Assembly: GCA_965248555.1 (NCBI GenBank)
Contig: CBDFJP010000002.1
Span: 2,134,093-2,198,092, forward strand
Source: Fimbriimonas sp.
GTDB taxonomy: Bacteria; Armatimonadota; Fimbriimonadia; Fimbriimonadales; Fimbriimonadaceae
Direction of reading: 5' to 3'
DNA length: 64,000 nt
Shown piece by piece: positions 1 to 64,000 of the stretch. A model generated the notes under the pieces. The model was given only the letters and a program-made list of their open reading frames with translations. It was not told the DNA's origin and did not search any database. Position numbers and translations under genes: made by a program. Positions within the stretch are counted from its first letter, which is position 1; each line of letters starts with the position of its first letter.

Positions 1-441
1 GTTGTCACGCCCCTGCTCGATGCGGCTGAGGCCGATCTCGGGATCGAGGTCGAATAGGAGGGTTAGGTCGGGCTTCAGCCCTTTCGTGGCAAAAGCGTTC
101 CCTCGCTTTAGGAATTCGATATCCACTCCGCGAGCGTAGCCCTGATACACCACCGACGAGTCTGCGTGTCGATCGCAGAGGACGATCATGCCTTGCGCCA
201 GCGCGGGGCGTATGATGGTCTCCACGTGGTTCGCTCGGTCGGCCAAGAAGAGGAGCAATTCGGCCTCGGGAACCACTTCGCCCTCTTCCAAAAGGAGGGC
301 GCGAATCTTTCGCCCAAGGCTCCCCGCCCCCGGCTCGCGGGTGACGAGCACTGAGTGCCCCAGAGCCTCCAGAGCCGTCGAAAGACCGCGAATCGCCGTC
401 GACTTCCCCGCCCCCTCTGGCCCCTCAAACGTCACGAACAT
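1..441 (-). CDS. tmk: thymidylate kinase; 3' end runs off the window (absent from ORF track)
   Basis: Manual minus-strand translation from the ATG at complement 439-441 gives [20 protein letters not shown]...[14 protein letters not shown]...[17 protein letters not shown]. It has the P-loop and DRxxxS motifs of dTMP kinase. The frame stays open to position 1. Confidence 0.85.
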
Positions 442-479
442 GGAACCAAAGCCTACCTGCCAAACGCTACAATACTTGG

Positions 480-2162
480 GTGCGAAAGTGGTGGTGGTTG
501 GTTGCGGTTCTTGGTTTGGCAGTTGCCGGATGTAAGAACTTGGCCACCGAAGACTCGCCCGCGAGCAAGGCAGATCCCATCGAGCAGGCCAATAAGGTCG
601 ACGAATACGCCGCTTTTCGGGGCGAAAAGCCGCTGGAAGAAGACATCTGTTTCGAGGCTCAGCGCCAACGCATCCCGGTTCTGATGTTCCACGATCTGGT
701 GCCGGAGCGCACCAAGGAGACCCTATGGTACGACTGCACCATCGAGGAATTCGAGACGATTCTCCAGGCCATCGACATTGAGGGTTTCACCGTCATCTCC
801 TCGCAAGACCTGTACGAACACCTCACCACCGGCAAGCTCGTGCCGGAAAAGTCCATTGTGCTGACCTTTGATGACAACTATCAGAGCTTCTACGACTACG
901 CCTGGCCGCTACTACAGCAGCACAATTACCCAGCGACGATGTTCGTTCACACCGGCTTCGTGGGGAGCCTTCAGGGTCGCCCGAAAATGACCTGGGAAAC
1001 GTTGCAGGAGTTGGTGAAAGACAAGAATTTCACGGTTGGCGGACACACCATCAATCACTTCCTCGACCTCAAAGATCGAGATATTACCGAGCAAACGACC
1101 GAACTGGTCGAATCTAAAAAGGATATCGAAACCCACCTGGGCGTGAAAGTAGACTTCCTGGCCTACCCGAACGGAAGCAACGGCGAGGACACCCAGCTTC
1201 TCACCCGCCAGGCCGGCTACAAGATGGCCTACACCATCGTCAACTCCCCCGCCGAGGAGTCGCCGAACATCTTGGCGGTCGGCCGGTACGTCCACACGCG
1301 CTACCAAGAAGCCCTTCGGGATCGGGATGGGGCGATTTATGGTCAGCCCGCCACCATCTTCCGAACAGCTTGGAACAAGAGCTCGAAGATCAAGTATGTG
1401 AACGAGAAGTTCGCGGGGATTCCGCTGAAAATGACCTTCGGTGGAATGCCCTCGACCCATATGAGCCTCACCGGGCGCGAGATGGTTTCGACCTTTGTAG
1501 AGCGCGAACAGGCTCAGGCGGGGATCAATGGCGGCTTCTTCGCGATGGCGGCGATTCAGTCAACAGACAACGCGATGGTGGGGCCGCTGAAAACTCCGGA
1601 AATGACCGAAGTCGCGCCTGATCAGGCATCCGAGAGGTGGGACAAGATCAACGGTCGTCCGCTGGTTATTTGGAGCGGCGAGGAGTTCGCCATCCTGCCT
1701 TACATCCCGGCTCAGATGCATAAAGAGGAGCAATTCCAGTGGTTCATGAAGGGCTACACGGATACGTTTATGGCGGGAGTTTGGCTCGTTCACAACGGCG
1801 TTCCGCAGCCCAAGGAGTTCCAGAATGTTGTGGGGGCAAAGGACATTCAAGACCTGCGTCGTCGGGCGTTCATCGGAGTCACAAAAGACGGCCAGTTTGT
1901 CGCCGGAGCGGCGGTGACATCGGTTTCTAGCGAAAAACTCGCCGGGGCGATCGCCGAAGCCGGAGTGGAAGAAGCCGTTTTGATCGATTCAGGCTTTTCG
2001 ACTTCGCTGGTGTTTGATGGGAAGATTAAAGCTTCGGGACACTCCTCCGCAAAGGACCCCTCCCGACCGGTTCCCCACGCCATTACGATCAAAGGAGTGG
2101 TCGACGAGACGACTCAGGACGATGAGGATTTGGCGGTCGCTCAGCCGAAGCGTGGACGATAG
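480..2162 (+). CDS. lipoprotein with a polysaccharide deacetylase (NodB) domain and a C-terminal phosphodiester-glycosidase-like domain
   Basis: GTG start. Lipobox LAVAGC. NodB motifs VLMFHDL and [18 protein letters not shown]. The C-terminal half has NGGFF and [10 protein letters not shown], resembling DUF2233. Confidence 0.7.
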
Positions 2163-2178
2163 CTCGTACAATAGTGGT

Positions 2179-2421
2179 ATGAGAGTTCCTGAGGGCCTTG
2201 AGTCCGTCCTAAGCATTGACCCTGAGATCATGCACGGCGAGTTGTGTTTCAAGGGCACGCGAGTGCCGATTTTGGTGTTTCTTGACAATCTTCAGGAGGG
2301 AATGGGTCCCGAGGAGTTTGTCAGCATTTACACTTCTGTAAAGCGAAGTCAGGTTGACGCCGTTGTCGCTTGGCAAAAGAGTCGGCTACTTTCCGAGTCC
2401 GAGTTCAGTTTGGCGAGCTAG
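2179..2421 (+). CDS. DUF433-family protein (antitoxin-like)
   Basis: Internal ATG of ORF 2014-2421. The protein MRVPEGLESVLSIDPEIMHGELCFKGTRVPILVFLDNLQEG matches the DUF433 pattern. The upstream part of the tracked ORF overlaps the previous gene. Confidence 0.7.
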   Translation: MRVPEGLESVLSIDPEIMHGELCFKGTRVPILVFLDNLQEGMGPEEFVSIYTSVKRSQVDAVVAWQKSRLLSESEFSLAS

Positions 2422-2750
2422 TGAAAGTTCTGCTTGACGAAAATGTCTTTCCCGGCTTCCGCCGATGGCTGGTCGGTCACGAGGTCGACACTGTGTTACA
2501 CATGGGCTGGGATGGCCTCAAGAACGGGGCTCTGCTTGTCAGGGCTATTTCGAGCGGCTTCGAGGTTCTGATTTCGCTTGATCAGTCGATTCCAGACCAG
2601 AACTACCTCGCGAACAAGCCAATCGCGATCTTGACTCTTAAGCTAGATACTCGTACCAAGACCACCTACCAACGAGCGGTTGAACCGGTTCTGGAAGTTC
2701 TTGGAGAAATCAAATCGGGGGAGATCAGGACCGTCGTGATCCCAACGTGA
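2421..2750 (+). CDS. DUF5615 / PIN-like protein (toxin-like partner of DUF433)
   Basis: The GTG at 2421 shares one base with the TAG of the DUF433 gene. VKVLLDENVFPGFRRWL... is the typical DUF5615 N-terminus. Confidence 0.65.
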   Translation: MKVLLDENVFPGFRRWLVGHEVDTVLHMGWDGLKNGALLVRAISSGFEVLISLDQSIPDQNYLANKPIAILTLKLDTRTKTTYQRAVEPVLEVLGEIKSGEIRTVVIPT

Positions 2751-3160
2751 TCTTCCAAACCCTCGAACTTGTCCTTGCTCTCGATCAGCCACGCCGAATC
2801 CTGATCATCGAGGACAAGGTCTCGTTTGCCATTCGACTTCGCACATTTCTGGAGAAGAAGGGGCATACCGTCCATGCCTATGCCGGAGTTGAGAGGCAAG
2901 GCTCGCGGCTACTCGGGATTGAGAGCTATCACCCACTCGATCCAGACCTCATCGAGCCGAGTCACTACGAAGTCTGCTTCCTTGACCACTACTTTGCGGG
3001 CGACGATTTCAACGGCTCCACCTTCCTCGGGGTGCTGGGCAACCACCCGATAAGGGTCTGCGGGATGTCTTCGGTGGATTCAGCTAACGAATCAATGCGC
3101 CGTTGCGGCGCGATCACTTCGATCCGAAAAGACAAGCTCGATCAGCTTTTGACTTTATAG
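2747..3160 (+). CDS. stand-alone receiver (CheY-like) domain protein, tentative
   Basis: GTGA overlap with the previous stop. RILIIEDKVSF (acidic pair), EVCFLDHYF (candidate phospho-Asp) and VCGMSS are arranged as in REC domains. Confidence 0.4.
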   Translation: MIFQTLELVLALDQPRRILIIEDKVSFAIRLRTFLEKKGHTVHAYAGVERQGSRLLGIESYHPLDPDLIEPSHYEVCFLDHYFAGDDFNGSTFLGVLGNHPIRVCGMSSVDSANESMRRCGAITSIRKDKLDQLLTL

Positions 3161-3699
3161 CGCAGCTGAACCAGACCGCTGTCGAACGCCTCGGCGTCGA
3201 TCAGCTTGAGCGAAGTCTGCGGGAATCCGCCGGGGAACAGCGGCACCCCTTTGCCGAGCAGAACGGGGTGAACCGAGACCACGACTTCTTCGACCAACTT
3301 CCCTTCCAAATACCCCTTCACCAGCTCTCCGCCGCCCACTAGCCACGACCGCTTCACGCCCTGCTCCTTGAGCATCTTTTCGAGGTCGACGAGTGAGCCG
3401 TTGAAAAAAGCGGTATCTGGAGTCGTGATCTCTAGCTTTGCCGAGCGGGTTACGACCAGAGTGCGCTTGCCCGAATACGGCCATCGGCCCATTCCACGAA
3501 CCACGTCATACGTTCCCCGGCCCATGATGAGGGTGTCGACCGACTTGTAGAATTCGTCGAATCCGTAGTCGTTGTCGGTGAACTGCCACGACAAATCATC
3601 ATCCGGCCCGGCGATGTAGCCGTCAAGACTGGTCGCGATGAAAAGAGTCGTGAGCACGCCCTCAAGATACCCTGGCACAACACCTTCTGCCGGAGGCAT
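3142..3699 (-). CDS. dihydrofolate reductase family protein (RibD C-terminal domain type)
   Basis: Internal ATG at 3699. Motifs LFIATSLDGYIAGPDDDLSW, TLIMGRGTY and WLVGGGELV. The 3' end overlaps the convergent receiver gene by 19 nt. Confidence 0.75.
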   Translation of the reverse strand: MPPAEGVVPGYLEGVLTTLFIATSLDGYIAGPDDDLSWQFTDNDYGFDEFYKSVDTLIMGRGTYDVVRGMGRWPYSGKRTLVVTRSAKLEITTPDTAFFNGSLVDLEKMLKEQGVKRSWLVGGGELVKGYLEGKLVEEVVVSVHPVLLGKGVPLFPGGFPQTSLKLIDAEAFDSGLVQLRYKVKS

Positions 3700-3708
3700 A
3701 CTCAGATC

Positions 3709-4143
3709 GTGGGTAGCAATCTGGATCCGTACGACTGGCCTAGGAGAAGGAAACTTGCCACGATCTTGGTAGGCAATTCTGCTCCGATTTTGTTTTTTGC
3801 AAGTCGGCTCTCTGCAGCTCCTCACCCTTACGACTTCAACTACCTTCCCTTGGCCTCAATCTACTGCCTCACGATTTTTTTAGGGATCATGCTTGCATCG
3901 CGAGTGCGAATGTCCTATCTAGACAGGATCGGTGCCGGCGCCGTGATTTTTTCAATAGCCTATGGTGTGGGTGTTTTGTGTTCACGGTTGCCGTTCCTCT
4001 TCCCTACCCGCTACTCCTATCTGGCACTCGAACGAAATTTATGGTTTTTGGGCATGGTGTTTCAGTTCATCCCGATTGTGTCTACGCTCTTCTGGCTTCA
4101 AGCGAGGGTTAAGATGATCGATCCTGAAGGACAGCGAAGTTGA
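3709..4143 (+). CDS. hypothetical small membrane protein; start uncertain (ATG 3889 possible)
   Basis: ORF with 3-4 hydrophobic segments. No recognisable family. Confidence 0.35.
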   Translation: MGSNLDPYDWPRRRKLATILVGNSAPILFFASRLSAAPHPYDFNYLPLASIYCLTIFLGIMLASRVRMSYLDRIGAGAVIFSIAYGVGVLCSRLPFLFPTRYSYLALERNLWFLGMVFQFIPIVSTLFWLQARVKMIDPEGQRS

Positions 4144-4188
4144 TGAGATGGTCCAACAATCTTGTCTTCAACTTGGTAAGATTCCCCC

Positions 4189-5190
4189 ATGGTTAAGCAG
4201 CTCATTGCCACCGCAGTCTTTGGGTGCATCCTTGTCGGATGCGGGTCGTCGTCTGGGTCCAACGTTGAGGTCTCGTCAGCACCGAGCCCAGCCCCCACAA
4301 GTGGCACCAAGTACAAGATCGCGTTCATCCCCAAAGGCTCGCTCCACGAGTTTTGGAAAACCATGCAAGCCGGAGCCGAAAAGGCTGCCTCCGAGACCGG
4401 AGTCGAGCTTGTGTGGAAAGCTCCAGTAAAAGAGGACGACCGAGCCGAACAGATCAAGGTTGTCGAGAACTTCACCAACGAAAAGGTTAGCGGAATCGTG
4501 CTCTGCCCGCTGGATAAAGACGCCCTTGCCGCACCCGCGAAAGAGGCCGTCGCCGCCGGAATTCCGGTTCTCGTGGTGGACAGCGCAATCAACGGGATGA
4601 AGCCGTCATCGTTCATCGCCACCGATAACTACGGTGCCGGCAAAACCTCTGCCCAAGAAATGGCAAAAGCCCTCGGCGGAAAGGGCAAAGTGATCGTTCT
4701 TCGCTATCAAGAAGGCTCGGCAAGCACCATGGACCGCGAGGCCGGCTTCATCGATGGTGCAACTGCCGCCGGACTCGAGGTCGTGAGCAAGGAGCAGTAC
4801 GGAGGGGCAACTCGAGAACTGGCCCAAACCGCTTCCGAGAATCTGATCCAGAGGTTCAAAACTGGCGACAAGCTTGGGATTGACGGAGTCTTCACCCCTA
4901 ACGAATCAACCACCTTCGGCATGATGCGCGCCCTTGATGCCGCAGGGCTTCTCGGCTCGGTGAAGTTGGTCGGGTTCGACTCATCGAAGGAGCTGATCGA
5001 GGCCGTCAAAGCCGGAAAGATCACCGGACTCCTGCTCCAAGACCCATTCAAAATGGGCTACCTCGGCGTGACCAAGATGGTGGCTCAACTCAAGGGCGAG
5101 AAGATCGAAGAGAAGATCGATTCGGGTGCAGTGTTCGTCACGAAAGACAACCTGGATTCCGAAGCCGTCAAGAATGTCTTGCCGAAGTAA
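4189..5190 (+). CDS. sugar ABC transporter substrate-binding lipoprotein (ribose/monosaccharide type)
   Basis: Lipobox ILVGCGS. Periplasmic-binding type I motifs KIAFIPKG, GIVLCPLD and VVDSAING. First gene of an SBP-ATPase-permease operon. Confidence 0.85.
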   Translation: MVKQLIATAVFGCILVGCGSSSGSNVEVSSAPSPAPTSGTKYKIAFIPKGSLHEFWKTMQAGAEKAASETGVELVWKAPVKEDDRAEQIKVVENFTNEKVSGIVLCPLDKDALAAPAKEAVAAGIPVLVVDSAINGMKPSSFIATDNYGAGKTSAQEMAKALGGKGKVIVLRYQEGSASTMDREAGFIDGATAAGLEVVSKEQYGGATRELAQTASENLIQRFKTGDKLGIDGVFTPNESTTFGMMRALDAAGLLGSVKLVGFDSSKELIEAVKAGKITGLLLQDPFKMGYLGVTKMVAQLKGEKIEEKIDSGAVFVTKDNLDSEAVKNVLPK

Positions 5191-5193
5191 AAC

Positions 5194-6582
5194 ATGCTGA
5201 AAGTCGAGGGTCTTTGCAAGGCGTTCGGCTCCACAAGGGCCGTCGACCAGGTTTCGCTCATTGCGAAACCTGGTCGCGTTTTGGCCCTCATCGGCGAAAA
5301 CGGAAGCGGTAAAAGCACCCTCATGAAGCTGATTTCGGGGGAAACCGAACCAGATTCTGGCTTAGTGGAAATCAAGCCGAGCGAGGTACATCTCGTCCAC
5401 CAAGAACTCCTCCTCTGCCCCCACCTCACTGCCGCCGAGAACCTCTTTTTGGGCACAGCGAAGGGTGTCCGATTCTCGCCCAAAGCTCTCGAAGCCAAAG
5501 CCCAGGCAATCCTCGACGACCTCGGATTCCCAGAGGTCAAGGCGGGTCGAACAACGAGCGACCTCCCGATCTCCCAACGGCAAGTCATCGAAATCGCCCG
5601 CGCAATCATCAAAAACTGCCCAGTGATCCTCCTTGATGAGCCAACCAGTAGCCTCACCGAAGCCGACAAAGAGAAGTTCTACGGCCTCGTCCAAAGGCTC
5701 AAACAAGCGGACAAAACCGTTATCTTCATCTCCCACTTCCTCGAAGAAGTGAGGGCCGTCTCCGACGACTGCGTCATCCTTCGCGACGGCCAAGTTGTGG
5801 CTGCGGGGCTACTTGAGGACTTCTCAGATCAAGAAATTGTCCGGCACATGGTGGGCCGCGAAGTCACCGACCTCTTCCCCCGCTCGGAGCGAACGCCGGG
5901 TGAAGTCGTGCTCAACGTCCAGAACTTGACCGGCGAGGCCGGAAAGCCGTGCGAAGTCTCGTTCGAGCTCAAAGCCGGCGAAGTCCTCGGTCTCGCAGGC
6001 CTCAACGGAGCCGGAAAAACCGAACTCCTCCGAACCGTTTTTGGCCTCAGACGCACCCTTTCTGGCTCAAACGGCGGGCGAAAGCAGTGGAGTGATGGCG
6101 TTGGCTTCGTCAGCGAAGAGCGCAAGCTCGACGGAATCACCCTCCCCCTCAGCGTCGCCGAAAACGCCACCATGCCCACCCGCCACGGCTTCCTCAGCAA
6201 GCCAAAACAAGTCTCGGCAAAGGGTGCCGAATGGATTTCCAAGGTAGGAATCGCCGCCCAATCCCCCGATCAGCCCGTCGGAAGCCTCAGCGGTGGAAAC
6301 CAACAAAAAGTCGCCTTCGCCCGCCTCCTGCACGCAGACTGTAAACTGCTCATCTTGGATGAACCAACGCGCGGAGTAGATGTGGGAAGCAAAGCCGAAA
6401 TTTATCGCCTCATCGACGAGGCGGCAAAAGGCGGCGCGGCGGTGCTGATGGCAAGCTCCTACCTGCCAGAACTCCTCGGAGTTTGCGACCGGATCGGAGT
6501 CATGAACCGGGGCAGGCTGGTGAGCATCCACGATGCCAAAACAGCGACCTCCGAAGAGCTGGTTGCAGAGTGTGTCCGATGA
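5194..6582 (+). CDS. sugar ABC transporter ATP-binding protein (tandem ABC domains)
   Basis: Walker A GENGSGKST. Signatures LSGGNQQKV and ILLDEPT / LILDEPTRGVD. Confidence 0.9.
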   Translation: MLKVEGLCKAFGSTRAVDQVSLIAKPGRVLALIGENGSGKSTLMKLISGETEPDSGLVEIKPSEVHLVHQELLLCPHLTAAENLFLGTAKGVRFSPKALEAKAQAILDDLGFPEVKAGRTTSDLPISQRQVIEIARAIIKNCPVILLDEPTSSLTEADKEKFYGLVQRLKQADKTVIFISHFLEEVRAVSDDCVILRDGQVVAAGLLEDFSDQEIVRHMVGREVTDLFPRSERTPGEVVLNVQNLTGEAGKPCEVSFELKAGEVLGLAGLNGAGKTELLRTVFGLRRTLSGSNGGRKQWSDGVGFVSEERKLDGITLPLSVAENATMPTRHGFLSKPKQVSAKGAEWISKVGIAAQSPDQPVGSLSGGNQQKVAFARLLHADCKLLILDEPTRGVDVGSKAEIYRLIDEAAKGGAAVLMASSYLPELLGVCDRIGVMNRGRLVSIHDAKTATSEELVAECVR

Positions 6583-7529
6583 AAAAGAAGCCGAATCAGA
6601 TCATCGGAGTCCTCATCGCGTGGTTCCTCATCTACGCCTTTTTCGCCTTCCAAAAACCCCAAACCTTCCTGGGCCTAGCCAACTTTGAACTCCTCCTCCG
6701 CCAATCCACCATGATCGGAATCGGGGCCGTAGGAATGACCTACGTCATCGTCGCTGGCGGAATCGACCTCAGTGCCGGAAGCGTCATCGCCCTCTCCTCC
6801 GTCGTCGGAGCCATTACCTTTAATCGAACCCAAAACCCACTCATGGCGGTCTTCGCCTGCGCCCTCACCGGCTTTGCCTGCGGCGCGCTAAACGGAGTTC
6901 TCACCTCAAAGCTCAAAGCCGGCCCCTTCATCGTCACCCTCGGCTCCATGCTCGCAATCCGGGGAATCGCCAAGGGCCTCGCCGACGAGAAAACCGTCTC
7001 CACCGGCGGCGAAGGCTGGCTCTTCGAGTTCATCTCAAAAACCAAATCCTGGTTCGTCTTTCCCGTCGGAACCTGGATGTGGATATTCTTCCTCGGCCTC
7101 ATGGCCTGGGCCATGATCTACACCAACTTCGGGCGAAACGTGGTCGCCGTTGGCTCTAACGAGAGTGCTGCAAAGCTCTGCGGAATTCCCGTCGACCGAG
7201 TAAAAATAGGCGCCTACGCCGTCGCCGGATTCTTCTTCGGCCTCGCCGGACTGATGTCCCTTTCCCGAACATCCCTCGGTGATCCCACCTCCGCAACCGG
7301 CGACGAACTCCGCATCATCGCTGCCGTTGTCATCGGCGGAGCCTCCCTCTCGGGCGGCGAAGGAAGCGTCATCGGCGCCGCCATCGGCGCCCTCATCATG
7401 GCCACTATCAGCATGGGCGGAACCCAAATGGGCGTCGCCAACTGGAAGCAAGAAATCTTCACCGGCATCATCATCCTCGCCGCCGTAGCCATCGACCGCT
7501 GGCGCATCGCGCGTCGGCAAACCAACTGA
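6579..7529 (+). CDS. sugar ABC transporter permease (RbsC/branched-chain family)
   Basis: The ATG at 6579 overlaps the ATPase stop (ATGA). It is multi-TM, with motifs IVAGGIDLS and AAVVIGGASLSGGEGS. Confidence 0.9.
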   Translation: MKKKPNQIIGVLIAWFLIYAFFAFQKPQTFLGLANFELLLRQSTMIGIGAVGMTYVIVAGGIDLSAGSVIALSSVVGAITFNRTQNPLMAVFACALTGFACGALNGVLTSKLKAGPFIVTLGSMLAIRGIAKGLADEKTVSTGGEGWLFEFISKTKSWFVFPVGTWMWIFFLGLMAWAMIYTNFGRNVVAVGSNESAAKLCGIPVDRVKIGAYAVAGFFFGLAGLMSLSRTSLGDPTSATGDELRIIAAVVIGGASLSGGEGSVIGAAIGALIMATISMGGTQMGVANWKQEIFTGIIILAAVAIDRWRIARRQTN

Positions 7530-7567
7530 GAGCTCAACCAATCGAAATCGAAACCTTCAAAAAATCG

Positions 7568-8725
7568 TTGCGATCTGGAAGTGGTCGGGCGGTTCTGGCG
7601 ATTAACGAAGGTGCGAGCAACGAGCAACGCCAGGCCATCTGGGATGCTTGTCTTACGGATCAGCGACTCGACCGACAAACCGAAGATATTCGGGGTCAGT
7701 ATCTGCTTGCCCTTGCAGCCAAAGCTGGACTCAGAGATCGTCTCCGCAATGGAGTTCTTGATCCGGCACAGCCGTTTGAGGATTCCCAACGACTCTCGTT
7801 CTGGGAGTTATTCGCCAAAGATGGCGATCACGCCTGCATAGCCGAACTCCAGGACAAAGCTCTCGACGGGGATTTTTCCGCGAGTGACGCGCTAGCCGAG
7901 ATCGGCGAACTCTCCTGGGTCATCTCGAATATCCTTCCTACCCTCTCGCCAGACGAAGCCTGGAGGGCAAAGATGTGGCTAAGCGAGAGTCCGGAGGTTT
8001 CAACGGAAGAGCAAGAAGCCCTTGAGAGGACGGCCGCCACGCATCAACCGACATACAAATTGAACCGCGAAGAACAGACCTTCGAGGAAGTCATTCAAAA
8101 GCTTCAGAACTCAAACCTTTACAATGCTTCGCTCAGCCGAATGGCCCCGTCGCTGACCGAAGAGCAAGTGCTCCTCGTCGCTAATCTATGGTTGGAGGAG
8201 CGGGAGCATCGAAAGGGTTTGAACTACGCGAAACTGTTCGACGCAAGGGAGTTTCCACTGCCGCCAGCAACAATTATCAAGCTGGTACGCGACGGTGATG
8301 CTCCTGTGCAGTTTCAAAATGTTTTGTCGTGGATTGATAGCCCCGAAGTGCGAGAATTTGCCTTGGAACTCATCAACTCTGGCGACTACCGAGGCTTCCT
8401 CTCCGGTGCGTGTTCCTGGACCGACGGAGACATCCAAGGTCTTTCGCACCACTTGACGAAATTCGGGGCGCTGACGCGGGGTGAACTCCATCGGCTCTGT
8501 ATGGAGCTACTGACAATGTGCAAAGAATGGAACCCCGACGAACGGATCGACATGCTCACGTGGGTGTACGAGCAAAGCCCTTGTTCAATGTGCCGTGGAG
8601 GCGCGACCAGGCGCCTAGTAGACGATCAGACTTTGCCCGCCGTGTACTGGCAAGAGCTTGAATTCGATGCCGAATCGGGCAACCGCGATCTATTCGCAAA
8701 ACGGTTCGAGCCGAAATCGCCCTAA
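7568..8725 (+). CDS. hypothetical protein
   Basis: 385-codon ORF. The only start option in roughly the first 140 codons is the TTG at 7568. No family recognised. C-terminal CSMCRGG motif. Confidence 0.45.
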   Translation: MRSGSGRAVLAINEGASNEQRQAIWDACLTDQRLDRQTEDIRGQYLLALAAKAGLRDRLRNGVLDPAQPFEDSQRLSFWELFAKDGDHACIAELQDKALDGDFSASDALAEIGELSWVISNILPTLSPDEAWRAKMWLSESPEVSTEEQEALERTAATHQPTYKLNREEQTFEEVIQKLQNSNLYNASLSRMAPSLTEEQVLLVANLWLEEREHRKGLNYAKLFDAREFPLPPATIIKLVRDGDAPVQFQNVLSWIDSPEVREFALELINSGDYRGFLSGACSWTDGDIQGLSHHLTKFGALTRGELHRLCMELLTMCKEWNPDERIDMLTWVYEQSPCSMCRGGATRRLVDDQTLPAVYWQELEFDAESGNRDLFAKRFEPKSP

Positions 8726-8743
8726 CGCACAATAACAGCAGGT

Positions 8744-9085
8744 TCAGAGCGCCTTCAGCTGAACATAAAGCTGCCTCGGCGCCGTCTCGAAATACTTGAA
8801 CAGAGCGGGACATAACCACCCATCCATCTCAAACGGCTCGCAGTAGTACACGTTTCCGCCCATATCTTCGCGCTGCCAGTCCAGCCGCAACTCGTATCCC
8901 GGAAACTCGCCAGCCGAAAAGACCAGCGCAAATCCGGTTTCCGCGTTCGGGATTCCCGCACTCGCAAGCTCGATCAGAGTGTCCGCGCCTGCCACAAACG
9001 GCTCTTGAACCAACCCCCGGGGCTCATCATCAAACACCCACATACCGAGGGCCTTGTAGGGTTTGATTACGAAGATGGAATTCAT
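8744..9085 (-). CDS. small conserved hypothetical protein
   Basis: 113-aa ORF, MNSIFVIKPYKALGMWVFDDEPRGL..., compact and acidic. Convergent with the previous gene. Confidence 0.55.
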   Translation of the reverse strand: MNSIFVIKPYKALGMWVFDDEPRGLVQEPFVAGADTLIELASAGIPNAETGFALVFSAGEFPGYELRLDWQREDMGGNVYYCEPFEMDGWLCPALFKYFETAPRQLYVQLKAL

Positions 9086-9103
9086 CCCAACAGTCTAACC
9101 AAA

Positions 9104-10606
9104 TCACGCTTTTTGCGGAGCGATTGCGAACAACTTCGCCTTCATTGCCTCCACTTTCTCGGGCATCGAAGCGGCGAGATCGGTCTTCTGCGACAAGTCC
9201 TTGGCGACGTCATACAGCTCCCATTTCTTTCCATTCGGAACCAGCACAAAGTCGCCCTCGCGGTAAGCAAGCGGAGAGTTAAAGCCGCCCAAATGGTGGA
9301 CCACGGACCCCCGCCCCTTTCGCGCCAGCTTGAAGAACGCATCATAAGTATCCACCCCGTCGGGACTCGCGCCCGGAGCCAGTGAAGTTCCCAGAACTCG
9401 GGCGAACGAGGCGAAAAAGTCGGTCTGAGTCACCATCGTCTGTGAAGTCTTCCCGCGAGCCATCTTCGCCGGCCAAGAGACCAGCATCGGAACCCGGTGA
9501 CCGCCCTCATAGAGCTGGTACTTGGTGCCGCGTAGAACCCCGTTCACCTTATGCCCATTCAAATTCTCACGAGGATCAGCGTAGCCATCCTGATCCACCG
9601 CTCCATTGTCCGAGCTAAAGATCACTATCGTGTTCTTGTCAATGTTTGCCTCTCTCAATGTCCGCAGAACTTCTCCCACCGACCAATCGAGCTCCGAGAT
9701 CGTATCGCCCCGTAGCCCGCACTGACTCTTCCCGTCAAAGCGCGAATTCGGTAGGAGCGGAGCATGTACGTCATGGGTGGCGAAATAAAGGAAGAACGGA
9801 CTTGATCTGTTCGATTTGATAAAATTCACCGCCTTCGAAGTGATCGTATCAGCGATGTCCTCATCAACCCACCGCGCCTTCTTCCCGCCTGTCATAAATC
9901 CGATCCGGCTCACGCCGTTAATAACCGTTCCAAGATGCCCCTGCACAGGCTGAATCTTCAGCAGTTCAGGTTTCTCCAGCCCAGCAGGCTCGTCTCCGAT
10001 TTTCTTTTGATAGCTCAGTTCAATCGGGTCAGAAGGGTCGTAACCGGCCACCCGGCCGTTCTCCACGAACACGCAAGGCACCCGGTCGCCCGTCGCCGGA
10101 ATCACAAAGCTCTCATCAAAGCCAACTTCTTTCGGCCCCAAAGTGATGAGCTTGTTGTAATCAGTTTTTCCCTCGCCAAGCCCCAGGTGCCACTTACCCA
10201 TCACCGCCGTGCGATAGCCCGCCGCCTGAAACATTTTCGGCATCGTCGGCTGATCCTTGGTGATCGACGACGGTGCCACCCCACTCAGAACTCCCGAACC
10301 GCCGGGCTTGCGGAACGAGTACTCGCCCGTCATCAACGAGTAGCGCGTCGGCGTACAAACCGTCGCCGCCGAGTGAGCATCCGTAAACCGAACACCATTC
10401 TTCGCGATGCTGTCCAGATTCGGAGTCTTCACCTTCGTCGCCCCATAACAACTCAGGTCGCCGTATCCAATGTCGTCGGCAAGGATGAAGACAACATTCG
10501 GTCGCTCCGACTGTATACTTGGCTGACCCGATGCCAGTCCGACTGCGAGCAAAGAAAGGAGCATTTGGAACGATCTTACTTGCTTCCGGCTGTTTGGGAC
10601 TAGCAC
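9104..10606 (-). CDS. arylsulfatase (formylglycine-dependent sulfatase)
   Basis: NVVFILADDIGYGDLSCYG and the CTPTRYSLMTGEY (CxPxR) motif, with an N-terminal signal peptide. An alternative ATG lies at 10564. Confidence 0.9.
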   Translation of the reverse strand: MLVPNSRKQVRSFQMLLSLLAVGLASGQPSIQSERPNVVFILADDIGYGDLSCYGATKVKTPNLDSIAKNGVRFTDAHSAATVCTPTRYSLMTGEYSFRKPGGSGVLSGVAPSSITKDQPTMPKMFQAAGYRTAVMGKWHLGLGEGKTDYNKLITLGPKEVGFDESFVIPATGDRVPCVFVENGRVAGYDPSDPIELSYQKKIGDEPAGLEKPELLKIQPVQGHLGTVINGVSRIGFMTGGKKARWVDEDIADTITSKAVNFIKSNRSSPFFLYFATHDVHAPLLPNSRFDGKSQCGLRGDTISELDWSVGEVLRTLREANIDKNTIVIFSSDNGAVDQDGYADPRENLNGHKVNGVLRGTKYQLYEGGHRVPMLVSWPAKMARGKTSQTMVTQTDFFASFARVLGTSLAPGASPDGVDTYDAFFKLARKGRGSVVHHLGGFNSPLAYREGDFVLVPNGKKWELYDVAKDLSQKTDLAASMPEKVEAMKAKLFAIAPQKA

Positions 10607-11532
10607 TCGGCTGTTCCAAGCCAGAAGTCGCGGCGAGCAAGCCGACAGCCGACGTGCTAAAAGAGATGATCTTGATCCAGGGAGGCAAGTTCCGGATGGG
10701 CTCTGACGCCGGCCTCATGGACGAGCAACCCATCCATGAAGTCACGATCTCCGCTTTCCTCATCGACGAACATGAAGTCAGCAACGCTCAGTTCTCCGAG
10801 TTTGTGAAGGCAACTGGGTACGTCACCACCGCCGAGATAAAGCCCGACCCCAAAGATTTCCCCGGCGTCCCCGCTGCAAATCTCGTCCCCGGTGCAGGCG
10901 TTTTTGTCGAAAGTAAGGGCTGGACCTACAAGCCCGGTGCCTCCTGGCGCAAGCCCGAAGGAGAGGGCTCTTCAATCCAGAAGAAGATGGATCACCCCGT
11001 CGTCCAAGTTAGCTGGGACGACGCCACTGCTTATGCAAAGTGGGCTGGAAAACGGCTCCCCACCGAGGCTGAATGGGAGTTCGTCGCCCGCTACAAGAAT
11101 GGTGACAAAGAGTTCCTTTGGGGAGACAACGACATCAGTGAGACCAAGCCTCAAGCCAACATCTGGCAAGGTGAGTTTCCGGTCAAGAACTCAAACGCGG
11201 ACGGTTTCCGCACCACCGCCCCCATTAAATCGTTCCCGCCCTCCCCCGCTGGCTCGTACGACATGGCAGGAAATGTGTGGGAATGGACCGACGACTGGTA
11301 CCGCCCAGATTCCCATGCCCAGTGCGAACCTACCAACCCGAAAGGTCCAAAGGACTCAGTTGACCCCGAAGAACCGGGCGTGATGAAGAAGGTGATCAGG
11401 GGCGGCTCCTTCCTCTGCTCGCTCACTGGATGCCGTGGCTACCGCCCAAGCGCCCGAATGAAATCCTCCCCCGACACCGGCCTCATGCACCTCGGCTTCC
11501 GGTGCGTCAAATCCCTACCTCCCAGAAACTGA
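10519..11532 (+). CDS. formylglycine-generating enzyme family protein (SUMF1/FGE), lipoprotein
   Basis: Lipobox LALGCS. Motifs HEVSNAQFSEFV, RLPTEAEWEF, GNVWEWTDDWY and RGGSF. TTG at 10519 or ATG at 10531. Divergent from the sulfatase. Confidence 0.9.
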   Translation: MADPMPVRLRAKKGAFGTILLASGCLGLALGCSKPEVAASKPTADVLKEMILIQGGKFRMGSDAGLMDEQPIHEVTISAFLIDEHEVSNAQFSEFVKATGYVTTAEIKPDPKDFPGVPAANLVPGAGVFVESKGWTYKPGASWRKPEGEGSSIQKKMDHPVVQVSWDDATAYAKWAGKRLPTEAEWEFVARYKNGDKEFLWGDNDISETKPQANIWQGEFPVKNSNADGFRTTAPIKSFPPSPAGSYDMAGNVWEWTDDWYRPDSHAQCEPTNPKGPKDSVDPEEPGVMKKVIRGGSFLCSLTGCRGYRPSARMKSSPDTGLMHLGFRCVKSLPPRN

Positions 11533-11533
11533 A

Positions 11534-12547
11534 ATGATTACGCCCCTGATCGTCGCCTCGCTTATGACCGCCAAGTCGGAGATGCAACGCATAGAATCTC
11601 TCTTCGTTAACCCAAAAACGGGCTTCTTCATTGAATCCACCACCGAGCGACATCCGGTCTATAACTGGGGAATCGGAGTCCTCATTTCTGCCCAAAACGC
11701 CATCACAAACCTAGATACTAACTACAAGCCCAAACTCGAACAGTCGCTCGAAAAAGCGATGCTCTATTGGAACCCAATCGGCTCCGTCCCCGGTTTCGAC
11801 GTCCAGCCAAACGTCCAGAATGACCAAGATCGATACTACGACGACAACGCCTGGATGGTCATGGCCCTCATCGAAAGCTACGAGATCACTGGCAATGAGA
11901 AGTGGTTAAAGCGTGCGGAAGAGTCTTTAAAGTATGTTCTCAGCGGCGAAGACGACAGGCTCGGCGGCGGAATCTACTGGAAGGAGCGAGAGAAGACCTC
12001 CAAAAACACTTGCTCAAATGCACCAGCCGCCGCCGCCTGCCTCGCCGTCTTCAAACACGTCCATGATCATAAACTCTTTGAGAAGGCCGTGACACTCTAT
12101 GATTGGACTAAAAGGAATCTCCAAGCACCCGACGGCCTCTATTGGGACAACGTCCAGCTCAACGGAACAATTGGCAAGACAAAGTGGAGCTACAACTCCG
12201 CGCTCATGCTTCGCACCGCAAAAAAGCTTGCCGCACAAACCCACGATGACAAGTACCACAAGGACGCGAACCGTCTCGAAGCCGCCTGCATCAAGAAATG
12301 GATAAAACCCGACGGGACGATCGATGATGAGCTTCAATTCGCCCACCTACTCTTCGAAAACCTCGACCCCAAAAAATTCGACGCCAAGAAATGCATCGAC
12401 AAAATGCTCGCCGGCCGAGACGCCGAAGGCTTCTTCGGCAAACGCTGGGGCATCCCCTCAACCGGCAAACACCAACTCATCCACCAAGTCTCAGCCGTTC
12501 GAGCGCTGGCGGTCTACGAACAAAATCTCCAGCAAAAGCTTTTCTAG
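11534..12547 (+). CDS. glycoside hydrolase family 76-like (alpha-1,6-mannanase type)
   Basis: RYYDDNAWMVMALIESYEITGNEKWL, GGGIYWKE, KNTCSNAPAA and LYDWTKRNL follow the GH76 pattern. Confidence 0.7.
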   Translation: MITPLIVASLMTAKSEMQRIESLFVNPKTGFFIESTTERHPVYNWGIGVLISAQNAITNLDTNYKPKLEQSLEKAMLYWNPIGSVPGFDVQPNVQNDQDRYYDDNAWMVMALIESYEITGNEKWLKRAEESLKYVLSGEDDRLGGGIYWKEREKTSKNTCSNAPAAAACLAVFKHVHDHKLFEKAVTLYDWTKRNLQAPDGLYWDNVQLNGTIGKTKWSYNSALMLRTAKKLAAQTHDDKYHKDANRLEAACIKKWIKPDGTIDDELQFAHLLFENLDPKKFDAKKCIDKMLAGRDAEGFFGKRWGIPSTGKHQLIHQVSAVRALAVYEQNLQQKLF

Positions 12548-14194
12548 GCCCTCTTCATCCCCAAAATCAAAGTGTCGCCCGTCCACCCCGACGCCCGGCG
12601 TACAGATGACAGGAATCCCAAGTGCGATCGCCTTCAATGCCACCGCTGGTCTGTTTACAAAAACGGAACCGAAATAGGCAACAGAAGCCGATTCCATCGG
12701 GTGTGAATCTCCATCGACAACAGTGACGCCGCTCCAAAAGTCGGTTCCCTCAAAATTGTTTCCCTCCACGGCCACAACCAAGCCCATTTTACGAGCGACA
12801 TTTCGAAGGGCATGTGCGCCCGTTCGCCCGAGCGTCGGTCCCCCGAACCACACGTATCTCATGGCCAGACTAACTGGGCCGGGCCGAGGAGAGGGCCGAT
12901 TCCACGCAATTAGTTCGGCGCCCCTTATGCCCTGCAAGCCCAGCCATTTTGCAACAAAAGGGTGCGCGGTAACGACGCGATCCGCCTCTCTCAAGAGCGC
13001 CATCTCTCGGCTCACCGCGTCGGGATCGGCGCGAAAATCGCGCAAGTTTTCGCACTCCGGGTAATGCGCGGAAGCAGAATCCAGAAGCTCATGCAGAAGA
13101 GCCAACGGTGGAGTTGTACACCACACCTCTACCCTCCGCCCGCCCAGAACCCCCTGCTTACTCAGCGTGTCCAAAAACTGTAGCTCAGTGACAATCGAGT
13201 CAGCTCGGTAGTCCACCCGGCGCGCATAAGCCGCCGCAAATCGCTCGGCATACTCAAGAGTCGTTCGTCTCCGATCAGGGGCCGTTTTTGCGCCACGCAG
13301 TGCCAGCGGCCGCTGGATGGTCAGTAACTTCAATTCCTCAGCGGAAACGTGCCAGTCGTATCTCGAGGCTCGTCGCCACGGAGTAAAAACTTGGGCGTTC
13401 TCGGCCTGAACAAGCTCCCGAAACTCCGGAAACACGGCGTCGAGAATATACGCTCGGCGCGATGTCACTGAACTAAGCGGCGTTGCCAGTTGATGCTCGA
13501 AACACCCCTCTTGCCCACACGTCATGCAGCTATTTGGCCTCAGACCCTGGTTTAGCACACGGAGCGGCATCAAGCTTTCTGGCACCTTTTTACTGACTTC
13601 TGCAGACCAGAACTCCACCACCAACTCGCTCCCCGTAATGCGGGCCTGAATCTGGGTTCGCCTCGGAACCGAGAACCGGAGGTCGATATAGTTCCAAAAC
13701 ACAGTCGCATCCCGGTCAAGCTCGGAGGCACTTCCCGGTAGCCGCGAAGTGTGCCGATGACGCTCAATGATCGTCGCCCCAGACTTGAGTGCCAAATCGT
13801 ACAGCGCATTTGAGAGTTGACAAAGCCCGCCACCAACCGAAGGAATGATGCACCCTTCGCGAAGCTCGCGCCCCTCAACAAACCCCCGCCGCCGGGTCGC
13901 GCGACCAATGATCTGCCAAAAGCTGAACTGATGGCCCGCCTCCAAAACCACCCCGTTCAGCGAAGCACAAGCGACTCGGAGATTCTGAATCTTCCCAAGC
14001 TCCAGCCCAAGCTCTCTTGCGTCGTCTTGTGTACGCAATGGCGAGTGATGTCTTGTCAGATGAGTTAATTCTGGGCAAGAAAGGTTTCGCTCAAACTTGG
14101 GCCGACGAGAATTCTTTAGAGCACGGCGAAGTTGGAGAAGCCTTGCTTTGAATAGAAAAAGCACTTGGCCGCGCAGTGAGTGCCTTTCCATCAT
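12491..14194 (-). CDS. VanW-domain protein with a C-terminal GT-B-like extension
   Basis: VanW core FSFWQIIGRATRRRGFVEG...GGGLCQLSNALY...HRHTS. The C-terminal part ends in a glycosyltransferase-like ALGIPVICTPGVG segment. Confidence 0.7.
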   Translation of the reverse strand: MMERHSLRGQVLFLFKARLLQLRRALKNSRRPKFERNLSCPELTHLTRHHSPLRTQDDARELGLELGKIQNLRVACASLNGVVLEAGHQFSFWQIIGRATRRRGFVEGRELREGCIIPSVGGGLCQLSNALYDLALKSGATIIERHRHTSRLPGSASELDRDATVFWNYIDLRFSVPRRTQIQARITGSELVVEFWSAEVSKKVPESLMPLRVLNQGLRPNSCMTCGQEGCFEHQLATPLSSVTSRRAYILDAVFPEFRELVQAENAQVFTPWRRASRYDWHVSAEELKLLTIQRPLALRGAKTAPDRRRTTLEYAERFAAAYARRVDYRADSIVTELQFLDTLSKQGVLGGRRVEVWCTTPPLALLHELLDSASAHYPECENLRDFRADPDAVSREMALLREADRVVTAHPFVAKWLGLQGIRGAELIAWNRPSPRPGPVSLAMRYVWFGGPTLGRTGAHALRNVARKMGLVVAVEGNNFEGTDFWSGVTVVDGDSHPMESASVAYFGSVFVNRPAVALKAIALGIPVICTPGVGVDGRHFDFGDEEGLEKLLLEILFVDRQRSNG

Positions 14195-14239
14195 TTCCTA
14201 AGGGTTTTGACGTGAAAGTAGGAGGTAACAGTTCGCACT

Positions 14240-15019
14240 TTAAGCGATCTTTCGCCGCCTTAGGAGCGCTGCCATCCCAAACGCAAGCCCCGCTAGCGTC
14301 GCCGGCTCTGGCACAACCGAAGGGTTGAGGGCCATGGCATAGACATCGCGGTGCGGGCCAACGCTGATGAAGCTCGTCGCGGCCGTTGTGGGGTTCACAG
14401 TGTAGAACTCGCGGTGGAAGAACGACACTGCATAGAGGGTTCCAGACTGGTCAAAGTCGATGTCTGCCACGTAGCTGAACGCGTCCGAAATCGGCATCGA
14501 TCCGATCAGATTCGCGGCGGACGAAGCAGAGGGAACTTGAAACAAGAAGTCATTGTTGAGACCCTGTCGGGCAGTGAGGAAAATCGACGAGTCGGTCGGC
14601 CGAAAAGCGACCCCCGTGACTGTCAAAGCCGAGAGCGAAGGAATCGAATAGCTTGCGGTAATCGCCGAGAGACCCAGGTCATAGAAAAACAACGACTGAT
14701 TAGCGTTACTAAAACCCCAAAGCCCATTGTTCGCCCAGTCGAGATCGCCGATTTGCCCAAGTCCTAATGAACCCGCCGGAATCGACCCGCTCGAAGTCGG
14801 CGTCCACAAGTTCCCAACTGGGTCAGCAAAGTACATCGTCCCGCCCGGAGCCATCGCTAGGCTCTCAGAAGGCAGGCCCGTGGTGAACAAAAGCGGCTCC
14901 GTCTGAGTCGCCATATCCACGTTCCGAATCTGCTGATTCGCCGTCAGCACCCTCGCCAACGGCCCCGCAAGCGCCACCGACCCAACCAAGCCAAACACTA
15001 CACAAAAAGCAAAACGCAT
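14240..15019 (-). CDS. PEP-CTERM sorting-domain protein
   Basis: Signal peptide. The C-terminus VPEPATLAGLAFGMAALLRRRK is a textbook PEP-CTERM anchor. Confidence 0.8.
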   Translation of the reverse strand: MRFAFCVVFGLVGSVALAGPLARVLTANQQIRNVDMATQTEPLLFTTGLPSESLAMAPGGTMYFADPVGNLWTPTSSGSIPAGSLGLGQIGDLDWANNGLWGFSNANQSLFFYDLGLSAITASYSIPSLSALTVTGVAFRPTDSSIFLTARQGLNNDFLFQVPSASSAANLIGSMPISDAFSYVADIDFDQSGTLYAVSFFHREFYTVNPTTAATSFISVGPHRDVYAMALNPSVVPEPATLAGLAFGMAALLRRRKIA

Positions 15020-15050
15020 CCTGCAGTTATACAGTGTTTGACTGACAGAG

Positions 15051-16409
15051 TCAAACCGGCTCGAACCAGGCGGTAAAGTGCCGCAAAATCGGGGCCTGTT
15101 TCGTGATCCTCAAGCCCTTCGCTTCATGACGTTTGAGAGCTAGGCGAGCGAATACCTCGCCGATGTAGTTGACATGAGCCTGGGTATACACGCGGCGCGG
15201 CATCGCGAGCCGAACAAGCTCCCGATCTGCCGGAATCTCGACGCCATCCACACACCGCCCAAACATCCCCGAGCCGATCTCGACGCCCCGTATTCCGCCT
15301 TCCTGGTACAGATCGCAGACCAGTGCCTGCGCCGGGAACTGACTCTGGGGAAGGTGGTCATAAAACGACCTTGCATCCACATAAACCGCATGCCCCCCCG
15401 GTGGCTGGACGATGTTCACCTCGCTCTCAGCCAGGCGCGAAGCCAGGTACCGAATCGTCGCCAGCCGATACTCCAAGTACGACTCATCCAGGACCTCGTT
15501 GAGGCCAATCGCCAGAGCCTCCAGGTCGCGCCCCGCAAGTCCGCCATACGTCGGAAATCCTTCTGTCAGGATCAAAAGATTCCGCGCCTGCTCCGCCATT
15601 GCGTCGTCGTTTAAGGCGAGGAAACCTCCGATATTCCCGAATCCATCCTTCTTCAGGCTCATCGTCGCGCCATCGGCGTAGCTGAAAATCTCTTTGGCAA
15701 TCTCTCGCGGAGTTTTGTCCTTGTAGCCTTCTTCGCGCTCCTTGATGAAGTAGGCGTTCTCCGCAAAACGGCAAGAGTCAATGATAAACGGCACCCCGTA
15801 CTTGCGATACAACCCCGAAACCGCGCGGATGTTTGCCATCGAAACCGGCTGTCCGCCGCCCGTATTGTTGGTGATCGTAATCATCCCGATAGGACACTTG
15901 CCCTCCTTCAAGGTGGCCTCAAGCGCATCAAGGTCGATGTCGCCCTTAAAGGGGTGCATCGAGGCCGGGTCGCGCCCCTCGGCGATGACCAAGTCTCGCG
16001 CCTCCGCGCCCGAAAACTCGACGTTGGCCCGAGTGGTGTCGAAGTGATTATTGTTCGGAATCACCTTCCCGGACCCGCCCACAATCGACATCAAAATCTT
16101 CTCAGCCGCCCGCCCCTGGTGGGTGGGAATCACGTGTTTGAACCCAAAAATCTCCTGAATCGTCGACTCAAACCGCTTGAACGACCGCGACCCCGCATAG
16201 CTCTCGTCGCCGATCATGATTCCGCCCCACTGAGCGGCCGACATCGCGCTCGTACCGCTGTCGGTCAGAAGGTCGATCAGCACGTCATCCGCGTCAATAA
16301 GAAACGTATTGTAGTGAGCCTTGCGCAAAATTTCCGCGCGCTCTTCGGGCGTGGTTCGACGAATGGGCTCGACGACCTTTATACGAAATGGCTCGATAAT
16401 TTCCGACAT
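15051..16409 (-). CDS. beta-eliminating lyase (tyrosine phenol-lyase / tryptophanase family)
   Basis: EPFRIKVVEP, DLLTDSGTSAMS, and PLP-lysine context SLKKDGFGNIGGFLAL. Confidence 0.9.
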   Translation of the reverse strand: MSEIIEPFRIKVVEPIRRTTPEERAEILRKAHYNTFLIDADDVLIDLLTDSGTSAMSAAQWGGIMIGDESYAGSRSFKRFESTIQEIFGFKHVIPTHQGRAAEKILMSIVGGSGKVIPNNNHFDTTRANVEFSGAEARDLVIAEGRDPASMHPFKGDIDLDALEATLKEGKCPIGMITITNNTGGGQPVSMANIRAVSGLYRKYGVPFIIDSCRFAENAYFIKEREEGYKDKTPREIAKEIFSYADGATMSLKKDGFGNIGGFLALNDDAMAEQARNLLILTEGFPTYGGLAGRDLEALAIGLNEVLDESYLEYRLATIRYLASRLAESEVNIVQPPGGHAVYVDARSFYDHLPQSQFPAQALVCDLYQEGGIRGVEIGSGMFGRCVDGVEIPADRELVRLAMPRRVYTQAHVNYIGEVFARLALKRHEAKGLRITKQAPILRHFTAWFEPV

Positions 16410-16447
16410 GGTGTGGGTAAAGGACGGACTGCCTTACTCCAAAGCGT

Positions 16448-17191
16448 CTACTTCATTGCCAGCTCGGCTGCGGTAGGCAGCCATTTCATCGTGCGGCCGT
16501 ATTTCGCCGCAATCGGAACTAGGTACCGAGCGGTCTTGTACAGCCGAGCATGTTCTTCGATGGAGTCGATATGGGCGGCAATATCGTCCCGCTTTGAGCC
16601 GAGGTGAAAGTGTTCGCATCCCATCTTCCGAAGCTGATCCCCCTCTGCGAGCAGGAATTCATACTCGGCTGAGTCATCTATATGGTGCTTAGTCTTCACC
16701 GCATCCGGGTAGCGGACATTAGCTACGTTCTGGATGGCCTCGCTAGTCGACAGCGTGGTTAAGTAGTCCCAGCGAAAAGCCACTTGTGAGCCAAACACTT
16801 TGAAGCCAGTTCGCGCAGTCATAGGCATGATGAACATGCCAAAAATCCTCTGTCCGTCTGGAGACCTAGAGCCCAGCGAAATGGAGTAGTGATCGAGGTA
16901 ACTCACTTCACTGGAAAAACTAGTGACGTCAACATCCCCAAAATCGGCGTTCGGCTCGATGTACTTCTTTGCGAAATCAACAAACGTCTTCTCCGACCAC
17001 GCCGTCGAGAATCGCCACGCAGTCTGGCTCTTGTAGACACCCGCCCAGTCGCGCTTGCGAATCAGCTCGGCGATTGACCTGGCCTGTCTCTCCGGAGCAC
17101 CAAGGATAAAAACATATCCCGATGCCACAACTAACAAACCGGCGACAAACACTAAAAGAGGAAGTTTAAATCGAGGACGCATTCTCCTCAT
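16448..17191 (-). CDS. membrane-anchored hypothetical protein, paralog family A (copy 1 of 3)
   Basis: N-terminal TM helix. Shares RKRDWAGVYK, EKTFVDFAKKYIEP and YEFLLAEGDQLRKMG blocks with 21426-22136 and 22172-22834. Confidence 0.6.
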   Translation of the reverse strand: MRRMRPRFKLPLLVFVAGLLVVASGYVFILGAPERQARSIAELIRKRDWAGVYKSQTAWRFSTAWSEKTFVDFAKKYIEPNADFGDVDVTSFSSEVSYLDHYSISLGSRSPDGQRIFGMFIMPMTARTGFKVFGSQVAFRWDYLTTLSTSEAIQNVANVRYPDAVKTKHHIDDSAEYEFLLAEGDQLRKMGCEHFHLGSKRDDIAAHIDSIEEHARLYKTARYLVPIAAKYGRTMKWLPTAAELAMK

Positions 17192-17207
17192 TGACGGAAT
17201 TCAGTGA

Positions 17208-17966
17208 CTAATCGTTCACCGAACTTCGCCGCGAATGATGATTAAAGCCCCGCAAAGCCCACCGCTCATAGGGGTGCGAAACCCCATCCTCATGCACATC
17301 GTCTCCAGCATGAAGCTGAACGAGCACAGTCTTCCGTGTCTCGTTCGACCGATTTGGCAGCGAGCCGTGGATCGTGAAGTAGTGAAAGAACAGAACATCG
17401 CCCGGCTCCGCCTCAAGCGGAACCGCGTTCTCAATGGGGTACTTCGCCAAAATCTCGCTGTCCTGGCTCCGGTAAGAAATCGGCAACCGACCCAACTTGT
17501 GAGTGCCGGGATACACCCGCAAACACCCCATTTCGTCCGTCGCTCGCGACACATGGATAATCCCCGCGATCATCGAATCCTTAATCGTCGGAAAATGATC
17601 CCAGTCCTGGTGCATCGGGAAAGGCGCGCCGTTCTCAGCTGGCTTCTGAAACAGCTTCGAGTGATGAAGCACAATATCCGGCCCCAAAATCGCCTCGGCA
17701 ACATCCAAAAACCGCTCGTTGAACATCGCCCGAGCCCACACCGCCGAGTATTTCTGGACATTATGCGTATGGGTTACAACCGTGTTCTGAACCCCCATCC
17801 GCTCCATCTCCGGCCCGCCCCATTTGGCGTTCGTCTCCTCGCCACTTGCAACGATCTGTGCAACAATCCGATCAAAATCTTGCTCTAAGTCAGCAACTTC
17901 CGAAGGCGAGAACACCCCCCTCGCCAAGTAGTACCCATCCCGCTCAAACGCCTCTCGAATCGACAT
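17208..17966 (-). CDS. phytanoyl-CoA dioxygenase (PhyH) family Fe(II)/2-oxoglutarate oxygenase
   Basis: FERDGYYLARGVF, HQDWDHFP (HxD) and HGSLPNRS motifs. Confidence 0.8.
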   Translation of the reverse strand: MSIREAFERDGYYLARGVFSPSEVADLEQDFDRIVAQIVASGEETNAKWGGPEMERMGVQNTVVTHTHNVQKYSAVWARAMFNERFLDVAEAILGPDIVLHHSKLFQKPAENGAPFPMHQDWDHFPTIKDSMIAGIIHVSRATDEMGCLRVYPGTHKLGRLPISYRSQDSEILAKYPIENAVPLEAEPGDVLFFHYFTIHGSLPNRSNETRKTVLVQLHAGDDVHEDGVSHPYERWALRGFNHHSRRSSVND

Positions 17967-17996
17967 CCCTCAATTCTAACCGAGGCGGAACAAACT

Positions 17997-18072
17997 TGGC
18001 GCGCCCGACTGGACTCGAACCAGCGACCAACGGCTTAGAAGGCAGTTGCTCTATCCACTGAGCTACGGGCGC
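17997..18072 (-). tRNA. tRNA-Arg (anticodon TCT)
   Basis: The reverse complement folds as GCGCCCG-TA-GCTC-AGTGGATA-GAGC-A-ACTGC-CTTCTAA-GCCGT-TGGTC-GCTGG-TTCGAGT-CCAGT-CGGGCGC-G-CCA. It is 76 nt with an encoded CCA and one mismatch in the anticodon stem. Confidence 0.9.
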
Positions 18073-18114
18073 GGACAGACGTATTTTACCTTTTGGCCAA
18101 ATCAGTCCCCCAAA

Positions 18115-18861
18115 TCAGTCACTTATATGCCGGTGGAACATCCGCCAGCCGCCCTCGATGGTCCTCACATACCGCGTGTCCAATTCAGAGATTTTGTCGA
18201 GGCTCCGTCCTGCCGGAAGCTCCACCTCGTATTCCCCCAGCGGAAGCTGATACAGCAAGCCCCGCCGAGTAAAGTCGAACCAGCCGTCGGTGGTCGTCGA
18301 AAGCGTCAGTTCGATCTCAAACTGCGGGCTACGAATGCTCGAAACTTCATCAACACGGGGTAATCGGTCGGCGAGCGCAATTGCCTTTCCAATATTTGTC
18401 GAACCCCCATCGGAGGCTCCCCAGGTTCCGTGGGTTTTATAGAGCGTCAGATTTGGGTCAGTCTGGTGAAGCCGAACTAGCTCATTCAGCTCAGCCCTGT
18501 GCTCTCGAAAATACGCAACCATCTCGGCTTCCGAAATGTCCGGTATATTCGCAATCCGGTTGCACCCTACCGGTAGTGCAACGCACAACCCAAAGGCGAT
18601 CCAAATCCGCCGCCGGAGCGCACGAAGGGGCAGCCGAAACAGGCCGTCATAGTTCACCAAACATCCGCCGACGAACCCAAAGACAAAGGCGAGCAGGGCC
18701 GAACCCAATGCCTCAATCTCGCGGTTGAACGGGTCTCGACTCAAGAGACAAACGATCAAGGCCACCCCGGTTGCCCCAATCCATCCGAATGCAAAAGGGG
18801 TCAAAAACTTCAGCGAAAACCGCGAGGCCGCATTGTAATCCGGAATGTCATCGATTCTCAA
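18115..18861 (-). CDS. hypothetical membrane protein
   Basis: 248-aa ORF with 3-4 TM segments followed by a soluble C-terminal domain. No family recognised. Confidence 0.5.
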   Translation of the reverse strand: MRIDDIPDYNAASRFSLKFLTPFAFGWIGATGVALIVCLLSRDPFNREIEALGSALLAFVFGFVGGCLVNYDGLFRLPLRALRRRIWIAFGLCVALPVGCNRIANIPDISEAEMVAYFREHRAELNELVRLHQTDPNLTLYKTHGTWGASDGGSTNIGKAIALADRLPRVDEVSSIRSPQFEIELTLSTTTDGWFDFTRRGLLYQLPLGEYEVELPAGRSLDKISELDTRYVRTIEGGWRMFHRHISD

Positions 18862-18867
18862 AGAAAC

Positions 18868-19599
18868 TCACTTCGGCCCGTCCGACCACTCAAACTCTAA
18901 CGCCCCCACCGAGAATTTGATTCCGGGCCAGGGCATCGAGCGTTCGTCGTCGAACGAATCCAGCCCAAGGCGGCTCAGCCCGTTATTGCCAAAATCCCTC
19001 AATTCCCAGATCCCCTCGGCGTTCACCGAGATTCGGATCTGGTTCACATCCACCTCCGGGACCAGCCCAGAAATGTCGAGGGACCGAGCGTAGGGGTTCA
19101 CTCGCCCGATCATCAAGCCCTTGGCATCCACGCGGATGCAGTCGGTCGGCTCGCCTTCAAATTCCAACTTGGCTCCGCCCAAGACGTGGATGTAGATCTG
19201 CCCAAGGTGGTCATAGTTACCCACTGGAGAAGCTTTCAGGTCGTACTCCAACCGCCCGATGTACGTCAGAGAGAGGTTCTCTGCTTGTACGGAGACAGGA
19301 TTTGAGAAGTCTTCCGAGAACGAGGCAACCGATAAATTGAAGTTAAACGACTCGACCTTGGCACGCACTTCATCCGCAAAGGAGCCGCTGTATGACATCC
19401 CCTTTAGAGCATCATCCACGCTTTCAAACTTTTCGTTGAACTGAACCTCAAGAAAGTCGTGATCGTAAAACGTCTCCCCCTGACTCGCGGCAAAAGGAGA
19501 GATCGGCCCGTCGTCATCAGCGTAACTCTCGGCAAAAAAAGTGGCGCAAGCCAAGTTGTCGGCAGCTTTTCCGAACCAAATGTCAACGTGCTTAGCCAT
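18868..19599 (-). CDS. hypothetical protein with an Imm22-like N-terminus (tentative)
   Basis: KHVDIWFGK...FFAESYADDDGPISPFAASQGETFYDHDFLEV resembles immunity protein 22. The C-terminal segment MIGRVNP...IRISVNAEGIWELRDFGNNGLSRLG is weakly FHA-like. Confidence 0.5.
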   Translation of the reverse strand: MAKHVDIWFGKAADNLACATFFAESYADDDGPISPFAASQGETFYDHDFLEVQFNEKFESVDDALKGMSYSGSFADEVRAKVESFNFNLSVASFSEDFSNPVSVQAENLSLTYIGRLEYDLKASPVGNYDHLGQIYIHVLGGAKLEFEGEPTDCIRVDAKGLMIGRVNPYARSLDISGLVPEVDVNQIRISVNAEGIWELRDFGNNGLSRLGLDSFDDERSMPWPGIKFSVGALEFEWSDGPK

Positions 19600-19636
19600 A
19601 TCGGGATTTTACGAGATTTGGCTTACAATTAAGTGA

Positions 19637-20482
19637 ATGTTGGCGTCGATCATCTTAGGCCTTCAGGGATTGCCGGCTAACGAGCTGAAACGCGAAATCG
19701 CCTACGTCATCCGCAGGTACAAGCCGGGTAAGGCACGAAGTCGATTCCAAATCGAAATTTGTCAAGTTAACGGCGAGAGACTTCGACGCCTAAGTGTCCC
19801 TTCCGAGCCAGGACGCGTTATGTGGCGAGATAGGGGCCACCTAGTCTGGGACGATGGATCGACTATTTTCGAGACAACTCTTAGGGGTGGAAAAACTCGA
19901 CGCCTCGCGACTGGAATTCTGGATTCGGAAGTAGTGCGGTTAGCGTTTGGGAAGCCGAGTTTCACTAACTGGAATGAAGATCGTGCCCGAAGCTACTTGG
20001 TCGGCGATAGAGTGAGGCAAGCACCGTTTTCGTGGTTCTATGATTTTCCCGAAGATGGGAATCTCCAGTTCATAGGAAGTAAGGGTGAACCCCGCGAACT
20101 TGATGGCGAAGCAGACGACTCCGCTGTCAACAAGTCGATACGCGGACTGCTCAATTTTGTTTCGTCGAAGGTTCTGAATGGTCATAAGGGTGCCTGGATC
20201 GCAACCGACTCAAGCATGGTCGGAGGTCGTACTTTGCTCGGTCTTACATACGAAGAGATCTCGGGGAAACAACGGCTCCTACTGAGCGAAGCGGGATCTT
20301 TTTCCGGGGATCCCTACGGCTCCGTGCTTACCAGCACCACCCGCTCAAACACTAGAAAACTGGGTTCGCTTCGAGTTTTCATGAATGAACTCGTGGTGAT
20401 GAACTGGCGCACTGGGAAGTCACGATTGCTACGATCCGGTGACATCCTCGTCACGAGCGTCTCGATGAGGCCACTTAAGTGA
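19637..20482 (+). CDS. hypothetical protein, paralog family B (copy 1)
   Basis: Shares the N-terminal EIAYVIRRYKPGKA and C-terminal LGSL...W.TG..R.L.SG blocks with the next gene. Confidence 0.6.
   Translation: MLASIILGLQGLPANELKREIAYVIRRYKPGKARSRFQIEICQVNGERLRRLSVPSEPGRVMWRDRGHLVWDDGSTIFETTLRGGKTRRLATGILDSEVVRLAFGKPSFTNWNEDRARSYLVGDRVRQAPFSWFYDFPEDGNLQFIGSKGEPRELDGEADDSAVNKSIRGLLNFVSSKVLNGHKGAWIATDSSMVGGRTLLGLTYEEISGKQRLLLSEAGSFSGDPYGSVLTSTTRSNTRKLGSLRVFMNELVVMNWRTGKSRLLRSGDILVTSVSMRPLK
19698..19734 (+). repeat. 37-nt patch, 36/37 identical to 20543-20579
   Basis: tcgcctacgtcatccgcaggtacaagccgggtaaggc versus tcgcctacgtcatccgccggtacaagccgggtaaggc. The flanking paralog sequence is much more diverged. 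Confidence 0.9.
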
Positions 20483-21354
20483 GTCTGGTAGCGGCCTGCC
20501 TCCTACTGTCCGGCTTACCACCCGCTGAGGAGCGGCGCGAAGTCGCCTACGTCATCCGCCGGTACAAGCCGGGTAAGGCGCCGAGCCACTATCAAATTGA
20601 AGCGAGTCGAGCGGACGGGAGCCACCGCCAAGTCCTCCGCACGGCAACCGAACCTCGAAACGTTTTTTGGCTCAGTAAGAGCGAACTCTGGTGGTCTGAC
20701 TGGAAAGGAACCGAATGGGCCTCCAGCTATCCCCGCTGGAATCCCAAGAAGCTCAAATCCCCGATCTTCGTCTGTGACGGTCCCGATCCAAGCCTCGAGA
20801 ACTTGATATCGATCAAATTTGGGCGTCGACTGCTCTCCGCATACCGTTCTGAGGGTCAAGACTTCTTCGAGTACAAGAACCGGCGTCTGTTCAAAATCGC
20901 GCGGCCAGTGCCGGAACACTACATCGAAGATGCCTACAACATAGAGGGGCTTGGAGGAGCTAAGCGGGTCCTGTTTGAACCCAAAGGAGCGGATGCCGTG
21001 GTTGAGCAATCAATGACTGGTGCCCCGCTGTACTACACCACTCGAGAACTTCCCAATCGGGAAGGACTCTGGATACTTGCCGAAGGAGCAATGTCCTCAA
21101 GGGGCTACATGATGGGGCTAGTCTACGAAAACCCCTCGGGCCAGCAAGTCCTCGTATGCCGTGATGCTTCAGCTATAGAAGCCGACCCATCGCGCCGGAC
21201 CGTCATTTACGTCGTTTCACAAGAAATCAAAATGCTCGGCTCCCTCAGTCTGTGGATGAATTCGATCAAAGTCGCCGACTGGCGCACCGGCCAGCAGAGA
21301 ACCATTTTGAGCGGCAATATCCATGTCGGAGACTTGGCGCTGCGGCCTAACTAG
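20479..21354 (+). CDS. hypothetical protein, paralog family B (copy 2)
   Basis: GTGA overlap with the previous gene. EVAYVIRRYKPGKA...LGSLSLWMNSIKVADWRTGQQRTILSG. Confidence 0.6.
   Translation: MSLVAACLLLSGLPPAEERREVAYVIRRYKPGKAPSHYQIEASRADGSHRQVLRTATEPRNVFWLSKSELWWSDWKGTEWASSYPRWNPKKLKSPIFVCDGPDPSLENLISIKFGRRLLSAYRSEGQDFFEYKNRRLFKIARPVPEHYIEDAYNIEGLGGAKRVLFEPKGADAVVEQSMTGAPLYYTTRELPNREGLWILAEGAMSSRGYMMGLVYENPSGQQVLVCRDASAIEADPSRRTVIYVVSQEIKMLGSLSLWMNSIKVADWRTGQQRTILSGNIHVGDLALRPN
20543..20579 (+). repeat. second copy of the 37-nt patch
   Basis: See 19698-19734. Confidence 0.9.
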
Positions 21355-21425
21355 CCATTAAGTCACAGCAGTTTCCCAACTTGGTCTGAACAAAACGCCG
21401 TGCTGGCCACGTCAAGAAGTTCGAA

Positions 21426-22136
21426 GTGAAACTCTCAAGGAATGGCATTCTGCTTGTGATCTCGGTTGGGTCGGTGCTCGGCATTATCTGGCAAACCGGC
21501 TGGCGAAGGCCAGCCGCCAAGTGCCAGCAAATCGCCGACGCGATGCGCGCCGAAGATTGGGGCAAGGCGTATGACCTTCTCGACACCGGAGGGCAAGTGC
21601 CCTATGGCGACGACCGCGAGAGCTTCATCAAGTTCGTCAAGAAGTACGTCGCACCCAAATCCGCAAAACACGACGTCCGGGTCGACCGCATCGAGTCGCC
21701 CGTCTACGCGGCCCCGGCCTGGAGGATCAGCCTAAGATCAGACGCCGTACCCAAACGCGAACTCCTCGGGTTCGTGTTCCAGCCGATTGGCACAGTTTCA
21801 ATCGGGCAATTCGGCGGAACCCCGGTGGCCGCTGGCTGGACCTACCAAGGAAAACCCGCAAACGGGTTTGCGCTCGAAAAAGTCGCCACCGAGTGGTACC
21901 CACCACCAACCTGGATGGCCCAGTATGGTGCCGATGGCTACGAAATCTCCATCTACCGCTTCCTCACCCGCGAGTCCGAAGCCTTTGCGAAAATGGGAGT
22001 CAAGACCGTGATGCAGCCCGACGCAAGCGCATATTCAGTCACGAGGAGCAAATTCGTGCTTGTCAAGGACCTGAAGGACGAGATGGAGCTCTACCTGCGC
22101 CGCGCTAGACAACTAGAAATTGCCCAGAAGCCGTGA
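21426..22136 (+). CDS. membrane-anchored hypothetical protein, paralog family A (copy 2)
   Basis: N-terminal TM helix; RAEDWGKAYD, RESFIKFVKKYVAP and IYRFLTRESEAFAKMG blocks. Confidence 0.6.
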   Translation: MKLSRNGILLVISVGSVLGIIWQTGWRRPAAKCQQIADAMRAEDWGKAYDLLDTGGQVPYGDDRESFIKFVKKYVAPKSAKHDVRVDRIESPVYAAPAWRISLRSDAVPKRELLGFVFQPIGTVSIGQFGGTPVAAGWTYQGKPANGFALEKVATEWYPPPTWMAQYGADGYEISIYRFLTRESEAFAKMGVKTVMQPDASAYSVTRSKFVLVKDLKDEMELYLRRARQLEIAQKP

Positions 22137-22171
22137 ACGAATGCCGCCGCAGGCCACGTCTGGGTTCATAA

Positions 22172-22834
22172 GTGAAAATCTCTCGCGTATTCGTCGTGGC
22201 GACTGTCGTCGTCGGCTGCATCTTTGGGCTCGGCTGGTCAGCGGTGACCGCCCCCGACCGGCTTGCGATGCGAACCAAAGACGCCATCGACCATCAGCGT
22301 TGGGACGAACTCTACGAAATCACCAAAAACCCCCGAGGCATGACCTCCCCATGGGACAAAGCAACCTTCGTCAAGTTCTGTAACCGCTATCTAGGACGAA
22401 GTGTCCATGCTGAACTAAAACAAGATCTCAGCCAAGGGACTGTCAATTTCAGCAAGATTTGGGTGGTCTTACTCTCAACAAAAACCAGCACCCGTGACCA
22501 GGAAATCCTTGTCTTCAACGACCCCGTCGGCGGCCGATGGAATAGCGGAATGAGCTTCTTTACAACCCGGTGCAACTTAGAAGCAGCATTTGCCCAGGAG
22601 CACCTACTGAACCTGGCGGCAAATCTCAAGTTTCCGAATGCCAGCGACGAATATGTCGGCACTTATGAGTTTCTGCTGTCCGAACGCGAAACGCTCAAGG
22701 GAATGGGAATGCGCTCCATCCGCACCGATAACCCGAAAATGACCTTCGAGGATGCGATCAAAGCAAAAAGATCTGATCTAATCAGCCTCGGACGGCAGGA
22801 GGAAGTGGCGCAGATTGAAACACGGCACCCATAA
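22172..22834 (+). CDS. membrane-anchored hypothetical protein, paralog family A (copy 3)
   Basis: N-terminal TM helix; DHQRWDELYE, KATFVKFCNRYLG and YEFLLSERETLKGMG blocks. Confidence 0.6.
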   Translation: MKISRVFVVATVVVGCIFGLGWSAVTAPDRLAMRTKDAIDHQRWDELYEITKNPRGMTSPWDKATFVKFCNRYLGRSVHAELKQDLSQGTVNFSKIWVVLLSTKTSTRDQEILVFNDPVGGRWNSGMSFFTTRCNLEAAFAQEHLLNLAANLKFPNASDEYVGTYEFLLSERETLKGMGMRSIRTDNPKMTFEDAIKAKRSDLISLGRQEEVAQIETRHP

Positions 22835-22921
22835 CGGCTGTAATTGAGGCACCCGCAAAAGATTCAAGACGGGTGGTTTGAAGCTAAGGATTCTCTTTTT
22901 TCGACTTTTTTCGGTTAAGGC

Positions 22922-22951
22922 TTGCATATCGAACCTTAACCAGGGAATAAT
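22922..22951 (+). promoter_or_regulatory. candidate sigma70-type promoter of the 16S rRNA gene
   Basis: TTGCAT-N18-AATAAT lies about 225 nt upstream of the mature 5' end. A boxA-like gaactttgaaag follows near 22978. Confidence 0.3.
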
Positions 22952-23175
22952 ATCTCTTGTGCTCAGCAATGAGCGCAGAACTTTGAAAGCGGAATATTGA
23001 GGAAGAACAGTCAGATTTGACGGTTGAAATTCGTAAACACGAATCCAATCCGTTTTTCACTCTTCCCCTTCTGCAGAGCGATCTGGTGAAGAGGATACCA
23101 GCAACAACTGGGATAAGAGTGGTTCAAATGAGTAGATTAAGTTCCGAACTTTAAATCGGAAACTGATCAACACTT

Positions 23176-24685
<1,510 letters not shown>

Positions 24686-24762
24686 AAGGATAAGAACTGT
24701 TCCTTGCAAGTCAAGTGAACACATATCCAGGTCGAGACTTTCTTTCTCAATCCGCTTTTCAA

Positions 24763-24794
24763 GGGGACTCCATTTTGGAGTCCTTTTTTGTTTT
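24763..24794 (+). terminator. rho-independent terminator 78 nt after the 16S 3' end
   Basis: Stem ggactcc (24765-24771) / ggagtcc (24777-24783), loop atttt, then ttttttgtttt. Confidence 0.7.
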
Positions 24795-24825
24795 GTCAAG
24801 GTCGAAATCTCTGTACAATGTGTAC

Positions 24826-26253
24826 ATGAATCGATTTCTCGGTGCCTTCTTTCTTCTGACCTTTGGCGCTGCCACCCAAGCTCAGTCAGTCCGAGCACTC
24901 ATGGTCGGAGCCGCATTCAGCCAACCGGCCCCCGAAGGACATCTTCGATTCGTCCAAGTCGAATTCTGGAGCGGAGCATCCAAAACCGCACAACTGAAAA
25001 CACAACTGGCCCCCATCGACCTCGGCACCGAGGGACGAGATTTCAGAGATATCAAATCGGTCAAGTTCATCGACGGACCAGGTAGTCCTTCAGACCTTGA
25101 ACTCACCGAATTTGCATTGTTTGGAATCCCCAATGATGGCCCAGCAGGCATCGGCCCAGGCTCCGGCACCCTTGACGTGACCAAAATAAAAGGAGACTTC
25201 GAACCTGCTCGCGACAGACCGCAAACCAGCACCGTTGTCTCTCTTAGCGGCCTTCACCAGAGATTCGACTCAGAAAAGAAGATCGTGTTCAATCTCAGCC
25301 GCGAAGGAATGGCTGATGAACCCAAAATGTACTCCAAACTCGATGTTCACCTCCGGGTGAACGACGGCTGCCGCCGCGAAAGTCGCCTCAAGTTCTTTAT
25401 CGAGACGATCGATAGCCAACTCATTGAATTGCCTAATCAATGGTTAAGAGATGGCGAGAATAGAGACTTTCCGATCACCCTCAGCGTGCCAATCCCCGAA
25501 AACGGCATCCGCCGAATCCACGCCTGGTTCAGCAATAGAGAGTGGACTGATAACCGATCACAAGGAGTAGGCGACATCTTTCAAGATGACGACGACGCTA
25601 ATGTTACGATCTCCATCACCGGCCAAGGCAAAAAGGGCAGCGGTCCCTTAGCTCGAACCATCCTCGCAATGGTCGACTGGCGAAATAACAAAACCCGAGA
25701 ACTCTCTACCCTTCCTCAGACTTATCCAGACATGTACATCACAAACCTGGATTTCCTTCTTCAAACCGGAGCCAACAAACTCCATTACGATCCCAACAGC
25801 CTGCCCAGCGCCAAGTGCTATATCGAAATGAACCGTGGTGTTGAACTCATTCGGCACACCACCGGAACGTTTGTCCAGCAGGCGGCAGGAGGCGCATTTA
25901 GAGGCAGTTTCGAAGACCGAGGCATCGCAAGAGCCTTTACTCAACATCCACTGCGCGAAGGTTTCCGCCTCTCGGATATCAACGAGCTTAAAATCGGCAT
26001 GGACTTCGGCATCCCGTTCCCCCGAGACTACCGAGGCTCCTTCACCGAGACCTGGGACCTAGCCGCCCTCCTCGTCCGGGCGGTACCCCGAGGCCCATCC
26101 TCTCTCGATCGCCCGGTCGTCTTCTGCGACTTTGCCTACAACCAGCAAATGAAGCTCAACCTAAACGTCAGCGGCGGAGGCAGCAGCTACCGAACAATCC
26201 GCCTCAATGGAACCCCAATCAAGTACCGAGCAACCGTAGCACCTGGAAGATGA
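24826..26253 (+). CDS. secreted hypothetical protein
   Basis: Internal ATG at 24826 gives the signal peptide MNRFLGAFFLLTFGAATQAQS. The upstream part of ORF 24715-26253 covers the rRNA terminator. No family recognised. Confidence 0.6.
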   Translation: MNRFLGAFFLLTFGAATQAQSVRALMVGAAFSQPAPEGHLRFVQVEFWSGASKTAQLKTQLAPIDLGTEGRDFRDIKSVKFIDGPGSPSDLELTEFALFGIPNDGPAGIGPGSGTLDVTKIKGDFEPARDRPQTSTVVSLSGLHQRFDSEKKIVFNLSREGMADEPKMYSKLDVHLRVNDGCRRESRLKFFIETIDSQLIELPNQWLRDGENRDFPITLSVPIPENGIRRIHAWFSNREWTDNRSQGVGDIFQDDDDANVTISITGQGKKGSGPLARTILAMVDWRNNKTRELSTLPQTYPDMYITNLDFLLQTGANKLHYDPNSLPSAKCYIEMNRGVELIRHTTGTFVQQAAGGAFRGSFEDRGIARAFTQHPLREGFRLSDINELKIGMDFGIPFPRDYRGSFTETWDLAALLVRAVPRGPSSLDRPVVFCDFAYNQQMKLNLNVSGGGSSYRTIRLNGTPIKYRATVAPGR

Positions 26254-27077
26254 GCTACCGATCTTGGCTGAAGGACGTCAAACACGTCTGTGACCTGGGT
26301 CAGCATCTGTTCCAGACCCGCTGGAAGGATCCGAATTACGATAAGCGTGAAGATTTGCGAGACGACCGCTGGCTCGCGGCGATACGGCAAGAAACTCCGG
26401 TCGCTCCAGAGTTTAAGCAGTACTTTGGATCAAGAATGCACGACTCATGGGTGATTGGCGTTCATCGCACCAATGACCAAATCCGAATCGAACTAGACTC
26501 GATTGAAGGCAATGTCTTCTGCACCCAATACGGCCTATGGCTCGACGTCGAGTTTCCCGAGCCGCAAATGCCCGTCGAGCTGTACTGCAATGAAGTCTGC
26601 TATGCCCGATGGGCAAGGCATGACAAAGACGGTTGGCTCAAATACGCGGAACCGACATTCCGAAAGATTGACCCGAGCAGAACCCAATCTGACTCGTTCG
26701 GATACGACTTCTTCCACGAGCAAGCCGGACGAATCCAATGGATTGCAATATTTCGAGCTTGGCCAGGTTGGAAAGGTGGTTTACGGTCAGATTTGTACCT
26801 CATGGCTGACTGCGGTTCAGTAACGGCAGTCGACAGGCGCAGCCAAACCCTTGATCTACACTTCGGATCGCGAGTGGCCTTATTGTGGCGGGAATTCTTC
26901 AACCAAACTGAATTCGACGTCTGGGACCAACCCCAGCTCTTCGCCCTCTTCGAATCCGTCTCCAAGCGAAAAGGTTGGACCAAAAGCAATCTCCGCCAGG
27001 AACTTCTCCAAGTTCCTGGTGCCTTCATCCTAGAAGCCTATCGTGCAAACGTCGAGGCAGAAGGCGTCGCCACATGA
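26250..27077 (+). CDS. hypothetical cytoplasmic protein
   Basis: ATGA overlap with the previous gene. 275 aa, Trp/Asp-rich, no family recognised. Confidence 0.55.
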   Translation: MSYRSWLKDVKHVCDLGQHLFQTRWKDPNYDKREDLRDDRWLAAIRQETPVAPEFKQYFGSRMHDSWVIGVHRTNDQIRIELDSIEGNVFCTQYGLWLDVEFPEPQMPVELYCNEVCYARWARHDKDGWLKYAEPTFRKIDPSRTQSDSFGYDFFHEQAGRIQWIAIFRAWPGWKGGLRSDLYLMADCGSVTAVDRRSQTLDLHFGSRVALLWREFFNQTEFDVWDQPQLFALFESVSKRKGWTKSNLRQELLQVPGAFILEAYRANVEAEGVAT

Positions 27078-27613
27078 AACTAAATCTGAAAGCCTTTACT
27101 GTTAGCACGCTGCTAGTCCTGGGAGTGACTGCAAACCACTATTGGCCCCGCCGAGACCTACGAGTATCAACCGACCCTAAGTGGCTACAAGTCACCGAGT
27201 TCATCCGCTCTGCCGACGAGGTCAATACATACGCCACAACGGAAGACATCGAGTCCGAAGCTCAACTCGCGGCCGCTATCCAAGCAAATCCCAACCGTGG
27301 TGAACTGGTCAAGATCACTGAAAGGTCAGAGCTTTTGGATCACCTGGCGGTCTTGCCTCAACTACCCGGCGACGAATTCGCCGTTGCTGCCTGCTTCTGC
27401 CCGCACCACTTCGTGCTTGCCAAAAAGGACAATACCACGCTCAGAATCGACATCTGTTATGGATGCGGCTCATCTCGAGTCAAATCAACGAAAAAAGAGC
27501 TGACGGGAAACTTCCCCATTAAGCCCGACGCCAAGCAAGACTCCGGGATAGTATTTGGAATCCAAGCTGGAGGACACGAAGAGGGATTTGGATGTCGCTA
27601 TTTCGGTGACTGA
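27074..27613 (+). CDS. membrane-anchored Cys-motif protein, paralog family C (copy 1)
   Basis: The ATG at 27074 overlaps the previous stop (ATGA). It has an N-terminal TM helix. AVAACFCPHHFVLAKKDNTTLRIDICYGCG matches LAAMCFSPRNFIYAKKGKDWTKISICYECS of 29248-29808. Confidence 0.55.
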   Translation: MKLNLKAFTVSTLLVLGVTANHYWPRRDLRVSTDPKWLQVTEFIRSADEVNTYATTEDIESEAQLAAAIQANPNRGELVKITERSELLDHLAVLPQLPGDEFAVAACFCPHHFVLAKKDNTTLRIDICYGCGSSRVKSTKKELTGNFPIKPDAKQDSGIVFGIQAGGHEEGFGCRYFGD

Positions 27614-28187
27614 GTATTCCTATTGGAGCAGGCTCTCTCGCAACTTCCCCGAGAAGTACACTCCTGACACCTTGAACCGCCTAACGCGAAAAATCCACTA
27701 CTGGCTCGGAGCACTCATCGCCCTCCCGCTCCTCATTGTGGTCGCCAGCGGAATCTTGCTCCAGCTAAAAAAGCAACTCACGTGGGTCCAACCCGCCGAG
27801 CAAAAGCCACTCGTCAAAGAACTCAAAATCGGCCCCGAGCAAATGCTCCAAGCCCTTCAACAAGACCCCGAGCTCCGCATCCAAAACTGGAGCCAAGTCG
27901 AACGAATCGACATCCGCCCCTCCAAAGGCCTCGCAAAGCTCACCCTCGAAACCGGAGTGGAAGTCCAAATCGACACCTCCAACGGCAAAATCCTCCAAAA
28001 AGCCCCCAGGCGATCCGACCTCATCGAAGCCCTCCACGACGGATCCTTTTTCGCCGGAGACTACACAAAACTCGGCCTCTTCCTCCCTTCGGGAATAGCC
28101 CTCTTCCTGATGCTCCTCACCGGCCTTTGGCTCTGGTGGCTACCCATAAAAGTGAGGCGGGCTAAGCGCCGGAACCGATCTGATTAA
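27555..28187 (+). CDS. PepSY-associated TM helix protein
   Basis: LTRKIHYWLGALIALPLLIVVASGILL and ALHDGSFFAG...LLTGLWLWWLP are typical of the family. Start uncertain: TTG 27555 or GTG 27606. Confidence 0.65.
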   Translation: MESKLEDTKRDLDVAISVTEYSYWSRLSRNFPEKYTPDTLNRLTRKIHYWLGALIALPLLIVVASGILLQLKKQLTWVQPAEQKPLVKELKIGPEQMLQALQQDPELRIQNWSQVERIDIRPSKGLAKLTLETGVEVQIDTSNGKILQKAPRRSDLIEALHDGSFFAGDYTKLGLFLPSGIALFLMLLTGLWLWWLPIKVRRAKRRNRSD

Positions 28188-28206
28188 ATCCGTCGTACAA
28201 TAGGTT

Positions 28207-28389
28207 ATGCAGAAGCTTACTCCGACCCAACTGGGAACAATGTTTTTGATCCCGGGCCTCTTGGTGAGTATCCCCGCGCTGCTCACTGGCAATTTCCAGG
28301 GCTTCGCAATGGGCTTCGGTTTCTATGCAACGGTCTTTGGTGGTCTTATGTGCTTGATCGGTATTGGCTACAAACCAGAGAAGCGCTAA
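28207..28389 (+). CDS. small two-TM hypothetical protein
   Basis: 60-aa ORF with two hydrophobic helices and no obvious SD. Confidence 0.35.
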   Translation: MQKLTPTQLGTMFLIPGLLVSIPALLTGNFQGFAMGFGFYATVFGGLMCLIGIGYKPEKR

Positions 28390-29183
28390 GGCTTGACCAG
28401 CATCCCCTGCCCGCTCGGCAGGTTCAAAATCTTAACGCCGCGCTCTTCGGCAAACTTGTCAAAAGCCGTCTTCTGGTGGATGTGGTGAACCCAGTTATAG
28501 TCATCGAGGCACATAATCGCGCCCGAAACCATTTTTGGCCAGAAGTATTCTGCCGCCGCAATCTCCGGAACAACCGCGTTCATGTCGATCATGATGTACG
28601 CCACCTTCTCGATCTCCACCGTCGCCAGCGACTCCGGAACTCTTCCCTTCACCAGCTTAGCCCGCGACCAAGGCGAAAAATTCCGCTTCGCAAGTTCATA
28701 GCAATCGAAGTAGCTGTTCTCATGAACCTTGTCGATTCCAATCTCCACCTCGTCCTGCGTAAACTGCTCCGCCGGACAACCCTCATAGGTATCAAACAGC
28801 CAGAAATCCTTGTCGATCGAGTTCCAATCCAGATACTTCATGATCGCAAGCGAGAAGATTCCCGTGTTCACGCCGCACTCAACAAAATCGCCCTCCAACT
28901 GCTTGCAGTGCCAGGCCGCCCAGATGTACTGGTGAACCCGCCACTCCACATGCAACTGCTGCCCCGGCGGCAAAAGCGTATGCCCCGAATTCGCCCCCAA
29001 CTGATAAGCCTCCTGAAACTTCGGCTCCAAAAGGCAAGCCGCATTGTGATGCGTCGCAAACCCATCCGCCGCATAGGTGTAAGGCGGCCGAGTCAACTGC
29101 TGCCCGTCATGGGTAATCAGCAACGTGCTCCCATCATCCATCGGAAACTCAATCGTATAAGGCCGTCCAGCTAGGTCTAGCAT
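28386..29183 (-). CDS. TylF/MycF-family class I SAM-dependent O-methyltransferase
   Basis: GDFVECGVNTGIFS, FDTYEG, and IMIDMNAV...CLDDY resemble macrocin-O-methyltransferase-like proteins. Confidence 0.75.
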   Translation of the reverse strand: MLDLAGRPYTIEFPMDDGSTLLITHDGQQLTRPPYTYAADGFATHHNAACLLEPKFQEAYQLGANSGHTLLPPGQQLHVEWRVHQYIWAAWHCKQLEGDFVECGVNTGIFSLAIMKYLDWNSIDKDFWLFDTYEGCPAEQFTQDEVEIGIDKVHENSYFDCYELAKRNFSPWSRAKLVKGRVPESLATVEIEKVAYIMIDMNAVVPEIAAAEYFWPKMVSGAIMCLDDYNWVHHIHQKTAFDKFAEERGVKILNLPSGQGMLVKP

Positions 29184-29247
29184 ATTTACTAGGAATTGTC
29201 GGCACGAATTTCGGTTGAATTAGGCGAAAAAATCCGTACCATAATAG

Positions 29248-29808
29248 TTGGTGATGATCGTCTCCGGAATGGTCGTTGTCGCCTTGGGGCTCCAAGGCCA
29301 CAACAAAAGGAAGGGAACCAGTTCCGAACTGGTGAAGATACTCTTAAACTTGCCCAAGGCTCAAGCGAAAGAGTATCGACAGAATCTGCCCGCGCTGAAA
29401 GACCTCTTGCGAGAATCTGAAGCTGTTTGGACAATTGCCACCAAAGACTCACCCATCGGGGAGGGTGCGAAGTTTGAGAAACTCCTGGGAGACGAGCAAC
29501 GAATCAGTGAACTCAATTCGACTGGATCGTTCCGGTTTCAGAAAGTCTCGAAACAGGATCTACCGGTTATCATAAACTATCTCCGCAACCTCCCGGCCGA
29601 AGAAGGACTCGCTGCGATGTGCTTTTCTCCCCGAAACTTCATTTACGCTAAGAAGGGCAAGGATTGGACGAAAATATCAATTTGCTACGAGTGCAGTCAG
29701 TTCGTTGTGGACATGGGTGCCAAAAAGCTCCACGGAACTCCAAATCGTGAGAGCATTTCAAAGTTAGAAACTATGTTCGGAATGCCTTATCAATCCCCAA
29801 AGTCTTAA
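29248..29808 (+). CDS. membrane-anchored Cys-motif protein, paralog family C (copy 2)
   Basis: See 27074-27613. N-terminal TM helix plus the same C..P..F..AKK...I.ICY.C block. Confidence 0.55.
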   Translation: MVMIVSGMVVVALGLQGHNKRKGTSSELVKILLNLPKAQAKEYRQNLPALKDLLRESEAVWTIATKDSPIGEGAKFEKLLGDEQRISELNSTGSFRFQKVSKQDLPVIINYLRNLPAEEGLAAMCFSPRNFIYAKKGKDWTKISICYECSQFVVDMGAKKLHGTPNRESISKLETMFGMPYQSPKS

Positions 29809-30873
29809 CTACAGCAAAGCCAACAACTTCTGATGCTCTTCCGCCGTGTGCATCGGGAAGTTGGCGACTCGGAAGTTGTGGGCCTTAAGCTCACCGTAGC
29901 AAGCACCCACATAGATGCCGTGCTCCTTCTCCCACACCGGGCGGACCGCGTCGACATCATCCGGAATATTCACTGCGAACAGCGTCGGCGACTTGTACCG
30001 ATCACTCACAACCATCCTTTTTGCCCGAGTTTCCGACAGGGCCGAATAGAAAGCCGCCGCCCGCTCATCAATCCCCGCCCGAAGCGCATCTAGCCCAATT
30101 GACTGGTACTTCGCCGCGCACTTATTGAGCAAGTACAAAGCCAAAACGTTCGGCGTCTCGGCCGTCATCGACTTCTCCGCAAACGTCTGAACCCGAGAAA
30201 AAGCACGGAAGGAGCCGATGCTCTGCGATTTTTCGAGCTGCCGCGATCGCTCCATCGCCCGCTCGCTCACCACTACAACGCTGAGTCCGGCGGTCGAATG
30301 AAAACCCTTCTGGACCGAAAACATACACACGTCCACCAGACCCCAATCCAACTGGCAATGCGGCATCGCGCTCACCACGTCCACCATCAACAGCTTCTCT
30401 GGATACTGGCGCCCCAAAGCGTGAATCTGCTCCTCCGGAATCCAAAGCCCAATGCTCGTCTCGTTATTCACAACGCAAATCGCCTCGGCGCTATCCGGAA
30501 CTGAAACCGCCGAAAAATCGCCGTCAAAGGTATGGTCATAGTCCCACCGAACCGCATTCCGACCCAGCCAGCCCGTGTACTGATGCCATCGCATCGCAAA
30601 CTCGCCGCCGACCATATGGAACGATTCCTTCGCCGTCAAGCACTCCATCCCCCGCTCCCAAGCCTCATTGCTCGAGTTCATGAAGATAATGTGGTGAGTC
30701 GAAGGCAACTTCAAAAGGTCCCGAACCCGCTCCCGAACCTCATCAAAAAGTGAGAAGAACCACTTCGACCGGTGACTCTGCCAAACCGCCCCATCCGCAA
30801 CCGCCTCCTGTAACCACTGCCCCATTTCAGGGTGAACTTTTGTCGGGCCGGGTGCGAGAACGGTGGGCGTCAT
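29809..30873 (-). CDS. serC: phosphoserine aminotransferase-like class V aminotransferase
   Basis: Class V fold motifs and the candidate PLP lysine in FSVQKGF. Sits immediately downstream of the SerB-SerA fusion gene. Confidence 0.75.
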   Translation of the reverse strand: MTPTVLAPGPTKVHPEMGQWLQEAVADGAVWQSHRSKWFFSLFDEVRERVRDLLKLPSTHHIIFMNSSNEAWERGMECLTAKESFHMVGGEFAMRWHQYTGWLGRNAVRWDYDHTFDGDFSAVSVPDSAEAICVVNNETSIGLWIPEEQIHALGRQYPEKLLMVDVVSAMPHCQLDWGLVDVCMFSVQKGFHSTAGLSVVVVSERAMERSRQLEKSQSIGSFRAFSRVQTFAEKSMTAETPNVLALYLLNKCAAKYQSIGLDALRAGIDERAAAFYSALSETRAKRMVVSDRYKSPTLFAVNIPDDVDAVRPVWEKEHGIYVGACYGELKAHNFRVANFPMHTAEEHQKLLALL

Positions 30874-30911
30874 AGTTGCTAGTTTACAGTTCTCGGTTCT
30901 CAGATTTCAGT

Positions 30912-32843
30912 TTACGGATTCAAAACCCTCAATTTGATCGTCTCTGGAACCTCGCGGATTTCCGCCAGAAGCTCGTCTGAAACCTTATCGGCGATATCCG
31001 TCACCAAGTAACCAATCAGATCCCGAGTCTTCAGGTTCTGACCCACGATGTTCACCCCGTGTCGCGCAAAAATCGCTGACACCGAAGCCACAATCCCCGG
31101 CACGTTCCGGTGAATATGCAAAATCCGCATCCCCTTCTGAATCGGCGGCAGGTACAAATCTGGCAAAGAAACTGAACCCAGCGTCTCGCCCTGCGCCACA
31201 AACTTCCGCAGCCGCTCCGAAACATAAGCTGCAATATTCCGCTGAGCCTCCTCCGTGCTCCCCGCAATATGCGGAGTAAGGATCACGTTTGGCAATCCGC
31301 GCAAAACCGACTCAAAAGGCTCGTCATTCGACTTCGGCTCCGAAGGGAAAACATCGATCCCCGCCCCGCCAACCTTGCCCGACAAAACAGCATCCCGTAA
31401 TGCCCCATAATCCACGACGGAGCCCCGAGACAAGTTCAAAAAGATGACCCCGTCCTTCATCATCTCAAACTCCTTCTTCGAGATCAAGTTCTTGTTCGAA
31501 GCCCGCCCATCAAAGTGGACGCTGATCACATCCGACTGCTTCAACAAGTCATGTAGCGACTGAATCCGCTGAGCCTTCCCATGCGACAGCTTCTCCGCGA
31601 TGTCGTAATACAGAACCTCCAGCCCCACGCTCTCCGCCAAAACGCTGAGCTGAGACCCGATATTCCCGTATCCAATAATCCCGAGCTTCTTCCCCCGAAT
31701 CTCGTGCGCCCCTGCCGCCGACTTCGTCCATCGCCCCTCGTGCAAGGCCGTCGAGTGTGCAAACACGCGCCGCATCAACACCATTGCCTCTCCCAAAGCG
31801 AGTTCAACCACGCTCCGCGTATTGCTAAAAGGAGCATTGAAAACCGCTACCCCGCGAGAAGCTGCGCAAGAAGAATCCACATGATCCGTCCCCACGCTAA
31901 AAACCCCAATCGCCATCAACCGCTTCCCAGCCTGAATCACCCGCGCCGGAATCTTTGTCCGAGTCCGAACCCCGATAATCGAAACGTCCTTGATTCGCCG
32001 GACCAACTCATCTTCCGAAAGCTTCTCCTTAACCTGCTCAACCCGGTACCCCTCCGCCACCAGGCTGTCCGCCGCATCAGAGTCGATGGAATCAAGAAGC
32101 AATATGTTTATCTTTGAGCGGGGAAAGCTGTACCGTGTAGGCAAGTCCGACTCCGCCAAGACCTCATCAATCCCATAAACCACCGAGTCCGCCTTCGCCG
32201 CAACCGCCTCGCGATACACCGTCTCGGCGTAACAGAAAAACCTCGAGGCCGCCCCGGCTTCCCGGATCTGATAGTCGGTAAACCCATCGCCAACCACCCA
32301 TTTCGGCCCTTCGTAAGCGATCGACTCGACAACCGGAATCTTTCCTCCTACCTGCGAAAGTGGGTTCTGATCGTCAAATCCGATTATCTTCCCTTCCTCA
32401 TCAAACAAGAAAGAATTAGCGTAGACGCGGGAATTCGGAATATCCAGCAACGCCGCAATCGGAGCCACAAACTCCGCAAACCCACCCGTCACCACATAAA
32501 GTCGATCCGCAACCGCCTTCAGCTGCTTCTTATGCGCCGCGAAGCTCGGCGACAGCGACTTCTTGAGCTTCTTGGCCAGTGTCTCCAAATGCCCTTGGTT
32601 CGCATCCAAAAGCCGAACACGCTCGGCCAAAGACTCACGGAAGCCTAACTTCCCTTCCATGCCGAGCTTTGTCAGTTCCTCGATTCGAGCCAGCCGCTCA
32701 TCCCGCTCCGGATGCTTCGCTAAGGAAATTTCCGCGAGAGCATCGAGTGACTCAACGGTGACAATCGTGCTGTCAAAATCCAAAATGAGGATGGGCTTCA
32801 TGGACATACGCGACGCCGAGCCCCATTGCTTCTTGTCTCGCAA
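30912..32843 (-). CDS. serA: fusion protein: HAD phosphoserine phosphatase (N) + D-3-phosphoglycerate dehydrogenase + ACT domain (C)
   Basis: HAD motifs DFDSTIV and VGDGFTD. Dehydrogenase motifs GIIGYGNIGSQ and TPHIAGST. C-terminal ACT segment ILHIHRNVPGIVA. Likely start is the ATG at 32807 (MSMKPIL). Confidence 0.85.
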   Translation of the reverse strand: MRDKKQWGSASRMSMKPILILDFDSTIVTVESLDALAEISLAKHPERDERLARIEELTKLGMEGKLGFRESLAERVRLLDANQGHLETLAKKLKKSLSPSFAAHKKQLKAVADRLYVVTGGFAEFVAPIAALLDIPNSRVYANSFLFDEEGKIIGFDDQNPLSQVGGKIPVVESIAYEGPKWVVGDGFTDYQIREAGAASRFFCYAETVYREAVAAKADSVVYGIDEVLAESDLPTRYSFPRSKINILLLDSIDSDAADSLVAEGYRVEQVKEKLSEDELVRRIKDVSIIGVRTRTKIPARVIQAGKRLMAIGVFSVGTDHVDSSCAASRGVAVFNAPFSNTRSVVELALGEAMVLMRRVFAHSTALHEGRWTKSAAGAHEIRGKKLGIIGYGNIGSQLSVLAESVGLEVLYYDIAEKLSHGKAQRIQSLHDLLKQSDVISVHFDGRASNKNLISKKEFEMMKDGVIFLNLSRGSVVDYGALRDAVLSGKVGGAGIDVFPSEPKSNDEPFESVLRGLPNVILTPHIAGSTEEAQRNIAAYVSERLRKFVAQGETLGSVSLPDLYLPPIQKGMRILHIHRNVPGIVASVSAIFARHGVNIVGQNLKTRDLIGYLVTDIADKVSDELLAEIREVPETIKLRVLNP

Positions 32844-32890
32844 ACAGATTACCGGAACCTAGCCCAACCGGCATGGGTTAGCATAGAGGA

Positions 32891-33697
32891 ATGAAGCGCA
32901 AGGTGCCCATCTGGAAAAGGATCGCCAGATCCTTCCTTATGATGTTAGGCATCATCGGCGCAATCTATCTGTGGAACCCCCAACGCCTCCACTACTTCGC
33001 AAAACCAGTCGCCCTCCCAAAACTTAATCCTGATGCCTCAAGCCTGTTCGCAAAAGGCACCCGAGTTACCGCCGTCGTCGGCCACCCCGATGACGCCGAG
33101 TTCTACATCTCCGGAACCCTGCTCAAGCTCCACCAATCCGGAGTCGCCATCACCCTCATCGTCGTCACCGACGGCGACAAAAGTTTCTACCCCTGGTTCC
33201 TCACCAACGCCGAAGAGAACCGAAAAGTAAGGCGACAAGAGCAAGAAGAAGCCTCAAAATCCTACGGCGCAAAAGTCGTCTTCCTCGGCGGCCCCGACGG
33301 TCGCTACGACCCCGACGAAAAGGCCCTCCGCGCCAAACTCCTCACCGCGATCCAAGACTCCAAACCCGACTACCTCCTCTCCTTCGACGACGAATACGTC
33401 ATCAAAGTCCAACACCGCGACCACGAAAACTCCGGCCGCGCCACCCGCGAACTCGCCCCCCAAACCACCGCCAAATGGCTCCTCCTTTTCGCAACCATGG
33501 CCCCCAACTATTGGGTCGACACCACCGGAACCTGGGACAAACGCGCCGACCTCCTCGCCGTCCACAAAAGCCAGTTCTATGGCGGAAAGCTCCAACTGAT
33601 CCAAGGCACAATCTTCGACAAAACCACCACCGAAGGCGAGAAGATTGGAACAGAGACGGCTGAGAGCTTTCGGGCGATTCGAGTCGCGCTACAATAG
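32891..33697 (+). CDS. PIG-L/LmbE-family deacetylase
   Basis: N-terminal TM helix; VVGHPDDAEFYISGTL and VVTDGD motifs. Confidence 0.8.
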   Translation: MKRKVPIWKRIARSFLMMLGIIGAIYLWNPQRLHYFAKPVALPKLNPDASSLFAKGTRVTAVVGHPDDAEFYISGTLLKLHQSGVAITLIVVTDGDKSFYPWFLTNAEENRKVRRQEQEEASKSYGAKVVFLGGPDGRYDPDEKALRAKLLTAIQDSKPDYLLSFDDEYVIKVQHRDHENSGRATRELAPQTTAKWLLLFATMAPNYWVDTTGTWDKRADLLAVHKSQFYGGKLQLIQGTIFDKTTTEGEKIGTETAESFRAIRVALQ

Positions 33698-33704
33698 ATT
33701 AGAG

Positions 33705-33941
33705 ATGCGAGATAGGCTGCCGGAGGACATGAAATGGGTGGTCAGTCGCGGACACATCGTGTTCTATTTCTTAGCGGTCAGCTTGGTGGTTGGACTTGCA
33801 ATCACCCGGCTCCTTTCTCCAGAGTTTTCTAGACAGGCGTTTGCGCTTCAGATCATCTCCAAGTTGATCCTCCTTGCAACTTTCGGTTACATGCAAACCA
33901 GAATTGTGATGGTGGTAGCGCGCCGCCCCAAAACACAATAG
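33705..33941 (+). CDS. small hypothetical membrane protein
   Basis: Internal ATG of ORF 33645-33941. Two hydrophobic helices. Confidence 0.3.
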   Translation: MRDRLPEDMKWVVSRGHIVFYFLAVSLVVGLAITRLLSPEFSRQAFALQIISKLILLATFGYMQTRIVMVVARRPKTQ

Positions 33942-34008
33942 CTGAGCCCGCCCCACCTGGAACGCGGGCGCCCCGCCCGCACAGCGAGCGCAGCGAGGCC
34001 ACAGAAAC

Positions 34009-35322
34009 CTACCGCTTAACGCCCCGCCAAGTATCCAGCCGCTCCCCGCCCATATAGCTCCCGATATCAAAGGCGTGGTCATCCGCCCCCTCAACAAAGA
34101 GCTCAACCTTCTGAAAAGCGATCCGCTCCTCTGCCGAATGCCGCCCCTGGCCCATTCCGCCCACAAACACCGAATGCTTCCCGAACCGGTGGTTCATCTT
34201 ATCCACCGCATGGCTAAACTCCGCCCGCTCCGGAGTCTGGTCGAACAGCGACGGCGTCACAAACTCCGGCCGCAATAGCCCCGTAAACACAATCCCCACC
34301 TGCAACGGCCGCTCAAAATCCGCCTCAGACCACGCCGAAGCGATCAACGAAGTCACCGTCACCGAATCCTGGCAGGGCGGCAAAGCCAAAGTCGCCTTCC
34401 AAGACCGCCGCATCCCTTTCACATAAATCCCCATGTGCGTCGCCCAAAGCTTGTTCGCCCGAAGCCGCGCCGTCGCCTTATGCGCCAGCCGCATCATCAC
34501 CTCGCGAGCCCCCTCTTCCGTCCGCAAATCCGGCGGCAAAACGTGCGAGTGCGACAACGACTGATCCTGCCGAGTCTCGTAATCCACCTCGTACCCGTGC
34601 AAATTGAACCAGTACCGCTCGCCCATCACCGACCCAAACGCCCTTCGCATCTCTTCCGGCGATAACGCCAAAAGTTGCCTTGAAGAGAACACCCCCGCCG
34701 CATTCAGCCGCGCCTTCATCCGCTTGTTGATTCCGCAAAAATCCGTCAGCTTCAGCTCATACAGCCGCGAAGGAATATCGTCGGCGGTCAGAATCACCAA
34801 CCCGTCCGGCTTCATCATGTCCGTCGCCGTCTTCGCCAAAAAGTGGTTCGTCGCAATCCCAAACGAAGCCGTCATACACTCGCCAACGTTCTCCCGAATC
34901 GCCTTCTTCATCTTCAGCGCAAGCTCCCGCGCCACCGCCGGCGGAGCCTCGGTCTCCAGCAACCGAAACCGCATCTCATCAATCGAACACACCTTGTCAA
35001 CCGGAAGAACCGACTCGCAAACCTCAACAATCCGCTTGTGAAACGCCGTATAAGCCGCGTGATTCCCCTTCACAATCACCACGTCCGGACAAAGCTGCTT
35101 CGCCAGCCCAATGTTGGTGCCGGTCTTGATTCCAAACCGCTTCGCCTCGTAAGAAGCCGCAATCGCCGAAGTGTTATCCCCCGCCGTCGGAGCCACAATC
35201 AAAGGCCGCCCCCTCAACGAAGGATCCAACTGCTGCTCGCACGAGGCAAAGTAAGCATTCAGGTCCATAAACATCGACTTAAGCCGACTAGGAGGCGATA
35301 TAGGTAGATATTGTTCTACCAT
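34009..35322 (-). CDS. Y-family DNA polymerase (DinB/Pol IV-like)
   Basis: FMDLNAYFASCEQ, RGRPLIV, AASYEAKRFGIKTG and SIDEMRF motifs. Confidence 0.85.
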   Translation of the reverse strand: MVEQYLPISPPSRLKSMFMDLNAYFASCEQQLDPSLRGRPLIVAPTAGDNTSAIAASYEAKRFGIKTGTNIGLAKQLCPDVVIVKGNHAAYTAFHKRIVEVCESVLPVDKVCSIDEMRFRLLETEAPPAVARELALKMKKAIRENVGECMTASFGIATNHFLAKTATDMMKPDGLVILTADDIPSRLYELKLTDFCGINKRMKARLNAAGVFSSRQLLALSPEEMRRAFGSVMGERYWFNLHGYEVDYETRQDQSLSHSHVLPPDLRTEEGAREVMMRLAHKATARLRANKLWATHMGIYVKGMRRSWKATLALPPCQDSVTVTSLIASAWSEADFERPLQVGIVFTGLLRPEFVTPSLFDQTPERAEFSHAVDKMNHRFGKHSVFVGGMGQGRHSAEERIAFQKVELFVEGADDHAFDIGSYMGGERLDTWRGVKR

Positions 35323-35386
35323 AAATTGATTATACGCTATTACTTGGGAAATCTAGATGTCGAAGTTTGAGTCCTCTCGAGGAGGG

Positions 35387-35833
35387 TCATTCGTGTTGCG
35401 TGCCCTTCTTGGTAACCCTCACACCTGAGAGACGAGCGCACTCGTAAAGAAACCAACGAGCCTCTTCGCCTTCTCCTAGCAGAATCGTCGGCCGGCCGCG
35501 GAGCTTGACTATATAGTATGTGTTTTCTCCGCCTGCATCCTCTGTCAATCGTTCAATCTCATCCCATCCAAGCCTGGTTTGTTGCTTTTTCGACCAAACA
35601 ACAAGGTGGTCCGGAGTTGTGATGAGCTCATCCGTGATCCAGTAGTAACGATAGCTGTACAAGGAGGCTACAAGAACCACCAGCCCAAATCCGGAAACCA
35701 AAATTCTTCCCAGTAAAAGAAAAGTGGTTTCGGGTCCCGAAATCAGCATCCCTCCGAGCACGAACGCTAAGCCAAATCCAGCCACGATACACCCGGAAAA
35801 GTTCTGAAGTTCGCTTTGGGGGCGGAACCTCAT
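35387..35833 (-). CDS. two-TM + PH-like domain protein, tandem paralog 3 of 3
   Basis: MRFRPQSE N-terminus, two TM helices and a ~70-aa soluble tail. 4-nt overlap with the upstream paralog. Confidence 0.6.
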   Translation of the reverse strand: MRFRPQSELQNFSGCIVAGFGLAFVLGGMLISGPETTFLLLGRILVSGFGLVVLVASLYSYRYYWITDELITTPDHLVVWSKKQQTRLGWDEIERLTEDAGGENTYYIVKLRGRPTILLGEGEEARWFLYECARLSGVRVTKKGTQHE

Positions 35834-36261
35834 GCGCCACTTCTCTTAATAAAGATTCCAGACGCTTTTGACAGCGCAGAAACAAATGCCTGAGCCGACT
35901 GAGAGTCGTTAAACTTGATCACAGGTTCCCCATCAATTCTTAGATTGATCATCATTAAGTCATCCTCGTAGGGTGACTCTTCGATTGCTCGAATTTTGGT
36001 CAACTCAACAAGCCTTTCCCCTGACTTTGCTCGCATGACCAGTTGGTCTCCGCGAATCTCAAGCTCTCTATAAAAACCGACTCGAGTAAGATGCCACCGG
36101 CCATAGATGATCAAGCCCGTACCAGCTAGAAAGTGACCCAACGTCGTCCACTGCCCCCGAGCCATTCCCACAAGTCCAGCGATAGCAAAGCCAACTCCCA
36201 CAATCACGCCTAGCCATGCTTTTGTGCGAACCCCTCGCTGCTCAGGTCGAAAGATCATCAC
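35830..36261 (-). CDS. two-TM + PH-like domain protein, tandem paralog 2 of 3
   Basis: MMIFRPEQRG N-terminus with the same architecture (YRELEIRGDQLVMR). 4-nt overlaps on both sides. Confidence 0.6.
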   Translation of the reverse strand: MMIFRPEQRGVRTKAWLGVIVGVGFAIAGLVGMARGQWTTLGHFLAGTGLIIYGRWHLTRVGFYRELEIRGDQLVMRAKSGERLVELTKIRAIEESPYEDDLMMINLRIDGEPVIKFNDSQSAQAFVSALSKASGIFIKRSGA

Positions 36262-36683
36262 TTCACCCTCTTAATCCGGACTCCTGCCGCATCAGACAGA
36301 CCACTCATGAATACGCGAGCCTCGTGCGAAGGCTCAAACCGAATAGGATATTCGTCGCGAAACCTCAACTCCATGAACTTCCAACCCTCCCCATCAAGCT
36401 CCTCTCCAAGCTTCTCGAGCTTATTGATTTGAACCTGCTTTTCGGTTCCATCTTTGCGTAACAGCACCCACTCCCCACGAATCTCCATCTCGTCGTAATA
36501 GCCATGCCGGTTCAAAACATACCAACCCATGTAGACAAACCCGATTCCAAGTGCAATAGGTGCCAGTCCCGCCAAGCCATCATGAATAACGCCCCCAATA
36601 CCACCGGCTACAAACACTAGTCCACCTATCCCTGCAGTCCAGCCCCCGACACGATAAATTCCCTGCTCTGGGCGAAAGACCAT
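36258..36683 (-). CDS. two-TM + PH-like domain protein, tandem paralog 1 of 3
   Basis: MVFRPEQGI N-terminus with the same architecture (YDEMEIRGEWVLLR). Confidence 0.6.
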   Translation of the reverse strand: MVFRPEQGIYRVGGWTAGIGGLVFVAGGIGGVIHDGLAGLAPIALGIGFVYMGWYVLNRHGYYDEMEIRGEWVLLRKDGTEKQVQINKLEKLGEELDGEGWKFMELRFRDEYPIRFEPSHEARVFMSGLSDAAGVRIKRVK

Positions 36684-36823
36684 GCATCTTCATTGTACAA
36701 AACTCTGGAAAAAATGATGCCCCAGGGTTGCCAGCTCGGCCAACAGAAATCTTTCCTGCTTGCAGACCACTTTGGGTAACGTTGAACCATGCCAACCGTA
36801 ACCCAGGTCAGCGAGGAGAGCCC

Positions 36824-38437
36824 ATGTGCGTCACCAGTCTGCTAACCATCCTCCTGACATCGGATTCCCAGTCCGCGAAGCCACAATCACCCGTGACTTC
36901 CCACAGCCAGGGACTCCACGGCTACATCAGCTTCCAGCACGAACCCCTGCCCCCCAAAGGCGGATTCACCGCCGGAATGGGGTTCTACGCCGCCGTTTGG
37001 CCCCTCACCGATAAGCCGCTCGCCGGATTCCAGATCGGCCTCCCCGGATCATGGATTCAGCCCGACAACCGTGATAACAAAGACAAACCCCTCGCCCCCG
37101 TCGGCACTCTGGCGCGCCAGTGGAAGGAGCGCGGTCCAACCTGGGATACCGTGTTCCAAACCGTCGAAGGCGGCCTCGGCTACTGGGCGGGCAACCACTT
37201 CCGATATGGCCCACCAAAGTTCAGCATGAACGCCACTCCGCAATGTTACGACTACGAAGTCGGCTCCCCCGGCTGGTCGTTCTTCTACAGCAACACCGCC
37301 CTGCCCGATAACCAGCTCGGCATCGCGCAGCTCAGCAACCGAATGCTCATCCCGCCCGACGGACTGCCGTTCCAAGGCAAGCCAAACGGCGAGTTCCTCG
37401 GCTACAGCTGGATGGCCCTCCCCTTCACCGACGCCACCGCCGGTGCACCGCCAACCGGCGACCAAAGCTGGACCTGCTTCCTCTCCGCCCAAAACTTCCG
37501 AGGACCCATCGCCTACTACATCCCCGAGACCTGGAGCAAAATCGGCAAGCTGTTCAACGAGCCATTCCTCTACGGCCGAGGACTAGACTCCCGCCCCGGA
37601 ATCATGGGCGGAGGAGCCATGGAGATCAACACCGTTCCCCGGCTCGACAGCAAGGACTCCGCCGGAACGGTCTACACAAAATTGCCTAACCTCGAGTTCC
37701 CCGTCGATGCCCAAGGACGGTCCATCCTAGTCCAAGACGTCACCTACTACTCCAAGTCCGCCCTGTTCAATCAGTTCAAGGCGTGGAAAAACGGTGGACC
37801 CGCATGTCGAGGACTCTTTGACCTAACCAGCGCCTTCCGACCCAAGCTCACCACCCGAACAACCCGTTACGACCAAGCCGGCCAGCGCCTCGAGGGCGTC
37901 GAAAAGGCGTTCGATACCAAGGTCTTCGAAGGCAATGTCTGGGGTCTCCAGTGGTCCAACTCCCAGGTCGCCCAGCGCGGCAAATTCCCCCAGTACTACA
38001 AGCAAGTCGGCGATAAGCGTGTAGCCGTTCCCGAAAACGAGGTCCCCAGAGAAACCGAACTCCACTCCGCCGAGTTTCGCCTCGCCAAGCCCGGCGCCGC
38101 CTACACATCCCCAACCAAAGGAGCCTGGACAGAACCCGGATCCAAAGCCGGACCCTACAAAGTAAAGCTTGTCGATGGCTCCGTCGTGACCTATTCGTGG
38201 TACCGATTCGTCGACCAGCCCTCCTTCCAGCAGTACAACTGGAGCGTCGCGAAGAAGCAACAACTCCAGGCTCTGGTCGAGAAAATCCACGCCCAATGGA
38301 CCCCGAACCAAACCTTCATGCCGCCCCCATCCCAAGGCAAACTTGTCTCCCTCGACCCCGCCCTCCTCGTCACCCCGCCTAAAGGCCTCGAGCGAGGCTA
38401 CGTCCCCATCGTGACTGCACAGTCGGTTAAGAGCTGA
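36824..38437 (+). CDS. hypothetical protein
   Basis: The ATG at 36824 is preceded by AGGAGAG. 537 aa, Trp/Pro/Gly-rich, no family recognised. ORF track start is 36728. Confidence 0.55.
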   Translation: MCVTSLLTILLTSDSQSAKPQSPVTSHSQGLHGYISFQHEPLPPKGGFTAGMGFYAAVWPLTDKPLAGFQIGLPGSWIQPDNRDNKDKPLAPVGTLARQWKERGPTWDTVFQTVEGGLGYWAGNHFRYGPPKFSMNATPQCYDYEVGSPGWSFFYSNTALPDNQLGIAQLSNRMLIPPDGLPFQGKPNGEFLGYSWMALPFTDATAGAPPTGDQSWTCFLSAQNFRGPIAYYIPETWSKIGKLFNEPFLYGRGLDSRPGIMGGGAMEINTVPRLDSKDSAGTVYTKLPNLEFPVDAQGRSILVQDVTYYSKSALFNQFKAWKNGGPACRGLFDLTSAFRPKLTTRTTRYDQAGQRLEGVEKAFDTKVFEGNVWGLQWSNSQVAQRGKFPQYYKQVGDKRVAVPENEVPRETELHSAEFRLAKPGAAYTSPTKGAWTEPGSKAGPYKVKLVDGSVVTYSWYRFVDQPSFQQYNWSVAKKQQLQALVEKIHAQWTPNQTFMPPPSQGKLVSLDPALLVTPPKGLERGYVPIVTAQSVKS

Positions 38438-38455
38438 GGGCTAAAGTGCCATGAT

Positions 38456-38480
38456 GCCTCGGGATCCGAAATCCCGAGGC
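38456..38480 (+). terminator. stem-loop after the 36824-38437 gene (no T-tract)
   Basis: gcctcggga-tccgaaa-tcccgaggc, a 9-bp perfect stem 19 nt after the stop. Confidence 0.4.
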
Positions 38481-38928
38481 TAAAGACCAACTTTCGCGGA
38501 AACCAGGTTGACGAATCCCCTGAAACTTCGCCTAGTAAGTGATGATCAAATCACAACAAATACTCAAGCGTCCCCCACCAAGCCCCCGTGAACAAAAAGC
38601 CGCGCCCCTTCGCGCCCTACTTTGTTCGAACTCTGCACGCCCGTTGAACCTATCGCGCCCCATCTACTCTACGCACGGGCTGCCGTCATCCACTTCCGCC
38701 ATGACCGCCGAAATCCACCCCAAAACCAAACCCCCATGAACCCAAAACCTCCAAAGCCGCCGTCCGTGCACATGCACCCTTCACGTTCAAAAACACGCAC
38801 CGACTGCACCGAACTTTTCCCGAAATCTGGACCCCGTCGAACCTAGATGCACCGACTTCACCAACTCACATCTTCGCCGGCCCACGAAAAACCAATATCG
38901 AAAAGCCAAAAGCCACGTTAAACTAAGA

Positions 38929-39891
38929 GTGATGCGACGGTTCCTCTGGCTCCCGATAGTTGCTCTAGCCGGTTGCGGCGGAACAAACACCAACGACGGT
39001 GCCCAGGCATACAACCGCTCGAACTCGTACGCCGAGACTCCTATTGCGCCCGGAGTCTCAGGCTACGCAAACGAAATCCTCGCCGTCAGCGCCTTCGTCA
39101 ACGCCGCTGAGCAGAAGGATCAAGCCGGAGTCAACCGAGTCATCACCGGGCTCAAAAAGCTCCCGATCATCCCGAAAAGGGTCTTCCTCCTCGGAGCAAC
39201 CGCCACCAACGCGGAATGGTGGAAGAAGCCCCTAGAAGACGCCAAAATTTCCGTCGTCCCTGTGGTCGGAACCACCTCCGAAGGCTGGGAAAAAGTCGTC
39301 AAAACCCTCGGCGTCAGCAAGCTCCTGAGCAACGGACCTAAAGACGGAGGCGTGAACGCCGACGGCATCGCTTCAGACCAGACGAAGCTCTCCTCGCAGT
39401 TCGTCGCCGAAGGTATCCGGTTCGTGCTGATCAACACCGACACTCCGCTCAAAGCTGAAAAACCGGGCTCCGTCCCGAGCCTTTGGCTCAAAGGCGCCGT
39501 CGAATCCGCCAAGGAAAACACCGTCGTCGTCGGCTGGCGATCGCTCACCGCTCTCGGCGAGAAAGACGAAACTCCCGTCATCGCCGAACCCGGCGCCCTC
39601 GGAAAAGCGACCAAAGTCGTCGCCTGGGTTTCGTCATCAGCAATGGCACCGTCAGCCAAAAAGCTAACCGACAAGGGCCCAGTATCCCTCGCCGTCGGCG
39701 GAGGAATCGGGGAAGACAAACTCCCCCACGTCGGTCTGATCGAAGTCAAAAAAGATGGAACGCTGACCGCCCGAGTCGCGAAGCTCAGCGACACCTCGCT
39801 AGCGACAACAGTTCTCGAAGCAAGCCTCTGGGCTCCGGCTCCTAAGGTGGCACAACCGGTAGCAAAGCCCGCCGCGCCGATCAAAAAGTGA
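38929..39891 (+). CDS. hypothetical lipoprotein
   Basis: Lipobox VALAGCGG. No family recognised with confidence. Confidence 0.6.
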   Translation: MMRRFLWLPIVALAGCGGTNTNDGAQAYNRSNSYAETPIAPGVSGYANEILAVSAFVNAAEQKDQAGVNRVITGLKKLPIIPKRVFLLGATATNAEWWKKPLEDAKISVVPVVGTTSEGWEKVVKTLGVSKLLSNGPKDGGVNADGIASDQTKLSSQFVAEGIRFVLINTDTPLKAEKPGSVPSLWLKGAVESAKENTVVVGWRSLTALGEKDETPVIAEPGALGKATKVVAWVSSSAMAPSAKKLTDKGPVSLAVGGGIGEDKLPHVGLIEVKKDGTLTARVAKLSDTSLATTVLEASLWAPAPKVAQPVAKPAAPIKK

Positions 39892-40928
39892 AGATCCTCG
39901 TCGCACCAAATGCGTTCAAAGGAACCCATTCCTCGGTCGAAGTCGCCCAAACCTGGGCCGGAGTCCTGAGCGAGAAACACGAAGTCCAAACCCTCGCCCT
40001 CAGCGACGGCGGCGACGGCTTCCTCGATGCCATCCACTTCCTGATCCCAGAGCTCTCGCGGCGAACCAGCCTCGTCACCGGCCCCTACCCCGAGCAACGA
40101 GTCAACGCCGACTGGCTCTGGGACGCCAGCAACAGCATCGCCTACATCGAAGCCGCCCAAGCCTGCGGCCTCGCCCGAGCCACCCAACCCCTGCGCCCTC
40201 TCGAATCGACAACCTACGGCGTCGGCGAGCTCATCATTGCCGCCCAGAACGCCGGAGCCGAGGACATCTACCTCGGCCTAGGCGGCACCGCCTCGACCGA
40301 CGCCGGCACCGGCGCCCTCCGAGCATTGGGTTGGACTTTTGTTGACGAATCAGGACGAGACATCGGCCACGACCTCACCCGTCTCAACCGAATGGTCGTC
40401 GGCGGCGCAAAGCCGCCCGAGCTGAACCTCATGGCCGACGTCAACAATCCGCTTCTTGGTGACCAAGGCGCGGCCATTATCTTCGGCCCGCAGAAAGGCG
40501 CAACGCCGCGGGATATCGAGATGCTCGAAGCCCGCCTCGCCGCCTTCTGGCTGATCGCCCGAGACCAGTTCAACATGAACATCTCCTTCCCCGGAAGCGG
40601 AGCCGCGGGTGGACTCGGAGCCGGACTCTCGCTCACTGGCCAAGCCCACCTCGGCTCCGGCTTCGACCTCATCGCCGACCTCGGCGACCTAGAGGACAAA
40701 ATGCGCTGGGCCGATTTGGTTGTTACCGGAGAGGGAGCTTTTGATTCCCAGTCGATGATGGGAAAAGCCACCGGAAGAATTCTCTCGTTGGCGCAGGCGC
40801 AGCGCAAACAAACCGCCGTCATCGCCGGAAGCATTGCTCCAGGGTCTCTGCCGCTTGTAGACCACGCCTTCGCATTGGATTCCAAAGCAATCCGAGAAGG
40901 TGCGCTAGAACTTCTGAGCCGCCTCTGA
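39888..40928 (+). CDS. glycerate kinase
   Basis: GTGA overlap with the previous gene. MKILVAPNAFKGT, ALSDGGDGFLDA and VVTGEGAFDSQS motifs. Confidence 0.85.
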   Translation: MKILVAPNAFKGTHSSVEVAQTWAGVLSEKHEVQTLALSDGGDGFLDAIHFLIPELSRRTSLVTGPYPEQRVNADWLWDASNSIAYIEAAQACGLARATQPLRPLESTTYGVGELIIAAQNAGAEDIYLGLGGTASTDAGTGALRALGWTFVDESGRDIGHDLTRLNRMVVGGAKPPELNLMADVNNPLLGDQGAAIIFGPQKGATPRDIEMLEARLAAFWLIARDQFNMNISFPGSGAAGGLGAGLSLTGQAHLGSGFDLIADLGDLEDKMRWADLVVTGEGAFDSQSMMGKATGRILSLAQAQRKQTAVIAGSIAPGSLPLVDHAFALDSKAIREGALELLSRL

Positions 40929-42074
40929 GTCCGAAGACGTTCCCTTGGCCTTTGCCAAGAACGGGAGCGTCGGCAACAACAGCATCGCCGCCACAAAAAT
41001 CGCATCCTTCGCCACCCGAAGTTTGCCGATGGAACCCACCAGCGGTCCCCCCGCAATCTCGCCGAGGCTGTGCGCCTGACCGCCAAAACTAAGCAGAGTC
41101 GCCCGGTTCTCGCTTGGAGCATTGAGGTTAATCCAGGTCTTCAACAGTGGCTCAATCCCTCGCCGCAGAGCCCGGCTGACTACAAACAAAGCCGCCCCAA
41201 CCCAGATCGATTGAGAAAGCGCAAAGCCTGCAATTGTGCAAATCAGCACCCCCGTCATCGCCATGAGCGCACTCGCAATCGAAGAACAGTTATCCGTTCT
41301 AACCCGCAGCCGAACTTGCTTGTTCACATACATCCCGCCCAAAATAGCCGCCGTCGAGAACACCGGCCACCAGAAGTCGGTGCCAAACGAACCTACCGCC
41401 GGAAGCTGATTCAGGTCCATAATCGCCTTGTTCCAAAGTCGATCAAATCCTTCGGATGCAAGACCGTAGAAGACGGAAACGGCAAGAATCAGAAGCAGAA
41501 TCTTGGATTTCTGAACCAGCTTGTAACCCTCTCGGAACGTCGCCCAGAAATGTCGCTGCTCGTCAGACTTGTGAAAGCCCTTCTCGCTCATAGTAGCAAA
41601 TGCTACGAATGCGAAGCACATGAACCCCAACCCGCTCGCGATCATCACGGCCGGGAGCGAGACCAAAGTGAATAGCACCGCAATCCAGGCCCCCAAGATT
41701 CGACCAAGAAATGACGACTGCTGGCCCTTCAGAAATGCCGTTCCTGAATCCACGCCAGGATCGGAATGTGGCAGTTCATCCGCCACCCAAGCATCGTGCG
41801 CGCCCGAAACAAACGTCTCTCCAAAGCCTAGGAGAAGCTGCGCGCAAATCACAACCCAAGCGACCGGAAAAAGCCCTTCGACAAAGAAGCCCAGCCCAAG
41901 AATAAACCATCCAACCGAAGCACTCAGCCTTCGACTGACGAGGTCCGCCACAACCCCCGTTGGAACCTCGAAGCACATGATCGAGACCTCGTAGAGAGTG
42001 CCCATGAACACGACCATGAAGTTATCAAAACCGACGGTCTTGATATGAAAAACCACGTGCATCGTCCAAGCCAT
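40905..42074 (-). CDS. MFS transporter
   Basis: About 12 hydrophobic segments; VADLVSRR-type loop motif. Confidence 0.8.
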   Translation of the reverse strand: MAWTMHVVFHIKTVGFDNFMVVFMGTLYEVSIMCFEVPTGVVADLVSRRLSASVGWFILGLGFFVEGLFPVAWVVICAQLLLGFGETFVSGAHDAWVADELPHSDPGVDSGTAFLKGQQSSFLGRILGAWIAVLFTLVSLPAVMIASGLGFMCFAFVAFATMSEKGFHKSDEQRHFWATFREGYKLVQKSKILLLILAVSVFYGLASEGFDRLWNKAIMDLNQLPAVGSFGTDFWWPVFSTAAILGGMYVNKQVRLRVRTDNCSSIASALMAMTGVLICTIAGFALSQSIWVGAALFVVSRALRRGIEPLLKTWINLNAPSENRATLLSFGGQAHSLGEIAGGPLVGSIGKLRVAKDAIFVAAMLLLPTLPFLAKAKGTSSDSEAAQKF

Positions 42075-42156
42075 GCTAAAGAGCAGGCCCTCGATAAAGC
42101 AGTTTCGTTGATAGGTTTTGAGGGCAGATATGATGAGACAAGGCTACCCGGACGGC

Positions 42157-42182
42157 AAAATGGGCTGAGTCTCCTCAGCCCA
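42157..42182 (-). terminator. rho-independent terminator after the pilin-like/Pro-rich gene pair
   Basis: gggctgag-tctc-ctcagccc, an 8-bp stem followed on the minus strand by ATTTTG. Confidence 0.55.
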
Positions 42183-42194
42183 TCGATTACCTGA

Positions 42195-42518
42195 CTACTT
42201 GTTGCCTAGAGTAGGAGCCGACATCCCAGGAGGAGCAACCGCTGTTCCGTTTGGAGCCGTCGGAGGCGCAGCGGAAGGTGCACCGGCGGGCGGGCCCCCG
42301 GGAGCAGTGGGACCGCCAGATTGAACTCCGGGCGAAGTTCCAGGACCCTTCTTCGAAGGGTCGGTTTCTTCCCATGGTGGCTTGCCAGGCGTGTATTGCA
42401 CTTGACCCTGATCCAGGTTCCCTGCCCCCCCAATAGTTTTGAGGAGGAAGTAGCCTAGGACCACAATCGCAAGGATGGCGACCGCAACGATGACCGGAGT
42501 TTTTACCTCGGATTTCAT
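42195..42518 (-). CDS. small membrane-anchored Pro/Gly-rich protein
   Basis: The internal ATG at 42518 shares one base with the upstream stop (TAATG). One TM helix, then a PG-rich tail. Confidence 0.5.
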   Translation of the reverse strand: MKSEVKTPVIVAVAILAIVVLGYFLLKTIGGAGNLDQGQVQYTPGKPPWEETDPSKKGPGTSPGVQSGGPTAPGGPPAGAPSAAPPTAPNGTAVAPPGMSAPTLGNK

Positions 42519-43315
42519 TATTGGCGTTTGTCCCACATTCCGGCGGGCCATGGCCAGTTGACCGGATCGCTGGGCCAGTTGGTCGGCTTGGCCTGTCCAG
42601 CTTGGCTACCTTGGGCGGCTAGTGTTTGGCTCTTTACGAAGTACTTTGCATGTCCATCGGCAAATCCGTAGTTGGTGCCTTTTGTAAACATCGTTGCACC
42701 TCCGCCGACCATATTGAACTCTCCATAGTTGAAGAAGACTTCGGTTGCCCAACCTTGGCAATACTGGTGGTACCAGTTCGGTCGTGGGGCAATTGCAATA
42801 GTCGTTGCAACAGATGGAACCGCAGTTTGGCTCGACCCTCCAGAATCGCACGTGACCGACATCTGGCACTGTTCCGAACTGGATCCCCACCAGTCGCCGC
42901 TCAGGCTCGGGAAAGCCGGCCATGTGTAGTTCATGCTGTACGTCACGCCTCGCGTCTGCCGGCCAGGAATGCACTCGCCGCCAGTTCCCTCAGTGCCACG
43001 ACCCCAGTTGTCCACTGGCGATTTCCACATATCGATGTTTTTAAGATATGGGTTTATCTGTTGGTGCCAGGGCTTCCATTCTGTATCCCATCCCCAGCAG
43101 AAGGGATAAGTGTCATCCGCGTCGGAGCCATACATATAGACTCCGAGGCTGGTCTGCTTAACGTTCGAGAGGTCAGCGGTCTTCTTAGCCGCCAGCTTCG
43201 CTTGAGCAAACACTGGGAAGAGAATTGCTGCCAATATCGCGATAATCGCGATGACGACGAGTAACTCGATAAGCGTGAACGCTTTGAGTTGATGAGGGCG
43301 ATTGGTGTACTTCAT
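42518..43315 (-). CDS. prepilin-type N-terminal cleavage/methylation domain protein (DUF1559 / H-X9-DG type)
   Basis: AFTLIELLVVIAIIAILAAILFPVFAQAK N-terminus and C-terminal GFADGHAKYF motif. Confidence 0.85.
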   Translation of the reverse strand: MKYTNRPHQLKAFTLIELLVVIAIIAILAAILFPVFAQAKLAAKKTADLSNVKQTSLGVYMYGSDADDTYPFCWGWDTEWKPWHQQINPYLKNIDMWKSPVDNWGRGTEGTGGECIPGRQTRGVTYSMNYTWPAFPSLSGDWWGSSSEQCQMSVTCDSGGSSQTAVPSVATTIAIAPRPNWYHQYCQGWATEVFFNYGEFNMVGGGATMFTKGTNYGFADGHAKYFVKSQTLAAQGSQAGQAKPTNWPSDPVNWPWPAGMWDKRQ

Positions 43316-43317
43316 TG

Positions 43318-44397
43318 TTATTCCAAGTTTATGATTGACGATGATTTTGAGATAGAAATCGGCGCTGGTCCAAGGGTGGTTCCGGGCACAAAGTCGGTAC
43401 GGACCCGGAGTATTTGGTCAGGAGGTGGCGTTCCATCCACCAGCTGATTGATGAGCTGAAACGTCGTTTTTGCCAGCTCTTCAACATCAACAACGACCGA
43501 GGCCGCTTCGTGCGGAGTCGTTGCAGGCCAATGAATTCCGTCGTAGCCGACGACAGAGAACTTCTCGGGAATGGCCCATCCGAGCTCGTTGCTGGCTTCC
43601 AAAACCTCGTAGGCAAGGAAATCCCTCCAGCAAAAAAGGGCGGTTGGCGAACCAGCATCCTCCATTAGCTGCGGCAAATCTTCAGTCAGTTTTGTAGCAC
43701 TAGCCTCGACAGCCGCAGGCTCAAGGAGTGTAACTCCAAGATCCGAAAGAGCCTTCCGAAGCGCCTGTAGCCTTATTTCCGCGTCTCGAACTGCGGGTCC
43801 AGTCTCGATTAACGGAAGGATTCGTTTGTGCCCGAGTTGTACCAAGTTTGCGGCCACGGTTCCGAGGCCGTTTATTGGGTCGTCCGAAACTGAAGGTAGA
43901 ACGCCTACGGGATCTGTCGAGAAAATGAGCACTGTCGGTAGTCTCGAGCCTCGCAAAAGCTGTAGCAACGGGTCGTCGGCAAACGGGGCAAACAGGATCA
44001 CTGCGTCAGCGGTGCCACCGTTTAAGAACTGATACGTTTCCTCCGGCGAGCGAGCAAAGTTGGTGTTAACCAGAACGTCGTAGCCTGCCTCACCAGCGGC
44101 AACCTCGATCATTGCCGCCAATCGATCCATGAAAAGATCCCCAAGGGTTCGGGTTCGGAACGCATTAAAGAACGAGATGACGTTCGTTCGCCCGCTTTTC
44201 AGAGATTTGACAAGCAAGTTAGGCGTGTAATCCAACTCAATTGCCGCACTCGTCACCCGAAGGCGAGTTTCATCGGCTATTCGTAGCTCGGTGCTACGAC
44301 CGTTGAGAATGGAGGAGGCAGTCGAAACCGACACACCGGCGAGTTCCGCCACGTGTGCCAATGTTGTTCGTTTTCGACCTTGAGTACTACTTGCCAC
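43318..44397 (-). CDS. LacI-family transcriptional regulator
   Basis: HTH TLAHVAELAGVSVSTASSILNG plus a periplasmic-binding-like core. Confidence 0.9.
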   Translation of the reverse strand: MASSTQGRKRTTLAHVAELAGVSVSTASSILNGRSTELRIADETRLRVTSAAIELDYTPNLLVKSLKSGRTNVISFFNAFRTRTLGDLFMDRLAAMIEVAAGEAGYDVLVNTNFARSPEETYQFLNGGTADAVILFAPFADDPLLQLLRGSRLPTVLIFSTDPVGVLPSVSDDPINGLGTVAANLVQLGHKRILPLIETGPAVRDAEIRLQALRKALSDLGVTLLEPAAVEASATKLTEDLPQLMEDAGSPTALFCWRDFLAYEVLEASNELGWAIPEKFSVVGYDGIHWPATTPHEAASVVVDVEELAKTTFQLINQLVDGTPPPDQILRVRTDFVPGTTLGPAPISISKSSSIINLE

Positions 44398-44410
44398 AGA
44401 CCACCTCGTC

Positions 44411-44430
44411 TTGCTAAAATATTATAGCAA
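44411..44430. promoter_or_regulatory. candidate LacI-family operator (20-bp near-palindrome)
   Basis: In ttgctaaaat|attatagcaa, 9 of 10 positions per half-site are symmetric. It lies in the divergent lacI/GH30 intergenic region. Confidence 0.4.
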
Positions 44431-44505
44431 CGGTTTTTTGACTTGGCAACTAGTTTTTCAAAATTCTTTTCTGAAGTTTTCGCTTATTACTCCCGCAATA
44501 GACCA

Positions 44506-45936
44506 ATGCTGACTTCCTTCATCATGTACGCCCTCCAAACTTCCGAAGTGGTGCTCGCCGCGGATCGCCTTGGGGCGCCGTGGCAGGGCTGGGGTACGTC
44601 ACTGTGCTGGATGGGAAAAGTATTTGGGCAACGGGAAGACCTTGCCGACGCGCTTTTCACAACAAAGGTTGTCGAAATCGGCTCTGACGTGCTTCCCGGG
44701 TTAGGCATGAACATCGTTCGTTACAATGCCGGCGCCTGCACTTGGAACTTGGTCGGCGATAGAAAGATGCAGAAGTCAAAGATCATTCTTCCGTATCGCC
44801 AAATAGAAGCCTTCTGGAACGATCCATCAAAGCCCGATCCAGAATCTGACGGATGGGACTGGAGTAGGGACATCAATCAACGAGAAATGATGCTCAAGGC
44901 CAAACGCCGGGGCGCTGATCGATTTGAACTATTCTCGAACGCGCCAGTGTGGTGGATGTGCAAGAACGATAATCCTTCCGGCGCGGCCGTCGCATCGGCG
45001 GATAATCTTCGTCCAGATCAATACCAAGCCTTTGCGACCTACCTTGCCGAAATCGCCAAACGATCAAAGAAGCACTGGGGGGTGACGTTCACCTCAGTCG
45101 ATCCCTTTAACGAACCTCTCTCTTGGTGGTGGGATGCTAACTGCAAACAGGAAGGGTGTCACTTTTCGGTTGCGGCCCAGAATCAGCTACTGCCGCTCCT
45201 CAGGGAAGCTCTCGACCATCGGGGTCTCAAGTCCTTGCCGCTCGCCGTCTCCGACGAAACACATGTCTCGCACGCCATTCAGGCATGGAAAGGGCTCTCT
45301 CAAAACGTCAAGAACCTCGTATCCCAGATCAACGTCCACGGTTACGAAGGGGTGGAGAGTCCACGAAAGCAGCTTCGAAAAGCCGTCGGCCATCTGCCGA
45401 TCTGGCTTTCGGAACATGGTGAGAATGATGTCTCAGGGATCACCATGGCCAAGAGCCTTATACGCGATTTGAACGACCTGAAGCCCGTGGCCTGGTGTTA
45501 CTGGCAACCTCTGGACGGAAGCGGTTGGGGGCTAATTGAAGCTGATATGCCAGCGGGCAAAATCCATGGAGCGAGCCCGAAATACTTCGTCCTTGCCCAA
45601 TTTAGCCGCCATATTCGGAAAGGGATGCGCTTATTGCCGAGCGAGAGCCATGACACCGTCGCCGCCTACGACCCAAAGGCGAAAAAACTCGTGCTCGTGC
45701 TTCTCAACTCTTCAACTTCGGCGGTGGCCAAGAGTATTGATCTGTCGGCTTTCGCCGTTCGCACAAAGTCTCTCAAAGCTTGGGTAACAGCGCCCAAAAA
45801 TGGAGCTCTTTACCAGCCCTCCGGGAGACCAACCGTTTCTGGGACGCAGTTGACCACCGAAATCCCCGCAGAGGCAGTGATGACACTTGAACTCAAAGCG
45901 GAGAGTCTCGGTGGGAAGAGTAGCGGCCTACTCTAA
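44506..45936 (+). CDS. glycoside hydrolase family 30-like
   Basis: WQGWGTSLCWMG, GLGMNIVRYNAGA, DPFNEP and LSEHGE motifs. Start uncertain; the ORF track begins at TTG 44443. Confidence 0.7.
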   Translation: MLTSFIMYALQTSEVVLAADRLGAPWQGWGTSLCWMGKVFGQREDLADALFTTKVVEIGSDVLPGLGMNIVRYNAGACTWNLVGDRKMQKSKIILPYRQIEAFWNDPSKPDPESDGWDWSRDINQREMMLKAKRRGADRFELFSNAPVWWMCKNDNPSGAAVASADNLRPDQYQAFATYLAEIAKRSKKHWGVTFTSVDPFNEPLSWWWDANCKQEGCHFSVAAQNQLLPLLREALDHRGLKSLPLAVSDETHVSHAIQAWKGLSQNVKNLVSQINVHGYEGVESPRKQLRKAVGHLPIWLSEHGENDVSGITMAKSLIRDLNDLKPVAWCYWQPLDGSGWGLIEADMPAGKIHGASPKYFVLAQFSRHIRKGMRLLPSESHDTVAAYDPKAKKLVLVLLNSSTSAVAKSIDLSAFAVRTKSLKAWVTAPKNGALYQPSGRPTVSGTQLTTEIPAEAVMTLELKAESLGGKSSGLL

Positions 45937-48390
45937 AGGCGACCGGGTCATCCTGGCGACGTGATCGCCCGCAAGCGACCTCGCTTCGAAATGAGACACC
46001 GCCCCATTCACCCGCACATAGTAAACCCCCGCCTCCGGGAAGGTAAGGAAGTTGTCCATAAACGGCTCGGTGTCGCCATCGACCGATAGCATCAGATCCA
46101 CAACCGGCTGGTCGATCCGAAGGGCAAGAAGGTAGTCATCCTTCGCGTTTTCGGTCGGAGTATTGTTGCTGCCAACAATCGCCACCGGCGAGGCAAAGCG
46201 TGTCTCCTTCGGCTCAGCACAAAGGTGCCAAACCGCTCCGCCATAGCCGCCCCACCCGTGGAACAACGTCTCTGGGCAGGGAAGACCCGTCAGATCAAAT
46301 TCTCCAATGACCTGCCGCTGACCAGGCTCAGAAACGAACTTAAATTCGGCGCCTCGAACCACCTCGCCACTCGCAAGATTCGTCGCCGAAGCAAAGAACA
46401 TATTGCGAATCGGTTCGCCTTCCAGGCGATCATCCACGGCGTGGATGCGAATTTTCTCCTTCACCCGTTCGAGCGAGAAAATCGACTGGTCGTAGAGCCG
46501 TCTAAGCTCGTGAGCCGCCGCCTTGTATCGCCCGCTTGAATCGATGACCGCCCAGCTCTGAACCGGCCAGATGTCATTCAGTTGCCAAATCAGAGACCCT
46601 CGGCAGAACGCCGAACGGCGGAAGTGCTCAACCCCCATCCGAATCGCATCGCGCTGGTTGAGCTGAGAGTAATAAGTCCAATCCTCAAGCGACTGGCTCT
46701 TGGGATAGTGCAACTCGACGAATCCGACAAAGGTCTCCGTCCCCTTCCGAGTCTTGTCGTGCCAGCGAACAACCGGGCTCAAATGGTCCCAATCTTCCTC
46801 ACCAATCGTCTCCTCCCAAAGAGCCAGCGAGCAGGACGAAGCGAACCCATACTCCGAGCTAAATCGAGCCTCGGAATCCAGGTAGTACTTCCAATCCCCC
46901 CGCCCATGCCAGGCGTCCCAGTAGTGCGAGTCGCCAATCTTTCCGCCGTTGGCGTCGGGTTGCGAGTCGCCACAGGGTGAGGTGTGAATATAGCTCGTTT
47001 CCGGGTTCAACTCGGCTACAACGGCCGGGAACAGCTTGTCATATAGGTTCTCACCATAGAATCGAGGAGGGTGCTCGCCGCCCTTCCAGTTCCACTTCTG
47101 CTGCCACATTTGCAGGTTTTCGTTGTTCCCACACCACAACGCCAAAGAGGCATGGTGGCGCAGGCGCTTGACGTTAAACTCCGCTTCCGGACGAATCTGA
47201 TCCTGCCACTCCTGAGTGTCTGGATAGTAAGCACAAGCCTGCGGGAAGTCCTGCCAGACCATGATCCCAAGCTCGTCGCAGATGTCGTAGAACTCGTCCA
47301 TCTCATACATCCCCCCACCCCAAATGCGGAGCATGTTTGAGCCAAGGTCAACGGCCTGAAGCAGCCTCTCGTCGTACCGAGCCTTCGTAATCGCCGACGG
47401 GAACGAGAAATCAGGAATCCAGTTGAAGCCCTTTGCGTAAATCTTCTTGCCGTTCACCTCAAACTCGAACGACTCGCCAATCTCGTCTTTCTCTCGCAGC
47501 AGCTTGATGTTGCGGAGACCGATCTTGATGCTCTTGTAGTCATCCGCAAACTCTTCGTTGGTCGATAGATGCGCGGTGAGCTGGTGCAGAACCTGGTCGC
47601 CAGCCCCGACTGGCCACCAGAGCTCCGGATTCTGAACGTGGAAAACGCCGTCCTCGGAGTACTCCTCGGCGTCGCCAGTCATAAGAGCGTATCTCAGCTC
47701 GCCTGGACCTTCCTTTTCCGCGTAAGCTCGCAGGGTCACAGACCCATCTTCGTGCCACTCCTGAGTCGCGCTCAGGTGCGAGACACGATTGCTAAACTCG
47801 ACCAGCCGCACCGGCCGCCAGACCCCACAACTGACCAGCCTCGGGCCCCAATCCCAGCCGTACATGCACTGGATCTTGCGCACAAATGACCGCTCTTCAA
47901 ACCGCTCGACATACTCCGGCAATCCCTCTTTCTTGAAGAACTCCGCCTGCCGCTCTAGCCCAACTCGTACAGCCGATGAGAAGTCGATCCGAAGCTCATT
48001 TTCCCCTTCAACCAGAAGTGAACTAACATCCAGCTCAAGCGCAACAAACATGTTGTCGTGCGAAGCAACCTGCTTCCCGTTCAAAGAGATTGTGCAGACC
48101 GTATCCAGCCCCTCAAAAATCAGCTTGCGAATCGGAGCCTCCTCTTTCGGCTCCCAATAAAACGTCGTTCGATAGCTCCAATCCGTCTCGTCCACCCACT
48201 GAGCGCCGTACTCGTTCATCCGCTCGTGCGGGTGCGGAATGATGCCGTGCTGCATCAGGTCAAGGTGAATATGCCCCGGTACAATCGCCTCCAGCCACTC
48301 CGGATTGCTGTAGCCCAAGGTCGCCCCCGGCTTGTCGTGCTTGGTTTCTATGAACTCCCAGCCTTCGTGCAGATATGTCTCAACGAGCAT
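45928..48390 (-). CDS. beta-mannosidase (GH2)
   Basis: WLEAIVPGHIHLDL, WDWGPR, IRIWGGGMYE and WCGNNE motifs. Confidence 0.85.
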   Translation of the reverse strand: MLVETYLHEGWEFIETKHDKPGATLGYSNPEWLEAIVPGHIHLDLMQHGIIPHPHERMNEYGAQWVDETDWSYRTTFYWEPKEEAPIRKLIFEGLDTVCTISLNGKQVASHDNMFVALELDVSSLLVEGENELRIDFSSAVRVGLERQAEFFKKEGLPEYVERFEERSFVRKIQCMYGWDWGPRLVSCGVWRPVRLVEFSNRVSHLSATQEWHEDGSVTLRAYAEKEGPGELRYALMTGDAEEYSEDGVFHVQNPELWWPVGAGDQVLHQLTAHLSTNEEFADDYKSIKIGLRNIKLLREKDEIGESFEFEVNGKKIYAKGFNWIPDFSFPSAITKARYDERLLQAVDLGSNMLRIWGGGMYEMDEFYDICDELGIMVWQDFPQACAYYPDTQEWQDQIRPEAEFNVKRLRHHASLALWCGNNENLQMWQQKWNWKGGEHPPRFYGENLYDKLFPAVVAELNPETSYIHTSPCGDSQPDANGGKIGDSHYWDAWHGRGDWKYYLDSEARFSSEYGFASSCSLALWEETIGEEDWDHLSPVVRWHDKTRKGTETFVGFVELHYPKSQSLEDWTYYSQLNQRDAIRMGVEHFRRSAFCRGSLIWQLNDIWPVQSWAVIDSSGRYKAAAHELRRLYDQSIFSLERVKEKIRIHAVDDRLEGEPIRNMFFASATNLASGEVVRGAEFKFVSEPGQRQVIGEFDLTGLPCPETLFHGWGGYGGAVWHLCAEPKETRFASPVAIVGSNNTPTENAKDDYLLALRIDQPVVDLMLSVDGDTEPFMDNFLTFPEAGVYYVRVNGAVSHFEARSLAGDHVARMTRSPLE

Positions 48391-48474
48391 TGGTGCCTAG
48401 TGTACCGAGTGATGTATGCGTATATTGTCCAGAAAATTCACTCTGCTAACGTGGCAGAATGTAAAGTTAAACAG

Positions 48475-49272
48475 ATGCTCACTGCCGCTCTAGTGCTCCT
48501 CTCCGCTCGACTTGCTCCTGTCACCCTCGACACTTTGGCAACCGAAGCTGCATCCGCCAAAATTTACAAACAACCCATTGGCAAGCGGATAGAGTTTTTC
48601 GCCCGAAAGTTCATCGACACCCCCTACGTCGGAGCAACCCTTGACCAAAACCCTACGGAAGAAAAGTGCACCGTACTCCTCAGCGGCCTCGATTGCGTCA
48701 CGTTCATGGAGACCGTCTTCGCCCTCGCCCGAACTCCCGATCCTACCGAGGAAAAGCTCAAAGCTGCGGTGACAAAAACCCGATATTGGGGCGGTCGCGT
48801 TAACGGCTACCTGTCACGCCTCCACTACACCACCGACTGGTTCTTCGATAACGCCCGAAAAGGCACGATCACCGACCTCAGTGCAAATCTCCCCGGCGCG
48901 GTCCCTTTCACTCGGAAAGTCAGCTTTATGTCTGAGCACCCCGGCAACTACGCCGCCCTCCGCGCGAATCCCGAACTACTTCCCAAGTGCCGCGAACTAG
49001 AAGTTGCGAGCAACGCCCGGAAGAAGTGGTACATCCCCGTCTCCGCACTTTCTCAAGCGGAAAAGCAACTCAAGACCGGCGACATCATCGGCCTCGTCGG
49101 TGGCGCAAAGGGCATCGACATCAGCCACGTCGGGCTGATCATCGTCGAAAAAAACACCCCCCACTTCGTCCACGCCAGCAGCACCAAGCACAAAGTCACT
49201 TTCGACCGCTCCCTCTCCGACTACCTCGCCGGCTCAAAAACGGAGGGGATTATTGTGGCAAGACCGCGCTGA
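48475..49272 (+). CDS. DUF1460 / amidase-like domain protein
   Basis: Internal ATG at 48475. FIDTPYVGATLDQ...LSGLDCVTFMETVFALAR. The first 139 codons of ORF 48058-49272 are antisense to the GH2 gene. Confidence 0.7.
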   Translation: MLTAALVLLSARLAPVTLDTLATEAASAKIYKQPIGKRIEFFARKFIDTPYVGATLDQNPTEEKCTVLLSGLDCVTFMETVFALARTPDPTEEKLKAAVTKTRYWGGRVNGYLSRLHYTTDWFFDNARKGTITDLSANLPGAVPFTRKVSFMSEHPGNYAALRANPELLPKCRELEVASNARKKWYIPVSALSQAEKQLKTGDIIGLVGGAKGIDISHVGLIIVEKNTPHFVHASSTKHKVTFDRSLSDYLAGSKTEGIIVARPR

Positions 49273-50506
49273 CCTTTGCCATGTGGGTCACTGGGTCGTA
49301 GCTCACAAACCTAACAGTTACGGGCTTCCCGTCCTTCATCTTGATCGTCCCGCTTTGACCAGGCGCGAGCCCTTTCCCCACCATCTGCTCTCGTCGCTTA
49401 CCCGCCGGGGCTGGTTTCAGATCAAGGCTCACCGTCGTAAACGCCTTCCCCGCACCCTTAGCGGGGGGCACCAGCGAGGACAGGTGCGCCAACAAAAGCG
49501 GTCTGGGCAAATCGGCCATCGCTCCCTTCTGCAGATTCCCCCGCGAAATCACGCTGAACCAAAGCCGTTGGGGGCCCGGAGCTTCAGCCGACTGCACATC
49601 CCCGCCGTTATCCGCCCCATCCCGCTTCGAAACCAACTCCTTCAGCTCCACTCCAAAATCACCCTGCAAATACCCGCCCACGCACCCCTTGGCGTCCGGT
49701 CGGTCATACGCCATAAGGCTCATCTCGCCCGGCTCAAACTTCGTGATGAACCGCGAGTCCGTCGCAGAAGAGCCGATCCAGCCCATCCGGTATCTCTCGA
49801 TCAGCGAGTAAGAATTGCTCCCCTTGCCCATCGGAGTCGTGGGGTCGCCATATTCAATGAAGTTCCGATCCGACGACAGCGTCTCCTCGCCCTTCTTGTC
49901 CAAAACCGACCAAGCGTGGGGAAAGCCCATGTTGTGCCCAATCTCATGCGCATAAACCCGCCATTGGTGCTTCGCGCCGAAAAAGATCGAAGTCTGCGGT
50001 CCGGTCGCAAGCGCCGCAACCCCCTGCGGAGCCAGCTTTCCGCCTGTTGGTGATGCGTTCAGCATCACGCAAATCATGTCGAACTCCTTCTTCAAGTCCC
50101 TTCCGAGCTGCTTCTGCGCCGCCGCAACCGCGTCCCCAATCGCGGGCCTTCGCTCCTTCGCCGGAATCTCCTTTCCGTCCTTCGTCATTCGCTCATAGAG
50201 GTTGCTCTTGCCGATCTTCACCACCGGCGACACCTCAAACTTCCCAACGCTCATCTGCCCATAAGACTGAATCTTGAAAAAGCTCGTCAGCGCATCGCCA
50301 ATCTCGTGCATCTCCGCCTCCGAGTGCCGAGAGACCGCCGGATCGGCGTCATTCTCGAACGAAGTCCGCAGAAAAACGATCCGCATCTTAACGTCCCCCG
50401 CCACCCGGTTCCGAGGGCGCTGGTACCCTTGCTCCGGCACGAAAAGCCCGCTTGGGGTCTGTGGCACTTGACAAAGCACCGAAGCGAGAATAACGGAAGA
50501 CAACAT
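49250..50506 (-). CDS. secreted zinc metalloprotease with a metzincin motif
   Basis: N-terminal signal-like segment and HEIGHNMGFPH (HExxHxxGxxH). Convergent 23-nt overlap with the previous gene. Confidence 0.7.
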   Translation of the reverse strand: MLSSVILASVLCQVPQTPSGLFVPEQGYQRPRNRVAGDVKMRIVFLRTSFENDADPAVSRHSEAEMHEIGDALTSFFKIQSYGQMSVGKFEVSPVVKIGKSNLYERMTKDGKEIPAKERRPAIGDAVAAAQKQLGRDLKKEFDMICVMLNASPTGGKLAPQGVAALATGPQTSIFFGAKHQWRVYAHEIGHNMGFPHAWSVLDKKGEETLSSDRNFIEYGDPTTPMGKGSNSYSLIERYRMGWIGSSATDSRFITKFEPGEMSLMAYDRPDAKGCVGGYLQGDFGVELKELVSKRDGADNGGDVQSAEAPGPQRLWFSVISRGNLQKGAMADLPRPLLLAHLSSLVPPAKGAGKAFTTVSLDLKPAPAGKRREQMVGKGLAPGQSGTIKMKDGKPVTVRFVSYDPVTHMAKVSAVLPQ

Positions 50507-50593
50507 GTATCAATCTTAACGCCCCGGGCCATCGTTTGTTTACTTTTCGTTCCGTTTTGCTCGTTCCTAATCAGCTTCCCGGTAACCTAAACG

Positions 50594-52948
50594 ATGCCCG
50601 TGGAAGGCCAACCTAACCGACTGGAATCGCTCCGCACGCTGCGTGCGGCGAACCTTGATGGTGCCTTCGCAACCGCCTTCATCACCCTCGTCGGCGGAAG
50701 CTTCATCGTCGGCTACCTCAAGGAGATTCATGCCGCCGACATTTGGCTCGGACTTCTCACCGCAATCCCCGCCATCTGCGGCCTCGCCCAAATCCCCGGC
50801 TCCGTTTGGGGTCGGAGCTTTGTCAGCTTCAAAAAGTACGTTGCGCCCGGCGGTCTCATCTGGCGGCTCCTCCACATCCCCCTTTGCATCCTCCCTCTCA
50901 TAGACTGGAGCGCCAACGCAAAGCTCACCATCATCCTGATCTTCAGCGGAATCGCCTCGCTGGTAGTCAACATGGTCAACCCGATTTACGGAGACTGGCT
51001 AGCCCGCCTCGTCCCCGACTCCCAGCGCGGAGCCTTTTATGGCAAACGAAACTCCCTCAACGCCGCCATCGGAACCGGAACCGGTCTCCTCGGCGGACTC
51101 CTTGTCGACACTCTCAAGCGAGCCAATCTCGGCGAAAAAAGCTATTCTGCCGTCTTCGTCCTTGGCCTCATCCTCAGCTTCGTCAGCATGCACTTCTTCA
51201 TGCAAATGTCCGATGTGCAGCGCGAGGAGCCGATCAAGGCGAATGTCCAAGAAACCGTCCACGCTCTCGTCTCGCCGTTTAAAAACAAGCAGTTCGTCCG
51301 CGTCATCCTCTTCCTTTTCGTGTTCATTGCTGGCCAATCCTTCGCCGGAAATCTCTGGGCGGCCTACGCCTTCGAGAGCCTGAAATTCGACCAAACCCAC
51401 GTCCAATTTCTTGGCCTTTTCCATGCCGCCGGGAACATCTCGATGTCCAAGTTCTGGGGCTTCCTCTCTGACAAGTACGGCAACAAGCCGATCCTCGGCC
51501 TGGTCGGAATGGGGATGCTCCTCACCCCCACCGCTTGGCTTTTCACCCAGCCCGGCGCGGACCACATGACCTTCAATATGGTGCTTCTCTACAGTTGTCA
51601 TATCATGATGGGAATGGTGTTCAGCGGCGTCGCCCTCTGCCAGTACAACATCATATTCTCGACCTCCCCGCCCGAAGAGCGATCGACCTACTTGGGCTCC
51701 GCAATGGCAATTCAGTCGATCGCCGGTGCAGTTCCGCCGCTCCTGGGTGCGGCAATGCTCAGCTTTTTCCGCACCGGACACCAAGCCGACGTAGCCTACA
51801 AACTGACCTTCATCTGCGCAGTCGCAATCCGCTTCATCGCCCTCCTGCTGTTGGTGCCGGTTAAAGAAGACGGTAGCCGCTCCTTCCGCGAAACGGTCGA
51901 AAACCTTAAGAGCGTCACCCCCAAGGGCCTCCGGGCAATGAAAACCTTTACCCAAAGCGGCGACGCCGAAGAGCGCGAGCATGCGATCCAAAAAATCGCC
52001 GGTCAAGGTTTCGCCCTCGCCTCCGACGAACTCATCAAAGCCCTCCATGATCCGTCGCCAAGGGTGCGCCGTCAGGCGGCCTCAGCGTTGGGTCGATTAG
52101 GCGATCAGTCCGCGGTTCAAGAACTCATCCACCAACTTCGCGAGCATCCTGATTTGGTCGAAGAAGAAACCGTTGAGGCTCTGGGCGACCTCGGCGACCC
52201 CGCCGCCATTCCCGAGCTCATCAAAGTCCTTGACGCCCCCCGCTCCGTGCTCCGCCGCGCCGCTGCTCGCTCCATCGCCCAACTACCCGGCGCGGGCGAG
52301 AACCGCGCTGCCGTGGACGCCCTCATCCAAGCCGCCGAAAATCCCTCCGACCCCGATCTCAGACGCTCCGCTCTCCAAGCTCTAAGAAACCTCGAAGCCC
52401 CCGGCATCGCTGCGACCATCGGCCACGCCCTCACCGACAAACACCCCTCCGTCCGCATCGCCGCCGCCGAAGCTGCTGGTGAACTTGAGCTCAAAGAAAC
52501 TGCTGATGCCTGCCGCGCCTCGCTGGTTCTGTACGACGACGAAGGCTGCGCCGAAGTCGCCTACGCCCTCGGCGTCAACGGGACTCTGGAGGATGTCCCG
52601 AGGATTCTGGAGGTCGCCAAAAGCTGCGTTTCCATGACCACCCGCCGCCGCTGCCTCCTCGGTGTCGCCCGAATCTATGGCGTCGAAAGCCAGTGCTACC
52701 GCGCCCTGATGAGCACCGGAATGGAGCGCGACCAGCTCATGATCACCCTCCTCACCGTCAGCGGAAAACGCTCCAAGCACGCAAACACCGCCCTCGAAGC
52801 CCACGCCAACGGACATGAATCCATGGCGATCAAAGCCCTCTCCCTAGGCAAAGACGCCGCAATCCTCGCCGACTTTGACCTTCCCGAACTGTTCGTGGTC
52901 GCCGCAGTGGTGTACTCGGAGCGGATGTCCACTAGAACCGGACGCTAG
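50594..52948 (+). CDS. MFS transporter fused to a C-terminal HEAT-repeat domain
   Basis: About 12 TM segments in the first ~420 aa, then repeated DPSPRVRRQAASALGRLGD / DPDLRRSALQAL / HPSVRIAAAEA units. Confidence 0.8.
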   Translation: MPVEGQPNRLESLRTLRAANLDGAFATAFITLVGGSFIVGYLKEIHAADIWLGLLTAIPAICGLAQIPGSVWGRSFVSFKKYVAPGGLIWRLLHIPLCILPLIDWSANAKLTIILIFSGIASLVVNMVNPIYGDWLARLVPDSQRGAFYGKRNSLNAAIGTGTGLLGGLLVDTLKRANLGEKSYSAVFVLGLILSFVSMHFFMQMSDVQREEPIKANVQETVHALVSPFKNKQFVRVILFLFVFIAGQSFAGNLWAAYAFESLKFDQTHVQFLGLFHAAGNISMSKFWGFLSDKYGNKPILGLVGMGMLLTPTAWLFTQPGADHMTFNMVLLYSCHIMMGMVFSGVALCQYNIIFSTSPPEERSTYLGSAMAIQSIAGAVPPLLGAAMLSFFRTGHQADVAYKLTFICAVAIRFIALLLLVPVKEDGSRSFRETVENLKSVTPKGLRAMKTFTQSGDAEEREHAIQKIAGQGFALASDELIKALHDPSPRVRRQAASALGRLGDQSAVQELIHQLREHPDLVEEETVEALGDLGDPAAIPELIKVLDAPRSVLRRAAARSIAQLPGAGENRAAVDALIQAAENPSDPDLRRSALQALRNLEAPGIAATIGHALTDKHPSVRIAAAEAAGELELKETADACRASLVLYDDEGCAEVAYALGVNGTLEDVPRILEVAKSCVSMTTRRRCLLGVARIYGVESQCYRALMSTGMERDQLMITLLTVSGKRSKHANTALEAHANGHESMAIKALSLGKDAAILADFDLPELFVVAAVVYSERMSTRTGR

Positions 52949-53027
52949 CCTCCATTCGCGAGAAAGCAGGGATGAGCCATCGTCCAATCAGTCTGTTTAC
53001 TGCTATATAATAAGTCTTGTACGTACT

Positions 53028-53564
53028 ATGAAGCCCGAACCATTCAAGGATCGTATTGGCTTATCCCATGCGAATAAGTTTGCAATGTGGGGTTGGTACT
53101 ACTGTTTTCTGGCAGAGTTTTGGGCGGGCTATTTCGCACGACCTTGGGATTTTGTTGTCGCGGGGCTTCCCACTCTGTTTTTGAGTTACCTCGGTGCGCG
53201 TGCCTCCCAAGATATGGAGAGTATCGAGACGACCCGATTCTTGTTTCGAACAAGCCGCCACGTTCAGACCGTACTTGTGGTCGGCGCCGTTGGGTTGGTT
53301 TTGGCAGGCATTTGGTGGTCAAACTGGCAAATCAAGGGCAACGATTTTGGCTACATAAACTACTTATTGGTTAGCGTCACTGGCAGCATCGCTGGTCTGG
53401 TCTTAGCGACCTTCGGTGCTCTGGTTGACCCCAGGCCGAGCACGATTCCGCTGGATGACCGGCCAACTGATCCAACAGAACCCAAAGGCCGCCCAGCCCC
53501 GATCATTCCGAAGTTGCCAACCATGGACGCCTCCGGAACGATGACCCTTCCGCGAGAGGAATGA
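53028..53564 (+). CDS. hypothetical membrane protein
   Basis: Internal ATG at 53028. Four hydrophobic segments and a Pro-rich tail. Confidence 0.5.
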   Translation: MKPEPFKDRIGLSHANKFAMWGWYYCFLAEFWAGYFARPWDFVVAGLPTLFLSYLGARASQDMESIETTRFLFRTSRHVQTVLVVGAVGLVLAGIWWSNWQIKGNDFGYINYLLVSVTGSIAGLVLATFGALVDPRPSTIPLDDRPTDPTEPKGRPAPIIPKLPTMDASGTMTLPREE

Positions 53565-53881
53565 CCTACGACGATTTCGCCGCCATCGCTTTAGCCCTTC
53601 CTGATGTGGAGGAAAAAGTAGGACGTCACGAGATTGACCTGCACCGAAATGGCCGCCACATCGCCCGGCTCCGAGACAAAGGCACCACCCTCGCCATCCG
53701 TGTCCCCTGGGAACTTCACGACGAACTACTCGGCACCGAAGGAACCAAGTTCTTCAAGACCGATCATTACAAGCGCTATCCGTATGTACTGATCAAAGTG
53801 GAAGATCTCACCTTGGCTGAGGCAATGCCCCTCATCGAGCAATCATACAAAGTTGCTCCGAACCCTCTACCACTTCGATAG
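53561..53881 (+). CDS. MmcQ/YjbR-like small protein (tentative)
   Basis: ATGA overlap with the previous gene. FAAIALALPDVEEKV...IARLRDKGTTLAIRV resembles the YjbR family. Confidence 0.5.
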   Translation: MTYDDFAAIALALPDVEEKVGRHEIDLHRNGRHIARLRDKGTTLAIRVPWELHDELLGTEGTKFFKTDHYKRYPYVLIKVEDLTLAEAMPLIEQSYKVAPNPLPLR

Positions 53882-53885
53882 CCTG

Positions 53886-54524
53886 ATGTTTTTTCGTAAG
53901 CCCAGAACCGTCAAGGTAGCAGTGACTCCGATCTTCTGCGATCACGGTTTTGCCCAGATTTTCGGCAGGTCGGCAGAGGTTTTCGAACTCTCGCCAGAAG
54001 AATGGGAACGGATTTGCTTGTCTCCAGATGCACCACTACGCCCTGAAGTCATGTGTTCGTTGCGAGAACTCAAGTCAGGAACCGAGCGACTTGTAGGAGA
54101 AGAAGATGTGAAAGTCCTGTTTCCCCAATACATCCGAGAGCATCGAAAGCGCATTCGGGAGCAGGAGCTAGGAGAAGTCAGGGTCGATTCGCTTAGCCCT
54201 ACTCGGTGGCAGGTCAGTATATACGAAGCACAAGGCGAAGCTCGGTTTAGGAAAGCGCACGGCGAATCAGTTCGTGGACGACGATGTGTCGGAGCAACTA
54301 TTCGGCAAGAAAGAATTCTCTGGGGAGTGATCAACCTAGAACAAGAAAGCCCTTTCTTATCAGAACTTGTAGATTTTTTGGACTATCGGAGGCCAACAAA
54401 TAACTCTACACCAGTTTGCATCGAACTGAAATTTGAGCATGGAGCAACGTTCTGCATAGAAGTCGACTTCAGCGACTTTGAGCGAGAGAAACCCGGCCTT
54501 CTCGGTCGAATCCTCGCTTACTAG
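53886..54524 (+). CDS. hypothetical protein
   Basis: Internal ATG at 53886. No family recognised. Confidence 0.5.
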   Translation: MFFRKPRTVKVAVTPIFCDHGFAQIFGRSAEVFELSPEEWERICLSPDAPLRPEVMCSLRELKSGTERLVGEEDVKVLFPQYIREHRKRIREQELGEVRVDSLSPTRWQVSIYEAQGEARFRKAHGESVRGRRCVGATIRQERILWGVINLEQESPFLSELVDFLDYRRPTNNSTPVCIELKFEHGATFCIEVDFSDFEREKPGLLGRILAY

Positions 54525-54539
54525 CTCGAAACAGAATCG

Positions 54540-54827
54540 TCAGCTCTCTTCAGCACGTAACCGCCGCTCGAACCAGAACGCACCGAACGGCACGTTCCCC
54601 GCAACAAATCCGAGGATCACCTTGCTCAGTGGCCACTTATCGGCCATCCAAACCCGAAGCAGACAGATGAGAAAAACCAGGAAAAGAAGACCGTGCAAAG
54701 TGCCGACAACCCGGACCGCCTCCGGAATATGGGCGATGTACTTCAATGGCATCGCCACAAAGTAAAGCAGAATCGCCGAAATTCCCTCGACAATCGAAAT
54801 CTTGCGAAATGCGTCCAACGCGCTCAT
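54540..54827 (-). CDS. DUF3817-family membrane protein
   Basis: FRKISIVEGISAILLYFVAMPLKY...LHGLLFLVF...GNVPFGAFWFE. Confidence 0.75.
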   Translation of the reverse strand: MSALDAFRKISIVEGISAILLYFVAMPLKYIAHIPEAVRVVGTLHGLLFLVFLICLLRVWMADKWPLSKVILGFVAGNVPFGAFWFERRLRAEES

Positions 54828-54905
54828 TCAAACGAGTTTACTGAACCGAAAACCGTAAACCGAGAACTGCAAACCCAATTCCAGCGTCATACTAAATGTA
54901 TAACT

Positions 54906-55259
54906 GGGGGCGTCAGGGTTCGACAGGACTGAAGCGACTCACCGTTGCGAGCCGTGGATTCTCGTTGGCCACGTAAAAAACGAGAAAAAAATAACTGCAA
55001 ACAACAACTTTGCATTCGCAGCCTAAGTAGCCGCGCATGAGCCAGTTCTGAGCCAGTAAGAACTGATCCTCGTGTAGCCAAATCTGGATCGCTAGGGCGA
55101 GCTTCTGTTCGTAGCAGACCCGGCTAAACAAAACCGAACTAAGGGTGCGCTAGGCGGTCTCGGCAGAGGCGCACTTCGAAAATCCAAACTGAGAAGACGC
55201 TCGTGGTAACGCTGGGAAGGCGGTTTTGGAAGGGAGTTCAATTCTCCCCGCCTCCACCA
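54906..55259 (+). ncRNA. ssrA: tmRNA (SsrA), tag ANNNFAFAA
   Basis: 5' GGGGGCGTCAGGGTTCGACAGG and 3' GGAGTTCAATTCTCCCCGCCTCCACCA. The acceptor stem has G3-U70. The tag reading frame gca aac aac aac ttt gca ttc gca gcc taa is at 54997-55026. Confidence 0.95.
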
Positions 55260-55556
55260 GTTTATGTTGTTTAGGTCTTTCGCCAATTCACGAACTTCCC
55301 ACCCCCATCCGGCGTTCAAATAAGTGTGAAGCAAACTGCCAAGCGAGTTCGGGTGTCGTTGGATTCTCCCACGACGAAAAAGGAGATGATTCTGCCGTTC
55401 TTCGTAGTGCCCGAAGCTGGCGACGACATTGTCCTCTTCGGCTCCCACTGGGATGTGCAGGCCCACAAAGTCAGCCAAAAACCCGATGATCAAGGCTGCA
55501 ACCACTCCGTCCAACTCCGCCTTGCGAGCTAGGCCTTTTCAGCGCAATTCAGCGAC

Positions 55557-55572
55557 TGTGACCCAAGTCACA
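55557..55572 (+). promoter_or_regulatory. perfect CRP-type box TGTGA-cccaag-TCACA upstream of gene 55633
   Basis: Seen directly. Its centre at 55564.5 is about 42 nt upstream of the TSS implied by the -10-like TACAGT at 55595-55600. Confidence 0.6.
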
Positions 55573-55598
55573 TCCCCCCGCTAGACCCCGCCTGTACA

Positions 55599-55632
55599 GT
55601 GTTTCCAATACCCTCGCCGGTATAGGAAACAC
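55599..55632 (+). promoter_or_regulatory. 34-nt palindrome / stem-loop abutting the start codon of gene 55633
   Basis: gtgtttcc-a-atacc-ctcgcc-ggtat-a-ggaaacac forms 13 bp with one A-A mismatch. The 3' arm contains the AGGA Shine-Dalgarno-like element and ends at the base before the ATG. Confidence 0.5.
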
Positions 55633-56538
55633 ATGAAACTCAAACAGACAAAATCGTCCATCCCAGCAGTTGGCCTAGCTCTCGCTTTCGCTCTTTCCGC
55701 TGGAGTCCTCGCCCAGAACTCTGGTCAAGCCAAACCGAGCCAAGAGCAGGGCTACACCAGAGAAAATCCATTTGAATTCTCCGCTTTGGCGAGCAAGAAC
55801 ATTACGTTCAACGGTAAGCCTGCGATCCGAACCGACAGCCAGGACGCGGCGATGCAGAGCCAATTTGAAGTTGCCGACAAGGCATTCGCTAACGCAAAGA
55901 GTTCTGCCGCTCCACCCTACTTCAAGACGGTTTTTTACGCCGGCTACGGCGATAAGAACCAGCGTCCAAACCAAGCAGAGGACGTTGCCACTAACCACGG
56001 GCCCTGGCCAAGTTCGCCCACGATTAACCCTTCGTTCGAAGCCCAATCCGACTCAATATGGCCAAATTCGACAGTGATGGCCGTCAGGATGAACCTCACG
56101 GGATATCCGGTGTTTAACCCGGCAAAGGTGCGGGAAGCAAGTCTCAAGATCGACATATTCTTCGACCCGACTCGCGCACAGGGTTCTAGCGCCCTCTACG
56201 CATGGGATGATCAGACGAGTAATCCCATTCCCTTAATGCTACCAACGCAATGGAATTTGTTCCGGAACCGAGCCGCGTCCATGTTTGGTGGTCAAGCCCG
56301 ATGGATATCGGTAGTACTCGACTTGACACCCTCGAATCCGCTCCCCGTTGCCTATATGTATGACATTAATAGCTTTGGAAACCCCATTGCGAATCGCTGG
56401 ATGGGGCCCTTTACGAGCTTCCCAGCCGCATCTCGGAGCAGCCTTTTGCAGGCAGCGGCGAACGGCAACTTACAACTATATGCGCTCCCCCATCTCCCTG
56501 TCAGCCATGCAGAACTGGTCATCAAAGAATCGTTCTGA
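55633..56538 (+). CDS. secreted hypothetical protein
   Basis: Signal peptide MKLKQTKSSIPAVGLALAFALSAGVLAQ. No family recognised. Confidence 0.6.
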   Translation: MKLKQTKSSIPAVGLALAFALSAGVLAQNSGQAKPSQEQGYTRENPFEFSALASKNITFNGKPAIRTDSQDAAMQSQFEVADKAFANAKSSAAPPYFKTVFYAGYGDKNQRPNQAEDVATNHGPWPSSPTINPSFEAQSDSIWPNSTVMAVRMNLTGYPVFNPAKVREASLKIDIFFDPTRAQGSSALYAWDDQTSNPIPLMLPTQWNLFRNRAASMFGGQARWISVVLDLTPSNPLPVAYMYDINSFGNPIANRWMGPFTSFPAASRSSLLQAAANGNLQLYALPHLPVSHAELVIKESF

Positions 56539-56558
56539 CCTGAGCGAACTTACAACCT

Positions 56559-57632
56559 ATGGCTCAGGTCCCACCTGAGCCAAGAGTCACCTTCCCGGAG
56601 CAAACAATGTTGTCCGCATCAACGATCCTCTTCACCCTCCTCGTAACAAAGTCACAGAAAGGTCAGCCAAAGCCACCTAAATCCCAACCGCCGCCCATCC
56701 AAGTCCCTTGGCAAGGCCCCAAACGGCTCATCCAAATGGGGGCCTTCGAGCTAAAAACAACCCGAATCACCAGCGGACAAGGCGGCGTCTCCTTCTCTGC
56801 CTCCTCCGGAAATGTCTCGGGCGGTGGAGCCTCTTCTGGCCCGCAATCTCTCGATATCGCCGACCCAATGGTGTTCAGCGCCGGAGTGGCAGACATTGCC
56901 AAAACCGAGTTCGCCGCGTTCCGAGGATTCGATCTCATCGAACCCGCCCCACCTGGCCAAGATGGCACCAACTCAACTCCGCCCGAACGCCTCCCTAGGC
57001 CCCAATTCATCCTCAACGCCACGATCTCGGACATTACAGTCCGAACAAAGTCAGGCGGAATTCGAATCGGCCCCATCGGCGGCGGCAAAGAGAGATTTTC
57101 CAACAAGGTCGTCATCGAAATGCGCTTCATCGACCCCGAAACCCGAGTGATCATGGTCGGATGCAAGGCAACTGGCGAGAAATTTTCGGAAGCAAACACA
57201 ATGGCAGTCTTGGCAGACAGCGCCTTCGGCGAAGTCCCCGTTGCCAGCTTCGGCGAGTTTCAGGAGAGTCCCCTCGGCGAAGCCACCCGAGCCGCCCTTC
57301 AAGACGGACTCAAGCAGCTCTGCGCCGAACTGATGAAACTCGGCTGGACCAGCGAAGTGATCGACATTCAAGAAGCCGACGGAGTCAAAACGGCACTCTT
57401 CGAAGTCGTCGAAGGCCTAAAAGTCGGCGACATCATCGAATCCATCACGCCCGGACGCATCATTAGAGACCCCAAATCGGGACGTAGGCTCGGCGAGACA
57501 AAAGCCCAAATCCTCGGTCAGCTCAAAGTGACGGCGATCAACGGAAGCCTGGTCGAAGCCATCGGCATTGACGGATTCGTCCCTGAAGTCGGACACATCA
57601 TCCGACCCAAGCCAACAGTAAAACAAAAATGA
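56559..57632 (+). CDS. possible CsgG/HfaB-like envelope protein (low-confidence family call)
   Basis: N-terminal hydrophobic segment. FILNATISDITVRT...VVIEMRFIDPETRVIM...SPLGEATRAALQDGLKQL resembles the CsgG core. A likely start is the ATG at 56607. Confidence 0.45.
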   Translation: MAQVPPEPRVTFPEQTMLSASTILFTLLVTKSQKGQPKPPKSQPPPIQVPWQGPKRLIQMGAFELKTTRITSGQGGVSFSASSGNVSGGGASSGPQSLDIADPMVFSAGVADIAKTEFAAFRGFDLIEPAPPGQDGTNSTPPERLPRPQFILNATISDITVRTKSGGIRIGPIGGGKERFSNKVVIEMRFIDPETRVIMVGCKATGEKFSEANTMAVLADSAFGEVPVASFGEFQESPLGEATRAALQDGLKQLCAELMKLGWTSEVIDIQEADGVKTALFEVVEGLKVGDIIESITPGRIIRDPKSGRRLGETKAQILGQLKVTAINGSLVEAIGIDGFVPEVGHIIRPKPTVKQK

Positions 57633-57641
57633 CGATCGTAG

Positions 57642-60191
57642 GTACAATCGCGCCTATATACCTTCCTGCACACCGACCTCGAAGGCAGTAGTGCCGCGTG
57701 GGATATTGACCCCCAAAAGGCGAAGTCCGAAATCGCCCGCCTGTTCCAGCGCACCGAAACCGCAACCTTCAAGGCGGGCGGACGAGTCTACAAAAAGCGG
57801 GGCGATGGTCAAGCCGCCGTCTTCCAAAACAGCGACGATGCCCTCAACGCGATCCACGACCTTGCCAACGACCCAAACGCCGTCGAACTGCTCCCTCGGC
57901 TCCGACTCGTTCTCCACTGCGGCGAGGCCGAAGACCTCGGCGACGAGTTCTTAGGTGCCTGCCTCAATGTCGTTGGCCGACTGCTCGACGCCGCTCACCC
58001 CGGCCAAATCCTCGCCACCGACGAGTTTTTGCGTACGTGCAAAAATCCACCGGGTTCTGCTGAGCTCGATAAGCTAAGGCTCCGAGGCATCGCCTCGCCA
58101 ATTCGAGTCTTCCAACTCAATCTCGGCGGATCGCAAACGGAGTTCCCGCCCCTGAGGGGTTCCGCCCCGCCGACCAATCTTCCCCGGCTCCCCGCCGACT
58201 TCTTCGGGCGCAAGTCCGAACTCAACGACTTGACCAAGCTGATTATCGAAAAAAAGCTTCCCCTAGTCACCGTGCGCGGGTTCGGTGGAGTCGGCAAAAC
58301 CACCCTCGCCACTCAGTTCGCCCACAACGTATCAGACCACTTCCAAAACCGGATCTGGTGGGTCAGAGCCGATCACGCATTTTCCGCCGAACACCTCCTT
58401 GAGCAAATCTGTCACGCCCTCCGGTTCGAGCAAAACGCGACGGAACTCCTCGGTGCCCTCCCCGACATCTGCCAAAAACCAAGTCTCCTCGTCTTCGATT
58501 GCTTTGAATCAGCCGTAGAATTCGGAAGTGTAGTCACCGAAATACTGGAAGCCGCGCCCCAACTTCAGGCCGTCGTCACCAGCCGAAGACGGCTAGAACT
58601 CGACCAAGAATACGTCCTCGAACTTGGCGGAATCGTCAACACCACCAGCCTAAGACCCAACTGGGAGCCGGGCTTCTCCCTCTTCGAGCGCGCAGCCAAC
58701 CGAGCAAGTACTGGATTCAAACTCGGCGTGGCAGATCGCCCCCAGATCAAGTCCATCATCACCCGTGTCGACGCAATCCCCCTTGCGATCCAGCTCTGCG
58801 CGGGGAGGGTCAACCACATGACCCTCGCGCAAATCGATTCACAACTCGCCAAGAACCTTCTCGCAACCCTCAACCGAACCACCACAACCACCGACCGCCA
58901 CGGAAGCATGTCCACCGTCATTCAGGCATCCTTCGACCTGCTCAGCGAAGGCGAACGGGAACTCCTCGCAATGCTCGCGGCATTCCGCAAAGGCTTCGAT
59001 CTCGAAATTGCCAAACAAGTCACCCAGTACCGCAACTTCTTCGACACCTTCGGAGCACTCACAAACGCCTCCATGATCTCGCGGCAGACGGATGGCACGA
59101 CCCAACGCTTCCGCCTCCTCGACCCCGTCATCGAGTTCATCCGCGGGGTCGTCGCCCTCCTCCCAAGCCACCATTTTCAGCGGAGATTTTGCCATCACTA
59201 CGAGGCGTGGGCAATCAAAATGTCCAGTACAACCGACCGACAGGACTCGCTCACCAACGAAGTCGGAAACCTCGTCTCAGCCATCGAGTGGATGTGGTCA
59301 ACCCCAGAACTGACCCCGAACGACGAGTTCGTCAACCGAGTCCCACGGTTCCTCTACGACAACGGCTTCCTCTTCGAGTTCGACCTGCTTGTCGAAAGGA
59401 TTCTCGGATTCCACCACTTCACAGGCGTTGAGGCAAAAGCGGACGTGTACTCACTGGTCGCTGTTCGACACCGAACAGGCAAAAACTTGGAAGAAATGCG
59501 AACCGCGCTGAAACAGCGGTGGGAGTTGTTAAGGCCCCTACCGATTACAGGCCGAACCATTGATGCTCTTGGAGAAATCTGCGTCGCCGCCTGCGAGCAT
59601 CAGCACTCAGACTCAATAGACCTAGACCGTCTGTTGGATGAGTTTACGCTCACGCGCTCACAGTCGAGCGACGGCGAACTGCCCAGAAACTTGGATTGGG
59701 ATGCCGTTGAGCTGAACCTCCTTTTCAACTGCCGACGTACCGCCGACGCTCTCATGCTGGCCTCTGAGCTCATCACACGACTCAAAACACTGGAGCCTAA
59801 ATACTTCGGCTTTGCCTCCCGAATCACTGCCGAAATCTCACTACAAAGCGGCCAATTCCAAAACTCCGTCGCCATGTACACACGGCTCGCTCATAGCACC
59901 CAACCCCACTCACAGGCCGTCGGAATCTATGGCCTAGGGAAGTGTTCTGTAGCAATGGAAAAGTGGGAAGTTGCTACATTGTGCGTCGCGAGCCTCTACT
60001 CCTTCGAGCGCTCCGAAGCCCCCCGAGCCCATGCCTTCGCCGCAGACCTGAATAGGCTACTGCCACACTCTCCTAGTCGCGCCGAACCCATCCAAGACCC
60101 GGAAGATCGCGCAATGATCGTCTCCACAATTTTGGACTGTTTGCAGAATTGTGATCACGATCACACACAGGAATATACCAATCCCTTATAG
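57642..60191 (+). CDS. class III nucleotidyl cyclase domain + STAND/NB-ARC-like P-loop NTPase + helical-repeat protein; start codon unresolved, possibly frameshifted
   Basis: The open frame starts after TAG 57639-57641. Cyclase motifs FLHTDLEGSS, KKRGDGQAAVF, LRLVLHCGEAE and NVVGRLLDAAHPGQIL lie upstream of the first canonical start (TTG 58029, ORF-track start). Walker A is GFGGVGKTTLA and Walker B-like is LLVFDCFE. The C-terminal ~400 aa are helical-repeat-like. Confidence 0.7.
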   Translation, partial: VQSRLYTFLHTDLEGSSAAWDIDPQKAKSEIARLFQRTETATFKAGGRVYKKRGDGQAAVFQNSDDALNAIHDLANDPNAVELLPRLRLVLHCGEAEDLGDEFLGACLNVVGRLLDAAHPGQILATDEFLRTCKNPPGSAELDKLRLRGIASPIRVFQLNLGGSQTEFPPLRGSAPPTNLPRLPADFFGRKSELNDLTKLIIEKKLPLVTVRGFGGVGKTTLATQFAHNVSDHFQNRIWWVRADHAFSAEHLLEQICHALRFEQNATELLGALPDICQKPSLLVFDCFESAVEFGSVVTEILEAAPQLQAVVTSRRRLELDQEYVLELGGIVNTTSLRPNWEPGFSLFERAANRASTGFKLGVADRPQIKSIITRVDAIPLAIQLCAGRVNHMTLAQIDSQLAKNLLATLNRTTTTTDRHGSMSTVIQASFDLLSEGERELLAMLAAFRKGFDLEIAKQVTQYRNFFDTFGALTNASMISRQTDGTTQRFRLLDPVIEFIRGVVALLPSHHFQRRFCHHYEAWAIKMSSTTDRQDSLTNEVGNLVSAIEWMWSTPELTPNDEFVNRVPRFLYDNGFLFEFDLLVERILGFHHFTGVEAKADVYSLVAVRHRTGKNLEEMRTALKQRWELLRPLPITGRTIDALGEICVAACEHQHSDSIDLDRLLDEFTLTRSQSSDGELPRNLDWDAVELNLLFNCRRTADALMLASELITRLKTLEPKYFGFASRITAEISLQSGQFQNSVAMYTRLAHSTQPHSQAVGIYGLGKCSVAMEKWEVATLCVASLYSFERSEAPRAHAFAADLNRLLPHSPSRAEPIQDPEDRAMIVSTILDCLQNCDHDHTQEYTNPL
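60150..60165 (+). promoter_or_regulatory. second perfect CRP-type box TGTGA-tcacga-TCACA, inside the 3' end of the STAND gene
   Basis: Seen directly. The centre is at 60157.5 and a -10-like TATAGT lies at 60187-60192. The implied TSS near 60199 puts the box at -41.5 and coincides with the in-frame ATG at 60200. Confidence 0.55.
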
Positions 60192-60193
60192 TT

Positions 60194-61414
60194 ATGAGCA
60201 TGGGAAGAAACAATCCAATCAAACGCAAAGAGATCAAACCAGGACCACGGCCTCGCCGAATCGTGGAGCCCCTCGGAATCGGCACATTCGTCACTCTCGA
60301 TTACGGCGTTAACGTGCAGAGTCGCAACGAGTACGCCGTCATGCTACTCTCCGACAACTGGGCCTCCCTCCGGGACCTCCTCTACGATCCCCAGGCGTTC
60401 GTCGACGCCTGGAGACAGCGCTACACATGGACGCCAACGATGACATTCGAGTCGGGTACTTCCACGAAGTCAATGCCAGACTGGAAGCTAGTCGGACCAA
60501 TCACGATTCAAATCGAACCTCTCACTGTTCCCACTCCTTCAAACCTTCTCCTTCTCAGTGGGCTAACTTCGATGTATCCCGAGCTCAAAACTGTGATTGC
60601 TGCCGGCGCACTAGGTAATCAGGACTTCGCCGCTAAACTGACCAAAGCGCTTGTTCCCGCAGCTCCCTCTGCCCCTCGAGTCCGAAGGAGCAATCCAATG
60701 AACCTCGCACCAATGAGGGCTGCAAACCCAGTCACGCTCGATTCGTGCACGACCGAACCGCCGCCAAAGCCGCTCGCGTACATTGTCGAGTTTGCCGTGC
60801 TTACCCGGATCATGACAATCAAGTATGTTCCTCAGCCCGAAACTTCGCCACGCTGGTTCGAAGCCATCGGAACGTTCGAGCAGCAACGAGGCAATCCTTC
60901 TGCGAAGACCAAAGATGATTTCACTGGAATCAATTTGAACAATGTCGCAGGAACGGACCTCACGTTCATGCACTTCGACATCGCGTTCGACGAGCTAGTA
61001 CGGCCCCATACCCATGACGATGTATCAAGACGACGGGCAGATTTTGTCATGAGCTATCTTGAGAAGTTCGACTTCTTTATGGCGATGAAGCGCCCCTCTG
61101 ACGTAGCAACTCTCGCAACCCTCAAACCCGATGACAACAACCACGTTTTGGACCAACCGGGCTACACAAATCCGTATCCGATTACGAAGCTCAAAATGAT
61201 TGGTAATCAAAGAGGCCCCAGTGTCACCATTGACTCGGTTTACTCGCCTACAGACCCGCAACTTCAGAAAGTAGCACCTCCCTTCATTTGTGTTCTCGGC
61301 GTTACGGTGCCGGTCACGGATGCAAATGGAAATGTCATCTATGATTCGAACGGTAATGTGAATGAGTGGACAACTAATGGGGTGATCGTCAAGTCTTACC
61401 AGGCCCCCGCCTAA
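60194..61414 (+). CDS. orphan hypothetical protein (406 aa)
   Basis: ORF 2 nt after the STAND gene stop, with a basic N-terminus MSMGRNNPIKRKEIKPGPRPRR. There is no SD and no family recognised. The alternative ATG at 60200 may be a leaderless start. Confidence 0.6.
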   Translation: MSMGRNNPIKRKEIKPGPRPRRIVEPLGIGTFVTLDYGVNVQSRNEYAVMLLSDNWASLRDLLYDPQAFVDAWRQRYTWTPTMTFESGTSTKSMPDWKLVGPITIQIEPLTVPTPSNLLLLSGLTSMYPELKTVIAAGALGNQDFAAKLTKALVPAAPSAPRVRRSNPMNLAPMRAANPVTLDSCTTEPPPKPLAYIVEFAVLTRIMTIKYVPQPETSPRWFEAIGTFEQQRGNPSAKTKDDFTGINLNNVAGTDLTFMHFDIAFDELVRPHTHDDVSRRRADFVMSYLEKFDFFMAMKRPSDVATLATLKPDDNNHVLDQPGYTNPYPITKLKMIGNQRGPSVTIDSVYSPTDPQLQKVAPPFICVLGVTVPVTDANGNVIYDSNGNVNEWTTNGVIVKSYQAPA

Positions 61415-61418
61415 CCCA

Positions 61419-62060
61419 ATGGCTGAAAACGCACAGTACCTCGCCAAAGTTGATCTATTCGCGAGCCTCCCGGCGGAGCGATTAGATCAACTTGGCGCTC
61501 TCTGCACCCGGACCAAACTCGCCCCCCAAGAGATTCTCTTGCGTGAAGGCGACCCGGGAAGCACCCTCTATTTCATTATCGGCGGAGTCCTGAGGGTCGA
61601 GCGATACACCGCCCGAGGCGGTGTGGTCCACCTAGCCATGCGCAGTGCCGGGGACACCATCGGCGAACTCTCGATCCTCACCGACGGCTACCGCTCAGCC
61701 TACGTCGTCGCCCACACCTCCGCCAAACTCCTCGTCATGGAGCGCGCCGCGTTCCTAAAGTACGCTCTGACTGAACCCGAGGTCACCCTCGCCCTCCTCG
61801 CCCGCCTCGCCGAGCGCGTCAAAGAAGCCTCGGAACTGGTCGTCTCCCGATCCGCCGCTTCCGTGGAGGACCGAATCCTCCAACTCATGCTCTCCATGGT
61901 CGACTCTGAAGGCGAAATCACCCTCAAAGAGTCCCAAGCCGAACTCGCAAACCGAATCGGCTGTTCCCGAGAAGCCCTCAGCCGCGCCATCGCAAAACTC
62001 GTCGACGACCGCCGCCTAGACCGCCTCAGCCCAAAAACCTACCGATGGACTGCAGTCTAG
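61419..62060 (+). CDS. CRP/FNR-family cNMP-binding transcriptional regulator (CRP-like recognition helix)
   Basis: cNMP pocket IGELSILTDGYRSAYVVA. The HTH GCSREALSRAIAKL compares with E. coli CRP GCSRETVGRILKML. Confidence 0.85.
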   Translation: MAENAQYLAKVDLFASLPAERLDQLGALCTRTKLAPQEILLREGDPGSTLYFIIGGVLRVERYTARGGVVHLAMRSAGDTIGELSILTDGYRSAYVVAHTSAKLLVMERAAFLKYALTEPEVTLALLARLAERVKEASELVVSRSAASVEDRILQLMLSMVDSEGEITLKESQAELANRIGCSREALSRAIAKLVDDRRLDRLSPKTYRWTAV

Positions 62061-62105
62061 GAAGAGACTTGAGATATTCACCGGTATCCGTTCGCACGAG
62101 TGAGC

Positions 62106-62288
62106 ATGGATTCGGTATTGACAAACAATTACTGTGGCGCCTCCGAAGACCCTCAAACCCCCGACGCCCTCCTTTACCAGTCTGGAGATCGTTGGTGCCT
62201 CGTAAAAGGTTGAGCCATATGGCTCAGCGACTCGGTGGCCGAGATCGTTCAAGAGAATCACGACGACGTTTGGCGGCAGCTTTGGGTC
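62106..62288 (-). pseudogene. sulfatase N-terminal remnant
   Basis: Minus-strand ORF 62016-62360 encodes KLPPNVVVILLNDLGHRVAEPYGSTFYEAPTISRLVKEGV...ATVIVCQYR. The sulfatase N-terminal pattern is present, but DD is changed to ND and CxPxR is degraded. It has no signal peptide and is cut off after about 85 codons. Confidence 0.5.
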
Positions 62289-62334
62289 GCGTGGAAGAAT
62301 GCCAAGTGGCGTGCGTAAGGGCGGAGAGAAGTGA

Positions 62335-63471
62335 TCAATTTGGTTTCTCGTTGGGAACATTGATGACGCACCGGAATCCGGTGTGGCAGAGTCCGGTATC
62401 GGGAGAACTTTTCATTCGGGCAGACACCCGGTAGCCAGAGCAGTAGCACTCGGCGCACAGGAACGAACCACCTCGTACCACTCGCTTGACCATGCCGGGC
62501 TCGTCGGGATCGAACGAATCTTGTGGACCAGCGGGGTTGATTTTCGAGGCGGTTTTGTATGCGTCAGGGCGGTAGAAGTCAAGGCACCATTCCCACACGT
62601 TTCCGCTCATGTCGGACAGTCCGTAGCCGTTTTTGGGAAACGAACCGACGGGCGATGTGGTGGCGAACCCATCGGTGTTGTCATTTTTGGTCGGAAATGC
62701 CCCCTGCCAGAAGTTTGCTCTCGGCTTCCCTTCCTCGACAGGTGTGTCGCCCCAGGCGTACCGATTCGAGTCCTTACCGCCTTTGGCGGCTCGCTCGAAC
62801 TGAGCTTCGGTGGGGAGAGATTTCTTTGCCCACTTAGCATATGCCATCGCATCATCCCAACAGACTTGGACGACAGGGTGATTCATCCGTTTTTCGATGT
62901 TTGAATCGGGTCCCTCAGGATGCAGCCAACTGGCTCCAGGGACATACTTCCACCCTTCACCTTCGGCGAAAACGAGGGAACCGGGAACGAGGCTAGCGGC
63001 GGGGACTCCGGGGAAGTCTTTGGCGTCGGGCGTCTTTTCGGCGACTGTTTTGTACCCGGTGACATCAACAAACTCCTTGAACTGTTGATTTGTGACTTCG
63101 TGGATGTCGATCCAGAAGGGGTCGAGTTGAATCGTTTGGACGGGCTCTTCGTCTGCTCGTCCAGCTTCGGAGCCGAGGGTGAACCCGCCAGCCGGAATGA
63201 GGACCATCCCTTCAGGGCTCGGGCTTGGGCCGGCAGCTACTGGCTTCGGTTGGCAACCAGCCACGAACAACCTGCAAACGCAGGCCAAGGAAATAGCTCC
63301 AAGCGCGAGGAGTCGGTTGCTCAACGTCGGAATTCTGACACTTCCAGCGGAGATTGAGGGTGAATACATAAGAAATATTCGTTGTTGCTGCTGAGTGCCC
63401 AGGTGAGAATTCGTCCGAGATCGACTGAGAAGGTCCGGCAATTTGTCTCGCAACAGCCAGGTTCTTCTCAA
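62335..63471 (-). CDS. formylglycine-generating enzyme family protein (paralog of 10519-11532), lipoprotein
   Basis: HEVTNQQFKEFV, LPTEAQFE, GNVWEWCLDFY and RGGSF; lipobox FVAGCQ. The likely start is the ATG at 63369. Confidence 0.9.
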   Translation of the reverse strand: MRRTWLLRDKLPDLLSRSRTNSHLGTQQQQRIFLMYSPSISAGSVRIPTLSNRLLALGAISLACVCRLFVAGCQPKPVAAGPSPSPEGMVLIPAGGFTLGSEAGRADEEPVQTIQLDPFWIDIHEVTNQQFKEFVDVTGYKTVAEKTPDAKDFPGVPAASLVPGSLVFAEGEGWKYVPGASWLHPEGPDSNIEKRMNHPVVQVCWDDAMAYAKWAKKSLPTEAQFERAAKGGKDSNRYAWGDTPVEEGKPRANFWQGAFPTKNDNTDGFATTSPVGSFPKNGYGLSDMSGNVWEWCLDFYRPDAYKTASKINPAGPQDSFDPDEPGMVKRVVRGGSFLCAECYCSGYRVSARMKSSPDTGLCHTGFRCVINVPNEKPN

Positions 63472-63585
63472 GGTTTAGTTTGTTCCAGGTACCAGCAAAA
63501 TTGCATCTCGAATGTCATCCTCAACCACTTCAAATTGCAGCACAAAGGTGCTTCACCCCTCTGCCTCAAAGTAGGATACAAACCA

Positions 63586-64000
63586 ATGCTCACTTCGTTT
63601 CTCGTTTTCGGCTCCTGCTTTCTGGCGGTTCCCCGGGGCAAGGAAACCCCCAATGTTGTTTTCATCATGGCGGATGATATTGGCTATGGTGACTTGAGCT
63701 GTTACGGCTCAAAGGCGATCAAGACGCCAAACATTGACCGACTTGCCAAGGCTGGCATTCGCTTTACCGATGCACACTCGGCGGCGACGGTATGCACTCC
63801 CTCGCGATATTCGCTGCTATCTGGCGAATACTCCTTTCGAAACAAAGGAAGCGCAAGCATCCTGAACTCGGATGCACCACTGGCGTTTCGTCCGGGGCAA
63901 TCGACTTGGCCGAAAATGATGCAAATAGCTGGTTACCGAACCGCAGTCGTAGGCAAATGGCACCTTGGCTTAGGAGAATCTGCGCCAGATTTCAGCCAGC
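63586..64000 (+). CDS. arylsulfatase (paralog of 9104-10606); 3' end runs off the window (absent from ORF track)
   Basis: Manual translation gives MLTSFLVFGSCFLAVPRGKETPNVVFIMADDIGYGDLSCYGSKAIKTPNIDRLAKAGIRFTDAHSAATVCTPSRYSLLSGEY...GKWHLGLGE. Confidence 0.9.
   Translation, partial: MLTSFLVFGSCFLAVPRGKETPNVVFIMADDIGYGDLSCYGSKAIKTPNIDRLAKAGIRFTDAHSAATVCTPSRYSLLSGEYSFRNKGSASILNSDAPLAFRPGQSTWPKMMQIAGYRTAVVGKWHLGLGESAPDFSQ

Follow-up and report, generated by a model that had tools for sequence, protein, structure and literature searches.

A predicted class II-type CRP promoter at the 3' end of a cyclase-STAND gene of Fimbriimonas sp., conserved across lineages and probably giving rise to a leaderless mRNA

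The 64,000-nt stretch of Fimbriimonas sp. DNA analyzed here (herein referred to as the window) carries on its forward strand a gene cluster in which a cyclase-STAND gene is followed by an uncharacterized gene (the orphan gene) and by a gene for a Crp/Fnr-family regulator, and in which each of two CRP-type boxes is followed by a -10-like hexamer. The features are as follows, with related lineages denoted by L numbers:

55557-55572, + strand: CRP-type operator box 1, TGTGA-CCCAAG-TCACA (TGTGACCCAAGTCACA), upstream of the genes for the 301-aa, CsgG-like and cyclase-STAND proteins
55595-55600, + strand: -10-like hexamer TACAGT, 22 nt past box 1 and separated from ATG 55633 by a 32-nt leader
55633-56538, + strand: first gene of the cluster, encoding a 301-aa protein with a signal-peptide-like N-terminus (48% identical to its L001 counterpart)
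56559-57632, + strand: second gene of the cluster, encoding a CsgG-like protein (58% identical to its L001 counterpart)
57642-60191, + strand: class III nucleotidyl cyclase fused to an NB-ARC/STAND module and a helical repeat region, with the frame open from 57642
60150-60165, + strand: CRP-type operator box 2, TGTGA-TCACGA-TCACA (TGTGATCACGATCACA), a perfect 10/10 palindrome among the final cyclase-STAND codons
60187-60192, + strand: -10-like hexamer TATAGT, 21 nt past box 2, including the TAG stop codon (60189-60191) of the cyclase-STAND gene
60199-60202, + strand: transcription start predicted from geometry (60199/60200) and proposed leaderless ATG 60200, with 7 nt between hexamer and ATG
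60194-61414, + strand: orphan gene of an uncharacterized family (406 aa from ATG 60194, 404 aa from ATG 60200)
61419-62060, + strand: Crp/Fnr-family regulator of 213 aa (Pfam cNMP_binding PF00027, 1.2e-16; HTH_Crp_2 PF13545, 6.3e-8)

The N-terminal domain of the STAND protein gives a profile match to Ma1120, the closest solved cyclase domain (7e-22), and the cyclase motifs F-x-x-T-D, K-x-x-G-D-G and N-x-x-x-R, which hold the two metal-binding Asp, the substrate Lys and the transition-state Asn and Arg, are invariant. Pfam PF00211 is significant for the cyclase domains of L005, L009, L010 and L021 and not significant for the window copy. The gene that had been read simply as a STAND gene thus also encodes a nucleotidyl cyclase domain, which is the likely signal source of the circuit. 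The window frame contains no ATG, GTG or TTG from 57642 until TTG 58029 and has GTA where L001 has a GTG start; because the cyclase domain here has no canonical start codon, cAMP production by the window copy is uncertain.

The orphan protein has no Pfam or PDB relative, and its AF2 model (pLDDT 86, pTM 0.88) has no match by Foldseek. The regulator has E. coli CAP as its closest solved relative (2e-16) and belongs by its features to the CRP-like branch, with an N-terminal cNMP-binding domain carrying the E and R-S residues and a C-terminal winged HTH: R184, E185 and R189 of its R-E-x-x-x-R recognition helix align with R180, E181 and R185 of CAP, and E83, R92 and S93 correspond to the cAMP-phosphate contacts of CAP, both sets being invariant in the Crp of the window, L001, L004 and L009. 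The crp start codon lies 4 nt past the orphan stop codon with no promoter signal between them, making an autoregulated orphan-crp unit the natural reading. The proposal that orphan and crp form a separate autoregulated unit thus gains sequence-level support from the 4-nt gap, the cognate Crp residues and the conserved box and hexamer described below.

Perfect TGTGA-N6-TCACA sites occur exactly twice in the 64-kb window against 0.04 expected, both within this gene cluster, and two such sites were reached in none of 100 shuffles of the window. With one mismatch allowed the window yields no additional site, and two-mismatch sites stay at the background level (16 versus 20.3 expected). The sequence confirms what the sequence-only reading had placed here, namely box 2 within the C-D-H-D-H codons of the STAND tail (TGT GAT CAC GAT CAC A, translated within ORF 58029-60191 as C-D-H-D-H-(T)), TATAGT 21 nt past it, the ATGs at 60194 and 60200 both in frame with ORF 60194-61414, and the 22-nt spacing between box 1 and its hexamer TACAGT. 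In L001, box 1 has its counterpart at 5314-5329 (AGTGACCGAGATCACA), which likewise stands 22 nt ahead of a TACAGT hexamer.

The trio of cyclase-STAND gene, orphan gene and Crp gene is also present in eight other lineages, several of them of Armatimonadota, giving nine in all (the window, L001/L004 counted as one, L005, L009, L010, L013, L020, L021 and L022). All nine have a CRP-type box at the STAND/orphan junction, which is perfect in seven, has one mismatch in one and has two mismatches in one:

L001: TGTGATCCTGATCACA, perfect
L004: TGTGATCCGGATCACA, perfect
L020: TGTGACCAACATCACA, perfect
L009: TGTGACCGAGATCACA, perfect
L010: TGTGATCAATCTCACA, perfect
L021: TGTGAGGCAACTCACA, perfect
L022: TGTGACCAAAGTCACA, perfect
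L013: TGTGATGTAGATCACT, one mismatch
L005: AGTGATGTAACACACA, two mismatches, degenerate

When these boxes are compared, the half-sites are fixed and the spacer is variable. Alignment of the window with L001/L004 gives 14 of 16 invariant columns in the box, whereas upstream about one in three of 90 columns is invariant, and the box 2 codons TGT, GAT and CAC are kept at synonymous positions, TGT (0.30) and GAT (0.41) being minority codons in this genome. The TGA of TGTGA is the stop codon of the upstream gene in L009, L010, L013, L020 and L022; the box lies beyond that stop codon, untranslated, in L005 and L021; and it sits in a 44-50-nt intergenic spacer in L009, L010, L020, L021 and L022. Since reading frame and position relative to the stop codon differ among lineages, it is the DNA that is conserved and not a C-D-x-D-H peptide, and the location of the box inside coding sequence is, by this comparison, a derived state. 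The sole lineage with a non-cyclase STAND protein and without an adjacent Crp (L006/L008) is also without the box.

A -10-like hexamer lies 21 or 22 nt past the junction box in every one of the nine lineages (TATAGT, TAAGAT, TAGGGT, TAGAAT, TAGCAT, GATAAT, CACAAT, TAAATT and TAAGGT), against a background frequency of 0.3-0.8% per position, although these hexamers are no more than consensus-like (TAGGGT matches TATAAT at 3/6 positions; CACAAT and GATAAT are without the first T). Box and hexamer thus persist in orthologous loci, a check that had been proposed for the window. The + strand of 54800-62600 contains no sigma-70 -35/-10 pair, and the -35 position reads CACACA. Measured to the predicted hexamer, the distance from the core of the box falls within the 21 +/-1 nt of class II CRP promoters, in agreement with the earlier placement of the box center at -41.5. 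That box 2 and TATAGT constitute a conserved class II-type CRP promoter, an ordinary and known kind of bacterial promoter, is a well-supported prediction. No terminator-like site is found on the + strand anywhere in the same 54800-62600 interval, and with the STAND and orphan genes only 2 nt apart, the orphan gene is surely transcribed by read-through as well, and just part of its expression may come from the internal promoter.

The geometry further bears on where the orphan mRNA begins. ATG 60194 lies just 1 nt past TATAGT, a misfit for the -10 distance of a leaderless start, and ATG 60200 follows the hexamer after 7 nt; the corresponding gap is 6 nt in L005, L013, L021 and L022 and 9 nt in L009, L010 and L020, such that the orphan ATG stands 6-9 nt past the hexamer in eight of the nine lineages. 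For a strictly leaderless start the 9-nt gap is long, and a leader of 2-3 nt may remain in those three lineages. The exception is L001/L004, in which a 75-nt leader with an AAGGAG Shine-Dalgarno (SD) motif precedes an orphan gene starting 24-27 codons later than in the window; leaderlessness is hence not universal among these loci. Among the window genes, TAnnnT occurs 5-8 nt before the start codon in 12 of 52 versus ~0.2 expected per position, and the same arrangement is found at 10/55 in Armatimonadota loci. With about a quarter of window genes carrying a -10 hexamer at this distance, leaderless starts look routine here. SD-like motifs precede only 5 of the 47 long ORFs in the window, equal to the background rate (0.099); the earlier statement that neither ATG has an SD is true, but as an argument it is empty, because a missing SD at the orphan gene is uninformative where such motifs are at background. 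The N-terminal extension of the orphan protein, which leads from ATG 60200 into the conserved core, differs in length from lineage to lineage, and its first ~20 residues are predicted to be disordered (AF2 pLDDT 46-51), as would suit a start codon whose position is set by the promoter. The proposed leaderless start is thus supported by the eight lineages and by the excess of the arrangement among window genes, and the orphan mRNA is probably leaderless from ATG 60200.

We hypothesize, with a probability of roughly two in three, that box 2 is the operator of the Crp encoded downstream and forms a class II activator-dependent promoter from which a probably leaderless orphan-crp mRNA starts at ATG 60200. 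Crp loaded with cyclic nucleotide, most simply cAMP made by the neighboring STAND protein through its cyclase domain, would bind box 2, 1.3 kb upstream of its own gene, and recruit RNA polymerase to a promoter contained in the final 14 cyclase-STAND codons, with the site predicted to be centered at about -41.5/-42.5 and without a usable -35 element. Transcription starting at 60199/60200, i.e., at the A of ATG 60200, would yield a bicistronic mRNA, with no or almost no leader, that encodes the orphan protein along with Crp, resulting in positive autoregulation; box 1 (55557) would drive the 301-aa, CsgG-like and cyclase-STAND genes and so close a feed-forward loop. The box with its conservation and spacing, the recognition residues of the regulator and the leaderless-type arrangement across the genome are read from the sequence itself; that Crp binds, that it activates and does not repress, where transcription starts, which nucleotide is involved and which ATG is used are inferences.

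Other explanations of the box have to be weighed against this reading. That the palindrome arose by chance from the C-D-H-D-H codons (a GATCAC duplication), or reflects a conserved metal-binding C-D-x-D-H peptide, could draw on GATCACGATCAC being a tandem hexamer and on Cys, Asp and His being typical metal ligands; however, chance predicts the 0.04 perfect sites per window given above, the middle codon encodes Pro in L001/L004, the residues past the box are unrelated, and the junction boxes of other lineages that are untranslated or hold a stop codon refute both versions, leaving the idea with hardly any credence. A structural element in RNA or DNA, namely a terminator hairpin of the STAND gene with no protein bound, is very improbable: the hairpin in the window has little stability (-4.7 kcal/mol, z = +0.17) and lacks a U-run, the folds of L001, L009 and L010 are not significant, and compensatory changes would be expected, but the TGTGA and TCACA arms are invariant and the loop alone varies. 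In L020 and L013 the box does form part of a longer palindrome with a U-rich run behind it (fold z-scores -1.6 and -2.7), in L020 an 11-bp stem and a T-rich run (T3-G-T7), and a hairpin would be at most a secondary function in some lineages.

We also regard as unlikely that the box is a real Crp operator acting negatively, or as a roadblock to read-through into orphan-crp, with the hexamer being no promoter element. Boxes in repressing positions do exist in the same regulon (the L001 box at 7366-7381 is followed after 8 nt by a TAGAAT located 9 nt from the STAND start; the right half-sites of the L013 box at 3918-3933 and the L022 box at 6422-6437 overlap CACAAT 7-9 nt before the crp start), and the missing terminator between the window STAND and orphan genes means that there is read-through to block; yet a roadblock would not lead one to expect that nine lineages share a hexamer at exactly 21-22 nt, given its background frequency, nor that eight have an orphan start codon 6-9 nt beyond it, and the natural reading of a box in the short intergenic spacers is a promoter. 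Alternatively, the promoter could be real and its mRNA functionally leadered, with orphan translation from GTG 60263 and 60194-60262 as 5' UTR. In-frame GTG 60263 aligns with the start of the leadered L001/L004 orthologues, whose first residue aligns with window residue 26-28, and the predicted disorder of window residues 1-20 is compatible with this. Against it, the orphan homologues of L005, L009, L010, L020 and L021 all have N-terminal extensions and ATGs at the 6-9-nt distance, the L-D-Y motif of L005 and L009 falls within a few residues of the window position (35-37), and GTG 60263 has neither an SD nor a -10 hexamer at leaderless distance; a start there is unlikely.

The preferred reading, a class II promoter served by the adjacent Crp, can be set beside the class II CAP/CRP promoters of E. 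coli (galP1, melR and the synthetic CC(-41.5)), where a TGTGA-N6-TCACA site with its 3' end 21 nt from the -10 and its center at -41.5 overlaps and replaces the -35 element, as established by Busby and Ebright. Operator, 21-nt spacing and R-E-x-x-x-R recognition helix are common to both. Unlike these promoters, that of the window lies inside or abuts the 3' end of the preceding gene, its predicted transcript starts at the start codon, its regulator is apparently local (within the 64 kb, sites occur only in its own cluster), and it belongs to an organism far from Proteobacteria in which activation is a prediction.

Similar in placement are the 35 intragenic CRP sites serving downstream promoters in Mycobacterium tuberculosis and M. 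bovis BCG (PMC4117774), and sequences within Rv0250c needed for expression of Rv0249c (PMC4477654). The likeness is a promoter for the next gene inside coding sequence, in an organism that also has many leaderless mRNAs; mycobacterial CRP, however, governs a global regulon established by ChIP-seq, whereas the window would hold a dedicated circuit inferred from sequence only. Leaderless mRNAs are described in Actinobacteria and Deinococcus (PMC3898074, PMC4633059, PMC4007540), and a low-SD bias toward leaderless or RPS1-dependent initiation in Planctomycetes (PMC5397173). With the leaderless genes of Actinobacteria and Deinococcus the window shares a -10 located 6-8 nt before ATG/GTG and no SD, its own leaderless starts being predicted from the sequence.

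As in Pycsar and CBASS, a cyclase and a protein with a cNMP-binding domain are encoded together; unlike in those systems, the receptor is a transcription factor instead of a toxic effector. PADLOC matches only the cNMP-binding domain of Crp, with a marginal match for the cyclase-STAND protein (0.0037) and no family match for the orphan protein, and membership in a defense system of this type was rejected on these grounds and on the nature of the receptor. M. tuberculosis Rv0386, Rv1358 and Rv2488c are likewise class III adenylyl cyclases with a fused STAND/NB-ARC-TPR module; they and the window protein have in common an N-terminal class III cyclase (Asp pair, Lys, Asn, Arg), behind which come NB-ARC and helical repeats. 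Whereas the mycobacterial proteins end in a LuxR-type HTH of their own, DNA binding in the window is left to a separate Crp, whose gene lies two genes downstream, past that for the uncharacterized 400-aa protein.

Exactly two perfect TGTGA-N6-TCACA sites occur in the window, against 0.04 expected, and at least two such sites were found in 0/100 shuffled windows; the window holds no one-mismatch sites, and two-mismatch sites are at background level. Both perfect sites lie no more than 6.5 kb upstream of a Crp/Fnr gene (61419..62060) and share its strand. The elements concerned are as follows:

55557-55572, + strand: box 1, TGTGACCCAAGTCACA, followed by 22 nt, TACAGT (55595-55600) and an ATG at 55633
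60150-60165, + strand: box 2, TGTGATCACGATCACA, encoding C-D-H-D-H in the frame of ORF 58029..60191
60187-60192, + strand: TATAGT, 21 nt past box 2 and including the TAG stop (60189-60191) of ORF 58029..60191
60194 and 60200, + strand: two in-frame ATGs at the head of ORF 60194..61414

The sequence-only reading had proposed an internal CRP promoter at this junction, and its operator, hexamer and paired ATGs all lie where it placed them. NtcA-type (GTA-N8-TAC) and FNR-type (TTGAT-N4-ATCAA) sites were rejected as identities of the box on sequence mismatch.

Box 2 lies at the junction between the third and fourth of five + strand genes that extend from 55633 to 62060, a cluster for which a PADLOC search returned no defence-system assignment:

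first of five in 55633-62060, + strand: 301-aa protein with a signal-peptide-like N-terminus
second of five, + strand: CsgG-like protein
third of five, + strand: STAND protein (NB-ARC, 9e-12)
60194-61414, + strand: fourth, a 406-aa orphan with neither Pfam nor PADLOC match
61419..62060, + strand: fifth, Crp (cNMP_binding and HTH_Crp_2 domains)

The closest solved relative of the encoded Crp is E. coli CAP (2e-16). Its residues R184, E185 and R189 align with CAP R180, E181 and R185, which recognize TGTGA in CAP-DNA structures, and its E83, R92 and S93 correspond to the residues that contact the cAMP phosphate; the box is thus the sequence that this Crp would be expected to bind. The predicted assignment of box 2 as a functional Crp operator is our main reading, and we put its probability at about 0.9.

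A source of the ligand is suggested by the third gene, whose frame is open from 57642, directly after a TAG (57639-57641), 10 nt past the CsgG-like stop. The first 130 codons of this open frame are homologous to the N-termini of orthologues, a profile of which matches class III cyclases of solved structure (Rv1900c, Rv1264 and, at 7e-22, Ma1120); the metal-binding Asp pair and the Lys, Asn and Arg are invariant, and Pfam Guanylate_cyc is significant for the STAND proteins of four related loci (L005, L009, L010 and L021). The protein is therefore, as judged by homology, a fusion of a nucleotidyl cyclase and a STAND NTPase. The window frame contains no ATG, GTG or TTG between 57642 and TTG 58029, and a GTA occupies the position of the GTG start of the L001 orthologue, which could reflect a non-canonical start, recent start-codon loss leaving a cyclase-less STAND protein, or a sequencing error. 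That the signal is cAMP made by the neighbouring cyclase stands at even odds, and is weakened for the window because its cyclase domain has no canonical start codon.

Gene contexts were obtained for eight lineages besides the window. The metagenome scan gave one locus (L005), and a search with alignment A6 gave three, of which only L010 was new (L011 being the L008 contig and L012 identical in sequence to L005); a scan of the genome collection with the close orphan alignment A1 returned zero loci and missed the source genome itself, and an exact look-up of the window orphan protein yielded no recorded contig. The source names of L005-L012 are Armatimonadota (Fimbriimonadaceae, Chthonomonas). 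For the window itself, Pfam searches of ten further proteins returned no domains specific to a taxon. L001/L002, L009, L010 and L022 have the genes in the order cyclase-STAND, orphan, Crp, and the short contigs L004 and L020 carry the 3' end of an upstream gene followed by the orphan and Crp genes, with the upstream tail of L020 resembling the window STAND tail. L005 and L021 have cyclase-STAND and orphan genes; Crp is not adjacent in L005, and the L021 contig ends 208 nt past the orphan gene. In L013 two orphan paralogues precede Crp, and BLAST of the upstream gene fragment against the window STAND protein gave no match. L006/L008 encode a different, BTAD-type STAND protein without Crp, and no box was found at these loci.

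The sequence-only reading had asked whether box and hexamer persist at orthologous junctions, and both are present in all nine lineages.

Box, hexamer and start codon at the STAND/orphan junction (box; nt from box end to hexamer; hexamer; nt from hexamer to ATG). L001 and L004 count as one lineage.
Window: TGTGATCACGATCACA; 21; TATAGT; 7 (ATG 60200) or 1 (ATG 60194)
L001: TGTGATCCTGATCACA; 21; TAAGAT; 75
L004: TGTGATCCGGATCACA; 21; TAAGAT; 75
L020: TGTGACCAACATCACA; 22; TAGGGT; 9
L013: TGTGATGTAGATCACT; 22; TAGAAT; 6
L005: AGTGATGTAACACACA; 21; TAGCAT; 6
L009: TGTGACCGAGATCACA; 21; GATAAT; 9
L010: TGTGATCAATCTCACA; 22; CACAAT; 9
L021: TGTGAGGCAACTCACA; 21; TAAATT; 6
L022: TGTGACCAAAGTCACA; 21; TAAGGT; 6

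In all fetched DNA combined, chance alone predicts about 0.1-0.2 perfect boxes; six were found in distinct lineages, plus four more, all inside the cassette. Hexamers were scored by two criteria, either A2, T6 and at least 4/6 matches to TATAAT (background 0.3-0.8% of positions) or TAnnnT (0.26-0.42% of positions); eight of the nine distinct hexamers satisfy the former and TAGGGT only the latter. Because the joint probability of hexamers at 21-22 nt in nine lineages is below 1e-14 (about 2% per lineage, allowing either criterion and two positions), this spacing cannot be due to chance.

Since the half-sites are fixed and the reading frames differ between lineages, the conserved object at the junction is, on this comparison, a DNA site and not a peptide. 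The half-sites are invariant and the 6-nt spacer varies freely; the stop of the upstream gene is the TGA of TGTGA in L009, L010, L013, L020 and L022, the box begins 2 nt past the upstream stop in L021, and it is intergenic in L005. Translation of TGT GAT as Cys-Asp is confined to the window and L001/L004, where the frame is shifted and the ORF continues past the box until a stop that lies in or next to the -10 hexamer, and the residues past the box are unrelated (TQEYTNPL vs RFPKGPDVR). When these two lineages are aligned, 14/16 columns are invariant in the box vs about one third of the 90 upstream, and the box retains TGT (0.30) and GAT (0.41), minority codons in the window genome. The sequence-only reading had looked to conservation of both the CDHDH codons and the box: the box was kept and the C-D-x-D-H peptide was not, a conserved peptide being excluded by boxes that lie at the stop codon or are untranslated elsewhere. 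A chance palindrome is likewise excluded by conservation of the box across lineages and frames. Placement of the box inside coding sequence is, from this distribution, a derived, lineage-specific overlap; it leaves the box open to synonymous change (TGT to TGC, CAC to CAT) that would not alter the STAND protein.

If the -10 hexamer occupies -12 to -7, a core of 16 bp that ends 21 nt upstream covers -49 to -34, and the proposed centre of box 2 at -41.5 is thus borne out by the computed spacing to the predicted hexamer. A site centred at -41.5 is the arrangement of class II CAP-dependent promoters. Box 1 and its L001 counterpart share a 22-nt spacing and an identical TACAGT; neither a -35/-10 pair nor a terminator-like site was detected on the + strand of the cluster region. 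Box 2 and TATAGT are likely to form an activating promoter of class II type. Were the junction box instead a roadblock or repressor site, the fixed spacing to the hexamer would be left unexplained. Only for L020 (178-218) and L013 (963-995) is a terminator hairpin a plausible reading of the palindrome: there the box forms part of a more extended palindrome with a U-rich run behind it (in L020 an 11-bp stem and then T3-G-T7), and it may double as an intrinsic terminator of the upstream gene. The hairpin in the window has little stability (-4.7 kcal/mol, z = +0.17) and no U-run, on which grounds a terminator was rejected there, and invariant arms around a variable loop are the signature of protein recognition rather than RNA pairing.

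Other boxes in the related loci occupy different positions. In L001 a perfect box (7366-7381, TGTGACGGTCATCACA) between the CsgG-like and cyclase-STAND genes ends 8 nt before TAGAAT, itself 9 nt from the STAND GTG start; it would overlap the -35/spacer region, a repressing position, and has no window counterpart, the two genes being just 10 nt apart there. In L013 (3918-3945) and L022 (6422-6447) crp has its own upstream region, with a perfect box 9-11 nt before its start whose right half-site overlaps CACAAT, 7-9 nt (a leaderless distance) from the start codon; this overlap suggests negative autoregulation. L010 has a one-mismatch box across the crp start. The presence of activating and repressing positions in one regulon supports position relative to the -10 element being meaningful.

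The orphan gene had also been proposed to have a leaderless start at ATG 60200, partly for want of a Shine-Dalgarno (SD) sequence. None is present; SD-like motifs precede 5/47 long ORFs in the window, equal to the background of 0.099, so their absence here is uninformative. The window 16S rRNA 3' end (CACCUCCUUA) carries CCUCC. TAnnnT ends 5-8 nt before the first ATG/GTG in 12/52 non-overlapping window ORFs, with a gap of exactly 6 nt, the mode, in seven of the 12 (about 0.2 expected per position), and a matching peak appears at 6-9 nt in the Armatimonadota loci (10/55 ORFs). Promoters of the leaderless type thus seem commonplace in these genomes, and leaderless mRNAs appear to be a major expression mode in the window genome; this agrees with published work (PMC5397173) describing a low-SD, leaderless-or-RPS1 bias in Planctomycetes and further phyla. 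Window examples lie at 35322(-) (TATAAT-6-ATG), 17966(-), 4189(+), 32891(+), 50506(-) and 19599(-)/19637(+).

ATG 60200, at a gap of 7, fits this pattern and ATG 60194, at a gap of 1, does not. The extension from the ATG to the conserved G-x-G-(T/A)-x-V-x-L-D-Y core differs in length between lineages, and in the orphan disorder is predicted over roughly the first 20 residues of this extension (pLDDT 46-51), as one would expect of a start codon tied to the transcription start. These features lead us to favour, by a narrow margin over even odds, a leaderless start at 60200. The exception is L001/L004, with a 75-nt leader containing AAGGAG and a shorter orphan protein; by analogy, GTG 60263 is a possible alternative start in the window. 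A 26-codon ORF lies in that leader (L001 9924-10004, L004 636-716), its TGA sharing bases with the orphan ATG (ATGA). L001 and L004 differ within it by a pair of compensating 1-nt indels, so the frame is not conserved; the ORF was rejected as coding and is probably not a conserved coding sequence.

The orphan family is rare, with two close homologue clusters and 68 representative clusters among 1.84 billion proteins, and the gene directly follows a STAND NTPase gene at every locus with an identifiable upstream gene. Pfam matched none of 34 members, and a PDB sequence search with the family gave no match. The AlphaFold model of the orphan is confident (pLDDT 86.3, pTM 0.88), and Foldseek against PDB and BFVD found no match (best E 0.16-0.27, TM at most 0.12). 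A201, T204, Y211, T244, H260, D262, C366, K400 and Y402 are invariant. A twin-arginine-like signal (MSNGKHTRRTFLG...) and a GAGGAG SD mark the second (2546-3763) of the tandem paralogues in L013 (1019-3763), which suggests that some members may be exported.

Class II CRP promoters are well known, and the promoter itself, a class II CRP site driving a leaderless mRNA from within a gene, is textbook. In Mycobacterium tuberculosis 35 CRP sites lie within upstream coding sequence and serve the next gene (PMC4117774), as described also for Rv0250c/Rv0249c (PMC4477654), and leaderless mRNAs are likewise well known (PMC3898074, PMC4007540). The box 2 promoter is of these same kinds, with strong comparative support; its value lies in its setting, in poorly studied uncultured lineages. 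Nine independent lineages provide a natural alignment of operator, hexamer and start codon that fixes the recognition sequence of a non-proteobacterial Crp, and activating and repressing geometries are both visible in one small regulon.

The kind of promoter is already known; the cassette around it is less ordinary. The promoter marks a conserved three-gene unit of cyclase-STAND sensor, dedicated Crp and orphan, the middle gene encoding a well-folded family without known relatives. A survey of NTP-dependent conflict systems (PMC7159879) notes, in a general way, that AP-ATPase systems are linked with cNMP cyclases and Crp-like factors, and we found no description of this trio in it. We tentatively hypothesize a self-contained, transcription-wired signalling cassette in which a ligand-activated STAND sensor would produce cAMP, the dedicated Crp would read it and act at -41.5 operators to yield leaderless mRNA for the orphan and more Crp, and, in some lineages, operators overlapping the -10 element would provide negative feedback. 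This whole scheme, taken together with its conservation in at least two distantly related bacterial groups, is on balance doubtful. If true, it would be an inducible STAND output of a new type, perhaps serving against stress or phages, in which the target of the cyclic nucleotide is a transcription factor and not a toxic effector.

Two further features of the window deserve mention. tmRNA genes are common integration sites, and one (54906-55259, tag ANNNFAFAA) immediately precedes the cassette, 300 nt from box 1 on its upstream side; its 3' end is not repeated in the window, and no att pair was found there to mark an island boundary. A complete 16S rRNA gene occupies 23176-24685, and the following 39 kb contain no 23S, 5S or spacer tRNA genes, which means that the rRNA operon in the window is unlinked.
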